Below, piece after piece: positions 1 through 64,000 of a stretch of DNA of 64,000 bases. Each line of letters opens with the position of its first letter. The first letter of the stretch is position 1. A model generated the notes under the pieces. The model was not told where the DNA came from, searched no databases, and saw nothing but the letters and a program-made list of their open reading frames with translations. This stretch comes from Torpedo marmorata (Eukaryota). Where the stretch lies: NCBI GenBank assembly GCA_977017645.1, contig OZ360242.1:38688001-38752000 (forward strand). Reading direction: 5' to 3'. A program made the translations under genes and the position numbers.

Positions 1-490
1 TGCCACAGGTCTGGATGTGTGATTTTTATTTTCTTCATTGCAAAATGCACATCACAGCATTTGTTATATTTTGATTTGTGGCACAGACATAAAAGAATCT
101 GATAACATGTATTTGCTGGTCGAAGTGTCAGCAACACGTATTTCCATAGTGTATTATTAGAGATTACTTTCTGCAACACATAAAAAGGGTATCAATGCTC
201 TGGAGTATTGGTAATTGTTATTGACATTTTGACTGGTATTTATGAGACCAGTTCAAATCATGTATAGTTCTGATTTGGTACCTTTTCGAGTTGAATGCTC
301 TTTACTTATTTTTCAAAGTTTCTTGGTTTTTTTTCCTTTAGCAGAGGCTGCCTGGAATTCCCTTTGAATATTACAGCTGCAAATCCTACTCTATCATTCC
401 CTTACAGCAGCAGCTCATTTATAGCACCTGGTAACTAACTTCCCCATGTTGCCACCTCACTGAAAATTAGCACTTGGAATCATTAAGCTT

Positions 491-1305
491 TTCAAGATTC
501 AAGATTAAATTTATTGTCATGTAATAAAACAGTGTCATATTACACAAAATTGCCTTTGCCTGCTGCAAGGCAGACAGATTTGCCATCGGCAGACATTGCC
601 TGAAGCGCCTCTTACAGTCAGAGAAAGAGAAGCAAAAGAGAGTTCCCCCCAGAGTCACCGAATGTCCATAGATTTGCCTCCAGCGCTTTCCGCAGCCTCC
701 GCAGTCCAAACCATTGGCAACCCGAGCTCCAGATCCGACTTCCGACACGATCAGGAACCCTTCAGCGCCTTCGGTACCCCCTCGCATCCCGGTTCCAATA
801 CCTGGTACGCCTTCAGCCAGTTTGAGCCAGTCTCCAGCTGTCGAGTTCCCCGACAGCGGTCTCCAGCAGTCCACAGCCTCCGTGGGTTCCTCGCCTCGAG
901 TCGCCAGCAGCCCACCGCATGCGTGGGTCTTTCAGCCACAGAGCCCCATCACTGGTCCGCCGCTGTGGTCACCGTCCCATGGGTCGTCTCCTCTGATTCT
1001 CCTTCTCAGACGGGGGGTGATCTCCCAGTTTTATGGTGCCCTGTGCCAGTCCTTCGCTTCCCTGGAGTCTGCAACCCCTCATGGCTGCTGCCGATCATAG
1101 GCGCCGCCATCTTGGGCGCAGACTCCGCGGTCGTGGGATTTTAAATAAAACTACCGTCGATTCAAAGCCTGTGCGGAGCTGACAGCAGTTGACCGGGCGG
1201 TTGGATTCCAAGGGAGTGCTGTATCTCCGCTCCAAGCTCTCCTTGGGTCCGCACCAGCGGCAGCGCTGCCATTACAGCGGCTCCGGCAACGCCGCCATCT
1301 TGGAA
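491..1305 (-). mobile_element. Non-coding, non-autonomous retroposon (copy 1), probably mobilised by Rex1/Babar
   Basis: Homologous over its length to 44703-45505 and in part to 19197-19380. The minus strand starts with CAAGATGGCGGCG and ends in TGACAATAAA plus a (TCTTGAA)n tail. Confidence 0.75.
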
Positions 1306-1330
1306 TTGCAGTACACATTGACACATTGGC

Positions 1331-1612
1331 ACATTGGTTTTCATTGGGCGTAGTATGGAGTACAAAAGTAAGGACCTCATGATTCATCTGTCCAAGGCGA
1401 AGGTGAGACCACACTTAGATAAACAGTATTTATTTATTTATTTGTATATATGAATACTTGTCCTGCATATGTATTGTTTGTCTGTATGTGTGTTATGTCT
1501 GGTTGTGTGTCTACATGTTTTGCACCGAGGACAGGAGACCACTGTTTCGTTGGGTTGTACTTATGTAATCAGATGATAAATAAACTTGACTTGACTTGAG
1601 TACTGCGTGCAG
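1331..1612 (+). mobile_element. Decayed CR1 ORF2 fragment split by a Rex1-type 3' end (about 1420-1597)
   Basis: 1345-1418 reads (R)SMEYKSKDLMIHLSKAKVRPHL and resumes as EYCVQ at 1598. The insert ends in AATAAACTTGACTTGACTTGA. Confidence 0.65.
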
Positions 1613-1834
1613 TGATCAAATACATTGCCTGTATCTATTCAATATTTGTTAAATCTTGAAACTAGGCAGATCAAGGTGGGTTAAACTAATATAAGTGTGT
1701 AACATTTTAGCATACTTGTTTCCTACCTATCTAAACCATTTATTGGGGTTAAAATTATGTTCAAAGGTATTGTAAAGTTTACACATTACTTAAGCCCTAA
1801 TTAATATCCAACTCTGGGTTAACATTTTAGGAAC

Positions 1835-2241
1835 AATGAGGACAGAGTGGAGAGACTGAGTTATTCAAACTGGAGAAGAGAAAATTAAGAAATCTTCAAA
1901 ATCATGGTTTCTGCAAGAATTCATAAGAAGAGACAGTTTCCAGATGCAATAGACCAGGTATCAAGGGGCCACATATTTAGCGTAATTGGCAAAAGAACTA
2001 GGAGTGAAATAATGAGAATTAATTTTTAAACCATATGTTTTTAATGATGTGGGATTCATTGCCTGAAAGGGTGGAGGAATGAGATTCATTAATAGCTTCC
2101 AAAGGGAATCAGATAAACACTCGAAGGGCAAATCTTTCAAAATATGAGGGAGGAGGACAAATTGGATAGGGCACAGAAAGAACAGTCAAAGTACACTGGG
2201 CTAAATGGCTTTCTTCTTTGCCGGATCCTTTTATAATTCTA
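1835..2241 (+). mobile_element. Decayed CR1/HER1-like LINE 3' end
   Basis: Degenerate match to the end of CR1 ORF2 and its 3'UTR, as seen intact at 57060-57540 (caaggggccaca...ttgcctgaaagggtggagg...gggctaaatggc). Confidence 0.6.
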
Positions 2242-2642
2242 CAATTCCGGAAAATTCATGAAGCACATTACGTGATTTCAGTTTTTTATAACATTATCAC
2301 TTGCAAGTGGGGAATGCACTAAACCTATTGCACATTCCAAGGTCCCAGATGTAAATATTGGACGGATGATCTAATACCCAATTTTAGCTTTTCAATAGAT
2401 AAACTTAAAGATCAGCACCCACAAAATGAGTCTCCTCCAGTGTCTCACTGAAAGAGATTTCATGGCTTTATTTTTACGTGAGAAACTGCGGGTGGGGGTT
2501 GGGGGAAAGGAAGGAAGGATAGTGCGGGTTGAGAAAACCACGGAGAATTCTTAGTCTCCATATTAAGTTGTCCTTGAATGCCTCACAGGTCAGCTCCAGT
2601 TGTAAAACACCTGCCAAGGGATTCGCAACAAGCCAGCATTAA

Positions 2643-3622
2643 CCAGTCAGTACGAATTGGAAACAACGTCTCCTCCTCACTGATTATCAACACAGGCGCA
2701 CCCCAAGGATGTGTGCTTAGCCCACTGCTCAACTCATTATACACCCATGACTGTGTGGCCAGGCACAATTCCAATGCCATCTACAAGTTTGCCGATGACA
2801 TGACAGTTGTCGGCAGAATCACAAACGGCAATGAGGAAGCGTACAGGAGGGAGATAGATCAGCTCGTTGAATGGTGTAACGACAACAACCTTGCGCTCAA
2901 TGTCAGCAAAACCAAGGAAATAATTGTGGACTTCAGGAGGAAGTCAGGGGAACACGACCCAGTCCTCATCAAGCGCTCAGTAGTGGAGAGAGTCAAGAAC
3001 TTCAAATTCCTGGGTGTCAACATGTCCGAGGATCTGTCCTGGAGCCTCCACGTTGATGCAATCACAAAGAAGGCTCGCCAGCGGCTATACTTTGTGAGGT
3101 GTCTGAGGAGATTCGGTATGTCACTGAAGACTCTGGTAAACTTCTACAGGTGTACCGTGGAGAGCATTCTGGCTGGTTGCATCACTGCCTGGTATGGAGG
3201 CGCCAACTCTCAGGACAAGAATAAACTCCAGAGGGTTGTTAACTCGGCCTGTGACATCACAGGCACCAAACTTCACTCCATCGAGGACATCTACATGAGG
3301 TGGTGTCTTAAAAAATCATCCTCAAAGACCCCCACCACCCAGGCCATGCCCTCTTCACTCTGCTACCATCGGGAAAAAGGTACAGGAGCCTATAGATGAG
3401 CACTCAATGACACAAGGACAGCTTCTTCCCCGCTGCCATAAGATTCCTGAATAATCAATAAACCAAAGACACTGCCTTACTTTTCGTGCACTATTATTTA
3501 TATATATTTTTTATAGTAATGTTGTAAAATGGTTATAATATAAATGTTTGCACTATGATGCTGCCGCAAAACACCGAATTTCATGACTTGTTCGTGACAA
3601 TAAATTCTGATTCTGATTCTGA
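2643..3622 (+). mobile_element. 5'-truncated Rex1/Babar-type LINE (RT C-terminal half)
   Basis: ORF 2578-3399 contains [28 protein letters not shown] and KKARQRLYF. The 3' end is TGACAATAAA(TTCTGA)n. Near-identical to 55750-56978 and 22845-23960. Confidence 0.92.
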
Positions 3623-3787
3623 AGCCACTCACAAAATGAGAAACTTATAAAAACAACTGTAGATGCTGGAAATATGAAACAAATGCTGGAAACACTCTGT
3701 GGATCAGGCAGTGACAGTGGGATGATAAACAGCAGTCCTTTACGTGAGCAGATAGCATGAATTTTCTGTTCTGTCTGTTTTGAGTGA

Positions 3788-3900
3788 AGAATCAAGTTCA
3801 AGCTTATTGTCATCTGATTGTACATGTACACATACAACCCGACGAAATAACGTATCTGTGGACCAGAGTGCACACACACAGTACAGTCAGTAGTCACACA
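3788..3900 (-). mobile_element. Rex1-type 3' end fragment
   Basis: The reverse complement matches 1505-1597 (tttcgt.gggttgta...aatcagatga.aataa..ttga.cttga). Confidence 0.6.
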
Positions 3901-4702
3901 GTAGTTCAAGGGTTAATGATCCATCGGAATGCCTGGAGTTATTTTGTGGTGACTATTGAGTTTGGGCCTCATGACCACTGGGAGTGTAATACTCATTCCA
4001 CACTGCAAGGACGTCACTCTGAATTAGGATTTGAACTGATGACCTTCATCAGTTATATGTGAGTGCATTACATGTGAATACATCCACGAAGTCACAGCTG
4101 ATTAGGAGACAAAGTTGATATATTAATAATATTATTTGCTTAACATTTATGGCTTGAGACAAATGGCATCTGTGTTAGGGCAATTCATATTTAATTATGT
4201 CATTGATTTCATGCTTGGATGCAATTTATTAATTGCTTCTTGCACTTGGGTGACTTTGGTGCGGACTTTACCCAATACAAATATCTACTTGCTATCCAGT
4301 GTATGCATACAAACTCTCAACAGTTGGTTACAAGAGCTCAACCCAGAAATTTATCAGCCATGCTGATGATCCAACAGTCAAGTCAAGATTGCACCCACTG
4401 CTGCTATTAAACAATGATCCTGAAGAGATATGTGTGGGCAACTGATATGCATCTAGTTTGTGTGCTGGATATGCCATCTGCAACATTTGATTGGCCTGGT
4501 GGCAATAGCGTGTAGATTGTGGATTCCACTTATTCCCATCAGAAATTCAGGAATTGGCACAGCAAGTGCAGTAAAGTGCCCTGGTGTTACAGCACCACTT
4601 GTGAATTTATCAGGGAAGAGTAAACACTTTGCAGACAAATACCCAGCATCAGCACTGTAGCTGTAGATGGCATTTACTTTGGGAGAGATTGGCAGGAGTT
4701 AC

Positions 4703-4893
4703 ATTTTAAATTTTATTTACAGCACGGTAGAAGCTGATTCTGGCCATTTAAAACCAGGCTGCCCAATTATGCCCAATTAACCTATAACCCTGTTCGTTTT
4801 GGAGGGTGGGAGAAAACCCACACAGTCATGGGGAGAACATACAAACTCTACAGACAGCGCCGGATTCAAACCCAGGTCGCTGGGCTGTAATAG
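4703..4893 (-). mobile_element. tRNA-derived SINE (HE1/V-SINE-like), 5'-truncated
   Basis: The reverse complement aligns with 6800-7016, with a B-box-like GGTTTGAATCC and a (TAAAA/T) tail. Confidence 0.8.
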
Positions 4894-6758
4894 AATTGTG
4901 CTTCTTAAAATGCAGAGCAGTACATTGCAGAACGTTGAACATTCGGTACAACCTTTATCTGCATCCAATTGGTCCTATCAGTCTCCAGCTGCAGGAAATT
5001 CTGTGGCTCAATTTTTCATTAGAAATCAGGGAGGGGAAAAATCAAGGAAGACAGAGAGAAAAAAAGACAGACAGAAAAGAAAGATAAACATAAAAAAGAG
5101 AGGATAGCAAGAAAAATGATCCAAGTTTCTTTTCAAAGCCTTAGGACAAACCGAAGTATCATAACACAAAAAGAAATAGTTTCGAAGAGTAGTTATTGTA
5201 ATGCAGGAAAAGAAACCAGTCATTTTTTGTGCAATAAGATTTCATGTATGATTAAGACTATCTGTGTTTTGTGATACTGGTAGAGGAATAAAAATATTGG
5301 TTAGGACATCAGAAAAGATAATGAAATTAGTGTGATGAAATAGTTTGCAAAAATATTATCATAATGAAAAATTCATATTGCAACAAAGTTTGCATTGGGA
5401 TCATATGGCATGTATAGCTTTACGTTCAAAATAATTTTCTTAGAAAATGTGCTCACTTGTATTCTTAAAGTTTTTGTATGCAGCTGATAAAAGAGAATGA
5501 GAGGCAATTCAAGTTCATGCAGTAATGATCTTGAAGTGCAGACGGTTGAATCACAAGGAAACATTGGTGCTAATAATGCAGAGATTCATGAATAATACAG
5601 ACAGCAATGCCACAATAAACGATATGAAGAACAAATAATATTTAGACATCCTTCACACATAGCTTTAAAAGAGCTTTAGTTTGCCTTTGTTGGTCTATTT
5701 TTTACTTAACTTATTCCCCACAACTCTGTCTTCATTCTGAAAAGGAATGCAATAATTGGAAAGTGGGAGAACCATCATTGATTGATTTCAATAATAACTC
5801 TACAGACTTCTTTGCTTTTGTTGATGAATGTTTGGTAGTATGCTTAATATTCCAGTGCAATCAACAAGTAGTATTTCCATATAATTAGGAAACTATTTCT
5901 GCATAAATCTAGCCACATCACAAGTGCTGGAAGGAAGTTGTATGAATAAATTGTTCTAATTAGATATTGTTTACACTGTCAAATGAACTGCAAAACACTG
6001 TTTTACTTGAATTTGAATAGCAATTATGTTGTAATGTGCCATAAATATTGCATGTTTTATTCCAAAATGTTTTGGCTATAAACAAAATATACATGGGCTA
6101 CAACCCAAGGCATTGGCATTCTTGTATGTTACTACTTATCAGTGAAATTGCACAAGAGGTGTTCTAATTTCTTAGAGTCAGAGTTTGGCTTGAAATAGCA
6201 CTACCTTTTAATTTGTTCTTTGCATGTTTGCAATGCTAACAAGCCTGAGACTATTCCACTTGCGGTAAGAAAGTGGGAGGCACCTTCTCTCTGAAGATGG
6301 AGCTTTCTGCTCCAATAAAGATTTGAAGTAAGGGCTTCTAAGCTCTGTCTCAGTGACAATGAACAATGGGATGTTTGATGTTTCTTTGAAATGTCTATTC
6401 TTGTCCTTCTAAAGTAAATATAAAGGTCTGGGAGATGGCATTGAAGCAACCTTAATTATAGTTTTATCCAGAATGCATTCTCTCCACAGTACTTATTCTA
6501 GTCATAGCAGAGCTCACAGCTGATTCTTCTTGATTTACTTCCCACTTTCCATTCATTCTGCATCTTCTGATTAACATCACAACTTCTAATTAACATCCCA
6601 CCATTCTGCTTCCAAAAAGCCAAAAACTTTTACTTGGCTGAAGAAGAAGACAGCGATTTAAAAAAAAAAAGGCATCCATCACTTATAGCCATCATTTCAG
6701 ATCTTAGGATTTATCATCCTATCGATGTGCGTTTAGAGATAGGATGAGAATGCTGTAA

Positions 6759-7016
6759 GTCACGGTTAGCATAGCATTGTGTAGTGGTTAGCGCAATGCT
6801 GTTACAGCGCCAGCGACCCGGGTTCGAACCTGGTGCTGTCTGTAAGGAGTTTGTATATTCTCCCCGTGCCTGCGTGGGTTTCCTCCAGGTGCTCCGGGGT
6901 CCTCCCACTCTTCAAAATGTACGGAGGTCGTAGGTTAATTGGTGTTTTGGGTGGCATAGGCTCGTGGGCCAGAGGACCTGTTACCATGCTGTTTGTCTAA
7001 ATTAAAAAAATTAAAA
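6759..7016 (+). mobile_element. tRNA-derived SINE (HE1/V-SINE-like)
   Basis: A box TAGTGGTTAGCG near 6782, B box GGTTCGAACC at 6821-6830, V-domain-like TTCTCCCCGTGCCTGCGTGGGTTTCCTCC, and an A/T-rich tail. Confidence 0.88.
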
Positions 7017-7238
7017 TGTGAGTAGCCTGCTGCCACATGGGGATAAAGCCAGTTTATTTGCCTGCTCCTTGGAGAATGAGTTCATTCTCATGCTGAGAAC
7101 TCAGATAAGGACTACAATGAGAACCCTTCAGATGAAGATTGATGACTTTCCACAACCAGATGCATGGAGCTTTATCAGGCTTGTCTCATATGTGATGGGA
7201 GTTCAACTTCAAACCTGCAGCCATACAATCCAGATGAT

Positions 7239-7368
7239 GGGTTATGTGGAGTGGACGGGTAAGTGGAACTGAATCCACAGCCAGATTAGCCATGATTTTA
7301 TTGAATGGCTGAGCATGCTCGACAGGCCAGATGGCTGGCTCCTGCTCCCATTTCTTATGTTCTTATGA
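7239..7368 (+). mobile_element. CR1/HER1-like 3' terminus
   Basis: Matches 57415-57540 (agccatgat.ttattgaatgg...ttcttatgttcttatg tail). Confidence 0.8.
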
Positions 7369-7894
7369 CTCAGCAATGATAATGCCATTGAACTTCAAGG
7401 GTAAGTGGTAGATCTCTTACGTGTTGAAGATGAATATTCTTGGCATCAATGTTACTTGCCAGTTGTCCAAATATTCTGAAGGTCCTGCAGCATACATACA
7501 TGAGCTGAGGGGTTGTGAATGGAACTTTTCTTCCTCCTCTTCCTTTGTTCCACAACAGGCAAGAGCTGCACTCACTTTAAATCAATATGATAGGGCAGCC
7601 TGTCCCTTGTCATTGTTTACCCCAGCTTATCCCTGTGCAGTCTTCCACGGTAAGTGTGCTTCTCACGCAGATCAGCATGTCTCAACGAAGCACCAACACC
7701 ACCTCCGCACAGATATTCTGTTGCACTTGCAGAATGGTTTTAACATCTGGTGAGGGCCTGTTCCCTAACTCAGGAGCTGTGAAAGTAATCCGTGATCAGG
7801 CCCATTGAATGTTGGTGAATAATGGCCTTTCATCAAAGCTGTTGTAAAATAGCACCATGAGAAAGTAAGGAATCCCATTGCAAGATAAAACATA

Positions 7895-8050
7895 ACGTAT
7901 TTGAAATACATGGTAGATCCAACAGATTTGAGGAGAGAGAAACAAGTTAATGTTTCATCTGAAGAAGGATCAATTATTTGAAGTGTTTACTTTGTTTCTA
8001 TCTCTACAGATACTGCCTGACCTCCCAAATATCCTCAGCACTTTCTGTCG
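7895..8050. mobile_element. Palindromic Penelope-like (PLE) terminal relic
   Basis: Imperfect inverted arms (gagagagaaacaagttaatgtttca / tgaagtgtttactttgtttctatctc) surround CTGAAGA...GAAG, followed by tgcctgacc...cagca. Related pieces at 3655-3730, 8500-8575, 9415-9460 and 20060-20150. Confidence 0.5.
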
Positions 8051-8254
8051 TCAAGATTTCCAGTATCTGTAATTTTTTTCTTGGTTTTTGATTAAGAGTT
8101 CAATACAATTGTTTTACTTCATCAATAGCCCGAAGTGGCATTCCAACATCTTATCAATATAAGTCCAGAATTTTGTATTAAATGTCTTCTACAGGGTATC
8201 CAGGTTTGAAGGCAGTTACCTAATATAGTTAAGCAGTTAAACCAGAGTTATATT

Positions 8255-8578
8255 AACACTGTTTCCCCTTTCCTCCAGCTTCCCACCCCCTTTCCTTCCC
8301 TTCCCTCTCCATTCAGAGAGCTACCCTGCTCTCTCCCGCTATCACTGCTCAGCTTATTTCTCTTCAACCCTCTCACCTGTATCCAGCTATTATCTGTTAA
8401 CCTGTGTTCCTCCCCCTTCTCCTTCCTCCCAACTCTCCTCTCCTCCTCCCCCTCTCCCCCCCACCATTCTATTCAGGCATCTACTTGTTTTTCCAGATTC
8501 CTGATTATGGTCTCAGGCGTGAAATGTTGATATTGAATGCTGTGTGACCAACTGAGTTTCTCCAGCACTTTTGTGTAC
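8255..8578 (+). mobile_element. Penelope-like terminal repeat relic with a degenerate hammerhead-like core
   Basis: A pyrimidine-rich tract, then CTGATTA-tggtctcaggcgt-GAAA (8501-8524), then tgctgtgtgaccaactgagtttctccagca. Confidence 0.5.
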
Positions 8579-9477
8579 TATATCTGAGAAAGTTTTCTGT
8601 TTGTTTTCCGGACACATTACTGCAGATCCTAAGTTTAAAAATGCAGGCTCCTGAAGGTACAAAAGTCTATCTTTAAGTAAGTCAAAAGCACAGGTTGAGG
8701 GAGATGTGGCAGGAATGAAATAAGCATCAATTGCACAAGCCCTTGTTTGAACTCAATTCTTAAATGTTACTAATGCTGCACGAGTAAAATAGAAAAGTTA
8801 TTTTAATTGCACAGATCCTCTGTTAGTCGAGGCTTAAAATTAAAATGTCACATAGGCTTCTTTGGAGAAGCACAGTGTCCTTCCTTGATGTAACCTTGGC
8901 ATGCAGATAACAAAGGTTGGTAATTGGGTGCCACGATGCCTGACTTACAGAGCTTCTGCTTCACCTCTGCTTCTGCTTTCTGAATACACAAAATGCCTGT
9001 TAGTTGGAAGAAGGTCTGAATTTCTTTGAGTGAGGACAGGATGAAGGGTTGTCGGGGGGGTGGGTGGGGAGGTAATTGAGGATCCAACATATCCTGGATG
9101 CAGTGAAACTTATATCACCATAATAGTTTATACTATCAGGAACAAAGAAAGACATGGCTACAAAATGTTATCAGCAAACTGCCAAAACCTGTCAAAGATT
9201 TTGGGGAGTAGTAAAAAGCTCAAACTCCTCAGATATATGAGAATCAAGTAACAGAGCTTTGATGCACCTATTGTAGCCATGTATAAATTCATGTTAGCGC
9301 ATTGGAAGTGGATTGAAGTCATAAAAATGCACAATGCAGAGCTGTGATGTACGGATGACAAAAATGACCAAATAAATCAAGTGTAATTTTCTTCAAAGCA
9401 AATGATTTGAATTAACACACAGAGTGCTGGAGGAACTCAGAAAGCAATGGACAGTTGATTTTCAAAATTTCTGTATA

Positions 9478-9690
9478 CAGTAGAACCCTACAGTATACAG
9501 CACCTACGGGGATTGGTAGATGCCAGATAAGCGTGCTTGAAACTCGTGTTGTGTGAATGGAGAACTAACGGCGAGACGCGCCAATTTTAAACTTCCGTAT
9601 TTTTTGACCCATTTATTTTCTGCAATTTTTTTTTTGCCAGTTACTTGAGGTTGCCAGTTGCTTGAATTCCAGATAACAGGGATTTTACTG
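9478..9690. mobile_element. Tc1/mariner (Tigger/pogo-like) MITE
   Basis: TA|CAGTAGAACCC...GGGATTTTACTG|TA: imperfect terminal inverted repeats with TA on both flanks. Confidence 0.6.
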
Positions 9691-10475
9691 TACCACTGTT
9701 TTGTATTATCTGCTAAAATTATTTACTTTTGTTTTTTTCTGAATGTAATTTGAGTCATTTGAAATTAATTCACTGCAGTGTTATGATGAAAGGTTGAAGA
9801 TCACTTACCAATCTCAACTCTGGACTTCTTGTTAGCCAGTAGGAAAACAGATATTGTAAAACATTCTGTTATCTAAGGGAACTGACTGCGCAATTCTGAC
9901 ATAGAACAGCAAAATAGAATTGCTCTGCTGGCCAGCATTTTAAATGATCCATATATCATTTCTGACACGGGTAGTTTTGTTCAGTTGTACATAAAGACAA
10001 ATTATAGTGGTAACTGATGTCCCTTTTACTTATCTGCAACTGTAAGTAGGTTGAAGCTGTCCTGTAAACAAACAGACATTTAATTCTATTCTGCAACAAT
10101 TCACTATATTCATGGTAAACATGCAGCTGACATAGAGGCCTTCAGGGAATTCAATATGTATTACAGAAAACTTGCTGACATAACGTTATGTGTAGAAACA
10201 TCGATCTAATTAGAAATGCAGTCGTGCAAAATTATAGCACTTCTCAGTTTTTGAGCATGCCAAGTCATATTAGTCAAGTAACACTGCACTTAACTGCCTT
10301 AAACCTCAGTGATGCACTTTACACAGCAACTATTGCACATTTTTGAAACTGAAGATGCCCTTTAAATGGCATTGATGCCCTATGGATTTAAAAGAAAGCA
10401 AATTGATCTCTGGTATAATGAAGTTGTTACTTGAATTTTAGGTAAAAAAGTTCCTAAACTATTAATATTGAGTGG

Positions 10476-11331
10476 TGTTATGGACCATGACTGATCATTT
10501 GGACTGCAGTCAGCAGGAAGGATGCAGTCTTTTGAGTGCACACTGGGACCAGGTACTGAAAGAGTTAACTTGCCCAGGGCTGGCTGTGCTCAGAGAGAGA
10601 GACACATAGGGAGAGAGACAGGCTGTGGAAAAGATACTTTATTGCACTTTTGCAAAAGCAGGTGCAAACCTCTGGAAAAACCATTCAGTTTGGAGTTACA
10701 AAAGGCAAAAGCAACACCACCAAAAACAGGCTTGTGCATTCCAGTAAGAAAGACTGGGGAAAATAGCACATGGCCTCTTGTATCAGCAAAATCCTGATAT
10801 AAAGCAACTTTCGTGGAGAACAAGCGAGAGATCTGTGAGACAGGCTGTGAGATCCAAGTACATGCCTCCATCAGTGGTATACTGATTTGGAACAGCAACC
10901 CTCGTGCACCTACCAAAAGGGAAAGTCATCGCAAGGAAAGCAGACCAAGCATTCGTAAGTTTAAACAGTCATTGTCCCTCTCTCCAACATTCATTAAGAA
11001 GTCCTTCGTGCCAGCGCACAGAGCTGAATTTTGACCCTAAACATAGAGAGTGATTTTTGTGGACTGTATTTTTGGGACTGACTTATTTTTATGACTGACC
11101 TGGGGTTTTGGGGAAGGTTTTCCATTTTTACATGAGGGTTGGGTACAGACTGTAATGGTCTGGGCTTTACACACACACACACACACTTTAGATAAGAATA
11201 GTGTTTATAGATGTTTATAGTGGGGTTAATTGTTAAGAAATTTTATGTTTAATTGTCTTTAATAAATATAAATTTCAATTTCACCCCTTTTGCATTGCGT
11301 CTTCTGTCGTTCCTGGTTTGAGTTTGTAACA
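10476..11331 (+). repeat. 5' LTR of provirus 1
   Basis: Direct repeat of 16659-17529, TG...CA ends, AATAAA near the end. Confidence 0.95.
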
Positions 11332-11334
11332 AAT

Positions 11335-11352
11335 TGGGGGCTCATCCGGGAT
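11335..11352 (+). promoter_or_regulatory. Primer binding site (tRNA-Pro)
   Basis: TGGGGGCTCATCCGGGAT, one mismatch from the canonical Pro PBS TGGGGGCTCGTCCGGGAT. Variants occur at about 25155 and at 39446-39463. Confidence 0.9.
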
Positions 11353-11374
11353 TTGAATCAAGATCCATCTTGAT

Positions 11375-13090
11375 TATTAAAAATAAATGAATATTTTACC
11401 TACATTTTTGTATGTATTCCAAGCACTTCCAGTATTTATCCCTAAAGTATTTTTTAATCAAATAGACTCTTTCATTTCATCTTTTATTTGGAATGGTAAA
11501 AGACCAAGAGTAAGAAAGGAAGTACTACAAAATGACAAACCACAGGGTGGTTTTGCTTTACCTAATTACAGGAAATATTATTGGGCTGCTAACATTAGAT
11601 TTATTAATATTTGGATACATTTTAAGAATTATCAAGAAAGATTTAAATGGATGAAATCAGAAATGAAGGTTATAGGTAAACATTTGTTAGTATCCATATT
11701 AGGAATGCCTTCACCCTTTAAATATTGCAAAATTTCTAATAACAAGATAGTTAAACAATTGTTAAAACTATGGTTCCAATTCAGAAAAGCAAATAATTTC
11801 CTTAATTTCTTGCTTGATAGTACAATAAATTTCAATACCTTTTTTTACCCCAGCTAGTGGGGATAGAGGGTTCCAGATTTGGCAAGATCACAGTATATGT
11901 TCATTTAAAAACTTGTTTATAGCTCTAATTTTATTACTTTTGAACAGTTGGTTAATAAGTGTAACTCATCTAGAAACAATTATTTTAGATACTTTCAAGT
12001 TAGGAATTTTATAAATTCCTTGAGATTGGAGTTTCCTTTAGATTTAAAGTTAGTAATCATAGAAGAGGTTTTTACTATCACTCCTGATATACCAAAACCA
12101 TTTTCAGTATTTTATAACCTTTTAGAAAAAATATGATACAGCATGTGGATAAAATAAAGGAGGCTTGGGAAAGAGATTTTTTAGAAGTTTTTTCACCTTC
12201 AGTGTGGTCCAATATTTTGGACCGTATCCATACCTCTTCATTATGTGCAAGACATAATTTAATTCAATTCAAAATAGTTCACAGAGCTCATTACTCGAAA
12301 TCTTTACTGGCTAAATTTTCATCAAATATATCATCTATGTGTGATAGATGTAATGTTCATGAAGGTACATTATTTCACATGTTTTGGTTCTGCCCTAAGT
12401 TAGTTAGATTTTGGAACAAAATTTTTTGTACTCTTTCTTTGGTTTTAGCTACTCAATTAGATCCAAATCCATTTATAGCAATATTTGGTATAAATGATCC
12501 TAATAATCATGATCTTACTAATAATCAAAAACATGTGATTGCTTTTTCATCTCTGGTTGCAAGGTGACAGATGTTGCTAAAATGGAAGGATGGTAATCCT
12601 CCTATCTATGAAGATTGGCTATCAAGTTTAATGTCCTATTTAACATTAGAAAAGATTAGATGTTCAAATATTAAATAAAACCTAAAATTTACTAATATTT
12701 GGGGTTCCTTTATTGACTATTATCAGAGTTTATGATTCCTCATGATTTGAAGTTATATTATTTCTACCGGTCAGTGCAAAACTGGGGTGGGGGTAGGTGG
12801 TAGGCTAGTTTAGATTGCTTTAGCTTTTATAAAAAAAAGTATTATGATGAAATTACTATATTATCTTTTTTTTGTGGTTTGGTTCTTTTTATACCTATTG
12901 GTATTATAATACTAAATTGTAAAGAAAAAAAATTGATATATATATATCTGTAATGTATACTCTGGTATGGATGGATTAATGGAACATGTGATAATGCTTT
13001 TCTTTGCTTTTTTTTCTGTAAACGTATATAGTGAATGACCTGTTATATCCATGATTTTATGGAATTAATAAAGAGATTTAAAAAAGAAAG
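11375..13090 (+). mobile_element. 5'-truncated L1 (ORF2 C-terminus and 3'UTR) inside provirus 1
   Basis: MNILPTFLYVFQALP, FIWNGKRPRV, GGFALPNYRKYYWAA and the zinc finger CDRC...HMFWFC. Ends in AATAAA and an A-rich tail at 13066-13090. Confidence 0.9.
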
Positions 13091-16000
13091 AAGGTGCCAG
13101 TGGGTTATTATGAAAAATATGGGGTGTTGATGAGAAAGTGGAGACCATGTGATGTTCCTGCTCGTGAAGAATGGGCAGTAGTGCAGCAGGTTGTGATCCC
13201 TAAAGTATATAGGGACGAAATAATAACTTTGGCTTATAGCACACCCTTAGGTGGTCACCTTGGGGTGAAGAAAACTATAAGGAAGATAATGAAACAATTT
13301 TATTGGCCAAGTTTAAGAAGGGAGGTTGTAAGCTTTTGCCGGGCCTGTCACACTTGTCAGGTGGTGGGTAATCAGGGTCCCCCGGTGGCACCCTTGCAAC
13401 CTATCCCTGCTTTCAGTGAGCTTTTCTCGAGAGTGATTGTGGACTGTGTTGGCTCATTGCCCAAAACCAAAGCGGGGAATGAGTATTTGTTAACAATTAA
13501 CAGCCACCAGATCTCCAGAGGTCATTCCTCTGAGAAACCTTAAAGCAAAGGCAATTGTAAAGGCTATGGTAAAGATTTTCACCTTGGTAGGTTTGCCAAG
13601 GGAAATTCAATCAGATCAGGGTAGTAATTTCATGTCAAGTCAAGTCACCTTTATTTGTCGTTCATTACCATATACACAGTAAGACGAGATAGCGTTTATC
13701 CAGGACCATGGGCAGATGCACATAAATATCATAATACAATAAAAAACTATAACATGCTATAATACACATATATATCTAGGAATTGAGGAGCCTGATGGCT
13801 TGGGGGAAAAAACTGTTGCACAGTCTGGACGTACGAGCCCGAATGCTTCAGAACCTCCTTCCAGATGGCAAAAGGGAAAACAGTTTACCAAAGGGGTGTG
13901 AGAAGTCCTTCACAATGTTATAAGCCTTCCTCATGCATCGTGTGTTGTAGATGTCCGTCATGGTGGGGAGAGAGACTCCAATAATTTTCTCCGCTGACCC
14001 CACTATCCTCTGCAGGGTCTTTCGGTCCGAGATGGTACAGTTTCCAAACCAAGTGGTGTTGCAATTGCTCAGAATACTCTCAATACATCCCCTGTAGAAT
14101 GTAGTAAGGATAGGGGGTGGGAGATGAATTTTCCTCAGCCTTCGCAGGAAGTAAAGACGCTGCTGGGCTTTCTTGACTACGGAACTGGTGTTGAGGGACC
14201 ACCTGAGACTCTCCCCCAAGTGCACTCCAAGAAGCTTGGTACTCTTTACGACCTCAACGGTAGAGTCGTCCATGGTCAATGGAGAATGACCCCCCGGGCC
14301 CTTCTGAAGTCGACAACCAACTCGTTCGTTTTGTTTACATTCAGATGCAGGTTGTTGGCTCCGCACCATTCCATTAGTGACTGCACCTCATGTCTGGCGT
14401 ATTCCAACAAGTGGTTGATAGATTGGGAGTTAAACAGATTGTATCCTCTGCGTACCATCCAGAAAGTCAAGGGGCCTTGGAGAGGTTCCATTCGGCTTTG
14501 AAAAACATGATTAGAACCTATTGTTGTGAGAAGGAAAAGGATTGGAATGAGGGGGTTCGTTTGTTGTTATTTTCAGCGAGGGAGTCTGTCCAAGAATCAC
14601 TTGGTTTTAGTCCATTCGAGTTAGTTTTCGGACATGAGGTGAGAGGTCCTTTAGGTTATTAAAAGAACAGTGGATTAATAGTGCTGTGCATTTACATCTG
14701 TTGGATTATGTTTCCAAATTTAAGGATCGGTTGCATAAAGCTTGTGAGATGGCAAAGGAGACTTTAAAGGCCACTCAACAAAGAATGAAGGTTTGGTATG
14801 ATCGAAAGACCAAGGTGAGAACTTTAAAACCTGGTGAGAATGTATTAGTTCTGTTTCCCACACATTCAAATCCTGTTAGGGCTAGATTTTCAGGACCCTA
14901 TAGAGTTGAGGCAAAATTTAATGAGGTCACCTATGTCATAGAAACACCTAATCGCAGACGAGACACACAGGTCTGTCATGTGAATATGATTAAGCCATAT
15001 TTTGATCAGGTGCCGCACAAAGAGACTGAACATTTACCAGAGGTGCTGGTTATCGACCAGGGTAAGGAGGAGACAGATAAAACCAGTTTCAGAGAGGGTC
15101 ATTGGAAACATAAATTGATAAGCCCGAGGTTAGAATATTCCATGATTTTGCGCAATCTGGAGACAAAGTTGGCTCATCTCAAAACTTCCGAAAAGGAAGA
15201 GATGAGTCACTTATTTTTAAAATTTATAAATTTATTTCCCGATGTGCCTCATAAAATTTCCATCGCTTATCATGATGTGGATGTAGGAGATGCAAGACCG
15301 ATAAAACAGCATTCCGATCAAATATATGCGGAAAAGTGCAAACTGGTAGATCAGGAAATTGACTACATGGTAAAGAACAGTATCATTCGAAAGTCTACTT
15401 CCAATTGGAGTTCCCCTTGTGTTTTAGTGCCTAAGCCTGATGGAACGGTTAGGTTTTGCACTGATTATAGGAAAGTAAATGCTGTGACAAAGACAGATGC
15501 TTATCCTATTCCTAGAATAGACGATTGTATAGACAAGGTTGGAAAGGCCAAATTTCTTACTAAAATTGACATTCAACGGGTACTGGTGTGTTCCTTTGAC
15601 AAAAAGGGCGAGGGTAATTTCTGCATTTGTAACACCTTTTGGGCTGTATGAGTATAATGTGATGCCTTTTGGTATGAAGAATACTCCAGGAACATTTCAG
15701 AGAATGATCAATTCAGTAATTCAAGGGTTGAAAAACACAGGAGCTTACATTGATGATTTAATTGTAAGTAATGACACCTGGGAAGAGCATGTCTTTGACT
15801 TAAAACAATTGTTCAAATGATTGTCAAAAGCAAATCTCACAGTTAATTTAAGTAAAAGTGAGTTTGGACATGTGACTGTTATTTATCTGGGTTATGTAGT
15901 AGGACAGGGGCAGTTAGCGCCAGTGGAGGCCAAGGTTGTGACTATTTCCGAGTTCCCTGTTCCAAATGGTAAGAAAACTCTGAGGAGGTTCCTGGGAATA

Positions 16001-16520
16001 ATTGGCTACTACCGCAAGTTATGTAAAAACTTTGCAGATCTTTTGCTCCCTCTCACAAATTTGCTTAGAAAGGGAGAAAAATTTGTATGGTCGACAGGTT
16101 GTCAGGAAGCATTTGCCAAAAAAAAAGCCATTTTATGCCACCAACCTGTGCTTAAGTCATTTGAATTAGAAAAGCCATTTTCTTTAGCCGTGGATGCCAG
16201 CGATGAAGCTGTGGGCACGGTGCTGTTACAGAAGAAGAACAAAGAAGACATTGACCATCCGGTATCCTACTTCTCGAAGAAGTTCAATGATCATCAAAGG
16301 AATTATTCAACCATAGAAAAAGAGTTGTTAGCTCTTGTGTTGGCTCTACAACACTTTGATGTGTATGTCTGTGCAGCTCAAAAACCACTCATAGTGTATA
16401 CTGACCATAATCCATTGGTTTTTCTTTGTAAAATTGGAGTCTAATTTTGCAAGAATATGATTTAATGATAACACATATAAAAGGGAAAGATAATGTAATC
16501 GCTGATTGTCTTTCTAAAAT
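13091..16520 (+). pseudogene. pol: Degenerate Gypsy pol: integrase, then RT, then RNase H
   Basis: Integrase zinc-binding part GGHLG...CHTC; core motifs IVDCVG, SDQG and YHPESQGALERFH; RT motifs WSSPCVLVPKPDG, CTDYRKVN and AYIDD; RNase H motifs LAVDASD, YSTIEKE and YTDHNPL. Contains stops and frameshifts. Confidence 0.93.
13637..14387 (-). mobile_element. Rex1/Babar-type LINE fragment (second family) inserted in the integrase
   Basis: ORF 13848-14369 has KLLGVHL...KKAQQRLYFLRRL. (GACTT)n tail. TCATGTC is duplicated at 13630-13636 and 14388-14394. Confidence 0.9.
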
Positions 16521-16658
16521 GCTACACTTTATAAATGAAAATAGTTCATATTTTTGTGTTTGTGGATGAACATTGTGGGTTTTGTTTATATTGTGACACC
16601 TCAATTAATTTCCAAAATTTTGTTCTTGCAGACCAAAATTTTCTTTGTGGTTGGGAGG

Positions 16659-17354
16659 TGTTATGGACTATAACTAACCATTTGGACTGCGGACGGTCAG
16701 CAGGAAGGATCAATTCTTTTGAGTACACACTGGGATCAGGTACTGAAAGATTTAACTTGCCCAGGGCTGGCTGTGCTCAGAGAGAGACACACATCGGGAG
16801 AGAGACAGGCTGTGGAAAAGATACTTTGCTGCACTTTTGCAAAAGCTGGTGCAAACCTCTGCAAAACACATTCAGTTTGGAGTTGCAAAAGGCTATAGTA
16901 ACACCACCAAAAACAGGCTTGTGCATTCCAGTAAGGAAGACTGGGGGAAATAGCACATGGCCTCTTGTATCAGCAAAATCCTGATATAAAGCAACTTTGA
17001 TGGAGAACAGGCGTGAGATCTGTGAGACAGGCTGTGAGATCCAAGTACATGCCTCCTTCAGTGGTATACTGATTTTGAACAGCAACCCTCGTGCACCTAC
17101 CAAAAGGGAAAGTCATCGGAAGGAAAGCAGACCAAGCATTCATAAGCTTAATCAGTCATTGTCTCTCTCTCCAACGTTCATTAAGAAGTCCTTTGTGCCA
17201 GCGCACAGAGCTGAATTTGGACCCTGAACATAGAGAGTGATTTTTGTGGACTGTATTTTTGGGACTGACTTATTTTTATGACTGACCTGGGGTTTTGGGG
17301 AAGGTTTTCTATTTTTTTTCTTGAGGATTGGGTGCAGACTGTAATGGCCTGGGC

Positions 17355-17393
<39 letters not shown>

Positions 17394-17529
17394 GAATAGT
17401 GATTATAGACGTTTATAGTGGGGTTAATTGTTAAGAAATTACATATTTCATTGTCTTTAATAAATATAAATTTCAATTTTACTCCTTTTGCATTGCGTCT
17501 TCCGTCGTTGCTGGTTTGAATTTGTAACA
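16659..17529 (+). repeat. 3' LTR of provirus 1
   Basis: Direct repeat of 10476-11331, preceded by a G-rich PPT-like GGGAGG. Its (CA)n tract is expanded. Confidence 0.95.
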
Positions 17530-17547
17530 GTGGTTCAAATGATTAAT

Positions 17548-18240
17548 TAGGTGCCTAACCTTTTATCCGAAAACCTTGGGACTGGACACTTTCCGGAATT
17601 CTGATTTTTTCGGATTATAGAATTATTTTAACGGCGGTACTTTGAAATAATTGTGTTGCTTCAGATTTGCGCAAAACAAAGACACACTCCAACTAGAAGG
17701 GTTTCTGGACGGCGGTGTTGGATGGTGGGGGGTTGCGGTGTCGCTGGATGGGGGGTGCTTGCGGTGGCACTGGACGGAGGGGGTTGCAGCGGCACTGGAC
17801 AGGGGTGTTTGCGGTGGACGGTGGTGTTCGCGGTGGTGCTGGACGTGGGTGTTCGCGGTGGCGCTGTACGGGGGTGCTCGTGGCGGCGCTGGACAGGGGT
17901 GTTCGCGGTGGACGGTGGTGGTCGCGCCGGCGCTGGACATGGGTGTTCGCGGTGGCGCTGTACAGGGGTGCTTGTGGTGGTGCTGGACAGGGGTGTTCGC
18001 GGTGACGCTGGATGGGTGTGTTCGCGGCGACGCTGGACGGGGGGGGGTTTGTAAATGATGTGAGATAAAGATAGACCATAAAATTACTAGCGTACTTTTT
18101 ATTTTTAAGTAAAACATACAGTAAAACTTCAAACATTAAGTGGCTCAAACTATGCTAAACACCTGAAAATATACTGGAAAAAATGTTCACTTTTCGGAGG
18201 TTTTCAGTTTTCGGAATTTCGGTAAAAGGTTAGGCACCTG
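17548..18240. mobile_element. Tigger/pogo-like MITE containing a GC-rich minisatellite
   Basis: Terminal inverted repeats (T)AGGTGCCTAACCTTTTATCCGAAA and TTTCGGTAAAAGGTTAGGCACCTG|TA, with subterminal TTTTCGGA repeats. Confidence 0.8.
17700..18050. repeat. GC-rich minisatellite, unit about 23-26 bp
   Basis: Tandem GGTGTTCGCGGTGGCGCTG(G/T)AC(A)GGG units. Confidence 0.9.
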
Positions 18241-19196
18241 TAATTGTTCTCAAACAATTATGCATTCCCAATGCCACGTGGATATAAAAGTCTAAATTTT
18301 CATTTAAGTTTTGACCTCTCATTACTTGACAGGTATACAGCTTATTTCTCATATGTCTCCATCTCCATTCATTTTGGTAACTGTTCATGCATCTTACATT
18401 ACTGTTCCTCATTGGCATTTGCCCTTTCTCTGACTTTCATTCTCTTCCCTTGCCTCTTCTGTTACAACAAGGGAAAAGCAAAATGTGCAAAAGAAATGAT
18501 AAAAGAAAAAGCAGATAAGAATGAAACAAACTCATCCAAGCATCCTTGCGAAGTTACCCAATAGATTTCCATTTGTTTTTATTTATGAAGAATATTCTGC
18601 CAGATCTGGCAAAGGAACTGGTTATTTTATTAATTCCATGACAGATTTCTCTTCAGCTACTGTGTGATAGCTCATAACTGACCTTTATACAGCCTACCTG
18701 CCATGCTTACCTTTATTTGCCATTCACAGCCAAACCTCTGCAAATTTGTGGCTTTATGAAAATTAAAATACATCATATCTATTTAAAATATTATACACCC
18801 CAACCCTTATCACATTATTTGTTGACCTTGACTTCATGATGGGCACTGCCACTGTGTAATAAATCAGTCACTAACCTTTGGCCTTCATGTCTATTTGCCA
18901 TTCAACTTGGAAAATTAGTATTTATGTCCACCTATGCTTTGAAGCATAAAGAGGATTTATTTAAACACCTTATTACGGTTAAAGGAGAATTTCTCCATTT
19001 GTCCTCAAAGACACAAATTGCACTTCAATCTATTTCAATTATATTTTTGCAGTATTGCTAATAATTCATCCATGCTACAAGTAAACAATCAAGTCATGAT
19101 CACTTGAACGGGAAGCTGAATTGCAACAGGAGGAGCAGCATATTGGATGATGTGCACTGTCATGTTTTCATATGATGGCTAAATTGAGAACATATC

Positions 19197-19381
19197 AAGA
19201 TTCAAGATTTTTAAAAAAAGAAAAAAAAGATTCAAGATTAATTAATTGCCATGTATTAAAACAGGTATAATATTACATGAAATTGGCTTTAGTCTGCCGT
19301 AAGGCAGTCAGATTCATCATCAGCAGAAATTGCTGTCAGTCAGAGAAAGAGAAGCAAAAGAGAGTCCCCCCAGAGTCACTA
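19197..19381 (-). mobile_element. 3' fragment of the non-autonomous retroposon (copy 3)
   Basis: Matches 491-660 (ttcaagatt...cagagaaagagaagcaaaagagagt.ccccagagtcac). Confidence 0.75.
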
Positions 19382-20549
19382 CTGGAGACTCAGTTGTAGG
19401 AAGGATGAATACATTGATTGTATGAGTTTTAGTTTTCAATTAATGTACAATGTTAAGATGAAACATTATTCACACTTTGGAATTGGTTTAAAATTTCATT
19501 GTTTTTCCAATGGATTGTGGACGGGACAGTCATTATCACCTAATGACTTTTGAAGGAATGCCCCAACTGTTCTAGCAGATGTGCCTTATTTAATACGATT
19601 GGTGACCCAACAGTATAAGCTCTGCTGCTTTTCCTATGGTCGCTGTGTGGAAGAGCATGGTGTACAGTGGGCTGGAAACAAAATGGGCTTGCAGTAGCAC
19701 CTGAAAGGTGAAGGCTGAAAATTGGCTGTCAGTGGAGCAGGAAAGAAAATTAGCAAAGACAGTTCAAAAACATGGCAATGGGATAACTGAGTGCAAAAGG
19801 AACAAAGAACTGAACTGAGGAGCTAAATCTTCAGGGCATTAAATTGTTGGATCTGCTTGCAGTTTCATCTGACTGCAGGTTTTAAGATTGCCTTGCCACC
19901 TCCAGTGTCCATTGGCTCATGAGAGGGCTGATTGACATGAAAGGTCTGAAGTGGGTAATAACAATATTTAGCCTTGTGCTTAGTAAGAGGAGAAAGATAC
20001 TCCATGGGCAAGAACTTATCAGGCTGAAGGTGTCATTATGGTGCACTAGATACCGGTAAATGTGCTGGAGGAACTCAGCAAGTCACACAACATGGCATAT
20101 TTGTGTATTGGACCGAACCCCAGCATCTGCAGACTTTATTGTTTAACTCCAGTGTTGTCATCGGGTCAGTTTATTAATACTTAACTGCAACTAAATTCTA
20201 TTTGCATGCTACTCTGTTCTCACTTGGAGTAAAAAAGCAGATTCCTCTAGCACAAGGGTTCCTGACCATTTTAAATGAAAGCCCTCTTCTTCATGCTCAG
20301 CAAGACAAGTGCTCACCCTGATGGAGATGCCTCATGACATCATGGGCCACAATTGTTGAAGAGATGGGCTGCCCCAGGGATTCCAGGCAATTGCTTGAAA
20401 TTCAATGGCTGGAATAACTAGTGGGCCATGAGTATGTTTTATTTCTCTATTTCCTTGGAACTTTCGAACTAATATTCATAAAGCCTGTGGTCCATTGTAA
20501 AGTTTAACACTTCTTCCCTTTTCTCTCAAACTTTTAGCCACTTTTTGTA

Positions 20550-23500
20550 AAAGATGGCGCCTTCCAGAGGCGCCATCTTTGTGTGCAGCTCTGACGGGAA
20601 TTATCAAATATTCCCGTTCAGAACTATTAAAATTCAACCCAAGAACCAGAACCATAAAATCAAACTTACCCGTGAATAAGGATATCCTAAGATCGCTAGC
20701 AGACCTTGGAATTGGAAGTATCGGCAGTCTCCGTTGGACTGCGGGACCTTTAAACAGCCGGCACTCAGGCAAGCTCAACACTGCGGGAGTTTTAAACAGT
20801 CAGTGATCGGGCCATTTAAACTTTGCGGGAGTCGCAAACAGCAGATGCTCAGTCCAAATAAACATCGCGTGAGATTTAAAGAGACATCGCACGGACCATT
20901 TAAACACCATGGGAATTACCAGCGGTGGATCCACAGGCCATGTAAAGAAGACCCGACCACGTGGACGCAGAGGGGGGCAACAGGTTAAGCTGAGACGCCG
21001 GGCCCTGAGGCTTCTGCTCCCTACCATCTTCCTGGCCAATGTACAATCCTTGGAGAACAAACTCGATGAACTCCAAGCCAGACTTTAACATCAGAGAGAC
21101 ATCAGGGAGTGCTGTGTGATGTGCTTTACAGAAACATGGTTAAACGCAGACATTCCAGACACGGCGCTACAGCCCGTGAGCTACACCCTCCACCGCGCTG
21201 ACCAGACAGCGGCATCAGAAAAAACCAGGAGTGGCAGCATTTGTGTCATCATCAATTCATCATGGTGCACAAACGTGACGGTTATGTCCCAGTCCTGCTC
21301 CCCGGACCTGGAACATCTGGCGATCAAGTGCCGCCCATTCTACCTGCCGAGGGAGTTCACCGCCATCATCCTGGTCGCAGTGTAAATTCCACCCCAGGCT
21401 AATGTCAGGCTGGCACTGGAGGGACTGAGCACTGTGATTAAAAGCCATGAGACAGCACATCCTGATGCCTTCCCGATCATTGTAGGGGACTTCAATCAGG
21501 TCAACCTGAAGAAGTTTCTGACAAACTACCACCATCATGTCACATGTGAGACCAGGGGAGCCAACACACTCAACCACTGCTACTCCACCATAAAGAATGC
21601 CTACCGAGCCATACCACGACCGCACTTCGGAAAGTCTGATCACCTGGCTGTACTTCTACTCCCGGCGAACAAGCAGAGACTGAGGACAGCAGCACCAGCA
21701 GTGAAGACGGCGAAAGAATGGTCGAGGGAAGCGGAGGAGCGTCTGCAGGACTGCTTTGAATTACTGGACTGGACCATATTCAAGAACTCATCCATAGACT
21801 TGAATGAATATGCAACAGGTGTCATCGACTTCATCAAGACCTGCGTGGATGAGTGTGTGCCCGCATGCACATACCGGGTGTTCCCCAACCAGAAGCCTTG
21901 GATGAATCAGAGGATTCGCAACCTGCTGAGGGCGAGATCAAGGGCGTTTAAGGTCGGGGATCTGGATCTCTACAAGAAGTCCAGGTACGACCTGCGGAAG
22001 GCTATCTCTGAAGCAAAGTGGCAATTCCAGAGGAAGCTAGAGACAGAGACAGATACACGCCAGATATGGCAGGGAATGCAGGCCATTACAGCCTACAAAC
22101 CGAGGGCAAACACTATAGACGGCTGTGATGCTTCATTACCCGATGAGCTGAACACCATCTATGCCCGCTTTGAGGAGAACCCAACAGTGCCTACTAGAAC
22201 CCCTGAAAAGGCTGAGGACCCTATGATATCTGTCTCTGAGGATGACGTCAGAACATCATTCAAGAGGGTGAACCCTCACAAGGCATCAGGCCCAGACGGC
22301 GTACCTGGCAGGGTACTGAAAATCTGCGCCAACTAACTAGCCGGAGTGTTCACGGACATTTGCAACCTCTCATTGCTGCAGTCAGAGGTTCCTACCTGCT
22401 TCAAAAGGTCATCAATCATCCCGATGCTCAAGAAGAGCAGTGTGAGCTGCCTCAACGACTATCGCCCAGCAGCATTAACATCTACTATGATAAATATCAT
22501 TTCTTTTTGAAAATTTGGAGCCCATATATGAGAGCTGTGGGTTTAGGGATTTGAAGATCTCTAGATATCGGATCTACTGGCATAATTGACCTCCGTAATA
22601 GAATTAGTTTATAGATGATATTCCCCTTACACTATCTTTTCCTTTCTTTTTTTTTTCTATTTCGATTTTTTTTTTTTTTTTTTTTTACTTATATTACTAG
22701 ATTAGTGGGGATGGGGGGTTAGGGAGGGGAGGGAGGTGGGGGGGGGGGTGTAAAATGTATCACATGTATTTTGATGATCATATATTTTATTTTATGTATT
22801 TTGTGATTAAAAGTTTAAATTTTAAAAAAAACATCTACTATGATGAAATGTTTTGAGAGGCTGGTCATGGCCAGAATTAATACGTATCAAAGCAAAGGTC
22901 TGGACCCAATGCAATTCGCCTATCATTACAATAACTCCACAGCAGATGCAATATCACTGGTTCTCCAATCAGCTCTGGATCACTTTGAAAACAGCAACTC
23001 ATACATACGGCTGCTGTTCATCGACTACAGCTCATCCTTCAACACCATTATTCCCTCAGTGCTGGTCAAAAAGCTACAAACTCTGGGCCTCTGCACCCCT
23101 GTCTGCAACTGTATCCTTGACTTCCTCATTGGAAGACCACAGTCAGTATGAATTGGAAACAACTTCTACTCACAAATGGCAATGAGGAAGCTTACAGGAG
23201 GGAGATAGATCAGCTAGTTTAGTGGTGTCACGCCAACAACCTTGTGCTCAATGTTAGCAAAATGAAGGAGATGATTGTGGACTTCAGGAGGAAGTCAGAA
23301 GAATGCAATCCAGTCCTCATCGAGGCCTCAGGAGTGGAGAGGGTCAAGAACTTCAAATTCCTGGGTGTCAACATCTCCGAGGATCTGTACTGAAGCCTCC
23401 ATGTCAATGCAATCATGAAGAAGGCTCACCAGCAGCTATACTTTGTGAGGTGTCTGAGGAGATTCGGTACGTCATGAAGACTCTCGAAAACCTCTACAGG

Positions 23501-23960
23501 TGTACCGTGGAGAGCATTCTGACTGGTTGCATCACTGTCTGGTATGGAGATGCCAGCGCTCAGGGCAAGAAAAAACTCCAGAGGGTTGTTAACTCGGCCT
23601 GCAACATCACAGGCACTAGACTTCACTCCATCGAGGACATCTACAAGAGGCGGTGTCTTAAAAAGGCAGCCTCTGTCCTCAAGGACCGCCACCACCCAGG
23701 CCATGCCCTCTTCACTCTGCTTCCATCGGGAAAAAGGTACAGGAGCCTAAAGATGAGCACTCAACGGCACAAGGGCAGCTTCTTCCCCACTGCCATCAGA
23801 TTCCTGAATAATCAATGAAGCAAAGACACTGCCTTACTTTTCGTGCACTATATTTTTAAATTTATTGTTGTAAGGCGGTTTATATGAATGTTTGCACTGT
23901 GATGCTGCCGCAAAACAACAAATTTTGTGACATGTTTATGACAATAAATTCTGATTCTGA
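20550..23960 (+). mobile_element. Near full-length Rex1/Babar-type LINE (APE endonuclease plus RT), degenerate
   Basis: Endonuclease motifs LANVQSLENKLDEL, CFTETWL, GDFN and SDH; RT motifs KASGPDG and IDYSSSFNT; (TTCTGA)n tail. About 140 bp holding PQG/FADD are deleted near 23170 relative to 2665-2820. Confidence 0.92.
22492..22829 (+). mobile_element. L1 3' end inserted in the Rex1 element
   Basis: [13 protein letters not shown] plus 3'UTR and A tail. 15-bp TSD AACATCTACTATGAT at 22477-22491 and 22830-22844. Confidence 0.92.
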
Positions 23961-24005
23961 TTTTTTTTTGCTCATTCATGCAAGCACTGTACTTATTCTT
24001 CCAAT

Positions 24006-24218
24006 GGGGCGGCACGGTTAGCGTAGTGGGTCAATTGGGTGTATTTGGGCAGCATGGGCTCATGGGCCGAAAGGGCCAGTTACCGTGCTTTATATCTAAA
24101 TTAAATTTTAAAACTAAATTAAATTAAAATTAAATTAAATTAAATTGAATTATTACAATTTAAAATTAAATTAAATTAATTTGAAAACAATAAAAAATAA
24201 CAAAATTCAATTAAACAT
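24006..24218 (+). mobile_element. Internally deleted HE1-like SINE with an expanded (TAAAT)n tail, interrupted by provirus 2
   Basis: The SINE 5' end GGGGCGGCACGGTTAGCGTAGTGG is joined directly to the 3' part. The tail resumes at 36204-36270. Confidence 0.75.
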
Positions 24219-25151
24219 TGTTATGGACCATGACTGACAGTTTGGACTGCGGACGGTAAGCAGGAAGGATGAAGTCTTTTGGAGTATACACTGGGACCTG
24301 GTACTGAAAGAGTTAACTTGCCCAGGACTTCCTATATTTACCAGAGAGAGACATCAGAGGGAGACAAACTGTGAAAAGGATACTTGGTGAAAAACTTTGG
24401 AAGAAGTAGGCTGGAGAGAAAACTCTCTCTCTATTGTGAGGCCTAAATTGAAAACTAAATCAGTGCCAGTTTTGGAGTTGCAAAGGCGGGAGAACTCAGT
24501 AGGATCCAGGCCTGTGCATCCCAGAGAAGAAGTGGGGAGAATAGCACAGAGTCTCTTGAATCAGAAAAGTCCAGGCTTGTGCATCCCAGGGAAACGGCTG
24601 GGAGAAAAACAAGTCCTGATGATTCGGCAGAATCCTGAGTTGTGAGAACAGCTTTTGTGAGGAACCGGCTGTGAAATCCAAGTATACGCCTTAATCCAAA
24701 ACGGATCTGAATTCGCAATCCTTATGAAAACATAAGAAGGGAACGTCATCAGAGAAGAAAAGCAAGCCAAGTATTCGTAAGCATAAACAGTCATTGTCTC
24801 TCTCCAACGTTCATTAAGAAGTCCTTCTTGCCAACACACAGAGCTGAATTTGGAACCTGAACATAGAGAGTGAATTTTTGTGGACTGTATTATTTTTTTG
24901 ACTGACTTGTTTTTATGACTGACCTGGGGTTTTTGGGGAACGTTTTTCCATTTTTACATGAGGGTTGGGCACAGACTGTAATGGTCTGTGCTTTACACAC
25001 ACACCTTTTAGATAAGAATAGTGTTTATAGACATTTATAGTGGGGTTAATTGTTGTGAAATTATATGTTTAATTGTCTTTAATAAATATAAATTTCAATT
25101 TTACCCCTTTTGCATTGCGTCTTCTGTCGTTGCTGGTTTGAATTTGTAACA
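24219..25151 (+). repeat. 5' LTR of provirus 2
   Basis: Direct repeat of 35267-36203 with TGTTA...TAACA ends. Confidence 0.95.
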
Positions 25152-25286
25152 AAATTGGGGGTGCGTCCTTGGGATTTGAATTAAAAATCCATCTTGGTAA
25201 TTGAAGGAATCCCAGTTTGGTTTAAGACATTCCTTTTGTAAAGCTAATTAAAAGCTAGTGGGTGTGTAACGAAAAACCAGCAACAA

Positions 25287-26309
25287 TGGATGTAGAACAT
25301 TTTTTGGAATCACCTGAACCTGATACTTTAAAAAAGGCGAAAAAGGAACAGTTAGTGGCTATAGCAACAGAGTTGGGCATTTGCTTCTGTAAAACCATTT
25401 ATGAAAAAGGCAGAGATTGGGAGAAAAAATGTCAAATACTATATAAAAGAAAAAAAATTTGAGGAGAGCTTGTTAGAAGGGTAAACCTTCTGAAAACATA
25501 CAGTTGGAACTAAAGAAATTAAAATTGAAATTGGAACAAAAGAAATTAGACACAGAATTGGAACAAAAGGAATTAGACACGGAATTGTAACTAAAGAGAT
25601 ACGAGAACGATGAGAGAAATAGGAGATATGAGCTGGAAAAGATGAGGTTGGAAAATGAGAGGAGACAAGAAGAGCCCCAAGATCAAATTCGTCATCCTGT
25701 TGAGGGGTTTTTGGCTAGTAGAGAAGTTAGGTTGGTTCCTCCATTTGAGGAGGCAGAAATAGATATGTACTTACAGCATTTTGAGAAGGTGGCTGTGAAA
25801 TTAAAATGGCCACAAGACCAATGGTCTCTTATGTTACAAAGTGTAATGAAAGGAAAAGCTCAGCAAGCTTATTCTACTCTTACCACGGAGCAAGCTGCTG
25901 ATTATGAAATGGTGAAAAAGGCTATACTCCAGGCTTATGTGTTAGTTCCAGAGGCTTATAGACAGAAGTTTAGAAATTTAAAAAGATCAGCAACCCAATC
26001 TTACACAGAGTTTGCCGATGAAAAGGTTGTGTTGTTTTGACCGGTGGTGCACATCTAAGGCGGTAAACAATGATTACAATCAATTGAGAGAATTGATAAT
26101 AATTGAGGAGATAAAAAGGTGTGTTCCTGAGGATATTAAGGCATACTTAGATGAAAAGGAGGTGAAAACTTGGCAAAATTCAGCTAAGTTAGCAGATGAA
26201 TATGCTTTAACCCACAAGCCTAAGTGGACGTCAGGCAGAATTTTCCAAAAGGTCACTGTGGATAATCCCAAGCAAGTGGAAAGTAATTTGGAAGTGGTGT
26301 TAAGGAAAG
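25287..26309 (+). pseudogene. gag: Gypsy gag with a SCAN-like capsid domain (frameshifted; continues at 32357)
   Basis: LVPPFEE..ID.Y..HFEKVA..LKWP, VPEAYRQKFR, FDRWC, LRELIIIEE...P...AYLDE...AKLADEY. The zinc knuckle CHYCRKAGY..ANC lies after the BEL insertion. Confidence 0.88.
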
Positions 26310-26976
26310 TGTAAGAGCCGTAGGCTCATTAACTTACCTTTGCTGCGCCGCTCCGATGCCTCGTCGGGTTGTGGAGCGCTCGCGCTGTCTGTAGGCCGTC
26401 CTCGGCCTGTTCTTTGCTTTGCGCATGCGCTGGAGTGCCGACGGGCGCATGCACAGTCTGGAGTGACGTCATTGTGCGCGGTGTATAGTGGGAGATGCAG
26501 TGTGCGCGGTGGAGCGTGCGCAGGGGTATAGGAGCGATGGAGCATGCAAGAATGGCAGAGAATAGGAAAAAGAATAAGATGTAGGAGGGTGAGTGAGATC
26601 TCCATATCTTTATTGACTGTTTTATAACTTTTTATATCGTTTCATCGAGCGTTTCAGACATCGTTTAATACAGCGTTTTACAGATAGTTTCTAAACGTCT
26701 TAAACATCATTTCATTGAACATTGAACTGATTACTTTGTGGTTTGGAATTGTTTGAGCAACTAAGTACAGTTTAAGGAATCATTTAAAAGAAACTCATCA
26801 TACATCGTTTTCAAGAACTGTTTATATTAAAGTCATTGAAGATTACTGCAAGTCACGAGTGTAAATAAAGTTTTTGAACATATTGGACTTTGTTGGTAAA
26901 TTAATTAAAACGCGTCAAAGACAAGTATCTCACTTAGCCTCCAGGTGACTATTGTTGGATCGAAGTCACCATAATA
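26310..26976 (+). repeat. BEL 5' LTR
   Basis: Direct repeat of 31685-32351. CpG-rich first half, AATAAA at about 26864. Confidence 0.95.
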
Positions 26977-27427
26977 TAGTCAATAAAGCGGCTGTTTGGA
27001 ACAGAAAATTGAAGGAAAAAGATAGAATAATCTCTCTGTGCTTTGGACTGATATTTAAAATAAAATGGTGGCCATCTTGGAGATGCCTCGAGTTGGTGGC
27101 AGTTTGTAATCCACATCCATCTGCCATGAATAACAGCCAGAGAGGGATTTAAAGCTTCAAATCTTATAGTAAAGTGTCCTATAAATACGTTGGAGAAACC
27201 ATTTTTGGAAAATCAGTGATATTAGTGACGGATGTTGTGGTTGAAACTCGTTTGTGGATTGCAGCACATTACAGTCATTTGAAGTGGTTGGCATAAGTCT
27301 GTGGACTCCTTCTGTGTATCTTTAGCAAGTAAGAACACAGATTGGAATTGCTGCCGCTGGTCCATTGGGGACTGTTGTTTGGCTAGTGTTGTGTATGCTT
27401 GAAGGACAGAGGAACAAGACGAGTAAA

Positions 27428-30190
27428 ATGGCCGCAGCAGCCACTGATACAGCAGCTACTGATGTATCAGCAGCTGACGCAGCAACCGCTGATGTTGCTG
27501 TTGAGGACCAACGTATTGAAGACATGAAGGTTGCGGATATTAAAGAAGAATTGAAGCGACTGAAAAAGGACATAAGTGGAAATAAAAAGGTTCTTATCAA
27601 AAGATTGAAGCTGGCAAAGGATGAAGAGGCAGCTTCATTAGATCAACAAGAGGATAACTTAGAAATGGCTGAAATTGTGTCACCAAATGATGAAGAAATT
27701 GAAGAGGTTGAAAATGCAAAGGATATACAATTCGAATTGGATAAAGAGGTAAGTATGAAGACAACATATGAACTGCAGGACGAAATACAAGCAAGTGACA
27801 GTGTCTCAAATGCTGAAAGCAGGAGAAGCAAAAGAAGTTCTGGTTCGAGCTCCAGAGTTTCTCGTACTTCAAGTTCTGCATCGTCACGTACAAAGATTGA
27901 TGTTAAATTGGCCGCTCTTCTTGCACAACAAAAAATGCTTTAGGATAAATATATTTTAGAACAAGAGGAGGAGCAGCTAAGACAAAAGGAGGAGCAGCTA
28001 AAGGAGCAGCTAAGACAAAAGGAGGAGCAGCTAAGACAAGAGGAGGAGCAGCTAAGACAAAATGAGAAGCAGCTAATGGAGCAGCTAAGACAAGAGAAGG
28101 AGCAACTAAGGCAGAGAAAAGAACAGCAGGAGCTAGAAGCAAACATTGCTATTGCCAAGGCAGAAAAGAAAGCAATAAAAGGCTCAATGGTAACTGGTGC
28201 TGGACTTAAATTATTTAAATTGTCTGATAATAAAAGGTCATAATTTAAAAAAGGAGTCACAGGAAAAGAAACCAACCAAAAGGATAGATATTTTAGAACC
28301 AAGGAATACAAAACTTGCATATACGAGGACAAACCTTTCAAGAGCATATTGGTATCGAGTCACATGTACCAATGGTAACATCTGAAAACAAAGCTGCGGC
28401 TTGGGTTCGGTCGAACGAAGCAGCTTCTTTGTTATTTGAGTCAAGCATCAGAAATATGGAAGAAACTACACCAGTGAGGTTTCCAGATACATTGCATGCA
28501 ACAAGAGACGGTGAACAGAGCAATGTATTGTCATCCAAGGAAAGACAAAATGAAATTGCTGCATCATTGTTTCAGTTACAGTCTCTCTCTTCTTTACCCA
28601 AGAAATAAATACAACTTTTTGATGGTGATCCACTTCAATATCAATCATTTATGAGATCTTTCAAACACAATATTGAAGATAAATGCCAAGATCGTGATGA
28701 ATGTCTTTATTATTTGGAATTGTTCACAAAGGGACATCCAAAAGAACTGGTAAAGAGTTGTAAACAAATGTCTTCAAAAAGAGGATTAGACAAAGCTAAG
28801 GATTTATTGGAACAATATTTTGGCAACAAGCATCGAATTGCTTTAGCTTATATGGATAAAGCTCTTAAATGGACATCAATAAAACAAAATGATGTAAAGG
28901 CTCTGCAAGAATATACTCTGTTTTTAAGAGGATGTTGTAATGCTATGGAAGAAATCGATAATATTCGTGAGCTTGAAGTTCATAGTAATATGCGAATTAT
29001 CTTAGAAAAATTACCTTACAAGTTATGGGATAGATGGAGAAATTTGGCTTGTGATTTACAAGTAAATTACGGTCGAAAAATTACCTTAAAGGATTTGGTA
29101 AATTTTCTTGAACGACAGGTGTACGTTGAAACGGATCCACTATATGGAAATACCAGAGATAATTCAATGGGCAAAGATGTAAGGAAGTATAACACACAGT
29201 CTAGTCCGAAATTGAAAAGGAGTACTTTTGCTACTAATGTGCAAGTTATAAGTAAAGAAAAGGACAAAGTAAATAAGGAAAAGGAAAGTTTGCCTGATGA
29301 AAAGAGTTGTTTGTTCTGTAAAGGTGGACATGCTTTGTAAATGTGTTTACGATTGGAAAAGAAGGAACATAAGGAAAAGATCGCTTTCTTAAAGGAAAAT
29401 GGAATATGTTTTAGCTGTCTGTGCAAAGGGCACATCAATAAAAACTGCGAGAAGCGAATTAATTGTAACATATGCAATTTGAAACATCCTAGAATTTTGC
29501 ATATCCATAACAGAAACAAGGAATTGGAAAGGGAGCAAACAGAAACAAAGGAAACAACAGAAAATAATGTTATAACCTCGGTTCAGACAAGTGGTCTTAC
29601 CGGGGCCGGTGTGAATAACTGCAAACTTTCGATAGTGCCTGTACAAGTCAAGACCAAGAAATGGGATGGAATAGTAAAAACATATGCATTTCTTGACCCA
29701 GGCAGCACTGCATCTTTTTGCACGGAAGGACTAATGAATAAACTTAATATTCAAGGAAGAAAATCAAGAATTATGTTAAAAACCATGGGACAAGAAAAGG
29801 TTGTTGAAACTAACATTGTTTCAGGCTTAGAGGTTGCTGGATTGGATGACAAAAAATTTTGTGATCTTCCAAGTTTATATACTCAGAAGACTATGCCGGT
29901 GAATGAAGGAAATATTCCTCATCAAAAGGATATCCATCATTTAGCTTATCTGTGGAAGGTTTATTTACCTGAAATTAATTCTGAGATAGAAATGCTGATT
30001 GGTTCAGATGTGCCAAAGGTTTTGGAACCAAAAGAAGTAATACAGAGTAAAAGGAATGGACCTTACGCTATTAGAACCAAGTTTGGTTGGACAATAAATG
30101 GACCACTGGAAAGAAATAATGATATTGGTCAGGAACAGTTAGCAATAAATATTAATAGAATTTCGGTTGTGAAAGTTGAAGAGTTAAGCG
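27428..30190 (+). pseudogene. gag: BEL gag-protease (N-terminal SAP domain, coiled coil, capsid region, three zinc knuckles, aspartic protease)
   Basis: ORF pieces 27365-27943, 28315-28608, 28651-29340 and 29341 onward, separated by single stops and one frameshift. Motifs CLFCKGGH, CFSCLCKGH, CNICNLKHPRILH, YAFLDPGSTASF and GPYAIRTKFGWTINGP. Confidence 0.88.
27961..28135 (+). repeat. In-frame 21-bp tandem repeat encoding (EEQLRQ[K/E])n
   Basis: Tandem GAGGAGCAGCTAAGACAA(A/G)AG units, one coiled-coil heptad each. Confidence 0.9.
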
Positions 30191-30615
30191 AAGAGCAAAA
30201 AACTGTGAATAAGAAAATCACTTTTGAAGAAAAGAAAACAGACCAATGTGAAAATAAATCAATGGTATTTAAAACAACATTGAAGGAATTAATTTCGTCA
30301 GAAATGGATGAAAGTGAAGTATTAGAAGATGTTGCAAATAATACTATTGATTGTTCATGTGTAATTGAATCAGATACAGGAATAAAACAAGTGACTGAAA
30401 ACAAATCTGATTGTAGATTTTGTAGTTCAGAGATTACAACAGACAAAGCTAATGAAGAAAGATTGCAATGTGATGTAAAACTGGAGAACACAGAAAATTG
30501 TGCTGATGGAATAAAGAATAATGTGAATGATAATTTAATGCAATTGAATTCAGAGAACAAAATGTTGAAAGGGGAATTGGAAATATTAGATAATCAAGAA
30601 AACAGTAAACAGAAA

Positions 30616-30915
30616 GATTTAATTGTAAGTAAAACTCGCAAAGTCAGAAAGCGGAAGAAAAGAATAACTGCTGAAGAAATGAATACAGTTATTGAGGAAA
30701 GAGATTCAGCATTATCAAAATGTAAAAGGTTGGAGGAAGAGATTAATGTTTTGAAAGAGAACAAGTTATTGGTTAATAACACAAAACAGTTGACTTTAAA
30801 AACCAATCAAGAATGTAAATTGAATGTTCAACAATTAACAATGCAGAAAGAATGTGATATTTCATTGCAGAAATGTAACAAGCAAGATGAAGAAATTAAA
30901 AAATTTCAAGTTTGC
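30616..30915 (+). other. MIPOL1: MIPOL1-like coiled-coil segment captured in frame in the BEL ORF
   Basis: RITAEEMNTVIEERDSALSKCKRLEEE (from 30661) compared with human MIPOL1 RITAEEMSALIEERDAALSKCKRLEQE, recalled from memory and not searched. Similarity continues through NN..QLT...NQE..L and EEI....V. Confidence 0.8.
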
Positions 30916-31284
30916 CGCAACAGGATTGACAATAGAAATATCAATGTATCACATGATATTTTGACTTCAGATCAAATTATTAATTTCTCAGAAAGAACTG
31001 AGACTGAATTGAAAGTTACAAAATTGGATTTGGAATTGCAGGAAAGAGCAATAGTGTGGTTAAACAGACCTGTTTAAAATCGAAAGGATCAAATAAATAT
31101 TCAAATTCTAGTTCTAAGAGTTTAAATTCTTCACATGAGAAGTGGAATAATGAAGAAAGGAATAAAGTGAAACGACATGCTGAAGAAGTGCCTTGTGTTA
31201 AATTCAAAAGAAAAACTGTATCTATTTTGTCTGAGGAAGATTTGAGGTTTACTGGTTGACGTTTTAAGTCAGATTATGGAGATA

Positions 31285-31478
31285 AAAGAGCTTTAAAGAG
31301 ACATTGTGATTATTATGGATAATTCAACTTCAAGAAACTCCTGGTTACTTGGAAAAATTATTGAGACTTTTCAAGACAAAAGGGGACTTGTGCGTCAAGT
31401 GTGAATTAAAACTAAGACTGGTTTTCTAAACAGACCTATTAATAAGGTCTGTCTTTTGTCGGAGACAGAGGAACTTTG
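31285..31478 (+). pseudogene. Residual C-terminal tail of BEL integrase (DUF5641-like)
   Basis: DIVIIMDNSTSRNSWLLGKIIETFQDKRGLVRQV*IKTKTGFLNRPINKVCLL, the usual end of BEL pol. Confidence 0.85.
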
Positions 31479-31684
31479 ATAAATATAAACTGACTTTATT
31501 TGTTGTTGTATATTTCACAGGTTACAGACTTTTGTTGATTCAGATTTATGGTAAACTCTGGGTTTATGAAGAAGGAAGAAAGAAGATTTGTATATTGTTT
31601 GAATGTTATGGTTATTGTTATTTATAATTTATAGTGTAATTATTATTTAAGACATTGCGTCTAATTATAATAATTAGGGGCCGG

Positions 31685-32351
31685 TGTAAGAGCCGTAGGC
31701 TCATTAACTTACCTTTGCTGCGGCGCTCCGATGCCTCGTCGGGTTGTGGAGCGCTCGCGCTGTCTGTAGGCCGTCTTCGGCCTGTTCTGTGCTTTGCGCA
31801 TGTGCTGGAGTGCCGACGGGCGCATGCGCAGTCTGGAGTGACGTCATTGTGCGCGGTGTATAGTGGGAGATGTAGTGTGCGCGGTGGAGCGTGCGCAGCG
31901 GTATAGGAGCGACGGAGCATGCGAGAACGGCAGAGAATAGGCAAAAGAATAAGATGTAGGAGGGTGAGTGAGATCTCCATATCTTTATTGACCATTTTAT
32001 AACGTTTTATATCGTTTCATCGAGCGTTTCAGACATCGTTAAATACAGCGTTTTACAGATAGTTTCTAAATGTCTTATACATCATTTCATTGAACATTGA
32101 ACTGATTACTTTGTGGTTTGGAATTGTTTGAACAACTAAGTACAGTTTAAGGAATCATTTAAAAGAAACTCATCATACATCGTTTTCAAGAACTGTTTAT
32201 ATTAAAGTCATTGAAGATTACTGCAAGTCACGTGTGTAAATAAAGTTTTTGAACATATTGGACTTTGTTGGTAAATTAATTAAAACGCGTCAAAGACAAG
32301 TATCTCACTTAGCCTCCAGATGACTATTGTTGGATCGAAGTCACCATAATA
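31685..32351 (+). repeat. BEL 3' LTR
   Basis: Direct repeat of 26310-26976, about 20 substitutions by eye. Confidence 0.95.
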
Positions 32352-32356
32352 GAAAG

Positions 32357-35138
32357 GGATGAAGGAAAGTGGAAAAGGGAAAACACTTCAGGTCCCATTT
32401 GCCACTACTGTAGGAAGGCTGGTTATATGCTAGCAAATTGTCCAGTGTTGAAAAAGAAGAGAGAAAAGGATGCAACACCTAATGCTTGTATTCAGAGTGA
32501 GAAGAGGCATAACACCCAGGAAGGAGGTAAATTTACTGACAAAGTTAGAGATGTATTTAAACCTTGTGTGACTGATGGTTTTGTTTCAGTTAAGGCAGGA
32601 TCAAAACAAGTTCCAGTGAAAATCTTGCGAGATACTGGAGCTGCTCAGTCACTTGTGTTAGATAGTGTCTTGGAATTTTGTGAAGCTACTGACACCGGTA
32701 ACATAAATTTAATTAAAGGAATTGGGGGTGATGTTGAGTCCATTCCTTTGCACAAAATAGTATTGGACTCAGACTTGGTGGAAGGATCTGTTATGATAGG
32801 AGTGAGATCAGAGTTGCCAGTAGAAGGAGTCTCACTGTTGCTAGGCAATGACTTGGCTGAGGGTAAAGTCGTTCCTGCAGTGCGAATGACCACTAAGCCT
32901 GTCATTGATAAGTCAGAGAAAGACTCTGATATTTATCCGGCATGTGCCATAACCAGGGCCATGTCTAAGAAAAATGTCACTGTAGAGAAGGCAGTGGAAA
33001 ATAACTTGGTGAAAGAAAAAGTCAGTGATAATCAAGAACACCTGGAAAAGGCTTAGCAATTTCCTATGTTACACCCATCCACTGATAAGACACCTAAAGG
33101 CACAGATTTGTCACTATCCCGACAGGAGCTAATAGCAAGGCAAAAGGACGATCCTGATCTTGCTGAGGTGAGGGATAAGGTTCTCTCTGAAGAGGAGATT
33201 AAAAAGGTGCCAGTGGGTTATTATGAAAAAGATGGGGTGTTGATGAGAAAGTGGAGACCATGTGATGTTCCTGCCAATGAAGAATGGGCAGTAGTGCAGC
33301 AGGTTGTGATCCCTAAAGTATATAGGGATGGAATAATAACTTTGGCTCATAGTACACCCTTAGGTGGTCACCTTAAGGTGTAGAAAACTATAAGGAAGAT
33401 AATGAAACAATTTTATTGGCCCAGTTTGATAAGGGAGGTTGTAAGCTTTTGCCGGGCCTGTCACACTTGTCAGGTGGTGGGTAAACCTAATCAGGGTCCC
33501 CCGGTGGCACCCTTGCAACCTATCCCTGCTTTCAAGTGAGCCTTTCTTGAGAGTAATTGTGGACTGTGTTGGCCAATTGCCCAAAACCAAAGCGGGGAAT
33601 GAGTATTTGTTAACAATTATGTGTGCAGCCACCAGATTTCCAGAGGCCATTCCTCTGAGAAACATTAAAGCAAAAGCAATTGTAAAGGCTATGGTAAAAT
33701 TTTTCACTTTGGTAGGTTTGCCAAGGGAAATTCAATCAGATCAGTGCAGTAATTTCATGTCAGGCGTTTTCCAACAAGTGGTTGATGGACTGGGAGATAA
33801 ACAGATTGTATCCTCTGCGTACCATCCAGAAAGTCAAGGGGCCTTGGAGAGGTTCCATTCGACTTTGAAAAACATGATTAGAACCTATTGTTGTGAGAAG
33901 GAAAAAGATTGGGATGAGGGGGTTCATTTGTTGTTATTTGCAGCGAGGGAGTCTGTCCAAGAATCACTTGGTTTTAGTCCATTCGAGTTAGTTATCAGAC
34001 ATGAGGTGAGAGGTCCTTTAAGATTATTAAAAGAACAGTGGATTAATAGTGATGTGCATTTAAATCTGTTAGATTGTGTTTCAAAATTTAAGGATCGGTT
34101 GCCTCGGGCTTGTGAGATGGCAAAGGAGAATTTAAAGGCCACTCAACAGAGAATGAAGGTTTGGTATGATCGAAAGGCTAAGATGAGATCTTTTAAACCT
34201 GGTGAGAACGTATTAGTTCTGTTTCCCATCCATTCAAATCCTCTTAGGGCGAGATTTTCAGGACCCTATAGAGTTAAGTCAAAAATTAATGATGTTACCT
34301 ATGTCATAGAAACACCTAATCGCAGACGAGACACACAGATCTGTCATGTGAATATGATTAAGCCATATTTTGAACAGGTGCCGCACAAAGAGACTGAACA
34401 TTTACCAGAGGTGCTGGTTATTGACAGGGGTAAGGAGGAGACAGATAAAATCAGTTTCAGAGAGGGTCATGGGACTGTTAATTCTCTGGGTTATGTAGTA
34501 GGACAGGGGAAGTTGGCGCCAGTAGAGGCAAAGGTTGTGACTATTTCCGAGTTCCCTGTTCCAACTGGTAAGAAAACTCTGAGGAGGTTCCTGGGAATGA
34601 TTGGCTACTACCACAAGTTCTGTAAAAACTTTGCTGATCTTGCGCTCCCTCTCACAAATTTTCTTAGAAAGAGAGAAAAATTTGTATGGTTGACAGGTTG
34701 TCAGGAAGCATTTGTCAAATTGAAAGCCATGTTATGCCACCAACCCGTGCTTAAGTCACCTAATTTAGAACAGCCGTTTTCTTTAGCCGTGGATGCCAGT
34801 GATGAAGCTGTGGGCACGGTGCTGTTACGAAGAAGAACGAAGAGGACATTGACCATCCGGTTTCCTACTTCTCGAAGAAGTTCAATGATCATCAAAGGAA
34901 TTATTCAACCATAGAAAAAGAGTTGTTGGCTCTACAACACTTTGATTTTTATATCTGTACAGCTCAAAAAACACTCATAGTGTATACTGACCATAATCCA
35001 TTGGTTTTTCTTTATAAAATGAAAAATAAGAATCGACGGTTTTTGAATTGGAGTCTAATTTTGCAAGAATATGATTTGGTAATAACACATATAATAGGGA
35101 AAGATAATGCAATTGCTGATTGTCTTTCTAGATGTTAA
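32357..35138 (+). pseudogene. pol: Provirus 2: end of gag, protease, integrase, RT thumb and RNase H (RT core deleted)
   Basis: ILRDTGAAQSL (protease); AHSTPLGGHL and CHTC; IVDCVG...SDQ...ESQGALERFH; then a direct jump to LGYVVGQG...LAVDASD...YTDHNPL...NAIADCLSR. Confidence 0.92.
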
Positions 35139-35266
35139 ACTTTATAAATGAAAATAGTTCATATTTTGTATTTGTGGATGAACATTGTGGATTTTGTTTA
35201 TATTGTAACACCTCAATTTCCAAAATTTTGTTTTTGCAGACCAAAATTTTCTTTGTGGATCGGAGG

Positions 35267-36203
35267 TGTTATGGACCATGACTGACAGTTTGGACTGCGG
35301 ATGGTAAGCAGGAAGGATGAAGTCTTTTGGAGTATACCCTGGGACCTGGTACTGAAAGAGTTAACTTGCCCAGGACTTCCTGTATTTACCAGAGAGAGAC
35401 ATCAGGGGGAGACAAACTGTGAAAAGGATACTTGGTGAAAAACTTTGGAAGAAGTAGGCTGGAGAGAAAACTCTCTCTCTATTGTGAGGCCTAAAGTGAA
35501 AACTAAATCAGTGCCAGTTTTGGAGTTGCAAAGGCGGGAGAACTCAGTAGGATCCAGGCCTGTGCAACCCAGAGAAGAAGTGGGGAGAATAGCACAGAGT
35601 CTCTTGAATCAGAAAAGTCCAGGCTTGTGCATCCCAGGGAAAAGGCTGGGAGAAAAACAAGGCCTGATGATTCGGCAGAATCCTGAGTTGTGAGAACAGC
35701 TTTTGTGAGGAACCGGCTGTGAAATCCAAGTATACGCCTTAATCCAAAATGGATCTGAATTCGCAATCCTTATGAAAACACAAGAAGGGAACGTCATCAG
35801 AGAAGAAAAGCAAGCCAAGTATTCTTAAGCATAAACAGTCATTGTCTCTCTCCAACGTTCATTAAGAAGTCCTTCTTGCCAGCACACAGAGCTGAATTTG
35901 GAACCTGAACATAGAGTGTGAATTTTTGTGGACTGTATTATTTTTTTTGACTGACTTGTTTTTATGACTGACCTGGGTTTTTGGGGAAAGTTTTTCCATT
36001 TTTACATGAGGGTTGGGCACAGACTGTAATGGTCTGGGCTTTACACACACACACACCTTTTAGATAAGAATAGTGTTTATAGACGTTTATAGTGGGGTTA
36101 ATTGTTGTGAAATTATATGTTTAATTGTCTTTAATAAATATAAATTTCAATTTTACCACTTTTGCATTGCGTCTTCTGTCGTTGCTGGTTTGAATTTGTA
36201 ACA
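35267..36203 (+). repeat. 3' LTR of provirus 2
   Basis: Direct repeat of 24219-25151. Confidence 0.95.
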
Positions 36204-37072
36204 ACATAAATAAAAATTATAATTAAATTACAATTTAAATTAAAAATGGATTTAAAATTAAATTAAAGTTAGTTATTGTTTGTCTCCTGCCATAAATTTG
36301 AATGAGGATGTTCAAGCTACTAATTCAAGTTAGGTCTCAATCATTTGCATTGTTTGAATTTATGACCCTGGTTGAGGACTGTGCGATATCACATGCAATC
36401 TTCATATAAAATTCTATTATAATGTGGTCATTCTCCTAAAGACCCCTTAACATTAATTTTTTTCTTATTACATCATAGTAAATTTAATACAGCCATTTTA
36501 TTTTCTTGAACAAACTAATCCAAAAAATCATCTTGTATACATTCCATGAATTTGTTATCCACAAAATTAATGCTAATTTGGGTTGCCCTGGCTATGAGCA
36601 AATTAAAATAAACCTGATTATCTCAGTACATGTTCTTGAAATTTCCTGCTTTGTATTGTGCACAAAAATTACAGCCACTGTTTTGCGACATCGGCGTCAC
36701 ATTCAAAACAAAGATGTTGGTAAGGCAGTTGAGGTATTGTAGAGTCTGGTGTCTGGAATTTCCATTTTAAGATGAGCTTGCTACACATTTTTGCAGAAAT
36801 GTTTGGAAAGAATAGAAAATGCTGGAAAATGTAAACTGGATTTGGACTAGAGAGAACTTTGATAGAATGGCAGTGGAGATGCAGTTAAGTAGATTGCTAT
36901 TTATCAAGGAGACTTTGATAGATTAGGAAGAGCTCCAGTCATCATATACCATCTGTGCATCATTCTGAATTACTGCCAAGGTTCCTTGCATGCTGGTATT
37001 AGGATTCTCTAAACCCAATTCATCTGTTATCCAAAAATTAGGCATTTTTAGTTTAATCATTTTGCAATGCCG

Positions 37073-37752
37073 TTCAACTTGGTCTTGCCCTAAAGTAAGA
37101 CCTTTTTGGATAGACTTAAAAATCTTTTTAAAGCAGATTATCGGAACTAAATTTCCACAAGATCCAACGTTGTTTTTATTAGGAAATATTGAGGGGATAA
37201 GACCTAAATTGAAATTAAATATGTATCAAAAAGAATTTGTAAAAATCGCATTAGCAGTAGCAAAAAAATGTATAGCAGTAACTTGGAAATCAGACTCCCA
37301 TTTGGGTATGGAGCGGTGGAATACAGAAATGCGTAGTTGTATCCCACTTGAGAAGATTACCTGTAATTTAAGAAACAAATATGATGTATTTTTGAAAATT
37401 TGGCACCCATATTTACAAATTGTAGGAATAAATTTATAGATTTCTCCACCCCGAGTACCTCGTTAATCTCCTTGAGAGAATTAGGAAAAAAAACAACTAA
37501 TTAGAACCTTGTGGTAGGTAGCGACTTCTTAACATCCAGGTTACTTTATCTTTCTTCATACTTTTCTCTTTATTTCTTTTCCTTTCTTTTCTTCCTTCCT
37601 TTCTCGGGTCTTGGTTTGGGGGGAGGTGGGTCAGAATTTATACCATCATATATAAATAAAGTAATAATAATAATTCAATATTTTATTATGTATTTTACAG
37701 ATTATACATGTATGGATGAAAATTTCTTAAATAAAATATTCAAAAAAAAAAA
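37073..37752 (+). mobile_element. L1 3' fragment
   Basis: STWSCPKVRPFW...AVAKKCIAVTWKS...CIPLEKIT..LRNK..FLKIW.PY, followed by AATAAA and an A tail. Confidence 0.88.
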
Positions 37753-38388
37753 TTTTTTTTGCAAATCCAGCTCCTTCTCACCACTGACTAACAATAGCAA
37801 TGCAAACTTCAAACATAATTTTACCAGCATGGTAATTTTCATGCATTATTCTTTTCCATACCTGAAATGATAGCACCTGAATTATCTACTCTTTGGATTT
37901 AGTACTGCAATTAATTGCTTTGTAGCAGGCATGACAATTAATAGTCAAATCTAGACACTTATTTGTGTAAAATGATATGTGAACATTGGCCATTTTATGG
38001 ATCTACATTGTTTTCAAAATTCAGATGCTTTATTTATACCTTGTTCTTTTAAAGAAAGAGCAATATGATTGGCTGACAACCTGCTGAGGCTCTGGTGACC
38101 CAAACGTTTTGAAATCTATTTCAGGTACACGTGATATTGTGGTGCCTATTTTCTGCCATAACCTATCTTACTATATAAAATAGATGCTACCCAGGCAGCT
38201 AATAGTGCCATGAAAAGTGATTGTAACTCTCTTTGAAATAGATATGAGAACATCTGGGAGCAGCATTTTCTTTAGTTGTAAGATCCAATTGTTGATTTAA
38301 TAGATTTGGTCTTTTCAATGCTACTTCAATTGTTGAAGTACCTCATAATTGTTGTTGACAGCTGATTCAGAGAATATTACTTTTCCAT

Positions 38389-41095
38389 TGTGACATTCTC
38401 CCATTTTTTCAGATCATTTTATTTGTGTGGGACTGTCCCTTTAAGAGAACAGATTTAACAAACTTTGTAGGTTTTGGAAAGTGACTGTGAACTGGCAGCA
38501 GGCTTCGAAGACAGCATGTTTCTAACTTTGATACATTTGCAGAGTGAAGGGAAGAAGCCCTGGAGAAGCCAAGTGCAGAGACAACGTGACCAGCATATTG
38601 AAAAGACAGTGCATTGTTTGCTCAGGAGGCCATTTTTAAGAAGGCAGCACAAGAGTAAAGTGCTCTTTAACTCCTTTGTGGGAATGAGAAACCCACTTGG
38701 CCTCATTGTGCGGTCATAGAAAAACTGTCAGATTTCCTCCTGTTCATTATTGAGGAATGAGAAGACCACTTCGTGACCAAAGAGAGTGAAGGTCACTTTT
38801 GTTCGACTGACCCACGAAAAGGGTTCTACTTGCAGAAGAAATACTGCACTTTTGTTCGACTGACCCACGAAAAGGGTTCCACTTGCAGAAGAAATACTGC
38901 GCTTGGATGGTGACCAGAGTGAGAGTCACTTGAGTTCGGCTGACCCACAAAAAGGGTTCTGGAAGCTTCGTGAGCATCGCTTGCTTCGTATCCCCTACAC
39001 CAAAGAAGAGGGGAATTTTAGTTGGCACTCGTCTAAAAAGAACACTTAGTTGAAGCACCTCAACAAGGGTTTCGTGAGTTAATCAACGTTCTTTCACCCC
39101 CGGTCTCTTTCACCCACTTCATGAACTGCTAATTTCATCTAAAGCCTACGTGTCGCATCCATCTATGGCCTACGTGTCGCATCAATTTCAAGCCCACGTG
39201 TCATCACTGAATTTACGAAACTGAACTTTGAACTGCCTTTCGAGAATTGGGCCTTGAGCTGTAGTGGCTTGGGGTATTCCACACACACCAATATATAAGT
39301 GAAAATAAATTTAGTTAAATTTAGATAAGTGTAAATAAATTAGATGAGGTGTTATATCATTGTTAATTAATAATTAAAAATATTATTTTAAATATAACAC
39401 CATCTGGGCTAATTTTTATCGCTGCTGTCTGGTACGTAAAAAAATTGGGGGCTTTTCCGGGATCACCCAAAATTGGGAGCTGAGTGATCGATTAATTTTC
39501 AATTTGACTGATTAGAATTTTTTTGAGCCAAATTAAAGGCTTGTATGTGGAACGATAGCAGCGATGGACATTGATAAGTTTTTGGGATCGCCCACCTTTG
39601 CAAATTTGCAGGGGGCAAGAAAGAATGAGTTGTTGACTATCGCACAAAACTTGGAACTTGCAGTGGTAAAACAATCGATGAAAAAGGCAGTGATTCAGAA
39701 AATTATAGGGTGCTATTATGTAAGAGAAGGGAAGTTTGGAGAGGAGGTAAAACAATTTCTCCAGAGTGAATCCCGTGAGCAGCAATCACCAGAGGAACAA
39801 ATTGAATTAGAAAAACTTAGATTGGAGTTTGAGCTGAAAAAACGTAGGTTTGCAGGGGAGGAACCCAAAAGGCAAAGGAGATTTGAGGCTGAGGAAGCCG
39901 AGAGACAAAGGCAGCTAGAATTAGGAAAACTTAGAAGGGAGAAAGCCGAGATGCAAAGACTGAGGGAGGAAGAAATGGAAACTTGGCAAGAATCTGCTGA
40001 TATAGCGGATGAGTATGCTTTAAGCCACAGGAATAAGTTCATGCCAAGTGGAGCCTTCCAGAGAGTTGAATTTGAGCAAAGTGAAACCTTCCAGAGGGAT
40101 AATGTGGAATGTCCACGTAAGTTAGAAAACATATCGGGAAGTAGTGCTAGGGGTACAGATGAAGGAAAGCAAGAAAAGGAAAAACCTTTGGGTCCCCTGT
40201 GCTACTATTATAGGAAGCCTGGTCATGTGATAGCAAATTGTCCCATGTTAAGGAAAAAGAGAGACCATGTGACCAGCTTATTGAAAAGACAGTGCATCGT
40301 TTGCTCAGGAGGCCATTTTAAGAAGGCAGCACAAGAGTAAAGTGCTCTTCGACCTCATTTGTGGGAATGAGAAACCCACTTGGCCTCATAGTGTGGTTAT
40401 AGACAAACTGTCAGATTTCCTCCTGTTAATTATTGAGGAATCAGTAGACCACTTCGTGACCAAAAAGAGTGAAGGTCACTTTTGTTCGACTGACCCACGA
40501 AAAGGGTTCTACTTGCAGAAGAAATACTGCGCTTGGATGGTGACCAGAGTGAAAGTCACTTGGGTTTGGCTGACCCACGAAAAGGTTCTGGAAGCTTCGT
40601 GAGCATCACTTGCTTCATATCCCCTATGCCAAAGAAGAGGGGAATTTTAGTTGGCACTCGTCTAAAAAGAACACTTAGTTGAAGCACCTCAACAAGGGCT
40701 TTGTGAGTTAATCAACATTCTGTCACCCCCGGTCTCTTTCACCCACTTCATGAACTGCTAATTTCATCTAAAGCCTACGTGTCGCATTCATCTAAGGCCT
40801 GTGTGTCGCATCAATTTCAAGCCCACGTGTTATCACTGAATTTACGAAACTGAACTTTGAACTGCCTTTTGAGAATTGGGCATTGAGTTGTAGTGGCTTG
40901 GGGTATTCCACACACACCAATATATTCGCGCATATTTGGGGTTTAAGTTAGATATGTGTAGATAAATTTGGTTAAGTTTAGGTAAGTGTAAATAAATTAG
41001 ATGTGTTATATCATTGTTAATTAATAATTAAAAATATTATTTTAAATATAACACCATCTGGGCTAATTTTTATCGCTGCTGTCTGGTACGTAACA
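38389..41095 (+). mobile_element. Gypsy (Gmr1-like) provirus 3, a different LTR family, heavily deleted
   Basis: TG...CA ends with CCAT TSD (38385-38388 / 41096-41099). 5' LTR at 38389-39441, PBS at 39446-39463, gag remnant from 39564, partial 3' LTR at about 40259-41095. Confidence 0.9.
39564..40260 (+). pseudogene. gag: Internally deleted Gypsy gag
   Basis: MDIDKFLGSPT...ARKNELL.IA..LEL is homologous to the provirus 2 gag N-terminus. It jumps to TWQESADIADEYALSH and CYYYRKPGHVIANC, so the capsid/SCAN part is missing. Confidence 0.85.
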
Positions 41096-41719
41096 CCATT
41101 TTAATTGTTCCTCCCTGTGTGAAATTAAAGCCCACTCTTTGATCATATATTGAACAATGGAACATATTGGTATGACAGTACTTTTCTGAAAATCTTAAAA
41201 ACAATTCAGTTAGCCTCTCAGTTTTAATTACATGATTACCAATTTTGATATAACATACCTTTTCAAAGTAAAACCAAAATCACCACTGAGAAAAATATTA
41301 TATTGAAGAGAGCGCACATCATTTATTGTCTTCTCGTATTTTAAAAACGATCCAACTCCTCATTTCCATTCATGTAATTGAATCATAACTCCTCCTTCTT
41401 CAAACAATGACCCCCAACATAGCTTTCAATAATTGTAGTGATTTATAGCCATGGAATCCTGCGAGTTCACATTGCCTGACACCTCTTCCAATTCTCGGCG
41501 GCTTGTATCAGTCTCCCATCAAAATTGTGATTGGAACTGGGTGAAGCATTGAAAATATTGCTAATAGAAGAGGAATGCTTCAGTTGTTGTACAGTCTGAG
41601 ACTGCGGTGCAAAGGACAACAAAGGAGAGGAAACCCTAAAATTTAACAATAAGAACTTTCATGATCAATGTGTTCCCAACCTCAACCACAGAAACACACC
41701 CTTCTACCCATCAAGTTCA

Positions 41720-42900
41720 TGGTGACTCCTTTGTCCATCCACGCTAACCCCACTTGCCTGCACTGAGACCACATCCTTCTATGCCTTGCCTATTTAAGTG
41801 CCTGCTTAAATGTCTCTTAAATGCGTCATTGAATCTGATTCCACCATATCCTTCCCACAACACTTTGCAGATATCAACCACTTTCCATGTGAAAAAAACA
41901 TATCCCTCAGATCCACTTTAAAACTCCTTCCTCTCACCTTGAACTTGTGCCCTTTTAAAAAAAAATATTTTATTTAAAATTTTAAATCACAAAATACATA
42001 AAATAAAATATGAAATTATCAAAATATTTGTGATACATTTTCACCCCCCCCCACCCTCCCCACCCCAACCCTCCCAACCCCACTAATCTAATAAAAATAA
42101 AAAATATAAAATAAAAATAGAGAAAGGAAAAAAAAAAGAAAGAAAAAGATAGAGTAAGGAGAATGCCAATCTAAAAAACATACATCTATAAACTAATTCT
42201 ATTGTGGAGGTCAGGTATGCCAGTAGATCCGATACTCAGAGATCTTCAAATCCTTAAACCAACAACTTTCATATATGGGCTCCAAATTTTTAAGAAAAAA
42301 TGATATTTATTACGTAAATTATAAGTAATTTTTTCAAGTGGTATACACGAACGAAGTTCTGCATGCACCTTTCTAATCCTAAATCTAAATCAGATTTCCA
42401 AGTAATAGCAATACATTTCTTTGAAACAGCTAAAGCAATTCACAAAAATTCTATTTGATACATGTTTAATTTCATCTTAATACTATATTTTCTAATATCT
42501 CCAAACAAAAATATCATAGGATCCATTGGAAATGTAATCTTAAATACTTTATCTAAAATTTTTTTAACTTTCAACCAAAAATCATAAACTTTTGGACAAA
42601 ACCATGTAGAATGTACAAAAGAACCTTCTTCTTTATTACATCTAAAACATAAACCTGATAATGTCAGATTAAATTTCTTTAGTTTTTTAGGTGTTAAATA
42701 TAATTGATGAAAAAATTATATTGTACTAATCTATATCTAACATTAATAATCTTCGTCATACTTAATTTACATAATTCTTTCCAGTGATTCTCATCTATTG
42801 TTACATTAACTAGTGCCCTTTTTGACCCTCTAACCTGTTTGTGCCTCTCATTATCTTATATGTGTTCTATCAGGTCTGTCCAGCTGTGGAAAACCAAAGT
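41720..42900 (-). mobile_element. Decayed CR1 3' fragment interrupted by an L1
   Basis: The reverse complement of 41770-41955 resembles the CR1 ORF2 end and 3'UTR (compare 54380-54560) and resumes after 42808. Confidence 0.6.
41957..42807 (-). mobile_element. L1 3' fragment, same family as 57703-63544
   Basis: Near-identical to 57703-58550. TSD AACT(T/A)GTGCCCTTTT at 41942-41956 and 42808-42822. Confidence 0.92.
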
Positions 42901-43092
42901 TCCTGATAAAAAGAAAATTATAAATAATCAAAATATATTTTGTGAAAGACAGAATACCTTGAAAATATATTTTCACTGACTGGTGGTTATTTTAAATGAG
43001 GTGAATTGGCAGAAATAATAATCAAAACATTTCAATTACTGTTGTGAAAAAAGGAGATGAAAGGATGAAATATGATGAAAACTCAGTTGGAC

Positions 43093-43766
43093 TGTGTAAC
43101 ACGGAGGATTATCCCACAGGTCAGACAGGAAGCTGGTCAGGACAAAGGTCAGTTTTCATGTGCTTGCAATCTGAAGGGTCATCTGATCACCCAGACAGGA
43201 AGCAGGTCGAAAGTAACTTCCCTGTGTCAATCAATGTAAAGCCACCTTCCAATTGGTTCTCCTCCTCACCTAAAGTCACATGCGCCTACCTGGGCCAGCC
43301 CCCTAGCTGGCTGCAGTAGAAAACCCAGCAAATGGGCTAACTCACTCTCTTTTCTCTTTGGAACCATCTGTAAGCTCAACTCCAACTTGTGGGCCGTGAG
43401 CGACGCTCGAGGACTAGTTGTAAGGTGTGTGCTGGTGAAGGGTCGGGGCTATTTGTGGAAAGCACCCAGCAGAGACTATCATCTCTCGCCTGTTGTAACC
43501 TGTAGATAGATATATAACCTTGTTAATTACTATGTCGTGCCTGCTTGTCAGGAGAGGCAGGTACTGTTTATTTGAATCCTCAAAATAACATTGGTGCTGT
43601 TCAGACTTCAGATAACTTGTAACCGAGCATTACCAGCTTGCATGCGGGTGTGTGTGTGTCTCCAGTTGTGTTTTTTGGTTGCGTGTAAATCAAGTTCTCA
43701 GTTTAGTACTGACTCGTGTCCAGGATTGTCACTCTTTGAACCCTTCAAACTTGCTTTACCACCACA
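43093..43766 (+). mobile_element. Possible solo LTR
   Basis: About 670 bp with higher GC, bounded by TGT...ACA and LTR-like in texture. No TSD or second copy found. Confidence 0.3.
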
Positions 43767-43847
43767 GATGTGTGACAATTTTGGTGAGTTAATATGGATG
43801 TTTACCCAATTGCATCAGAAACAAGCATTGCAAGTAAAACATTACAT

Positions 43848-44154
43848 TATGGCTTGGTTTCGCGAACGAAGATCCAGGAAGGATCATAGACATGGGCGTG
43901 TCCTTCGAGCCTGCACAATGGATTTTTTAGGTGGAGTGCAGTGTGTGCAGTACTGGCCCCACCCTTTACACCCGGGGTTTATCTGCCATGGCCTAGCAAG
44001 CTAGGACGGTGACAGCCAGGTCCTCGGGTCGTAGGTGTTACGTCGGAGTGTCCTTCTCCTAGATGGATGGCCTGACGAGGCTAACGAGCCCCATCTGCCA
44101 GGGTTTGAAATCAGAGTTTTCCTTCTCTTAGGCTGGCTGCCAACCAAGGCTAAC
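43848..44154 (-). mobile_element. Short RTE-derived non-autonomous element
   Basis: The minus strand has an RTE 5'UTR-like GGCAGATGGGGCTCGTTAGCC...CATCTAGGAGAAGGA motif (partly duplicated) joined to an RTE-like 3' end ATCTTCGTTCGCGAAACCAAGCCA. Family assignment is from recall. Confidence 0.55.
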
Positions 44155-44315
44155 CATCACCATATAGCATGAGTCTGTCAAGGATAATTATGCAAATCAT
44201 ATAAATAGTAAAGATATACCTATTTTACTCATTTCACACAAAAAAATGTGACAAGTGACAGGTCAGATGGATTTTGAAATCTGAATAAAAATTTGAATAA
44301 AAAGATTCAAGATTC

Positions 44316-44333
44316 TCTTTCCAATATTTTTAT

Positions 44334-44373
<40 letters not shown>

Positions 44374-44702
44374 CTCATACATAGGTAACAACAAGAATAT
44401 ATATCTAACAAAGTAAATATATATTAACAAATGGCTGTAAACAACCTATGAAAGAGACAAAAAAAAAGAAAAAACCCTACTCAAATAATCTAACCCCTCC
44501 CTTGTGAAGTTATGATTAGACATATATGTTCCACTAATATATGAAAGAAAAAGCAACCAAACCATAAAATGGGATCCAATAATCTTATAAATTTTGATAA
44601 TAATTAAGGAAAGGACCCCATAAGTTTAGAAAATTAAGGTTCATTTCATTAGTACAGCATCTGATTTTTTCCAGAGTCAAGCATGCCATCACATCAGAAA
44701 AT
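44316..44702 (-). mobile_element. L1 3' fragment with a (TA)n microsatellite
   Basis: The minus strand reads SDVMACLTLEKIRCC...FLNLWGPFLNYYQNL* (compare 12630-12734). Flanked by TTCAAGATTC at 44306-44315 and 44703-44712. Confidence 0.8.
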
Positions 44703-45505
44703 TTCAAGATTCAATTTATTGTCATGTAATAAAAACTGTGTCATATTACATGAAATTGCTTTTGTCTGCTGTAAAGCAGACAGATTCGCCATCAGCAGAA
44801 ATTGCCTGAAGCGCCTCTTACAGTCAGAGAAAGTTCCTCCCCCGCCAGAGTCACAGAGTGTCCATGGATTTGCCTCCAGCACTCCCACAGCCACAGAGTC
44901 CAGTCCAAACCATCGGCAACCTGAGCTCCAGATTCGAACCTCCGATACCATTCATATTCATCAATGCCCTCGGCACTCTCTCGGTTCCGATACCTGGTAC
45001 CCTTTCGGCGAGTTTTGAGCCAGTCTCAGGCAGTCCGCAGCCTGGTGCGAGTCCCTTGACCGCAGTATCCAGCAGCCCGCAGCCTCTGTGGGTTCCTCGC
45101 CTCGAGTCACCAGCAGCCCGCTGCCTGTGTGGGTCCTTCAGCCGCAGAATCCCCTCACTGGTCCGCTGCCGTGGTCACCGTCCCATGGGTCATTTCCTCT
45201 GTTTCTCCTTCTCAGACAGGGAGTGGTCTCCCCATTTTCTCATGCCCTGTGCCAATCCTCCACTTCCCTGGAGTCTGCAACCCCTCGTGGATGCTGCCGA
45301 TCATAGGCACCACCATCTTGGGTCCAGACCCCGTGGTCGCAGGATTTTAAATAAAACTACCGTTGGCTCCTTTATCGGGCTGTTCAAAGCCTGTACGGAG
45401 CTGACGGCAGTTGAACTGAGTGATTGGACCCCGTGGGAGTGCTGTGTCTCCACTCCCTGCTCTCCGTGGGTTCGCACCAGCGCTGCCGTTACAGCAGCAC
45501 CACCA
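44703..45505 (-). mobile_element. Non-coding, non-autonomous retroposon (copy 2)
   Basis: Collinear with 491-1305. Confidence 0.8.
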
Positions 45506-47123
45506 TATTTTTTCAGCTTACTTATTAGCTTGTTTAATTTTTCATATTATTTCCTGGCACTTGCAATGCTTCACCTCATCTTAATTTTAATTTGGTGAAG
45601 CCTGGTTGCAGCTTAAAATTTGAATCATGAAGATGAATCTGGCAATGTATGTTGAGTATGTATGTTTTGTACCTCCTTTGAAATGCATTTAGTTTTCTTT
45701 GACTACATACGGTAGTGAAATTTCATGGCGATTCTGTTGGTCACATCATATAAAAATTGGAGCAACCTTATGAAATTGCTGTGAACATCTTTCAGTCATT
45801 TCCCCAGGGAATTTTGCTGGTTCTTGCAATGAGACACAAGTGGAAATTCATTTATTTTAATAACCGTGAGAATACGGTTATACAAATATCGGAAATGTTA
45901 TGTACATCAGTACTAATGTATTCAATGAAGTTAAGATGACAGTAAACGTGACTAATGTTCCTGGATGGATAGATAGTGAAAGGAGGCTTTTCAGAACATC
46001 ATGCCACTCCTAGTTCTTTGAAAGCCATATCCCATTACTCCCACTCCATTGGTCTTTCCCAATAGCCCTTGTTGCAGTATCTGCAGGAAATGCGGCTGAC
46101 TGCACATACTATAACAGGCCTGGATGACTGTACAGTAGAGACAATTTGTGGCACACAATATCAAAGTATAACTTCCTAGCATGATATGAGAAATCCCAAT
46201 GCCCTATGAATGTATGATCTGTGAGAACAGCGGGAGAGGAGAGAGAACAGGAGTAAGACACACATCTCTTTTCTCTGACGTGCTTGTTCACAGAACTAAA
46301 ATGAGCTCCAAATGCCTCAGAAGGATTTAGATATCCTACGACAGGCAGATGCGATTATTGGAACAACACATTAGAAACACTCTTCCAAACAAACAAATGC
46401 CTGAAATTGAAAATCCCCACTGTTGTCTAAAGGACACATTTGTTTACGCATAGCATTTCAGATCAATATGCATTTAATAATTTCAATGAATAGATTCGGG
46501 GGAGAGGTTTTAAGGCTTGTATTTTCTTATTTGAAGTGTAACATCACTGCGAATAGGTAATTCCATTCATATAAGTTTCCCACCTGCAACTTCACTAAAG
46601 TGAAAAATGTAACCAATGTAATGTCTGAGATTGCATGTGGCCACCTGGAATGTAATTCAGAATTATGATTTTGTAACTTACCGAAACTTTATTAAACTGC
46701 AGGTAAATGTACTAGGCAGGAATGGGGGAAGAGGTCTAAACTGTTTGTGCAGTCCAGCAATTATAATTTCCTCTGGTTGTGGTATTTTACTTAAAAGTTA
46801 AATCTCCCAGGTTCTGCAGTCAGGAAACTTGTCTCTTTGGATTGCCAGCATATTAACCCCTGGAATAGTTCTGGGTATATGTAGTCTTTAGCTCCGAACA
46901 TGGAGAGATAGGTAGGGTATCATAGTTATTACATTAGATTATTGTAATCTCTCAAACTCAAGTAGAGCAATTTCACCATTGAATGAGGATTCCTGCACTT
47001 GTGCTATTAATTAAAATCTATAGTCAGAATTTCTCATGGCCCATGGTAATTCAATCAGCGACCCGTTCCAAACATAAATAGACAGGGAGGGCACTAGTGC
47101 TACACTTTGCAATTTATTTTTAC

Positions 47124-49784
47124 TTTTTTAAAAATATATATTTTATTTTCATTTTTAACAAGCAATGAAACAAAATACTTCAAAAACAGATATCACATTA
47201 TAGAGTAATACATTAAAAGTAACATACATAATAAAAAAAAAAACAATTACCCCAAACATCCCCACCAAAGAAAAAAAAACTAAACAAAACAAATGGTCAA
47301 AAATGTTTATAATTACTAATTTCAAATATATAAAAAAAAGAAAAACTCCAAGGCTTCCCGGCAACAGGGCTTATCACGTGAAGGAACCCAAAACAAATTA
47401 ATAACAAATCTTCTTTGATTTAATTTATCCTGACCCCAAATAATCTAAATAAGGTTGCCAAATTTTATAAAAAATAACCTGTTTGTTTTTAATGTTATAC
47501 GTAATTTTCTCCAATGGAATACGACTATTTATTTCTGAGGTCCATCTATCAATAGACAATGGGGAATCTGACTTCCAAGTTGTCATTAAACACTTTCTAG
47601 CCACACAAAAAGCTATTCCCAAAAATATAATTTGATATCTGGTTAGGGTGTCCTTCATAGTAGTAAAATTTCCCAAAAGGCATATCTCTGGATCTAAAAT
47701 TAGAGTAACTCCAATAACTTTAGATAAGATGTCACAGAGATTATGCCAAAATTGTCTCAATTTACAGCACATCCATGTTGAATGTAAAAAAGAACCAACC
47801 TCCGTTCCACATCTAAAACACATCTGTGATAATTCTGGTTTAAATTTATGCAATTTCTGTGGAGTCAAATATAATTGATGAAGAAAATTATAGGAGACCA
47901 ATCTATAACGTACATTTATAGTAATAAACATACTATTCTGACACAATTCTGACCATAATTCTTCATCAATTACTATACCTAAGTCCGATTCCCATCTTAT
48001 CCTGGACTTATTATGTCCCAATTTAGGCTTTTGATCTTGTAACAATAAATACATTCTCGAAATAAATTTATACATATTTCCTTCTTGAAGTATTTTTCCG
48101 CATCTGTCAATGAGGGTAGGACCATATCAGATCCTAAAGTATTCCTGAGATATGAACGTAACTGAAAATAGCAAAAAAAAGTTCTATTAGGTAAATTATA
48201 CCTCTCTTTCAGTCCTTCAAAAGACATAAGAAGTCCATTTTCATAACAGTCCTATATATCTAATTCCTTTACTATTCCAAATTTCTATTGCTCTATTTTT
48301 AAGAGTTATAGGTATAAGTTCATTCTTTCTTAAGGATGTTTTAGGTGACACTATCTTTTTAATTCCCATATTTCATGGGTATCCCCCCAAATCTTAAGCA
48401 AATGTTTTAAAATGGGATTATCAGTTCTTTTAGTTATAGTTTAAAAATTCCATTTATATATAAAGTCACTTATATATAAACTTCTTTAAGGGATACAGAC
48501 CAAGTTGTATCCAAGATGGTGCATTAACCCCTTCAAAAAAAGATATAATAAATCGCATCTGCGCAGCTAAATAATAGTTTCTAAAGTTAGGTAAACGGAG
48601 ACCCCCCCAGTCTATAATCCCATGTTAATTTTCGTATAGCCCTTCTAGCTATTTTATTTCTCCATATAAATCGCCCAATAATTTTATCCAAATTTTGAAA
48701 AAAAGTTTTTGGTAAAAAAATAGGTAGAGACTGAAATAAATATTGTATTCTTGGTAGTATATTCATTTTAACACAATTAACCCTACCAATCAAGGTAATA
48801 GGTAATGACATCCATCTCATTAAATCTTCTTCAATTTTACTAAGAAGTAAGAAAATGTAATCACATGTATTTTTTAAGAATTATATGCAAGTTATTTTAT
48901 GTAATGTGTGATTTAAAAATTTAAATAAAATATTTAAAAAAAAAAAAAAAAATTTTACTAAGAAGTGGAGAATAATTAAGCTTATATCAATTTTAAAAAT
49001 CAGTATCTACCATTATACCAAGATATTTTATACTCTCTTTAATCCATTTAAACAAACCTATACGTTTACATTCCGTACAGTCAAATTTAACCAATGGAAT
49101 GATTACGGATTTATCAAAGTTCTCCTTGTATCCTGAAATCTCACCATAATTTTTCAACATTATTTGTAATTTAATAAAAGAGAATTAACCAGATCAAGCA
49201 AATACAGAATCACATCGTTGGCATATAAATTTATTATATGTTCCACCTGGCCCATTTTAAAACCTTTTATTTCAGAGTCTAATCTAATTGCTTCTGCCAG
49301 TGGCTCAATTGCTAGAACAAAAACTCCAGGAGACAAAGAACAACCTTGCCGACTGGATCTATTCAAAGAGAACTTTTCTGAAGTCTGTCCATTAGTGGTA
49401 ACCCTAGCTTGTGGTTTATAATAGTATTTTTAGCCCAATTAATAAATGATTGTCCAAATCCAAATTTTTCCAAAACCTTAAACAAATACGGCCATTCCAA
49501 TCTATCAAAAGCCTTCTCTGCGTCCAGTGTAACTGCTATACTTGGTTCACCTCTAGATTTTTCTAAATGTGTTATATTAAAAAATCTACATAAATTATTC
49601 GAAGAAAACCGTTTCTTAATAAAACCACATTGGTCTGGATTTATTAATCTCGGTAAACAATCACTGTCTATTCGCCAATATTTTAGAGATTATCTTATAA
49701 TCTGCATTTAAAAGTGAATTTCCTCTGCAATAATTACAGTAATTCCAAAGAAAAATAAAGATCCTTTGAAATGTTCTTCATATC
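47124..49784 (-). mobile_element. 5'-truncated and 5'-inverted L1 (ORF2 RT to 3' end)
   Basis: RQGCSLSP, LYAND and GRVNCVKMNILPRIQY motifs plus a zinc finger. 15-bp TSD GCAATTTATTTTTAC at 47109-47123 and 49785-49799. The segment 49720-49784 is inverted. Confidence 0.92.
48849..48950 (+). mobile_element. About 100 bp of an L1 3' tail inserted into the L1
   Basis: AATAAAA plus poly(A). 16-bp TSD AATTTTACTAAGAAGT at 48833-48848 and 48951-48966. Confidence 0.9.
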
Positions 49785-52700
49785 GCAATTTATTTTTACA
49801 TCAACATTGTTTTAATCTCCAGTCAACTCTCATTTTTTGACAAATGACTTTACATCTTCGCCTGTTGACCAATCTTTTTCCCCACTGGTCACAATTTCTT
49901 TTTGTATACTGTGTCAAAATCACTTCATGATATTAAAATTCCCCCTGCCAATTTGCATCCATCTTTTTCAAGGGGAGCGATTTCTGTACCTCTGTCCAAG
50001 GATCTTAAATCCATGGAGTCATTCCGATTACTGTCCTCTCCACCCTTTCTAAGGCAGTGACATTCTTCTTGTAGTCCCTGGCATTAACCATAATTATCCA
50101 ACTTGCACCCAACTGGGATTTTGTAAATATGTGCTCAGCTTGTTGTTTATATATTACAGATTGATTTAAAAGGCCAAAGATGCCATGACCCTAATAAATT
50201 ATCAACCATCTTAATAGCACTGTGATAGTCATGCACAGCTATGCTTCAAGGTCTCTTTCCTGCACCTCCTTAAAAATTGTGCCATGTTATTTAGATTCCT
50301 TCTTCTCATAGTTCCTACTCGAGTTAATTGTCCTTCAATCCACTGGGTTTGTGCTTGATTATCTGTTAAAAATGGAAAGAGCAGGAGGGTCGGTAACATT
50401 TGGCCACCTGATGAAAATTTTACATTATCATTCAAAGTCCGAATGACCTCTACTTGTGTGCTGAGTAGGAGATGGCAGATGTTAGCTGTGGGCTGCAGGA
50501 GAGAAATCAATGTAATTAAAAACGTGTATAATTTCAAAAAGGCGTAACCATAGTGGAGGTAGGAAATTAGGTGGTTAGGAATGGAAGTATGCAAATATTC
50601 CAAGAAGGATCAAGGAAAATAAATGTTAATTTCAAAGGTTTAGACTGCCAGCATACAATTCTAATCGGTCTTCAGTCTGCTTCACACCACTGCAAATATA
50701 TAGTTCTTACCCAGATGGAAATTACAGACTTCAAAATTAACTGCAAGATGTGTGCTTTAGTGATAGATCAAGGAGGTACAATGAAGCAGATTCCTCGATT
50801 TGTGAGTAAGAGTATTAGCTCATCTGCAATACAGGCCAAATAGTTGCATTTGAGTACTTCCACAGATATCTATTATTTTTAAATGTGTTCAATCTGCACT
50901 GAATTGGGGGAAAATAGCACAGGAAAGCAGCGGTTTCTGCAGAACACCTATCACATCAGCAGAAATGTACGGACTATATTTTTGGTCAGGATAATTCAGT
51001 CATAAACAGTTCCTTTGTGTCAATGCTTTAAAATGGTGTACAGTATTTTTTTAAAAAGCTAAAGGCTATAATTTGAATAAAAGTACATCCTATCCATGCA
51101 CTTTCAAGGTGTTAAAGCATTGAGTAAAGACATTTTTGCATGTGTTAACAAAATGTAACAATGTAGAAAGGAGTCAGCTCAATGTAGCACCAGCTCTGTG
51201 TTCACAAACAAATCAATGAGGTCAATACAGCTTTGCACTCTTTCTCATCAATGGTTTGCCTATTCTCATTAGGAACCCATGCTAGAAACAGTAAACAATA
51301 ATTTCATGAAACTGCTTTGCAAGTACATTAGAGCTAAACCTAAAGAATTGTTCAATATATTCATAACCAGATAAATTTTATTGCATTGATGTGGAGGTAC
51401 TTGATAACTGATGCGAATAATTTAAAGAAATGTTGAGTACTGGGTTATGCTGACTGTTCAGTTCAATATTTTAATTGACAATAAATCCTAGCTGACTATA
51501 AAAAGCAGTTGACTTGTCATTTTCAAGCTGGTCATGATTTTTCATAATGCAGAACTTTCAATTCAATGGGATGATTAAAAATATGGTTATTTTCAACTAC
51601 TGGTATTTGATTTAATTATCTAATCAGCCATAAATCATTTTCTATTGAAAAAGTAATTCAATGCAGATAATTTTTTTTTTCTGCCAATGCTCTTGGCTGC
51701 ATTGAGACCTGTAAGTAACATAGTAATATGTATGAGTAAATGGTATTTCATTATAATAAGAGACTTGATCCTCATGTGCTCCATTGAGTCAGTGATTTAC
51801 CCAAGTTCAGGTTTAATGTGCATTCAATAAAACAGAAATGTTATATATTTAGGGCTGAAGGACTTTTATATATATTTTTGATATATTCAGCTGAGAATCA
51901 ATAAAAAATTAAATAATTATCATTAATTTAGTTTTATTGAAAAATGATGGCTACAGTTCATGACTTTTCAATCTTCTTTAATTCTCTGATTGGCTTTACT
52001 TATTTGTACGTATTAAATACAAATAAAGATCACAGGTCACGCTAGCCAAACCATGTCTTGGCATTTGTATGACTATCTATGTCTGTACTGAGCATTTTCT
52101 TTATATGTAATCATGAAACTAAGGTAAGAAGTGTACAGTCAAACAAGACATGCCAGGCCAGTGACATGAACATTTGCTGAATGTGACAATTTTGTGCAGA
52201 TGAACCGAAACAGTCCTATGCCTTAGACAGTAAGTAACTTTCAACATTCCATCGAGAATGGTTCAATGGCTATAGGAGATACAAAATTCACCTCGATTCT
52301 TCATTGAAGCTTGGGCCATTCACTGCAGTGAAGTATGATGAACTTTGACATTGACAGGAACAAGTAAGTAACAGTAGTGCTGTCGAGTTCTGTAAGTCAG
52401 TTTTAACTATTTTCCACTATCAGAATAAATGTCTGACAAGCACCTTTCAGATTAAAAAATATTCTTCAAGCAATACCATTGGAGCAGATCACTAAATAGC
52501 TGCAGGTGGAATTAACTCTACTCCTGTGAAGAGATTGAAGGTAAGGTGTAGTATTGCAACAAAGTAGATTATGCCCTCAATCTACCTCTCTGCAATGCTA
52601 CAGAGAATGGGCTATGTTCTGATGAAAGTCATGTCTTGCATGACATTGTGGAGCATTGTGGTTAACAAAGGAAATAAAGGAGAGTATATAATTAAAAGCT

Positions 52701-54128
52701 CAGGTGTACAAAGTTGCAAAGAGTAGTGGGAAACTGGAAGATTAGGAAAACTTTAAGAGACAACAAGGGACAACAAAGCGGGTAATAAGAAAGGGGAGAA
52801 AGGAATATGAAGGTAAATTGGCACAAAATATAAAAACAGATAGCAAAATTTTTTATAAATATATACAACGGAAGAGGGTGGCTAGAGTTAACATAGGACC
52901 CTTGGAAGATGAGAAGGAGAAATTGATATTGAATAATGAGGAAATGTCCGAGGCCTTGAACAAATATTTTGTGTCAGTCTTCACGGTGGAAGACACGTCC
53001 AGCATGCCAAAGAGTGGAGATAGGGATGCAAATGTCAGTGAAGGCCTTGATAAAATAGTTGTTACAAAGGAGGTAGTGATGAACAAACTAATGGGACTAA
53101 AGCCGGACAAATCCCCTGGTCCTGATGAAATGCATCCCAGGGCTCTGAGGGAAATGGCAGAAGTTATAGTCGATGCGTTGGTGGTCATATACCAAAATTC
53201 TCTGGATTCTGGGCAGGTCCCGGCAGATTGGAATACAGCAAATGTCAGGGCACCTTTTAAGAAGGGATGTAGGCAGAAGACTGGGAACTATCGGCCAATT
53301 AGCTTAATGTCTGTAGTTGGGAAAATACTTGAAGCTGTCATTAAGGTTGAAATAGTGAGACATTTAGAACGAAGGGGCTCAATCAGGCAGACACAGCATG
53401 GGTTTAGGAAGGGCAGATCTTGTTTGACAAACTTGTTAGTGTTCTTTGAGGACATAATGGGTTCAGTAGATAGAAGGGAGCAGGTTGATGTTGTATATTT
53501 GGATTTCCAGAAAGCGTTTGATAAGGTGCCGCACAAGAGACTTTTAGTAAGTTACAGGTGAATGGAGTCCAGGGAAGTATATTGGCATGGATTGAGGATT
53601 GGTTGTTTGACAGGAGGCAGAGAGTCGGGATAAATGGGTGTTTTTCTGATTGGCAGACAGTGGTAAGTGGGATGCCGCAGGGGTCGGTGCTGAGCCCACA
53701 ACTGTTCGTCATTTACATTGATGATTTGGAGGAGGGGACAAAACGTGGTGTAGCCAAGTTTGCGGATGATACTAAATTGAGTGAAAGAGAAAATTGTACT
53801 GAGGATGTGGAGAGTCTACAGAGGGATATAGTTAAGTTAGGTGAGTGGGCAAAGGTCTGGCAGATGAGTTCAATGTTAGTAAGTGCAAGGTTATACACTT
53901 TGGCAAGAAAAATAAAAGAGCAGAGTATTATTTAAATGGTGAAAAACTGCAGCATGCTGTTGTGCAGAAGGACTTGCGAGTGCTTGTGCACGAATTGCAA
54001 AAAGTTGGGTTGCAGGTGCAGCAGGTTATTAAGAAGGCAAATGGAATGTTGGCCTTCATCGCAAGAGGAATTGAATTCAGGAGCAAGGAGGTAATGTTGC
54101 AACTGTACAAGGTACTGGTGAGACCGCA

Positions 54129-56979
54129 GTCAGAGGTTCCCACCTGCTTCAAAAGGGCATCAATCATCCCGGTACCCAAGAAGAGTAGTGTGGGCTGCCT
54201 CAACGCTTACCGCCCAGTAGCACTAAGTTCTACTGTGATGAAATGCATTGAGAGGCTGGTCATGGCCAGAATTAACACGTATATAACCATATAACATTTA
54301 CAGCACAGAAACAGGCCAGTTCGGCCCTTCTAATCCATGCCGAACACATTCTCCCACCTAGTCCCACTGACCCACACCCGGCCCATAACCCTCCACACCT
54401 CTCTCGTCCATATACCTATCCAACTTTTCCTTAAACATTAAAATTGAACCTGCATCTACCACTTCGGCCGGAAGCTCGTTCCACCCTCCTACCACCCTCT
54501 GAGTGAAGAAATCCCCCCTCATGTTTCCTTTAAACTTTTCCCCCTTCAATCTCAATCCATGCCCTCTTGTTTGAAACTTCCCCTGTCTCAATGGAAAAAG
54601 CCTGTCCACATTGACTCTATCTTTCCCCTTCATAATTTTAAATACCTCTATCAAATCACCCCTCAACCTTCTACGCTCCAGGGAATAAAGTCCCAGCCTG
54701 TTCAACCTTTCCCTATAACTCAAACCCAGAAACCCAGGCAACATTCTTGTAAATCTCCTCTGCACTCTCTCTATTCTGTTTATATCCTTCCTGTAATTCG
54801 GCAACCAAAACTGCGCACAATATTCCAAATTTGGCCTCACCAATGCCTTATACAAATTCAACATGACATCCCAACTCCTATATTCAATACTCTTATTTAT
54901 GAAGGCCAACATACCAAATGCCTTCTTCACCACCCTATCTACGTGTGACTCAACATTCAGGGAGTTATGTACCAGAATTCCTAAATCCCTCTGTTCTACT
55001 GCACTTCTCAATTGTCTTCCATTTAACATGTATGCCCTTTGCTGATTAGTCCTACCAAAATGTAGCACCTCACATTTATCAGTATTAAATTCCATCTGCC
55101 ATGTTTCCGCCCACTCTTCTAACTGTCCAATATCCCCCTGCAAGCTTTGATATCCTTCTTCACTGTCCACAACACCACCAATCTTCATATCATCTGCATA
55201 CTTACTAATCCAATTTACCACCCTATCATCTAGATCATTAATATATATGACAAACAACAATGGACCCAATACCGATCCCTGAGGCACTCCACGAGTCACC
55301 GTCCTCCAATTTGACAAACAATTTTCCACCACTACTCTCTGGCATCTCCTATCCAACCATTGTTGAATCCATTTCACGATTTCGTCGTTAATACCTAATG
55401 CTTGAACCTTCCTAACGAGCCTTTTATGCGGAACCTTGTCAAGTGCCTTACTAAACTCCATATAGACAACATCCACAGCCTTCCACTCGTCAACCCTCTT
55501 AGTAACCTCATCGAAAAAAAATATGAGATTTGCCAAACATGATCTACCACGAACAAAACCGTGTTTACTACTCCTAATCAATGCTTGTCTTTCCAAATAA
55601 CTGTATACACCATCTCTAAGAACACCCTCCATTAATTTACCTACCACCGATGTCAGACTCACAGGCCTATAATTTCCAGGTTTACTTTTGGAGCCCTTAA
55701 ACAGCGGGACAACATGAGCTACCCTCCAATCCTCCGGCACCTCCCCCATACCTAAGCAAAGATCTGGACCCACTGCAATTCGCCTATCGTCACAATTGCT
55801 CCACAGCAGATGCAATATCGCTGGCTCTCCATTCAGCTCTGGATCACCTCGAAAACAGCAATTCATACATACGGCTGCTCTTCATCGACTACAGCTCGGC
55901 CTTCAATACCATTATTCCATCAGTGCTGGTCAAGAAACTACAAACTCTAGGCCTCTGTACCCCACTCTGCAACTGGATCCTTGACTTTCTCATCGGAAGA
56001 CTACAGTCAGTACGAATTGGAAACAACGTCTCCTCCTCACTGATTATCAACAAAGGCGCACCCCAAGGATGCGTGCTTAGTCCACTGCTCTACTCGTTAT
56101 ATACCCATTACTGTGTGGCCAGGCACAATTCCAATGCCATCTACATGTTGCCAATGACACCACAGTTTTCAGCAGAATCACAAACGGCAATGAGGAAGCG
56201 TACAGGAGGGAGATAGATCAGCTCGTTGAATGGTGTAACGACAACAACCTTGAGCTCAACATCAGCAAAACCAAAGAGATGATTGTGGACTTCAGGAGGA
56301 AGTCAGGGGAACATGACCCAGTCCTCATCGAGGGCTCAGTAGTGGAAAGGGTCAATAACTTCAAATTCCTGGGTATCAACATCTCCGAGGATCTGTCCTG
56401 GAACATCCACGTTGATGCAATCACAAAGAAGGCTCGTCAGCGGCTATACTTTGTGAGGTGTCTGCGGAGTTTCAGTATGTCACCGAAGACTCTTGTAAAC
56501 TTCTGCAGGTGTACCGTGGAGAGCATTCTGGCTGGTTGCATCACTGCCTGGTATGGAGGCGCCAACTCTCAGGAAAAGAATAAATTCCAGAGGGTTGTTA
56601 ACTCGGCCTGTGACATCACAGACACCAAACTTCACTCCTTCGAGGACATCTGCATGAGGCGGTGTCTTAAAAAAGCAGCCTCTATCCTCAAAGACCCTCA
56701 CCACCCAAGCCATGCCCTCTTCACTCTGCTTCCATCGGGAAAAAGGTACAGGAGCCTAAAGACGAGCACTCAATGGCACAAGGACAGCTTCTTCCCCGCT
56801 GCCATCAGATTCCTGAATAATCAATGAACCAAAGACACTGCCTTACTTTTCGTGCACTATTATTTATAATTTTTTATAGTAATGTCATAAGATGGTGATA
56901 ATATGAATGGTAATCGCACTATGATGCTGCCGCAAAACACCGAATTTCATGACTTGTTCATGACAATAAATTCTGATTC
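54129..56979 (+). mobile_element. Rex1/Babar fragment nested in the CR1, itself split at 54282/55749
   Basis: SEVPTCFK...YRPVAL...MARINTY | [12 protein letters not shown]...[10 protein letters not shown]...KKARQRLYF, with a TTCTGA tail. Confidence 0.92.
54283..55748 (-). mobile_element. CR1 LINE (second family) nested in the Rex1 fragment; RT frame open
   Basis: ORF 54358-55866 has NYRPVSLTS, GVPQGSVLGP, KYADD and LVRPNLEYCAQFW. (ATGGTTAT)n tail. Confidence 0.93.
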
Positions 56980-57988
56980 CGAGCACTGTGTGCAGTTCTG
57001 GTCTCCATATTTGAGGACGGATATACTGGCCTTGGAGGCAGCCTAGAGGAGGTTTACTAGGTTGATCCCTGAGATGAAAGGGTTGACTTATGATGAAAGA
57101 TTAAATTGTCTGGGATTATACTCACTCGAGTTCAGAAGAATGAGAGGAGATCTTATAGAAACATATAGAATTATGAACGGGATGGATAGGATAGAGGTAG
57201 GAAGGTTTTTTTCACTGGGGGTGAGACCAAAACTAGGGGACACAGCCTCAAGATTCGGGGGAGTAGATTTAGGACAGAGGTGAGGAAAAACAGTTTTTCC
57301 CAAAGAGTGGTGAATTTGAGGAATTCTCTACCCAGGAAAGTGGTTGAGGCTGCTTCATTGAACATATTTAAGGTTCAGTTGGATAGATTTTTACGTAAAA
57401 AAGGAATTAGGGGATATGGGGAAAGGGCAGGTAGGTGGAGTTAGGTCATTGATCAGATCAGCCATGATCTTATTGAATGGCGGGGCAGGCTCGATGGGCC
57501 GGTTGGCGTACTCCTGTTCCTAATTTCTTATGTTCTTATGGAGCAGATGGAAGAATTCTTGAAGGCAGCCAAGTTTGAGAAGGATCCTCCATGGTTGATC
57601 TTGACTGATAGCGTCAAAGGCTTTTGTAAGGCCTATAAATGATTCAGCTCCCTGCATGAGGATTTGTTGCACAGTGCAGATCACATCTATGGTGCTCCTT
57701 TTAAAAAAAAAAAAAAAAAATTTTATTTAAAATTTTAAATCACAAAATACATAAGGTAAAATATAAAATTATCAAAATATTTGTGATACATTTTCACCCC
57801 CGCTCCCACCCTCCCCTTCCTAACCCTCCCACCCCTACTAATCTAATAAAATAAAAAATATAAAATAAAAATAAAACAAAAAGAAAGAAAAAGGTAGAAT
57901 AAGGAGAATGTCAACCTAAAAAATAAATCTATAAACTAATTCTATTATGGAGGTTCGGTTCGCCAGTAGATTCGATGTCTAGAGATCT

Positions 57989-60900
57989 TCAAATCCTTAA
58001 ACCAACAACTTTCATATATGGGCTCCAAATTTTAAAAAAGAAATGATACTTATTACGTAAATTATAAGTAATTTTTTCAAGTGGTAAGCATGAACGAAGT
58101 TCTGCATGCCATCTTTCTAACCCTAAATCTACATCAGATTTCCATGTAATAGCAATGCATTTCTTAGAAACAGCAAGAGCAATTCGTAAAAATTCTATTT
58201 GATACATATTTAATTTCATCTTAATACTAACTTTTTTAATATCTCCAAACAGAAATATCATAGGATCCATTGGGAATGTGATCTTTAATACTTTATCTAA
58301 AATTTTTTAACTTTCAACCAAAAATCATAAACTTTTGGAAAAAACCATGTAGAATGTACGATAGAACCTTCTTCTTTATTACATCTAAAACATAAACCTG
58401 ATAATGTCGGATTGAATTTCTTTAATTTTTTATGTGTTAAATATAATTGATGAAAAAAATTGTATTGTACTAATCTATATCTAACATTAATAATCTTTGT
58501 CATACTTAATTTACATAATTCTTTCCAATGATTTTCATCTATTGTTACATTCAAATCTAATTCCCACTTTAATCTTGATTTATGAATTTCTACTTTAGGA
58601 ATTTTTCTCTGAAACAATTTAAACATTTGAGAAATAAATTTATTTACATCTCCTTTAGTAACTAATAATTCTAATTCATTCTGTCTTGGTAAGATCAAAC
58701 TATAACCTAATTTCCCAACCAAAAATGATCTAATTTGATAATAACCAAAAAGTGTATTGTCCAATATATTGAATTTATCTTTCATTCTTTGAAAAGTAAT
58801 GAATTTCCCAGCTTCAAAACAGTCATTAATTTTCTTAATTCCTTTTTGAAACCAAATTTTAAATAATTGATTATTAATAGTAAATTGAATAAATTCATTT
58901 TGATATAAAGGCATCTTTGGAGAAATCGTTCCTTTTCCTCCTATTTCCTTGTCCATCTTGTTCCATATTTCTAACAAATGTTTAAGAATAGGTGAATTTT
59001 TTCTTCTTGTTGATATTAATTTAGAATCCCATTTATAAATAACCGCTTCTTCAGTATCTTCTTCTATATTATTTAATTCTATTCTAATCCAAGCAGAAGA
59101 TTTAGTTAAATCAAAAAATTCATTAACAAATTTTAATTGAGCTGCTTTATAATAATTTTGAAAATTAGGAAGTTGTAAACCACCCATTTCATAATTCCAA
59201 GGTAATTTTTCTATACCTACTCTTGCCAACTTTCCTTCCATAAAAACTTCCTAATAATTGAATTTAAATCTTTAAAAAATTTTTGAGGAATTTCATATGG
59301 AATTGATTGAAAAGGATATTGAATTCTTGGAAAAACATTCATTTTAATACAATTTACCCTTCCATTAAAGTTTTAGGTAAATCTTTCCAATTTTCTATAT
59401 CTTTTTTAATTTTCATAAACAATGGTAAATAATTTAATTTATATAAATTAGCCAATTTTTTATCAATCTTTATTCCCAAATATTTAATTCCTTCTTTTGA
59501 CCATTTAAATTGTGTAATTTCTTTACATTTACTATAATCCCCTTGCGCTAATGCCATAATTTCACTTTTATCAGAATTAATCTTATATCCAGATATTTCC
59601 CCATATTCTCTCAATAATGCAGACAATTGTACTAAAGATGTAATAGGTTTTGTCATATATATCAATACATCATCTGCAAATAAACTAATTTTATGTTCTT
59701 CCGTTCCAACTTTAATACCTACAATTTTAACATCTTTTCTAACCAATTCTAGGTTCTATCGCTAAAGTAAATAATGCTGGTGACAAAGGACATCCTTGTC
59801 TAGTAGATCTAGTCAGGGGAAATCTTGAAGAAATTTCTCCATTTGTAACTACTTTAGCAGATGGTTCTTTATATATAGTTTTAATCTAATTAATAAAATG
59901 TAGTTCCGAAACCAAATTTCTCCAATACCTTAAATAAAAAATTCCACTCTAATCTATCAAAAGCCTTTTCAGCATCTAGCATTAATACTGATGGTAAATC
60001 TTCCTTCTTTTTTATGCACATTAATTAAACTAATTAATCTAGCTATATTATCTTTTGAATATCTATTTTTAATAATACCAGCTTGATCTACATGAATTAA
60101 ATCTGGTAAATAATTAGCCATTCTATTTGCTAAAATTTTTGCCATTATCTTATCGTCTACATTTAACAATGAAATAGGTCTATATGATTCTGTTTTCAAT
60201 AAGTCTCTGTCTTTTTTAGGTATAACTGTAATTATTGCATTCGAAAATGTATCCGGTAATGAATGAGTTTCCGTAATTTATTTCAGCACATCCATATACT
60301 GAGGTATCAATAAATCTTTAAACTCTTTATAAAATTCTGATGGAAATCCATCTTCCCCTGGAGATTTACCACTCGTTAAAGAAGTAAGAACCTCATTAAC
60401 TTCCCTCATTGAGAAAGGCAAATCCAAAAAATCTTTACTTTGAGTATTTAATTTAGGTAATGTAATTTTAGATAAGAATCTATTAATTTTAGAATCATCT
60501 TGATCAATCTGAGATTTATGTAGATTCAAATAATAGTCTTTAAAAGAATCCATTTATTTCTCGAGGTTTATACATTATTTCCCTAGAATTCTTTTTTTAT
60601 AGCATTTATAGTTCTAGAAGTTTGATCTTTTTTTAACTGCCATTCCAAAAATTTATGTGCTCTTTCCCCTAATTCATAATATCTTTGTTTAGTTCTTTCA
60701 ATTAGTTTTTCCATTTTATATGTTTGTAATAAATTATAATGTAATTTTTTTCCAACTAGATTATTCCTTTTTTGATATGATCTATTTTTTCAAATCTTTC
60801 TCCAAATATTCAATCTCCTTCTCTAAATTGTCTACCTCCCGAAGATAATCCTTCTTAATTTTAGCTGAATAACTTATTATTTGACCTCTTAAATAAGCCT

Positions 60901-61768
60901 TTAAAGCTTCCCAAATAATAAATTTATTATCAGTAGAATTAGAATTTATTTGTAAAAATTCCTGAATTTCCCTTTTCATATAATCACAAAAATCCTTTCT
61001 TTTTAATAAAGAATTAAATCTCCAGCTATATACAGTTTTTTCTTTTTCCGGAATTATACAAGATATTAATAAAGGTGAATGATCAGAAATTATTCTCGCT
61101 TTATAAGATGCTTGCGTTATTCTATGTTGAACCTGTGAAGACAATAAAAATAGATCTATCCTAGAATATGAATCGTGTCTAAAAGAATAAAAAGAATAAT
61201 GTTTTTCTCTAGAATTCAATTTTCTCCAAATATCTATTAAATTTAAATCTTTCATCAAAGTGAGAACTCTTTTAGCAATTTTAGTTTTAACAACTGATCT
61301 TGATGTTTTATCCATTATTGGATCTAAACAACAATTAAAATCCCCACCAATTAAAATATTCTCATTAGCTTCTGACAAATGTAAAAAAGAGTCTTGAATA
61401 AACTGTTCATCATCCGCATTTGGTACATACAAATTCATAAGTGTCCAAAATTCTGAATATATCTGGCAATGTATTAAAACATATCTACCTGCCACATCTA
61501 TAACTACAGATTGTATTTTAAAAGGTAACTTTTTATTAACTAGTATAGCTACTCCTCTTGCTTTAGAATTAAATGAGGAAGCCACCACTTGGCCAACCCA
61601 TTCTCTTTTTAACTTCTGATGTTCCGAATCTGTCAAATGCGTCTCTTGTAACAAAGCTATATCTACATTCAATTTTTTAATATACGCTAAAGTTCTCTTT
61701 CTTTTAATCGGATTATTAAGCCCATTTATATTAATACTTACTACATTTATTGTTTTACTGTCCATCAT
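57989..61768 (-). pseudogene. L1 ORF2 (APE endonuclease and RT), frameshifted
   Basis: SININGLNNPIKRK, LQETH, GGDFN, SRID, SDHSP, KSPGEDGF, YRPISLLN, RQGCPLSP and LFADD. Confidence 0.93.
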
Positions 61769-62023
61769 TACTAAATTTTATTAAATCTCTTTCGATCAAA
61801 TCCACCAGCACCTTCCTCCAAAGTCGTAATCTATTTGACATCTCCTTGAAAAGAAAGAAGAAAAAAAGAAGAAAAAGAAAAAATCCAAAACCCCAATGAA
61901 TAAAGTACTGGTGAAATTACCCCAGTATTACCCCCCTCCATTACGGTGGTATGTGGCTAGGAAGGAGAAACAAAAAGTCCACCTCTCCCCAACAGATTTT
62001 ACACAACATTTATAATCATAACT

Positions 62024-63400
62024 TCATTTAGCTTTTTCAGAGTCCACAATATCTTGATCTTCATCAATCTCGACCTCGGCTTCCTCCTCTTTTTCTGAAG
62101 TACTTGGCAAAGAAACTTGCGATGGTGAAATCCCTTGAACTTGTTGATAGACCATCAAATCTTGATCTTTCTTCAAATAAGGAAGAGAATTTGCATATTG
62201 TAGCACTTGTTGGCAGTCCATAAAAGAAAGAAATTGATTTTCTTCAGTTTGAACCTTCAAAACCGCAGGATATCTAAAGGAAAACTTATATCCCTTTTTC
62301 CAAAGAATCGCTCTTGCTGGATTAAATTCTTTCTGACTTTTAACTATAGTTGAACTCAAATCAGGATAAAAGAAAACTCTGTTATCTTTAACCTTCAGTG
62401 GAGATTTATTCGTTTTCGCATTTTGAATAGCCGCTCTTAATATTTTTCCTCTGTCTTGATATCGAAGACATTTAATCAGAACTGAACGTGGTCTTTGATC
62501 TGCATATTGATTCCATCTTCCAATTCTATGTGCTCTCTCTCTAACTCCACTGACTTATCTAAATCCAGAACCTCCAAAAGCCAATTCTGAAAAAATTCAG
62601 TTGTATCATATTTTTCAAAATTTTCAGGAAGTCCCACAATTTTAATATTATTCCTCTGGCTTTGATTTTCCAATACATCCAATTTTTGTAAAAGTTGATT
62701 TCTTTGTTGTTCCCAACCTGTGAATGAATCTTCTATTTTATCAACTCTATCCTTATAATCCATCATTTCTTCATAATTTTCTTTAACTTCTTTATCAATT
62801 TCTTGAACTTGCACTTTCACTGCATTCACAGTATTTTTCAGACCTTTCATATCTTGTTTCACATCTTTAATCTCTTCTTCGATTACATTAAATCTAGATT
62901 GCATATGAGATTCCAGTTTTGAAATAGCCTTAAGTATTTGTTGGGTTTGCCTTGTTGACTGTTCTTCATCAGTTGAGTCCTCAGGGTCTCCCTCCAGTTC
63001 TTCCATTTCTTGCTCCAACATTTGTTTCTTTTCTTTCACTTTTTCATCTGAATCTGAAGATGTTTCAAGTCCCATAGCGTATTGCAACGTCTGTGGGACG
63101 TCTCTTTTGCTGTCAGATTTATCTGACAGTTCGCGTTGTCTATCGCGCATGCGCGTCTTTTCGCGCATGCGCAGTTGTTCTGTCGTCATTCTTGTAGTTT
63201 TCCTTCGAGCGCCGGCGCCATCTTCCCCAGCTCCCTGGGAGAGCAGCGCCAGCGCTGCAGTCACTCTCGGCGTCCTCGATCATGCAGACTTCGGAGGGAG
63301 AATTACCTGAGTCTCAGGCTCCATCGGACAGGTAGGCCGTTCTTCTTCTTGAAGTAAAATTGGTTGAAACATTGCTTTCTTTGCTTTCTGTTCTCTCATT
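62024..63400 (-). pseudogene. L1 ORF1, frameshifted
   Basis: Coiled coil, LENQSQRNNIKIVGLPE, FYPDLS and RYPAVLKV in ORF pieces 62476-63264 and 62024-62359. Confidence 0.88.
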
Positions 63401-63550
63401 TTTCTAGAGGTCATTGCTAAGTATTTCATAGAAACTTTTAATCTGTTTTTAAGCTATGTAAAGTTATTTATATACACTTTTTAACTAAATCTGTGGGGAG
63501 AGGTGTATCCTCACGTCTCCAACCTACACCATCACGCCACGCCCCATCTA

Positions 63551-64000
63551 TGGGGGTGACACCAAAACTAGGGGACACAGCCTCAAGATTTGGGGGAGTA
63601 GATTTAGGACAGAGATGAGTAAAAACAGTTTTTCCCAAAGAGTGGTGAATTTGAGGAATTTTCTACCCAGGAAAGTGGTTGAGGCTGCTTCATTGAACAT
63701 ATTTAAGGTTCAGTTGGATAGATTTTTACGTAAAAAAGGAATTAGGGGATATGGGGAAAGGGCAGGTAGGTGGAGTTAGGTCATTGATCAGATTAGCCAT
63801 GATCTTATTGAATGGCGGAGCAGGCTTGATGGGCCGGTTGGCGTACTCCTGTTCCTAATTTCTTATGTTCTTATGGAGCAGATGGAAGAATTCTTGAAGG
63901 CAGCCAAGTTTGAGAAGGATCCTCCATGGTTGATCTTGACTGATAGCGTCAAAGGCTTTTGTAAGGCCTATAAATGATTCAGCTCTCTGCATGAGGATTT
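63551..64000 (+). repeat. Direct duplicate of 57216-57665 (CR1 tail plus unique flank)
   Basis: Ungapped match at offset 6335 with about 9 substitutions. It extends past the CR1 tail into non-repeat flank and runs to the window edge. Confidence 0.95.

Follow-up and report, generated by a model that had tools for sequence, protein, structure and literature searches.

A non-autonomous BEL/Pao family of Torpedo marmorata with spliced host RNA from BRCA1, MIPOL1 and Elongin A in place of its pol core

Introduction

How does a retrotransposon come to carry host coding sequence in the place of its polymerase, and what keeps the reading frame open there? The question is raised by an LTR element in a window of the Torpedo marmorata genome, by which we mean the whole stretch of 64,000 nucleotides that was analysed. 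The initial annotation described a BEL element with matched LTRs and a target-site duplication (TSD), lacking the core of reverse transcriptase (RT), RNase H and integrase, into which the mRNA of a single host gene, MIPOL1, had been transduced. The element itself is as described; the cargo comes from three genes.

Results

The element and its insertion site

The element is a non-autonomous BEL/Pao derivative, not a complete member of this group (Table 1). Its two LTRs are 97.0% identical (648/668), the 5 bases on both outer flanks are the same, and a polypurine tract is present. The LTR termini are TG...TA in both LTRs and in the siblings, instead of the TG...CA of BEL/Pao elements. The start of the candidate primer-binding site is identical in 4 of the 5 siblings that have a 5' LTR end. 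Gag is of the BEL type (DUF1759 above cut-off) and in one frame with the protease; in sibling L008 the frame is open for 862 codons from gag through the cargo. In the window copy, gag is broken by stops at 27941, 28606 and 29338 and by one frame change; its 5' half is open over 433-477 codons in four of six siblings. Of the order PR-RT-RNase H-IN, only the protease and the DUF5641 tail are left; in the frame 29341-31077, a Pfam search detects neither RT nor RNase H nor the integrase core. The copy is inserted into the gag of a gypsy element in which rve lies upstream of RT_RNaseH (integrase before RT/RNase H), and which, by this domain order, we take to be Gmr1-like.

The SAP domain of gag is possibly a fourth capture; its best PDB match is MKL1 (E 3e-4; Atlas 0.80).

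Table 1. Features of the chimeric BEL element and its surroundings (positions in the window)
Feature	Position	Strand	Basis
Gypsy element hosting the window copy	24219..36204	+	LTRs 24219-25152 / 35267-36204, 97.6%
TSD, left copy, 5 bp	26305..26309		LTR/flank comparison
5' LTR, 667 bp, termini TG...TA	26310..26976	+	LTR comparison; siblings with same ends
Candidate primer-binding site, directly after 5' LTR	26977..26995	+	position only
BEL gag	27428..29340	+	open-frame listing, Pfam
Gag SAP domain	27515..27610	+	Pfam
Gag DUF1759	28618..29040	+	Pfam
Cys/His zinc knuckles and BEL aspartic protease	29341..30192	+	sequence; Pfam Asp_protease_2 E 0.049, below cut-off
Spliced BRCA1 fragment, in frame, from small upstream exons and the first part of the large central exon	30193..30622	+	protein search, host exon
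MIPOL1 arc 1, three host exons (aa ~245-350), no introns	30623..30920	+	protein search, host exon map
Back-splice junction, MIPOL1 codon 350 donor to codon 90 acceptor	30920..30921	+	host exon ends, copies
MIPOL1 arc 2 from upstream exons: aa 90-113 and aa ~141-161 with an in-frame 81-nt deletion between them	30921..31054	+	host exon map
Elongin A remnant, aa 422-531 with internal deletion	31059..31271	+	protein/profile comparison
BEL integrase C-terminal tail (DUF5641)	31285..31479	+	Pfam match 31300-31401, E 3.7e-5, above cut-off; stop 31402
Polypurine tract	31676..31684	+	sequence
3' LTR	31685..32351	+	LTR comparison
TSD, right copy, 5 bp	32352..32356		LTR/flank comparison

Three captured host genes

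In the place of the pol core lies an in-frame cassette derived from spliced RNAs of the host genes BRCA1, MIPOL1 and Elongin A, each of which has one host locus; the cargo pieces are free of introns. The identification of MIPOL1 proved correct. At E<=0.01 the 299-aa insert matched 100 proteins; each has the Pfam pair of MIPOL1, and those that carry a name are called MIPOL1, the rest being unnamed or hypothetical. Rays and sharks gave the best matches (E 1.2e-25), and BLASTP with masking gave 82 bits versus a maximum of 25.4 for 200 shuffles. The first part of the insert had been taken for MIPOL1 as well, but is BRCA1 (59% aa identity to an electric-ray BRCA1, E 5e-42; 79% nt identity to a single host exon on contig C61 at ~25.488 Mb). 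The presumed echo of the MIPOL1 N-terminus, ENKMLKGELEIL, therefore belongs to BRCA1. Its companion ETELKVTKLDLELQER is true MIPOL1, but from an upstream exon that is placed after downstream ones. The Elongin A remnant is out of frame in the window copy and in frame in most siblings. A PDB sequence search with the insert returned only vimentin coiled-coil noise (E 0.03), and Pfam gave no match to the MIPOL1 part, the profile set used having no MIPOL1 model.

Ancestrally, the parts were arranged as BEL protease with RT linker, Elongin A (aa ~99-223), BRCA1 (aa ~160-410), MIPOL1 (aa ~242-350, then 90-177), Elongin A (aa ~377-624) and BEL integrase tail; subfamilies shed different parts of this cargo by deletion. 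Protein searches found no Gag-PR-cargo fusion in other species, which is weak evidence because these searches were length-limited.

A mobile family of high copy number

The junction of the window's subfamily (A) occurs at 15,051 genomic sites, that of an older, host-like subfamily (B) at 545, and controls at none. Of six sibling pairs, the four that could be assessed each have their own 5-bp TSD. These counts support a high-copy family with different TSDs and a chimera that is mobile in its present form, the latter as had been proposed from the window copy. If all 15,051 sites were full length, the family would occupy up to ~90 Mb or ~1.5% of the assembly, which is an upper estimate. A swap of the backbone is suggested by two observations: loci of subfamily B match the MIPOL1 part in 30/30 cases but neither the initial 250 bp of the A LTR nor positions 31285-31420 (0/30), and dS is 0.63 in the protease region versus 0.23-0.30 in the cargo. 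Among 150 scored genomic matches to Peptidase_A17, 11 lie within BEL frames of more than 2,000 codons, which are candidate helpers.

Selection on the cargo frame

The initial annotation had the frame open to 31077 and suggested that selection kept the fusion. The frame from 29341 is indeed open for 578 codons; its stop, however, is private to the window copy, as it follows a 7-nt deletion near 31054, where MIPOL1 arc 2 of this copy ends, and 27 of 28 siblings lack this deletion. In subfamily A, 22/30 loci read 115-116 codons beyond the junction, the window copy 52. Indels present in at least six B copies are all multiples of 3 (9/9, with one split gap joined and the window's own 7 nt removed), and of 2,000 neutral simulations only 3 were stop-free at 15-20% divergence. 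The frame is less conserved at the Elongin A end, with recurrent 2-nt indels in 3/28 and 6/28 A copies and a frame change in all three translated B copies. Selection on the open frame is supported.

A selected cargo protein is another matter. The amino acids of the cargo drift and are near-neutral at the protein level: between subfamilies, dN/dS is 0.73 and 0.92 in the cargo versus 0.29 in the zinc-knuckle/protease region. Protein-level constraint is hinted at by a deficit within the subfamily A cargo (N/S 2.1 for shared versus 5.1 for one-copy variants, a marginal p=0.048) and by a MIPOL1 dN/dS of 0.22, window versus A. The loci were the top matches by similarity, and all dN/dS values were computed with one common reference and are therefore not independent. 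We lean towards selection at the level of the element that keeps the cargo translatable mainly as filler, not for any activity of BRCA1, MIPOL1 or Elongin.

That the cargo is selected as a functional protein, e.g., a protease-released or Gag-fused coiled-coil and acidic module for assembly, trafficking or evasion of silencing, appears rather doubtful to us. Such a role would suit a frame open through 15-20% divergence, the shortage of shared replacements and the low MIPOL1 ratio; also, the MIPOL1 coiled coil is retained in 60/60 loci (partly picked by that coil), while other parts are trimmed. The between-subfamily ratios speak against it, as do the absence of RING and BRCT from the BRCA1 part and the state of the 27-fold more numerous subfamily A, whose cargo is shorter by 120+81 nt and no longer has the Pfam domain Elongin_A. 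It is unlikely, too, that a circular RNA (see below) and the BRCA1 and Elongin A fragments were made into a polyprotein module useful to the element, that the 15,000 copies give rise to small RNAs directed at the host genes BRCA1, ELOA and MIPOL1, and that subfamily A burst once its cargo had diverged (75-91% identity) past that conflict. If true, a circRNA would have been the building material of a selfish element, and LTR particles would be a general route of circRNAs into genomes.

A MIPOL1 exon scramble at exact splice sites

Whatever the cargo is kept for, its MIPOL1 join connects, to the exact base, a splice donor with an acceptor that lies upstream of it: the exon ending with codon 350 is followed directly by the exon starting with codon 90, whose acceptor sits 206 kb upstream in host MIPOL1. 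Seven exon lengths sum to 780 nt, both junction ends are in phase 2, and the junction would close a circle of 780 nt, of which the elements carry 589 nt. Each exon-end pattern leads to one host site on contig C40 (for two patterns, one host site among element matches). The copies match the host exons end to end without introns, mostly at 91-98% nt identity in subfamily B and 75-91% in A. Both host exon ends are fitted by 26/30 loci of subfamily B with at most 4 mismatches in 60 nt, and 29/30 retain the exact splice-boundary bases. Nothing from exons outside the circle was seen: 139 candidates scored for the downstream exon (aa 350-427) included a single occurrence, that of the host gene, and sequence before aa 89 has no credible match in the elements. 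The missing arc (aa ~190-200) likewise has one occurrence, in the host, and no poly(A) tail is visible on reading the sequence. Copy L032, a candidate for a longer linear MIPOL1 copy, was rejected, for it has the scrambled junction too.

The scrambling of exons at exact splice sites makes a circular RNA, and not an mRNA, the most likely MIPOL1 template. Of the retrovirus-style transduction of a host mRNA suggested initially, the spliced host RNA in a BEL element stands, but not the simple messenger. The junction alone is ambiguous: a linear transcript with repeated exons, arising by trans-splicing or from a since-lost tandem duplication of seven exons, leaves an identical one, and the 589 nt around it need not extend into exons outside the circle. 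RNA reads spanning the junction could also stem from copies of the element, which have it too. With the same capture and spread, we regard a linear source as quite improbable, since every exon is single in the present host locus and back-splicing is the common source of such junctions. MIPOL1 circRNAs, possibly of different exon content, have, moreover, been listed for mouse and human (PMC9888537, PMC8176118, PMC8783515). A jump of RT within or between MIPOL1 mRNAs that met both exon boundaries by chance, aided by their common AG, is highly improbable. The cassette does have at least four other template switches, and the exon ends have 2-3 nt in common, but the junction deviates by no base on either side, mid-exon positions are the rule at the other joins that were mapped, and rough hand arithmetic gives ~1% or less for hitting donor and upstream acceptor at short microhomology.

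Capture and spread

The cargo pieces are all in sense orientation, truncated at both ends, and they replace pol rather than interrupt it. They are intron-less and flanked by discontinuous parts of one LTR-element type, as in LTR-mediated retroposition. On reading the sequence, none of the cargo joins has a poly(A) or a TSD, the signs by which a post-integration retrocopy would have been recognised. Both gene-to-gene joins with mapped host exons (n=2) are mid-exon, as expected of template switches. Similarity at the switch points is slight: 2 nt for BRCA1 to MIPOL1, and ~15 nt matching no assigned source for MIPOL1 to Elongin A. The idea that LINE-made retrocopies first entered a single BEL copy as DNA, and that this copy then spread, is largely refuted by these in-frame, pol-substituting pieces and their bare joins, even though LINEs are active here and one with an open RT frame lies inside the BRCA1 part of copy L084.

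We favour template-switch capture of co-packaged RNAs, a circRNA included, with helper-dependent spread and a cargo that is mainly in-frame filler; as a whole, we consider this explanation probable. BEL particles in the germ line would have co-packaged host RNAs, onto which reverse transcriptase would have switched. One template may have been the 780-nt MIPOL1 circRNA, which the enzyme would have entered and left in the middle of exons, passing over the back-splice site on the way. The chimera would supply its own Gag-protease and borrow RT and integrase from intact BEL elements. By recombination with such helpers, the window's subfamily may have gained its new LTR, the integrase tail and probably gag-protease. 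A long translatable cargo would let ribosomes reach near the 3' end, with possible benefits for RNA stability, escape from nonsense-mediated decay and cis packaging.

Discussion

Acutely transforming retroviruses (v-onc) are replication-defective and helper-dependent and have host coding sequence fused in frame to gag. The Torpedo element resembles them in its defective genome, in host coding sequence in frame with gag and in its presumed helper. Unlike them, it lacks env and infection, nothing points to a gain of function, and its cargo is in near-neutral drift at the protein level.

Maize Bs1 is a non-autonomous LTR element with partial exons of three unlinked genes that re-transposed with common switch points; in the accessible text its copy number is 1-5, and one of its pieces is out of frame (PMC5131818). 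The Torpedo element, too, is a non-autonomous LTR element with pieces of three host genes. In contrast to Bs1, it is a vertebrate BEL/Pao with >15,000 copies, one piece is back-spliced, and all three are in frame in most copies of the large subfamily. In animals, LTR-mediated retroposition leaves host RNA flanked by discontinuous LTR-element parts through template switching, multi-gene chimeras included (Tan et al. 2016, PMC5131818). The examples in the accessible part of that paper comprise one BEL (BEL18_AG, mosquito) and a four-gene mouse locus; the loci are young and low-copy, and the word 'circular' is absent from the main text. The Torpedo chimera differs in that it forms a major repeat family, which is divided into subfamilies and has probably exchanged its backbone.

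The mouse circRFWD2 pseudogenes have a non-colinear exon junction, few 3' adenosines and LTR-rich flanks, with 33 high-confidence copies and 42 in all (Dong et al. 2016, PMC4897178). That paper, as far as accessible, does not settle how circRNAs come to be reverse-transcribed, and it describes no fusion in frame with element genes. The Torpedo element is similar in these features, but its junction lies inside an LTR polyprotein frame, between two captured genes, and is several hundred times more numerous. A junction in this position points to co-packaging and template switching, and back-splice junctions between captured RNAs in the frame of an LTR element can be tested for genome-wide. Judged by the accessible parts of these sources, the precedents, Bs1 and mouse circRFWD2, stand at 1-42 copies. 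Searches of mostly open-access literature found no description of the Torpedo BEL-BRCA1-MIPOL1-Elongin A family. The family offers a natural test of two questions: whether it is the protein or just the open frame of a captured coding sequence that is retained, and whether thousands of BRCA1/Elongin A fragments lead to small-RNA cross-talk with the host genes.

In a vertebrate-wide survey, MIPOL1 heads the five most retrocopied parental genes in cartilaginous fishes (bioRxiv 10.64898/2026.06.26.734816). This preprint ties retrocopy abundance to non-LTR elements, and its main text, in the accessible part, contains no BRCA1, Elongin, 'chimeric' or 'circular'. The Torpedo BEL family is probably behind that ranking.

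Structure of the element

The element is a non-autonomous BEL derivative and not a complete member of its group. Its LTRs measure 667 bp and are 97.0% identical to each other, and the whole insertion lies within a gypsy element's gag. Its own gag comprises DUF1759 and SAP (Pfam), the protease comes next, and the frame stays open beyond it. Up to 31077 Pfam detected no RT, RNase H or integrase core in this frame; the DUF5641 tail is the sole remaining part of the integrase. The SAP domain, which opens the gag after an alanine-rich start, is also matched by two loci of subfamily B, the older and more host-like version of the family; it may be a trait of the family or else a fourth captured piece. 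The window as a whole is made up of LTR elements stacked inside one another, two related gypsy copies included, and gypsy sequence of the same family also lies upstream in another fetched locus, L081.

Features in the window
Feature	Position	Strand	Remark
Stacked LTR elements	10468-17529; 24219-36204; 38577-41093; 41957-58551		
BEL-derived element	26310-32351	+	paired LTRs, 5-bp TSD
SAP domain	27515-27610		Pfam E 2e-8
BRCA1 piece	30193-30622		59% identity to electric-ray BRCA1
MIPOL1 junction	30920/30921		diverged form
Elongin A remnant	31059-31271		
End of open frame	31077		

Host genes in the cargo

A protein search with the 299-aa insert yielded 100 proteins, every one with the Pfam pair of MIPOL1, rays and sharks ranking first. 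The insert scores 82 bits against MIPOL1, its shuffled versions at most 25.4 bits (200 shuffles). With the pol core absent, the initial annotation was thus right in placing a MIPOL1-like insert in a BEL frame instead of RT-RNase H-integrase. The capture is, however, not that of a single host gene, since protein matches add pieces of BRCA1 and Elongin A. In the older copy L031, the 180 codons 5' of MIPOL1 matched six proteins, all of them BRCA1, the top one (80% identity) from an electric ray. The segment 3' of MIPOL1 in copy L041 leads to Elongin A (764 matches among 932 candidates, best 92%), and the Elongin_A Pfam domain is present in the three copies tested.

When sought with protein parts outside the main cassette, the host loci of MIPOL1 (contig C40) and BRCA1 (C61) gave one match each, that of Elongin A (C41) one full-length match of 26. 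The other 25 are partial, and all three that were fetched are element copies with an extra N-terminal Elongin A piece ahead of BRCA1. From these copies, from the BEL linker retained beyond the protease in L084 and L086, and from additional BRCA1 exons in L084, we infer the ancestral order Elongin A (N part), BRCA1, MIPOL1, Elongin A (C part), with trimming that differs among subfamilies. The best protein matches point to a batoid as the host, probably one of the electric rays. At an exon start of the host BRCA1 (L082), three codons are absent that element copies and the BRCA1 of another ray possess; here the element copies have retained the gene's earlier state.

The exon-scrambled MIPOL1 piece

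In most scored loci, a genome search with shark MIPOL1 found amino acids ~222-350 followed, in frame, by 90-186. According to splice isoforms in the protein set, codons 90 and 350 coincide with exon borders. Seven host exons were mapped (136, 106, 130, 34, 171, 108 and 95 nt; sum 780). The GT donor of the exon ending in codon 350 is at C40:64385711; the AG acceptor before the exon starting in codon 90 lies near C40:64591881, 206 kb upstream of that donor. Element copies join these two ends base for base, and the frame is kept because both exon ends are of phase 2. Compared with the host exon ends over 60 nt, 26/30 subfamily-B loci have no more than 4 mismatches and one locus has none, while subfamily A shows the diverged form (18-21 mismatches) in 30/30 loci, the window included. 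B copies hold about 589 of the 780 nt, starting 48 nt inside one exon and ending about 20 nt inside another. Both the arc that these copies lack and the MIPOL1 exon that follows downstream were found a single time, at the host locus.

The template was, therefore, most likely a circular RNA and not the host mRNA that had been proposed: the exons are scrambled exactly at splice sites, with a back-splice junction. Judged by its sequence, the piece would fall under the definition of a circRNA-derived copy given in the consulted part of PMC4897178. A linear transcript with repeated exons could also have supplied the scrambled order and DNA alone is compatible with it, yet we consider this source unlikely. 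Several repeats of MIPOL1 arcs at one locus (G000:C42:9558892-9564983) could be tandem copies or reflect rolling around a circle. A 3' end of the family with its LTR (L065, G000:C40:64491413-64494444) sits in a host MIPOL1 intron within the circularised interval.

Copy number and mobility

With up to 3 mismatches allowed, 15,051 genomic sites carry the junction pattern of the window and 545 that of subfamily B; reversed control patterns gave 0 sites. Loci are repeated on some unplaced contigs (L012 and L013 share a flank). All 40 scored insert matches extend over the full insert length with 97-100% identity. Of six siblings checked at both ends, four could be read for target duplications, and each of these has its own 5-bp TSD, one of them with a trimmed LTR end. 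Sibling LTR pairs are 97.9-99.5% identical, and the 20 of 30 loci in which the LTR end motif was found have 19 distinct right flanks. The chimeric family is mobile, as had been presumed.

Over 29000-31680, all 30 bins are covered by contigs from sequencing runs whose labels name three other organisms (X2, X5, X6). The back-splice junction is spanned by one X2 contig, and the BRCA1-MIPOL1 join, at low depth, by a contig of a further run, X4. The family is thus probably shared with relatives.

Three junction sites spaced by 5,485 bp (G000:C45:74910204-74921206) suggest a tandem array. In L079 one LTR directly follows another; L085:1-300 shows an A copy inside a B copy in opposite orientation; the BRCA1 part of one chimeric copy is interrupted (L084:700-3420) by a LINE that has a long open RT frame and is accompanied by a short duplication. 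Other insertions occur in L087 and L055/L034.

Selection and helpers

Selection on the Gag-PR-cargo frame had been postulated. For the open frame this stands: the nine indels that separate the window from at least 6 of the 28 subfamily-B copies in the alignment all have lengths divisible by three (a split 81-nt gap joined, the window's private 7-nt deletion removed), and when neutral change was simulated in a simple way, only 3 of 2,000 runs were free of stops at 15% or 20% divergence. Constraint on amino acids is weak. With top similarity matches as loci and one reference shared by the comparisons, dN/dS is 0.73 in the BRCA1 piece (28 copies) and 0.92 in that of MIPOL1 (30 copies), versus 0.29 in the knuckles and protease (24 copies); against host exons, valid rows range from 0.46 to 1.15. 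The amino acids of the cargo thus appear to be barely held. Its composition has shifted towards the A-rich one of the element, and some lineages tolerate frameshifts at the Elongin A end. In the opposite direction point a deficit of replacements among shared as compared with one-copy variants in 29 A copies (pooled p=0.048; L013 omitted as duplicate) and a window-versus-A dN/dS of 0.22 in MIPOL1. The cargo is probably kept as in-frame filler; that it is functional is rather doubtful.

Intact BEL helpers are plausible, since 11 of 150 scored Peptidase_A17 matches lie in frames of 2,018-2,134 codons and the sequence that normally continues BEL past the protease was counted 3,318 times, in part within chimeras. 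The cargo is common to A and B, but the LTR start and the 5' portion of the integrase tail are not (0/30 loci), and dS in the protease region (0.63) exceeds that in the cargo (0.23-0.30), which implies that the cassette moved between BEL backbones. Such an exchange would fit co-packaging with helpers.

Related systems

As far as the consulted parts of the sources go, the element resembles LTR-mediated retroposition and maize Bs1, which carries three genes in 1-5 copies (PMC5131818), and its MIPOL1 part the LTR-flanked circRFWD2 copies of the mouse (PMC4897178). The literature searched, repeat databases being outside its scope, contained no description of this family. It is unusual for one family to unite a back-splice junction with pieces of three genes, BRCA1 among them, a frame that stayed open and >15,000 copies. 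A 2026 preprint (bioRxiv 10.64898/2026.06.26.734816), whose main text, as far as consulted, does not describe this element, puts MIPOL1 at the top of the retrocopied genes in cartilaginous fishes. SUDS3, SDF2L1, SLU7 and ZNF276, also among its top genes, may be further LTR-borne captures.

Follow-up and report, generated by a model that had tools for sequence, protein, structure and literature searches.

A BEL/Pao long terminal repeat (LTR) element in the genome of Torpedo marmorata begins its Gag with the 5' end of a spliced host mRNA, that of the SLTM gene. The element, 6,042 nt long, was found in a 64,000-nt stretch of genomic DNA (hereafter the window), where its Gag open reading frame is headed by the stretch 27428–27772. 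The original prediction described this N-terminus as SLTM/SAFB-like with a SAP domain, and the translation is exactly as given there. It further proposed that the element had captured a SAFB-family mRNA at its 5' coding end, which is now seen directly in the match to the host SLTM locus (L086) through the UTR and the exon 1/2 junction. The host capture is real and well traced. The parts of the window element are as follows.

26305–26309, + strand: left target-site duplication GAAAG, from the sequence; the identical 5-mer lies at 32352–32356
26310–26976, + strand: 5' LTR, 667 nt; 20 mismatches in 667 columns (97.0% identity) against the 3' LTR
27390–27427, + strand: decayed remnant of the host SLTM 5'UTR, 38 nt, from the UTR-only match
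27428–27514, + strand: SLTM-derived start codon and Ala-rich leader, the latter extended by a 15-nt tandem duplication
27515–27613, + strand: SAP domain out of SLTM exon 1, from the Pfam match (E = 8.8e-9) and identity to the host exon
27614–27629, + strand: ~16 nt from the beginning of SLTM exon 2, following exon 1 with no intron between; the capture ends here on its 3' side
27630–27943, + strand: acidic linker, then the BEL Gag DSVSN/Ser-rich motif; stop codon at 27941–27943
28609–29340, + strand: BEL Gag core, DUF1759 (Pfam, E = 5.1e-7)
29341–31077, + strand: Cys-His knuckles and aspartic protease, followed by a MIPOL1-like coiled coil at the position of the missing RT, RNase H and integrase core
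31685–32351, + strand: 3' LTR, from the sequence and the comparison with the 5' LTR

In the open reading frame from 27428, the Pfam SAP profile (PF02037) matched residues 30–61 with an E-value of 8.8e-9 and 35.2 bits against a curated cut-off of 23.9 (35.2–36.5 bits across profile runs). Thus the proposed SAP consensus in the middle part of 27428–27770 was recovered by the profile search. The domain is fused in frame with a BEL/Pao Gag, whose motif EIQASDSVSN follows only after the SAP region, as had been noticed, with DUF1759 from 28609 onward. The LTRs lie within the 0.2–1.2 kb that flank gag and pol in Belpaoviridae and are bordered by a 5-nt target-site duplication. The Gag has the capsid and nucleocapsid parts of that family, represented by DUF1759 and Cys-His knuckles, and groups with fish BEL proteins. 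Of the Pol region, the window copy has the protease part only, without RT, RNase H or the integrase core; it is therefore a non-autonomous derivative. It is also broken, with its first stop at 27941–27943 and further stops and a frame change downstream. Only a short AGGGG run was seen ahead of the 3' LTR. Four sequencing runs over the stretch, with 18, 1, 895 and 250 records and only one of them guessed to be RNA, were uninformative on expression.

The host SLTM gene as donor

A search of the genome with dingo SLTM (P0013) returned element copies, and the 15 fetched belong to subfamily A; in 14 of them a near-SLTM N-terminus runs into BEL Gag. An exon-2 pattern was matched only once in the genome, at the host SLTM gene, where the ATG lies at position 167 of the locus, exon 1 ends at 316 before GT, and exon 2 starts at 1501 after AG. 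The RRM exons of the gene are found ~26 kb downstream of exons 1 and 2. All 15 A copies share 84%–90% DNA identity with host SLTM and are the least diverged copies of the element. Their match to the locus begins at position 129 in 13 copies (at 119 and 137 in the remaining two) and ends at exon-2 nucleotide 15–19 in every one. The captured segment comprises 38 nt of 5'UTR, the whole of exon 1 and ~16 nt of exon 2, ~204 nt in total, and the 1,184-nt GT-AG intron 1 is missing from the element copies. Moreover, the spliced host sequence outscored the unspliced one in all 64 copies compared (A 15, B 12, C 17 and D 20, subfamily D being the window type). Since the match extends over the UTR, exon 1 and the start of exon 2 without the intron, the captured material is spliced SLTM mRNA. 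As in a transduced host mRNA, the donor gene is present, and the match includes UTR and runs across a splice junction.

The non-coding part of the capture could be followed separately. Restricted to the UTR, the match of the window copy to SLTM gave p = 0.027, and its best-kept bases, 27417–27427, provide an AAAATGG start context. The same comparison reached p < 0.01 in 13/13 A and 9/10 B copies, and p < 0.05 in 17/18 D and 3/14 C copies. In the line-up with SLTM/SAFB that had been put forward, the Ala-rich leader and the SAP domain were borne out by SLTM exon 1, whereas the DN.E motif (EDNLEM) is coincidental. The capture ends at exon-2 nucleotide 15–19, ahead of GGDPDNI, and EDNLEM was rejected as captured sequence, its counterpart in A copies being KVSNLEM of the element's own linker.

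The A-type N-terminus found its best matches in batoid SLTM proteins (88%–90%), and the SAP with SLTM-type sequence was present in all 120 listed of the 405 matches. The captured piece has an RC dipeptide that is common to the batoid SLTMs compared and absent from the shark ones, and a long Ala leader that it shares with Narcine. These two features point to a capture within the batoid, probably the electric-ray, lineage. The dS is 0.155 between host SLTM and A copies and 0.093 within A. A phmmer search of 1.84 billion representatives yielded 17 matches; among the nine inspected, seven have SLTM-type N-termini (two are named SLTM), and the other two, which are unrelated, contain SAP-like units in repeated form. 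Being diverged, the D sequence makes a poor query, and the 171-aa open reading frame of the window found nothing among longer proteins. In the Atlas, the chimeric N-terminus retrieved weak leads only, the top one (0.78) being an arthropod SAP cluster.

Two SAFB paralogues were located via their RRM exons (L117 and L128); both are on one contig, ~1 Mb from each other, and point the same way. The SAP of the window is identical to host SLTM exon 1 at 20 of 32 residues, and at the DNA level it shares 66% identity with SLTM against 47% and 60% with the two SAFB paralogues. Aligned to SLTM exon 1, the window DNA scored 76 (maximum of 300 shuffles, 36), compared with 27 (shuffle maximum 36) and 46 (shuffle maximum 43) for the paralogues. 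Over 33 codons, the synonymous differences to SLTM, SAFB-a and SAFB-b are 0.15, 0.88 and 0.72 for A; 0.48, 1.08 and 0.85 for B; 0.55, 1.02 and 0.76 for C; and 0.66, 1.04 and 0.87 for D. The synonymous sites favour SLTM over both paralogues in all four subfamilies, and together with the window alignment scores they led us to reject SAFB as the main donor. Two further genome matches to a mammalian-type SAFB pattern are not SAFB genes and resemble element copies.

Two other accounts of the origin were weighed against the SLTM capture. In B, C and D copies the SAP contains a SAFB-like SGNK, which appears to be a later, derived state; a short SGNKSVL patch might otherwise have come from a SAFB mRNA after the SLTM capture, or the C type might stem from another source, with A re-captured. 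Over the eight codons SGNKSVLI a B copy is indeed four synonymous bases from SAFB-b and six from SLTM, the UTR-only match in C is non-significant, and the SAP-only tree (99 nt), being uninformative on origin, rejects no alternative origin of B, C and D (AU p = 0.12 and 0.48). However, the synonymous sites of the whole block favour SLTM in each subfamily, A is the first branch and its stem is very short, one copy is intermediate in having GVK, and the exon-2 extension is present in all copies; we thus consider such a mixed origin unlikely. The idea that the SAP is an old generic module of BEL Gag, with its SLTM likeness due to convergence, could draw on the presence of SAP in other mobile elements, as described for Zisupton and a Penelope-like family (PMC8557442, accessible text), and on the best match of the window copy among solved structures, the MKL1 SAP (2kvu, E = 3e-4, a sequence match). 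It has next to no chance of being right given the match in the non-coding UTR, the splice junction, the 84%–90% DNA identity to the host gene and the lack of SAP in 93 related proteins (see below), and it is already refuted for subfamilies A and B. The ancestral BEL/Pao element of a batoid-like lineage almost certainly recombined with spliced host SLTM mRNA.

Replacement of the native Gag domain and descent of the subfamilies

Fish BEL/Pao elements (Belpaoviridae; ICTV profile PMC8742986), P0143–P0147 among them, share the Gag DSVSN motif, DUF1759, knuckles and protease with the window element, with 58%–70% identity over the Gag core. They also carry the Peptidase_A17, RT and integrase that are found in pol-bearing SAP relatives and are lacking, as to RT, RNase H and integrase core, in the window copy. 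The two differ at the start, where the fish elements have a 150–230-aa region with a conserved helical domain and without SAP, and the window element has the SAP instead. The annotation of 93/93 related long BEL proteins from other sources, some of them truncated gene models, is devoid of SAP; the widespread presence in BEL Gag that had been named as the observation against a host capture is thus not seen. With a profile of the SLTM SAP, these outside relatives scored at most 6.9 bits (n = 93), whereas the window copy reached 40.7 and an A copy 76.1. The full-length relatives inspected have a conserved helical N-terminal domain ahead of the DSVSN motif. The SAP elements are without most of this domain, a weak remnant of which may persist in the linker; the capture thus replaced the native N-terminal domain of Gag rather than being added to it. 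In the T. marmorata genome, one query with the native domain gave no match among 46 candidates, nor did it reveal a SAP-less parent element; the outgroups were compared as protein only.

Copies in the 6.2-Gb genome were grouped into four subfamilies, of which A is SLTM-like and D is the window type, B and C being the others. When the genome was searched at the DNA level with the SAP region, 1,321 candidates came up, of which the 40 scored are 98%–100% identical. At first look, 29,046 candidates emerged with the Pfam SAP profile, a number of candidates and not of copies, and the SAP-linker-Gag layout was found in 29 of the best 30 SAP loci, the remaining one being a host gene that we take to be hnRNPU-like. 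The Gag-protease tree was built from 30 of 40 copies (10 with <150 aligned residues were left out) together with 12 outgroups selected among the closest of the 93. All copies with a SAP fall into a single clade there (UFBoot 96); A splits off early, star-like and with a short stem, while B+D+C are united (UFBoot 98) and D is nested within B (UFBoot 100). The capture is a single one, in the ancestor of the whole SAP clade and not in the window copy, and the window's subfamily D is a late, diverged offshoot.

RT/RNase H matches were present in 12/18 A loci, with Peptidase_A17, RVT_1 and integrase families matched, and the B and D copies examined alongside have the protease part only. Among ten loci found through RT, eight have a D-type SAP region upstream on the same strand (seven by protein motif and one by DNA alignment), with an LTR and leader similar to those of the window; the last 1 kb before RT lies outside the data of these loci. 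Pol-bearing relatives thus share the exact N-terminus of the window copy, a point that the original prediction had proposed to check in autonomous BEL relatives. These ten loci (L147–L156) were picked up through a C-type RT to which they are 91% identical, and eight of them have a D-type LTR, leader and SAP-Gag in their 5' parts; recombination between subfamilies may have produced them, or pol may simply be well conserved across subfamilies.

With a peptide from the D-type coiled coil as query, 29,417 candidates were obtained; the 150 that were scored are all 100% identical, and 81 of them belong to open frames that span 1,200 aa or more. In a sample of the first 16, which is biased to young copies, 15 have LTR pairs 99.35%–100% identical together with the SAP, and nine have a frame that begins with the SAP and stays unbroken to the end of the coiled coil. 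The sampled D copies are very young. The coiled coil, which is in frame with SAP-Gag in many young copies, occupies the place of pol (30547–30948 in the window), and its top Atlas match is MIPOL1 (0.96, of weak recognition value). The non-autonomous B/D branch has thus probably made another capture from the host.

Fate and putative role of the captured SAP domain

Comparison of the SAP in the window with that of the host gave a pN/pS of 0.39, which was reached by 0%, 1.4% and 4.4% of neutral simulations with rising CpG and AT bias. The window copy keeps 10 of 11 key SAP residues, as do 2%–8% of the neutral simulations (p = 0.02–0.08). Between A and D, pN/pS is 0.34–0.41 for the SAP, 0.39–0.52 for DUF1759 and 0.72–0.95 for the linker (rows for L102 in this four-region comparison were mis-anchored and left out); the SAP is free of indels, and the linker lost 15 of 62 codons. 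The amino-acid identity of the SAP (0.58–0.63) is nevertheless near that of the linker (0.49–0.63), and in A-versus-C pairs the SAP ratio is 0.53–0.88. The low pN/pS of the SAP stems largely from a high pS, as expected with CpG and AT decay of a GC-rich insert, and the A, B and C copies were chosen by SAP or SLTM score, with a bias towards conservation. The data are moderately indicative of purifying selection on the SAP, confounded by composition shift and ascertainment. Against the Pfam SAP profile, donor exon 1 scored 45.3 bits, A 40.7, B 52–54, C 53–58 and the window 36.5, the B and C copies having been chosen for high score; the window SAP has a Lys in place of a conserved Leu.

These results enable us to propose a putative model, which as a whole, from SLTM capture to a SAP kept as a DNA-binding module, we somewhat favour. 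Template switching on a co-packaged mRNA during reverse transcription is the likely route, judged from retroviral biology. The ~204-nt piece, with UTR, start codon, Ala leader, SAP and exon-2 start, replaced in frame most of the native helical N-terminus of Gag. The resulting chimera founded subfamilies A, B, C and D and then spread widely through the genome; window-type D copies are the youngest, many of them non-autonomous, with pol-bearing copies of the same 5' end as likely helpers. The binding of SAP was reported as weak in solution and density-dependent on beads (PMC10403129, accessible text). A single SAP would accordingly bind weakly, and many copies on a Gag polymer could gain avidity. 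The SAP might thereby aid nuclear retention or integration, by holding the particle or the integration complex on AT-rich chromatin of the host or on cDNA of the element itself.

Retention of the SAP as a DNA-binding module is, by a narrow preference, the function we would assign to it. The pN/pS and the key residues kept beyond neutral simulations speak for it, as do the Pfam scores of B and C above that of the donor; on the other side, the Gag frame must remain open regardless, the window SAP falls below the donor with its Lys for Leu, the amino-acid identity is close to that of the linker, and the A-versus-C ratio is high. The same observations could be read as a passenger capture, in which the SLTM UTR, start context and ATG, or the loss of the native N-terminal domain, were useful, and the SAP is tolerated filler that stays in frame only because Gag follows. 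The linker-like identity of the SAP, the best-kept UTR bases adjoining the ATG, and the lowered score of the young D SAP with one hydrophobic residue lost agree with this reading. It is, however, at odds with a SAP free of indels beside a linker that lost 15 codons, with a pN/pS that neutral simulations including CpG and AT bias seldom reach, and with changes shared by B, C and D that go towards the general SAP profile; we regard it as a serious but minority possibility. SAFB-family proteins repress L1 and LTR elements via A-rich RNA binding: SAFB1, SAFB2 and SLTM were reported to bind A-rich L1 RNA, and their depletion to raise LTR/ERV expression in mouse and fly cells (PMC10901741, accessible text). 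SAP-Gag might therefore act in counter-defence by competing with SLTM/SAFB for chromatin or partners, or small RNAs of the element might cross-silence SLTM mRNA, either way loosening the repression of A-rich elements. The coding region of the element is 40% A, and A copies are still 84%–90% identical to SLTM mRNA. The element took the SAP alone, without the RRM or ER-rich region, and its youngest sampled subfamily stands at 66% DNA identity, away from SLTM-specific residues, which makes counter-defence improbable. As the RRM and ER-rich parts of SLTM lie outside the capture, the idea of a decoy is weakened, and a decoy role is less likely than the DNA tether. More tentatively still than the tether itself, one may imagine that the chromatin domain of a transposon-repressor gene was swapped for a Gag N-terminal domain and tuned into a multivalent tether or an antagonist of SAFB/SLTM surveillance, helping the clade to tens of thousands of loci and inflating the 6.2-Gb genome, with a MIPOL1-like mRNA captured later.

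Relation to known systems

In retroviral oncogene transduction, a spliced host mRNA is likewise joined in frame to gag; in the SAP clade, by comparison, the capture is fixed in a lineage with pol-bearing members and amplified in the germ line. Chromatin tethers borne by Gag are present in MLV p12 and foamy-virus Gag, and SAP-like N-termini occur in some arthropod Gypsy proteins. The members of the SAFB/SLTM family combine SAP, RRM and an ER-rich region, and no RRM match was found in the element open reading frames. Compared with SLTM, SAFB1 and SAFB2 as described in the accessible text of PMC10901741, the Ala leader and SAP of the element come from SLTM exon 1, and the remainder of the family architecture is lacking; it is a Gag-fused fragment and not a family member. 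As far as the consulted text of PMC8557442 goes, SAP is an accessory domain in Zisupton DNA transposons and Chlamys Penelope-like elements, as it is here; those are other element classes, with the SAP outside Gag and the host donor unnamed there. The closest parallel is CopiaMBD (de Mendoza et al. 2019, PMC6673714, accessible text), in which a chromatin/DNA-reader domain of the host was likewise acquired a single time by an LTR lineage and then retained, and for which a part in integration-site choice was proposed; the tethering role of the SAP is suggested by analogy with it. The present case differs in concerning BEL/Pao and SAP, in heading Gag and replacing a native domain, and in a donor gene, UTR and splice junction still legible in the DNA. 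Binding has been demonstrated for CopiaMBD and is a prediction for SAP-Gag. No report of SAP in BEL Gag or of SLTM capture was found among the listings and abstract openings of the mostly open-access literature covered, and the BEL/Pao survey PMC3118150 nowhere mentions SAP.

Accessory chromatin domains of retrotransposons are mostly too old for donor tracing. In the present case a single genome holds the donor gene and graded descendants along with the UTR start, the splice junction and the domain that was replaced, which permits the fate of a captured domain to be followed residue by residue. Because the donor family is reported to repress transposons, a counter-defence or tethering hypothesis is testable. 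The capture also shows that BEL Gag can have most of its N-terminal domain replaced. Furthermore, thousands of SAP/SLTM-like matches in this genome are transposon copies that can mislead gene annotation.

Several minor features were observed along the way. The window BEL copy sits within a Gypsy element (25591–26309 and 32352–35138) whose integrase precedes the RT/RNase H part, an order we take to be Gmr1-like. The D-type LTRs apparently end in ATA or similar and not in CA (26974–26976 in the window; L132–L146), the ends being mapped imprecisely, and target duplications in these D-type copies are 4–5 nt. SAP and RT matches of identical score and identical frame length recur on many small contigs (C23, C184, C187, C237, C566, C651, C782 and others), which suggests an element copy within a large tandem or segmental repeat. 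Finally, 21-nt tandem repeats at 27961–28118 of the window encode EEQLRQK-like heptads in Gag, and their number differs among copies.
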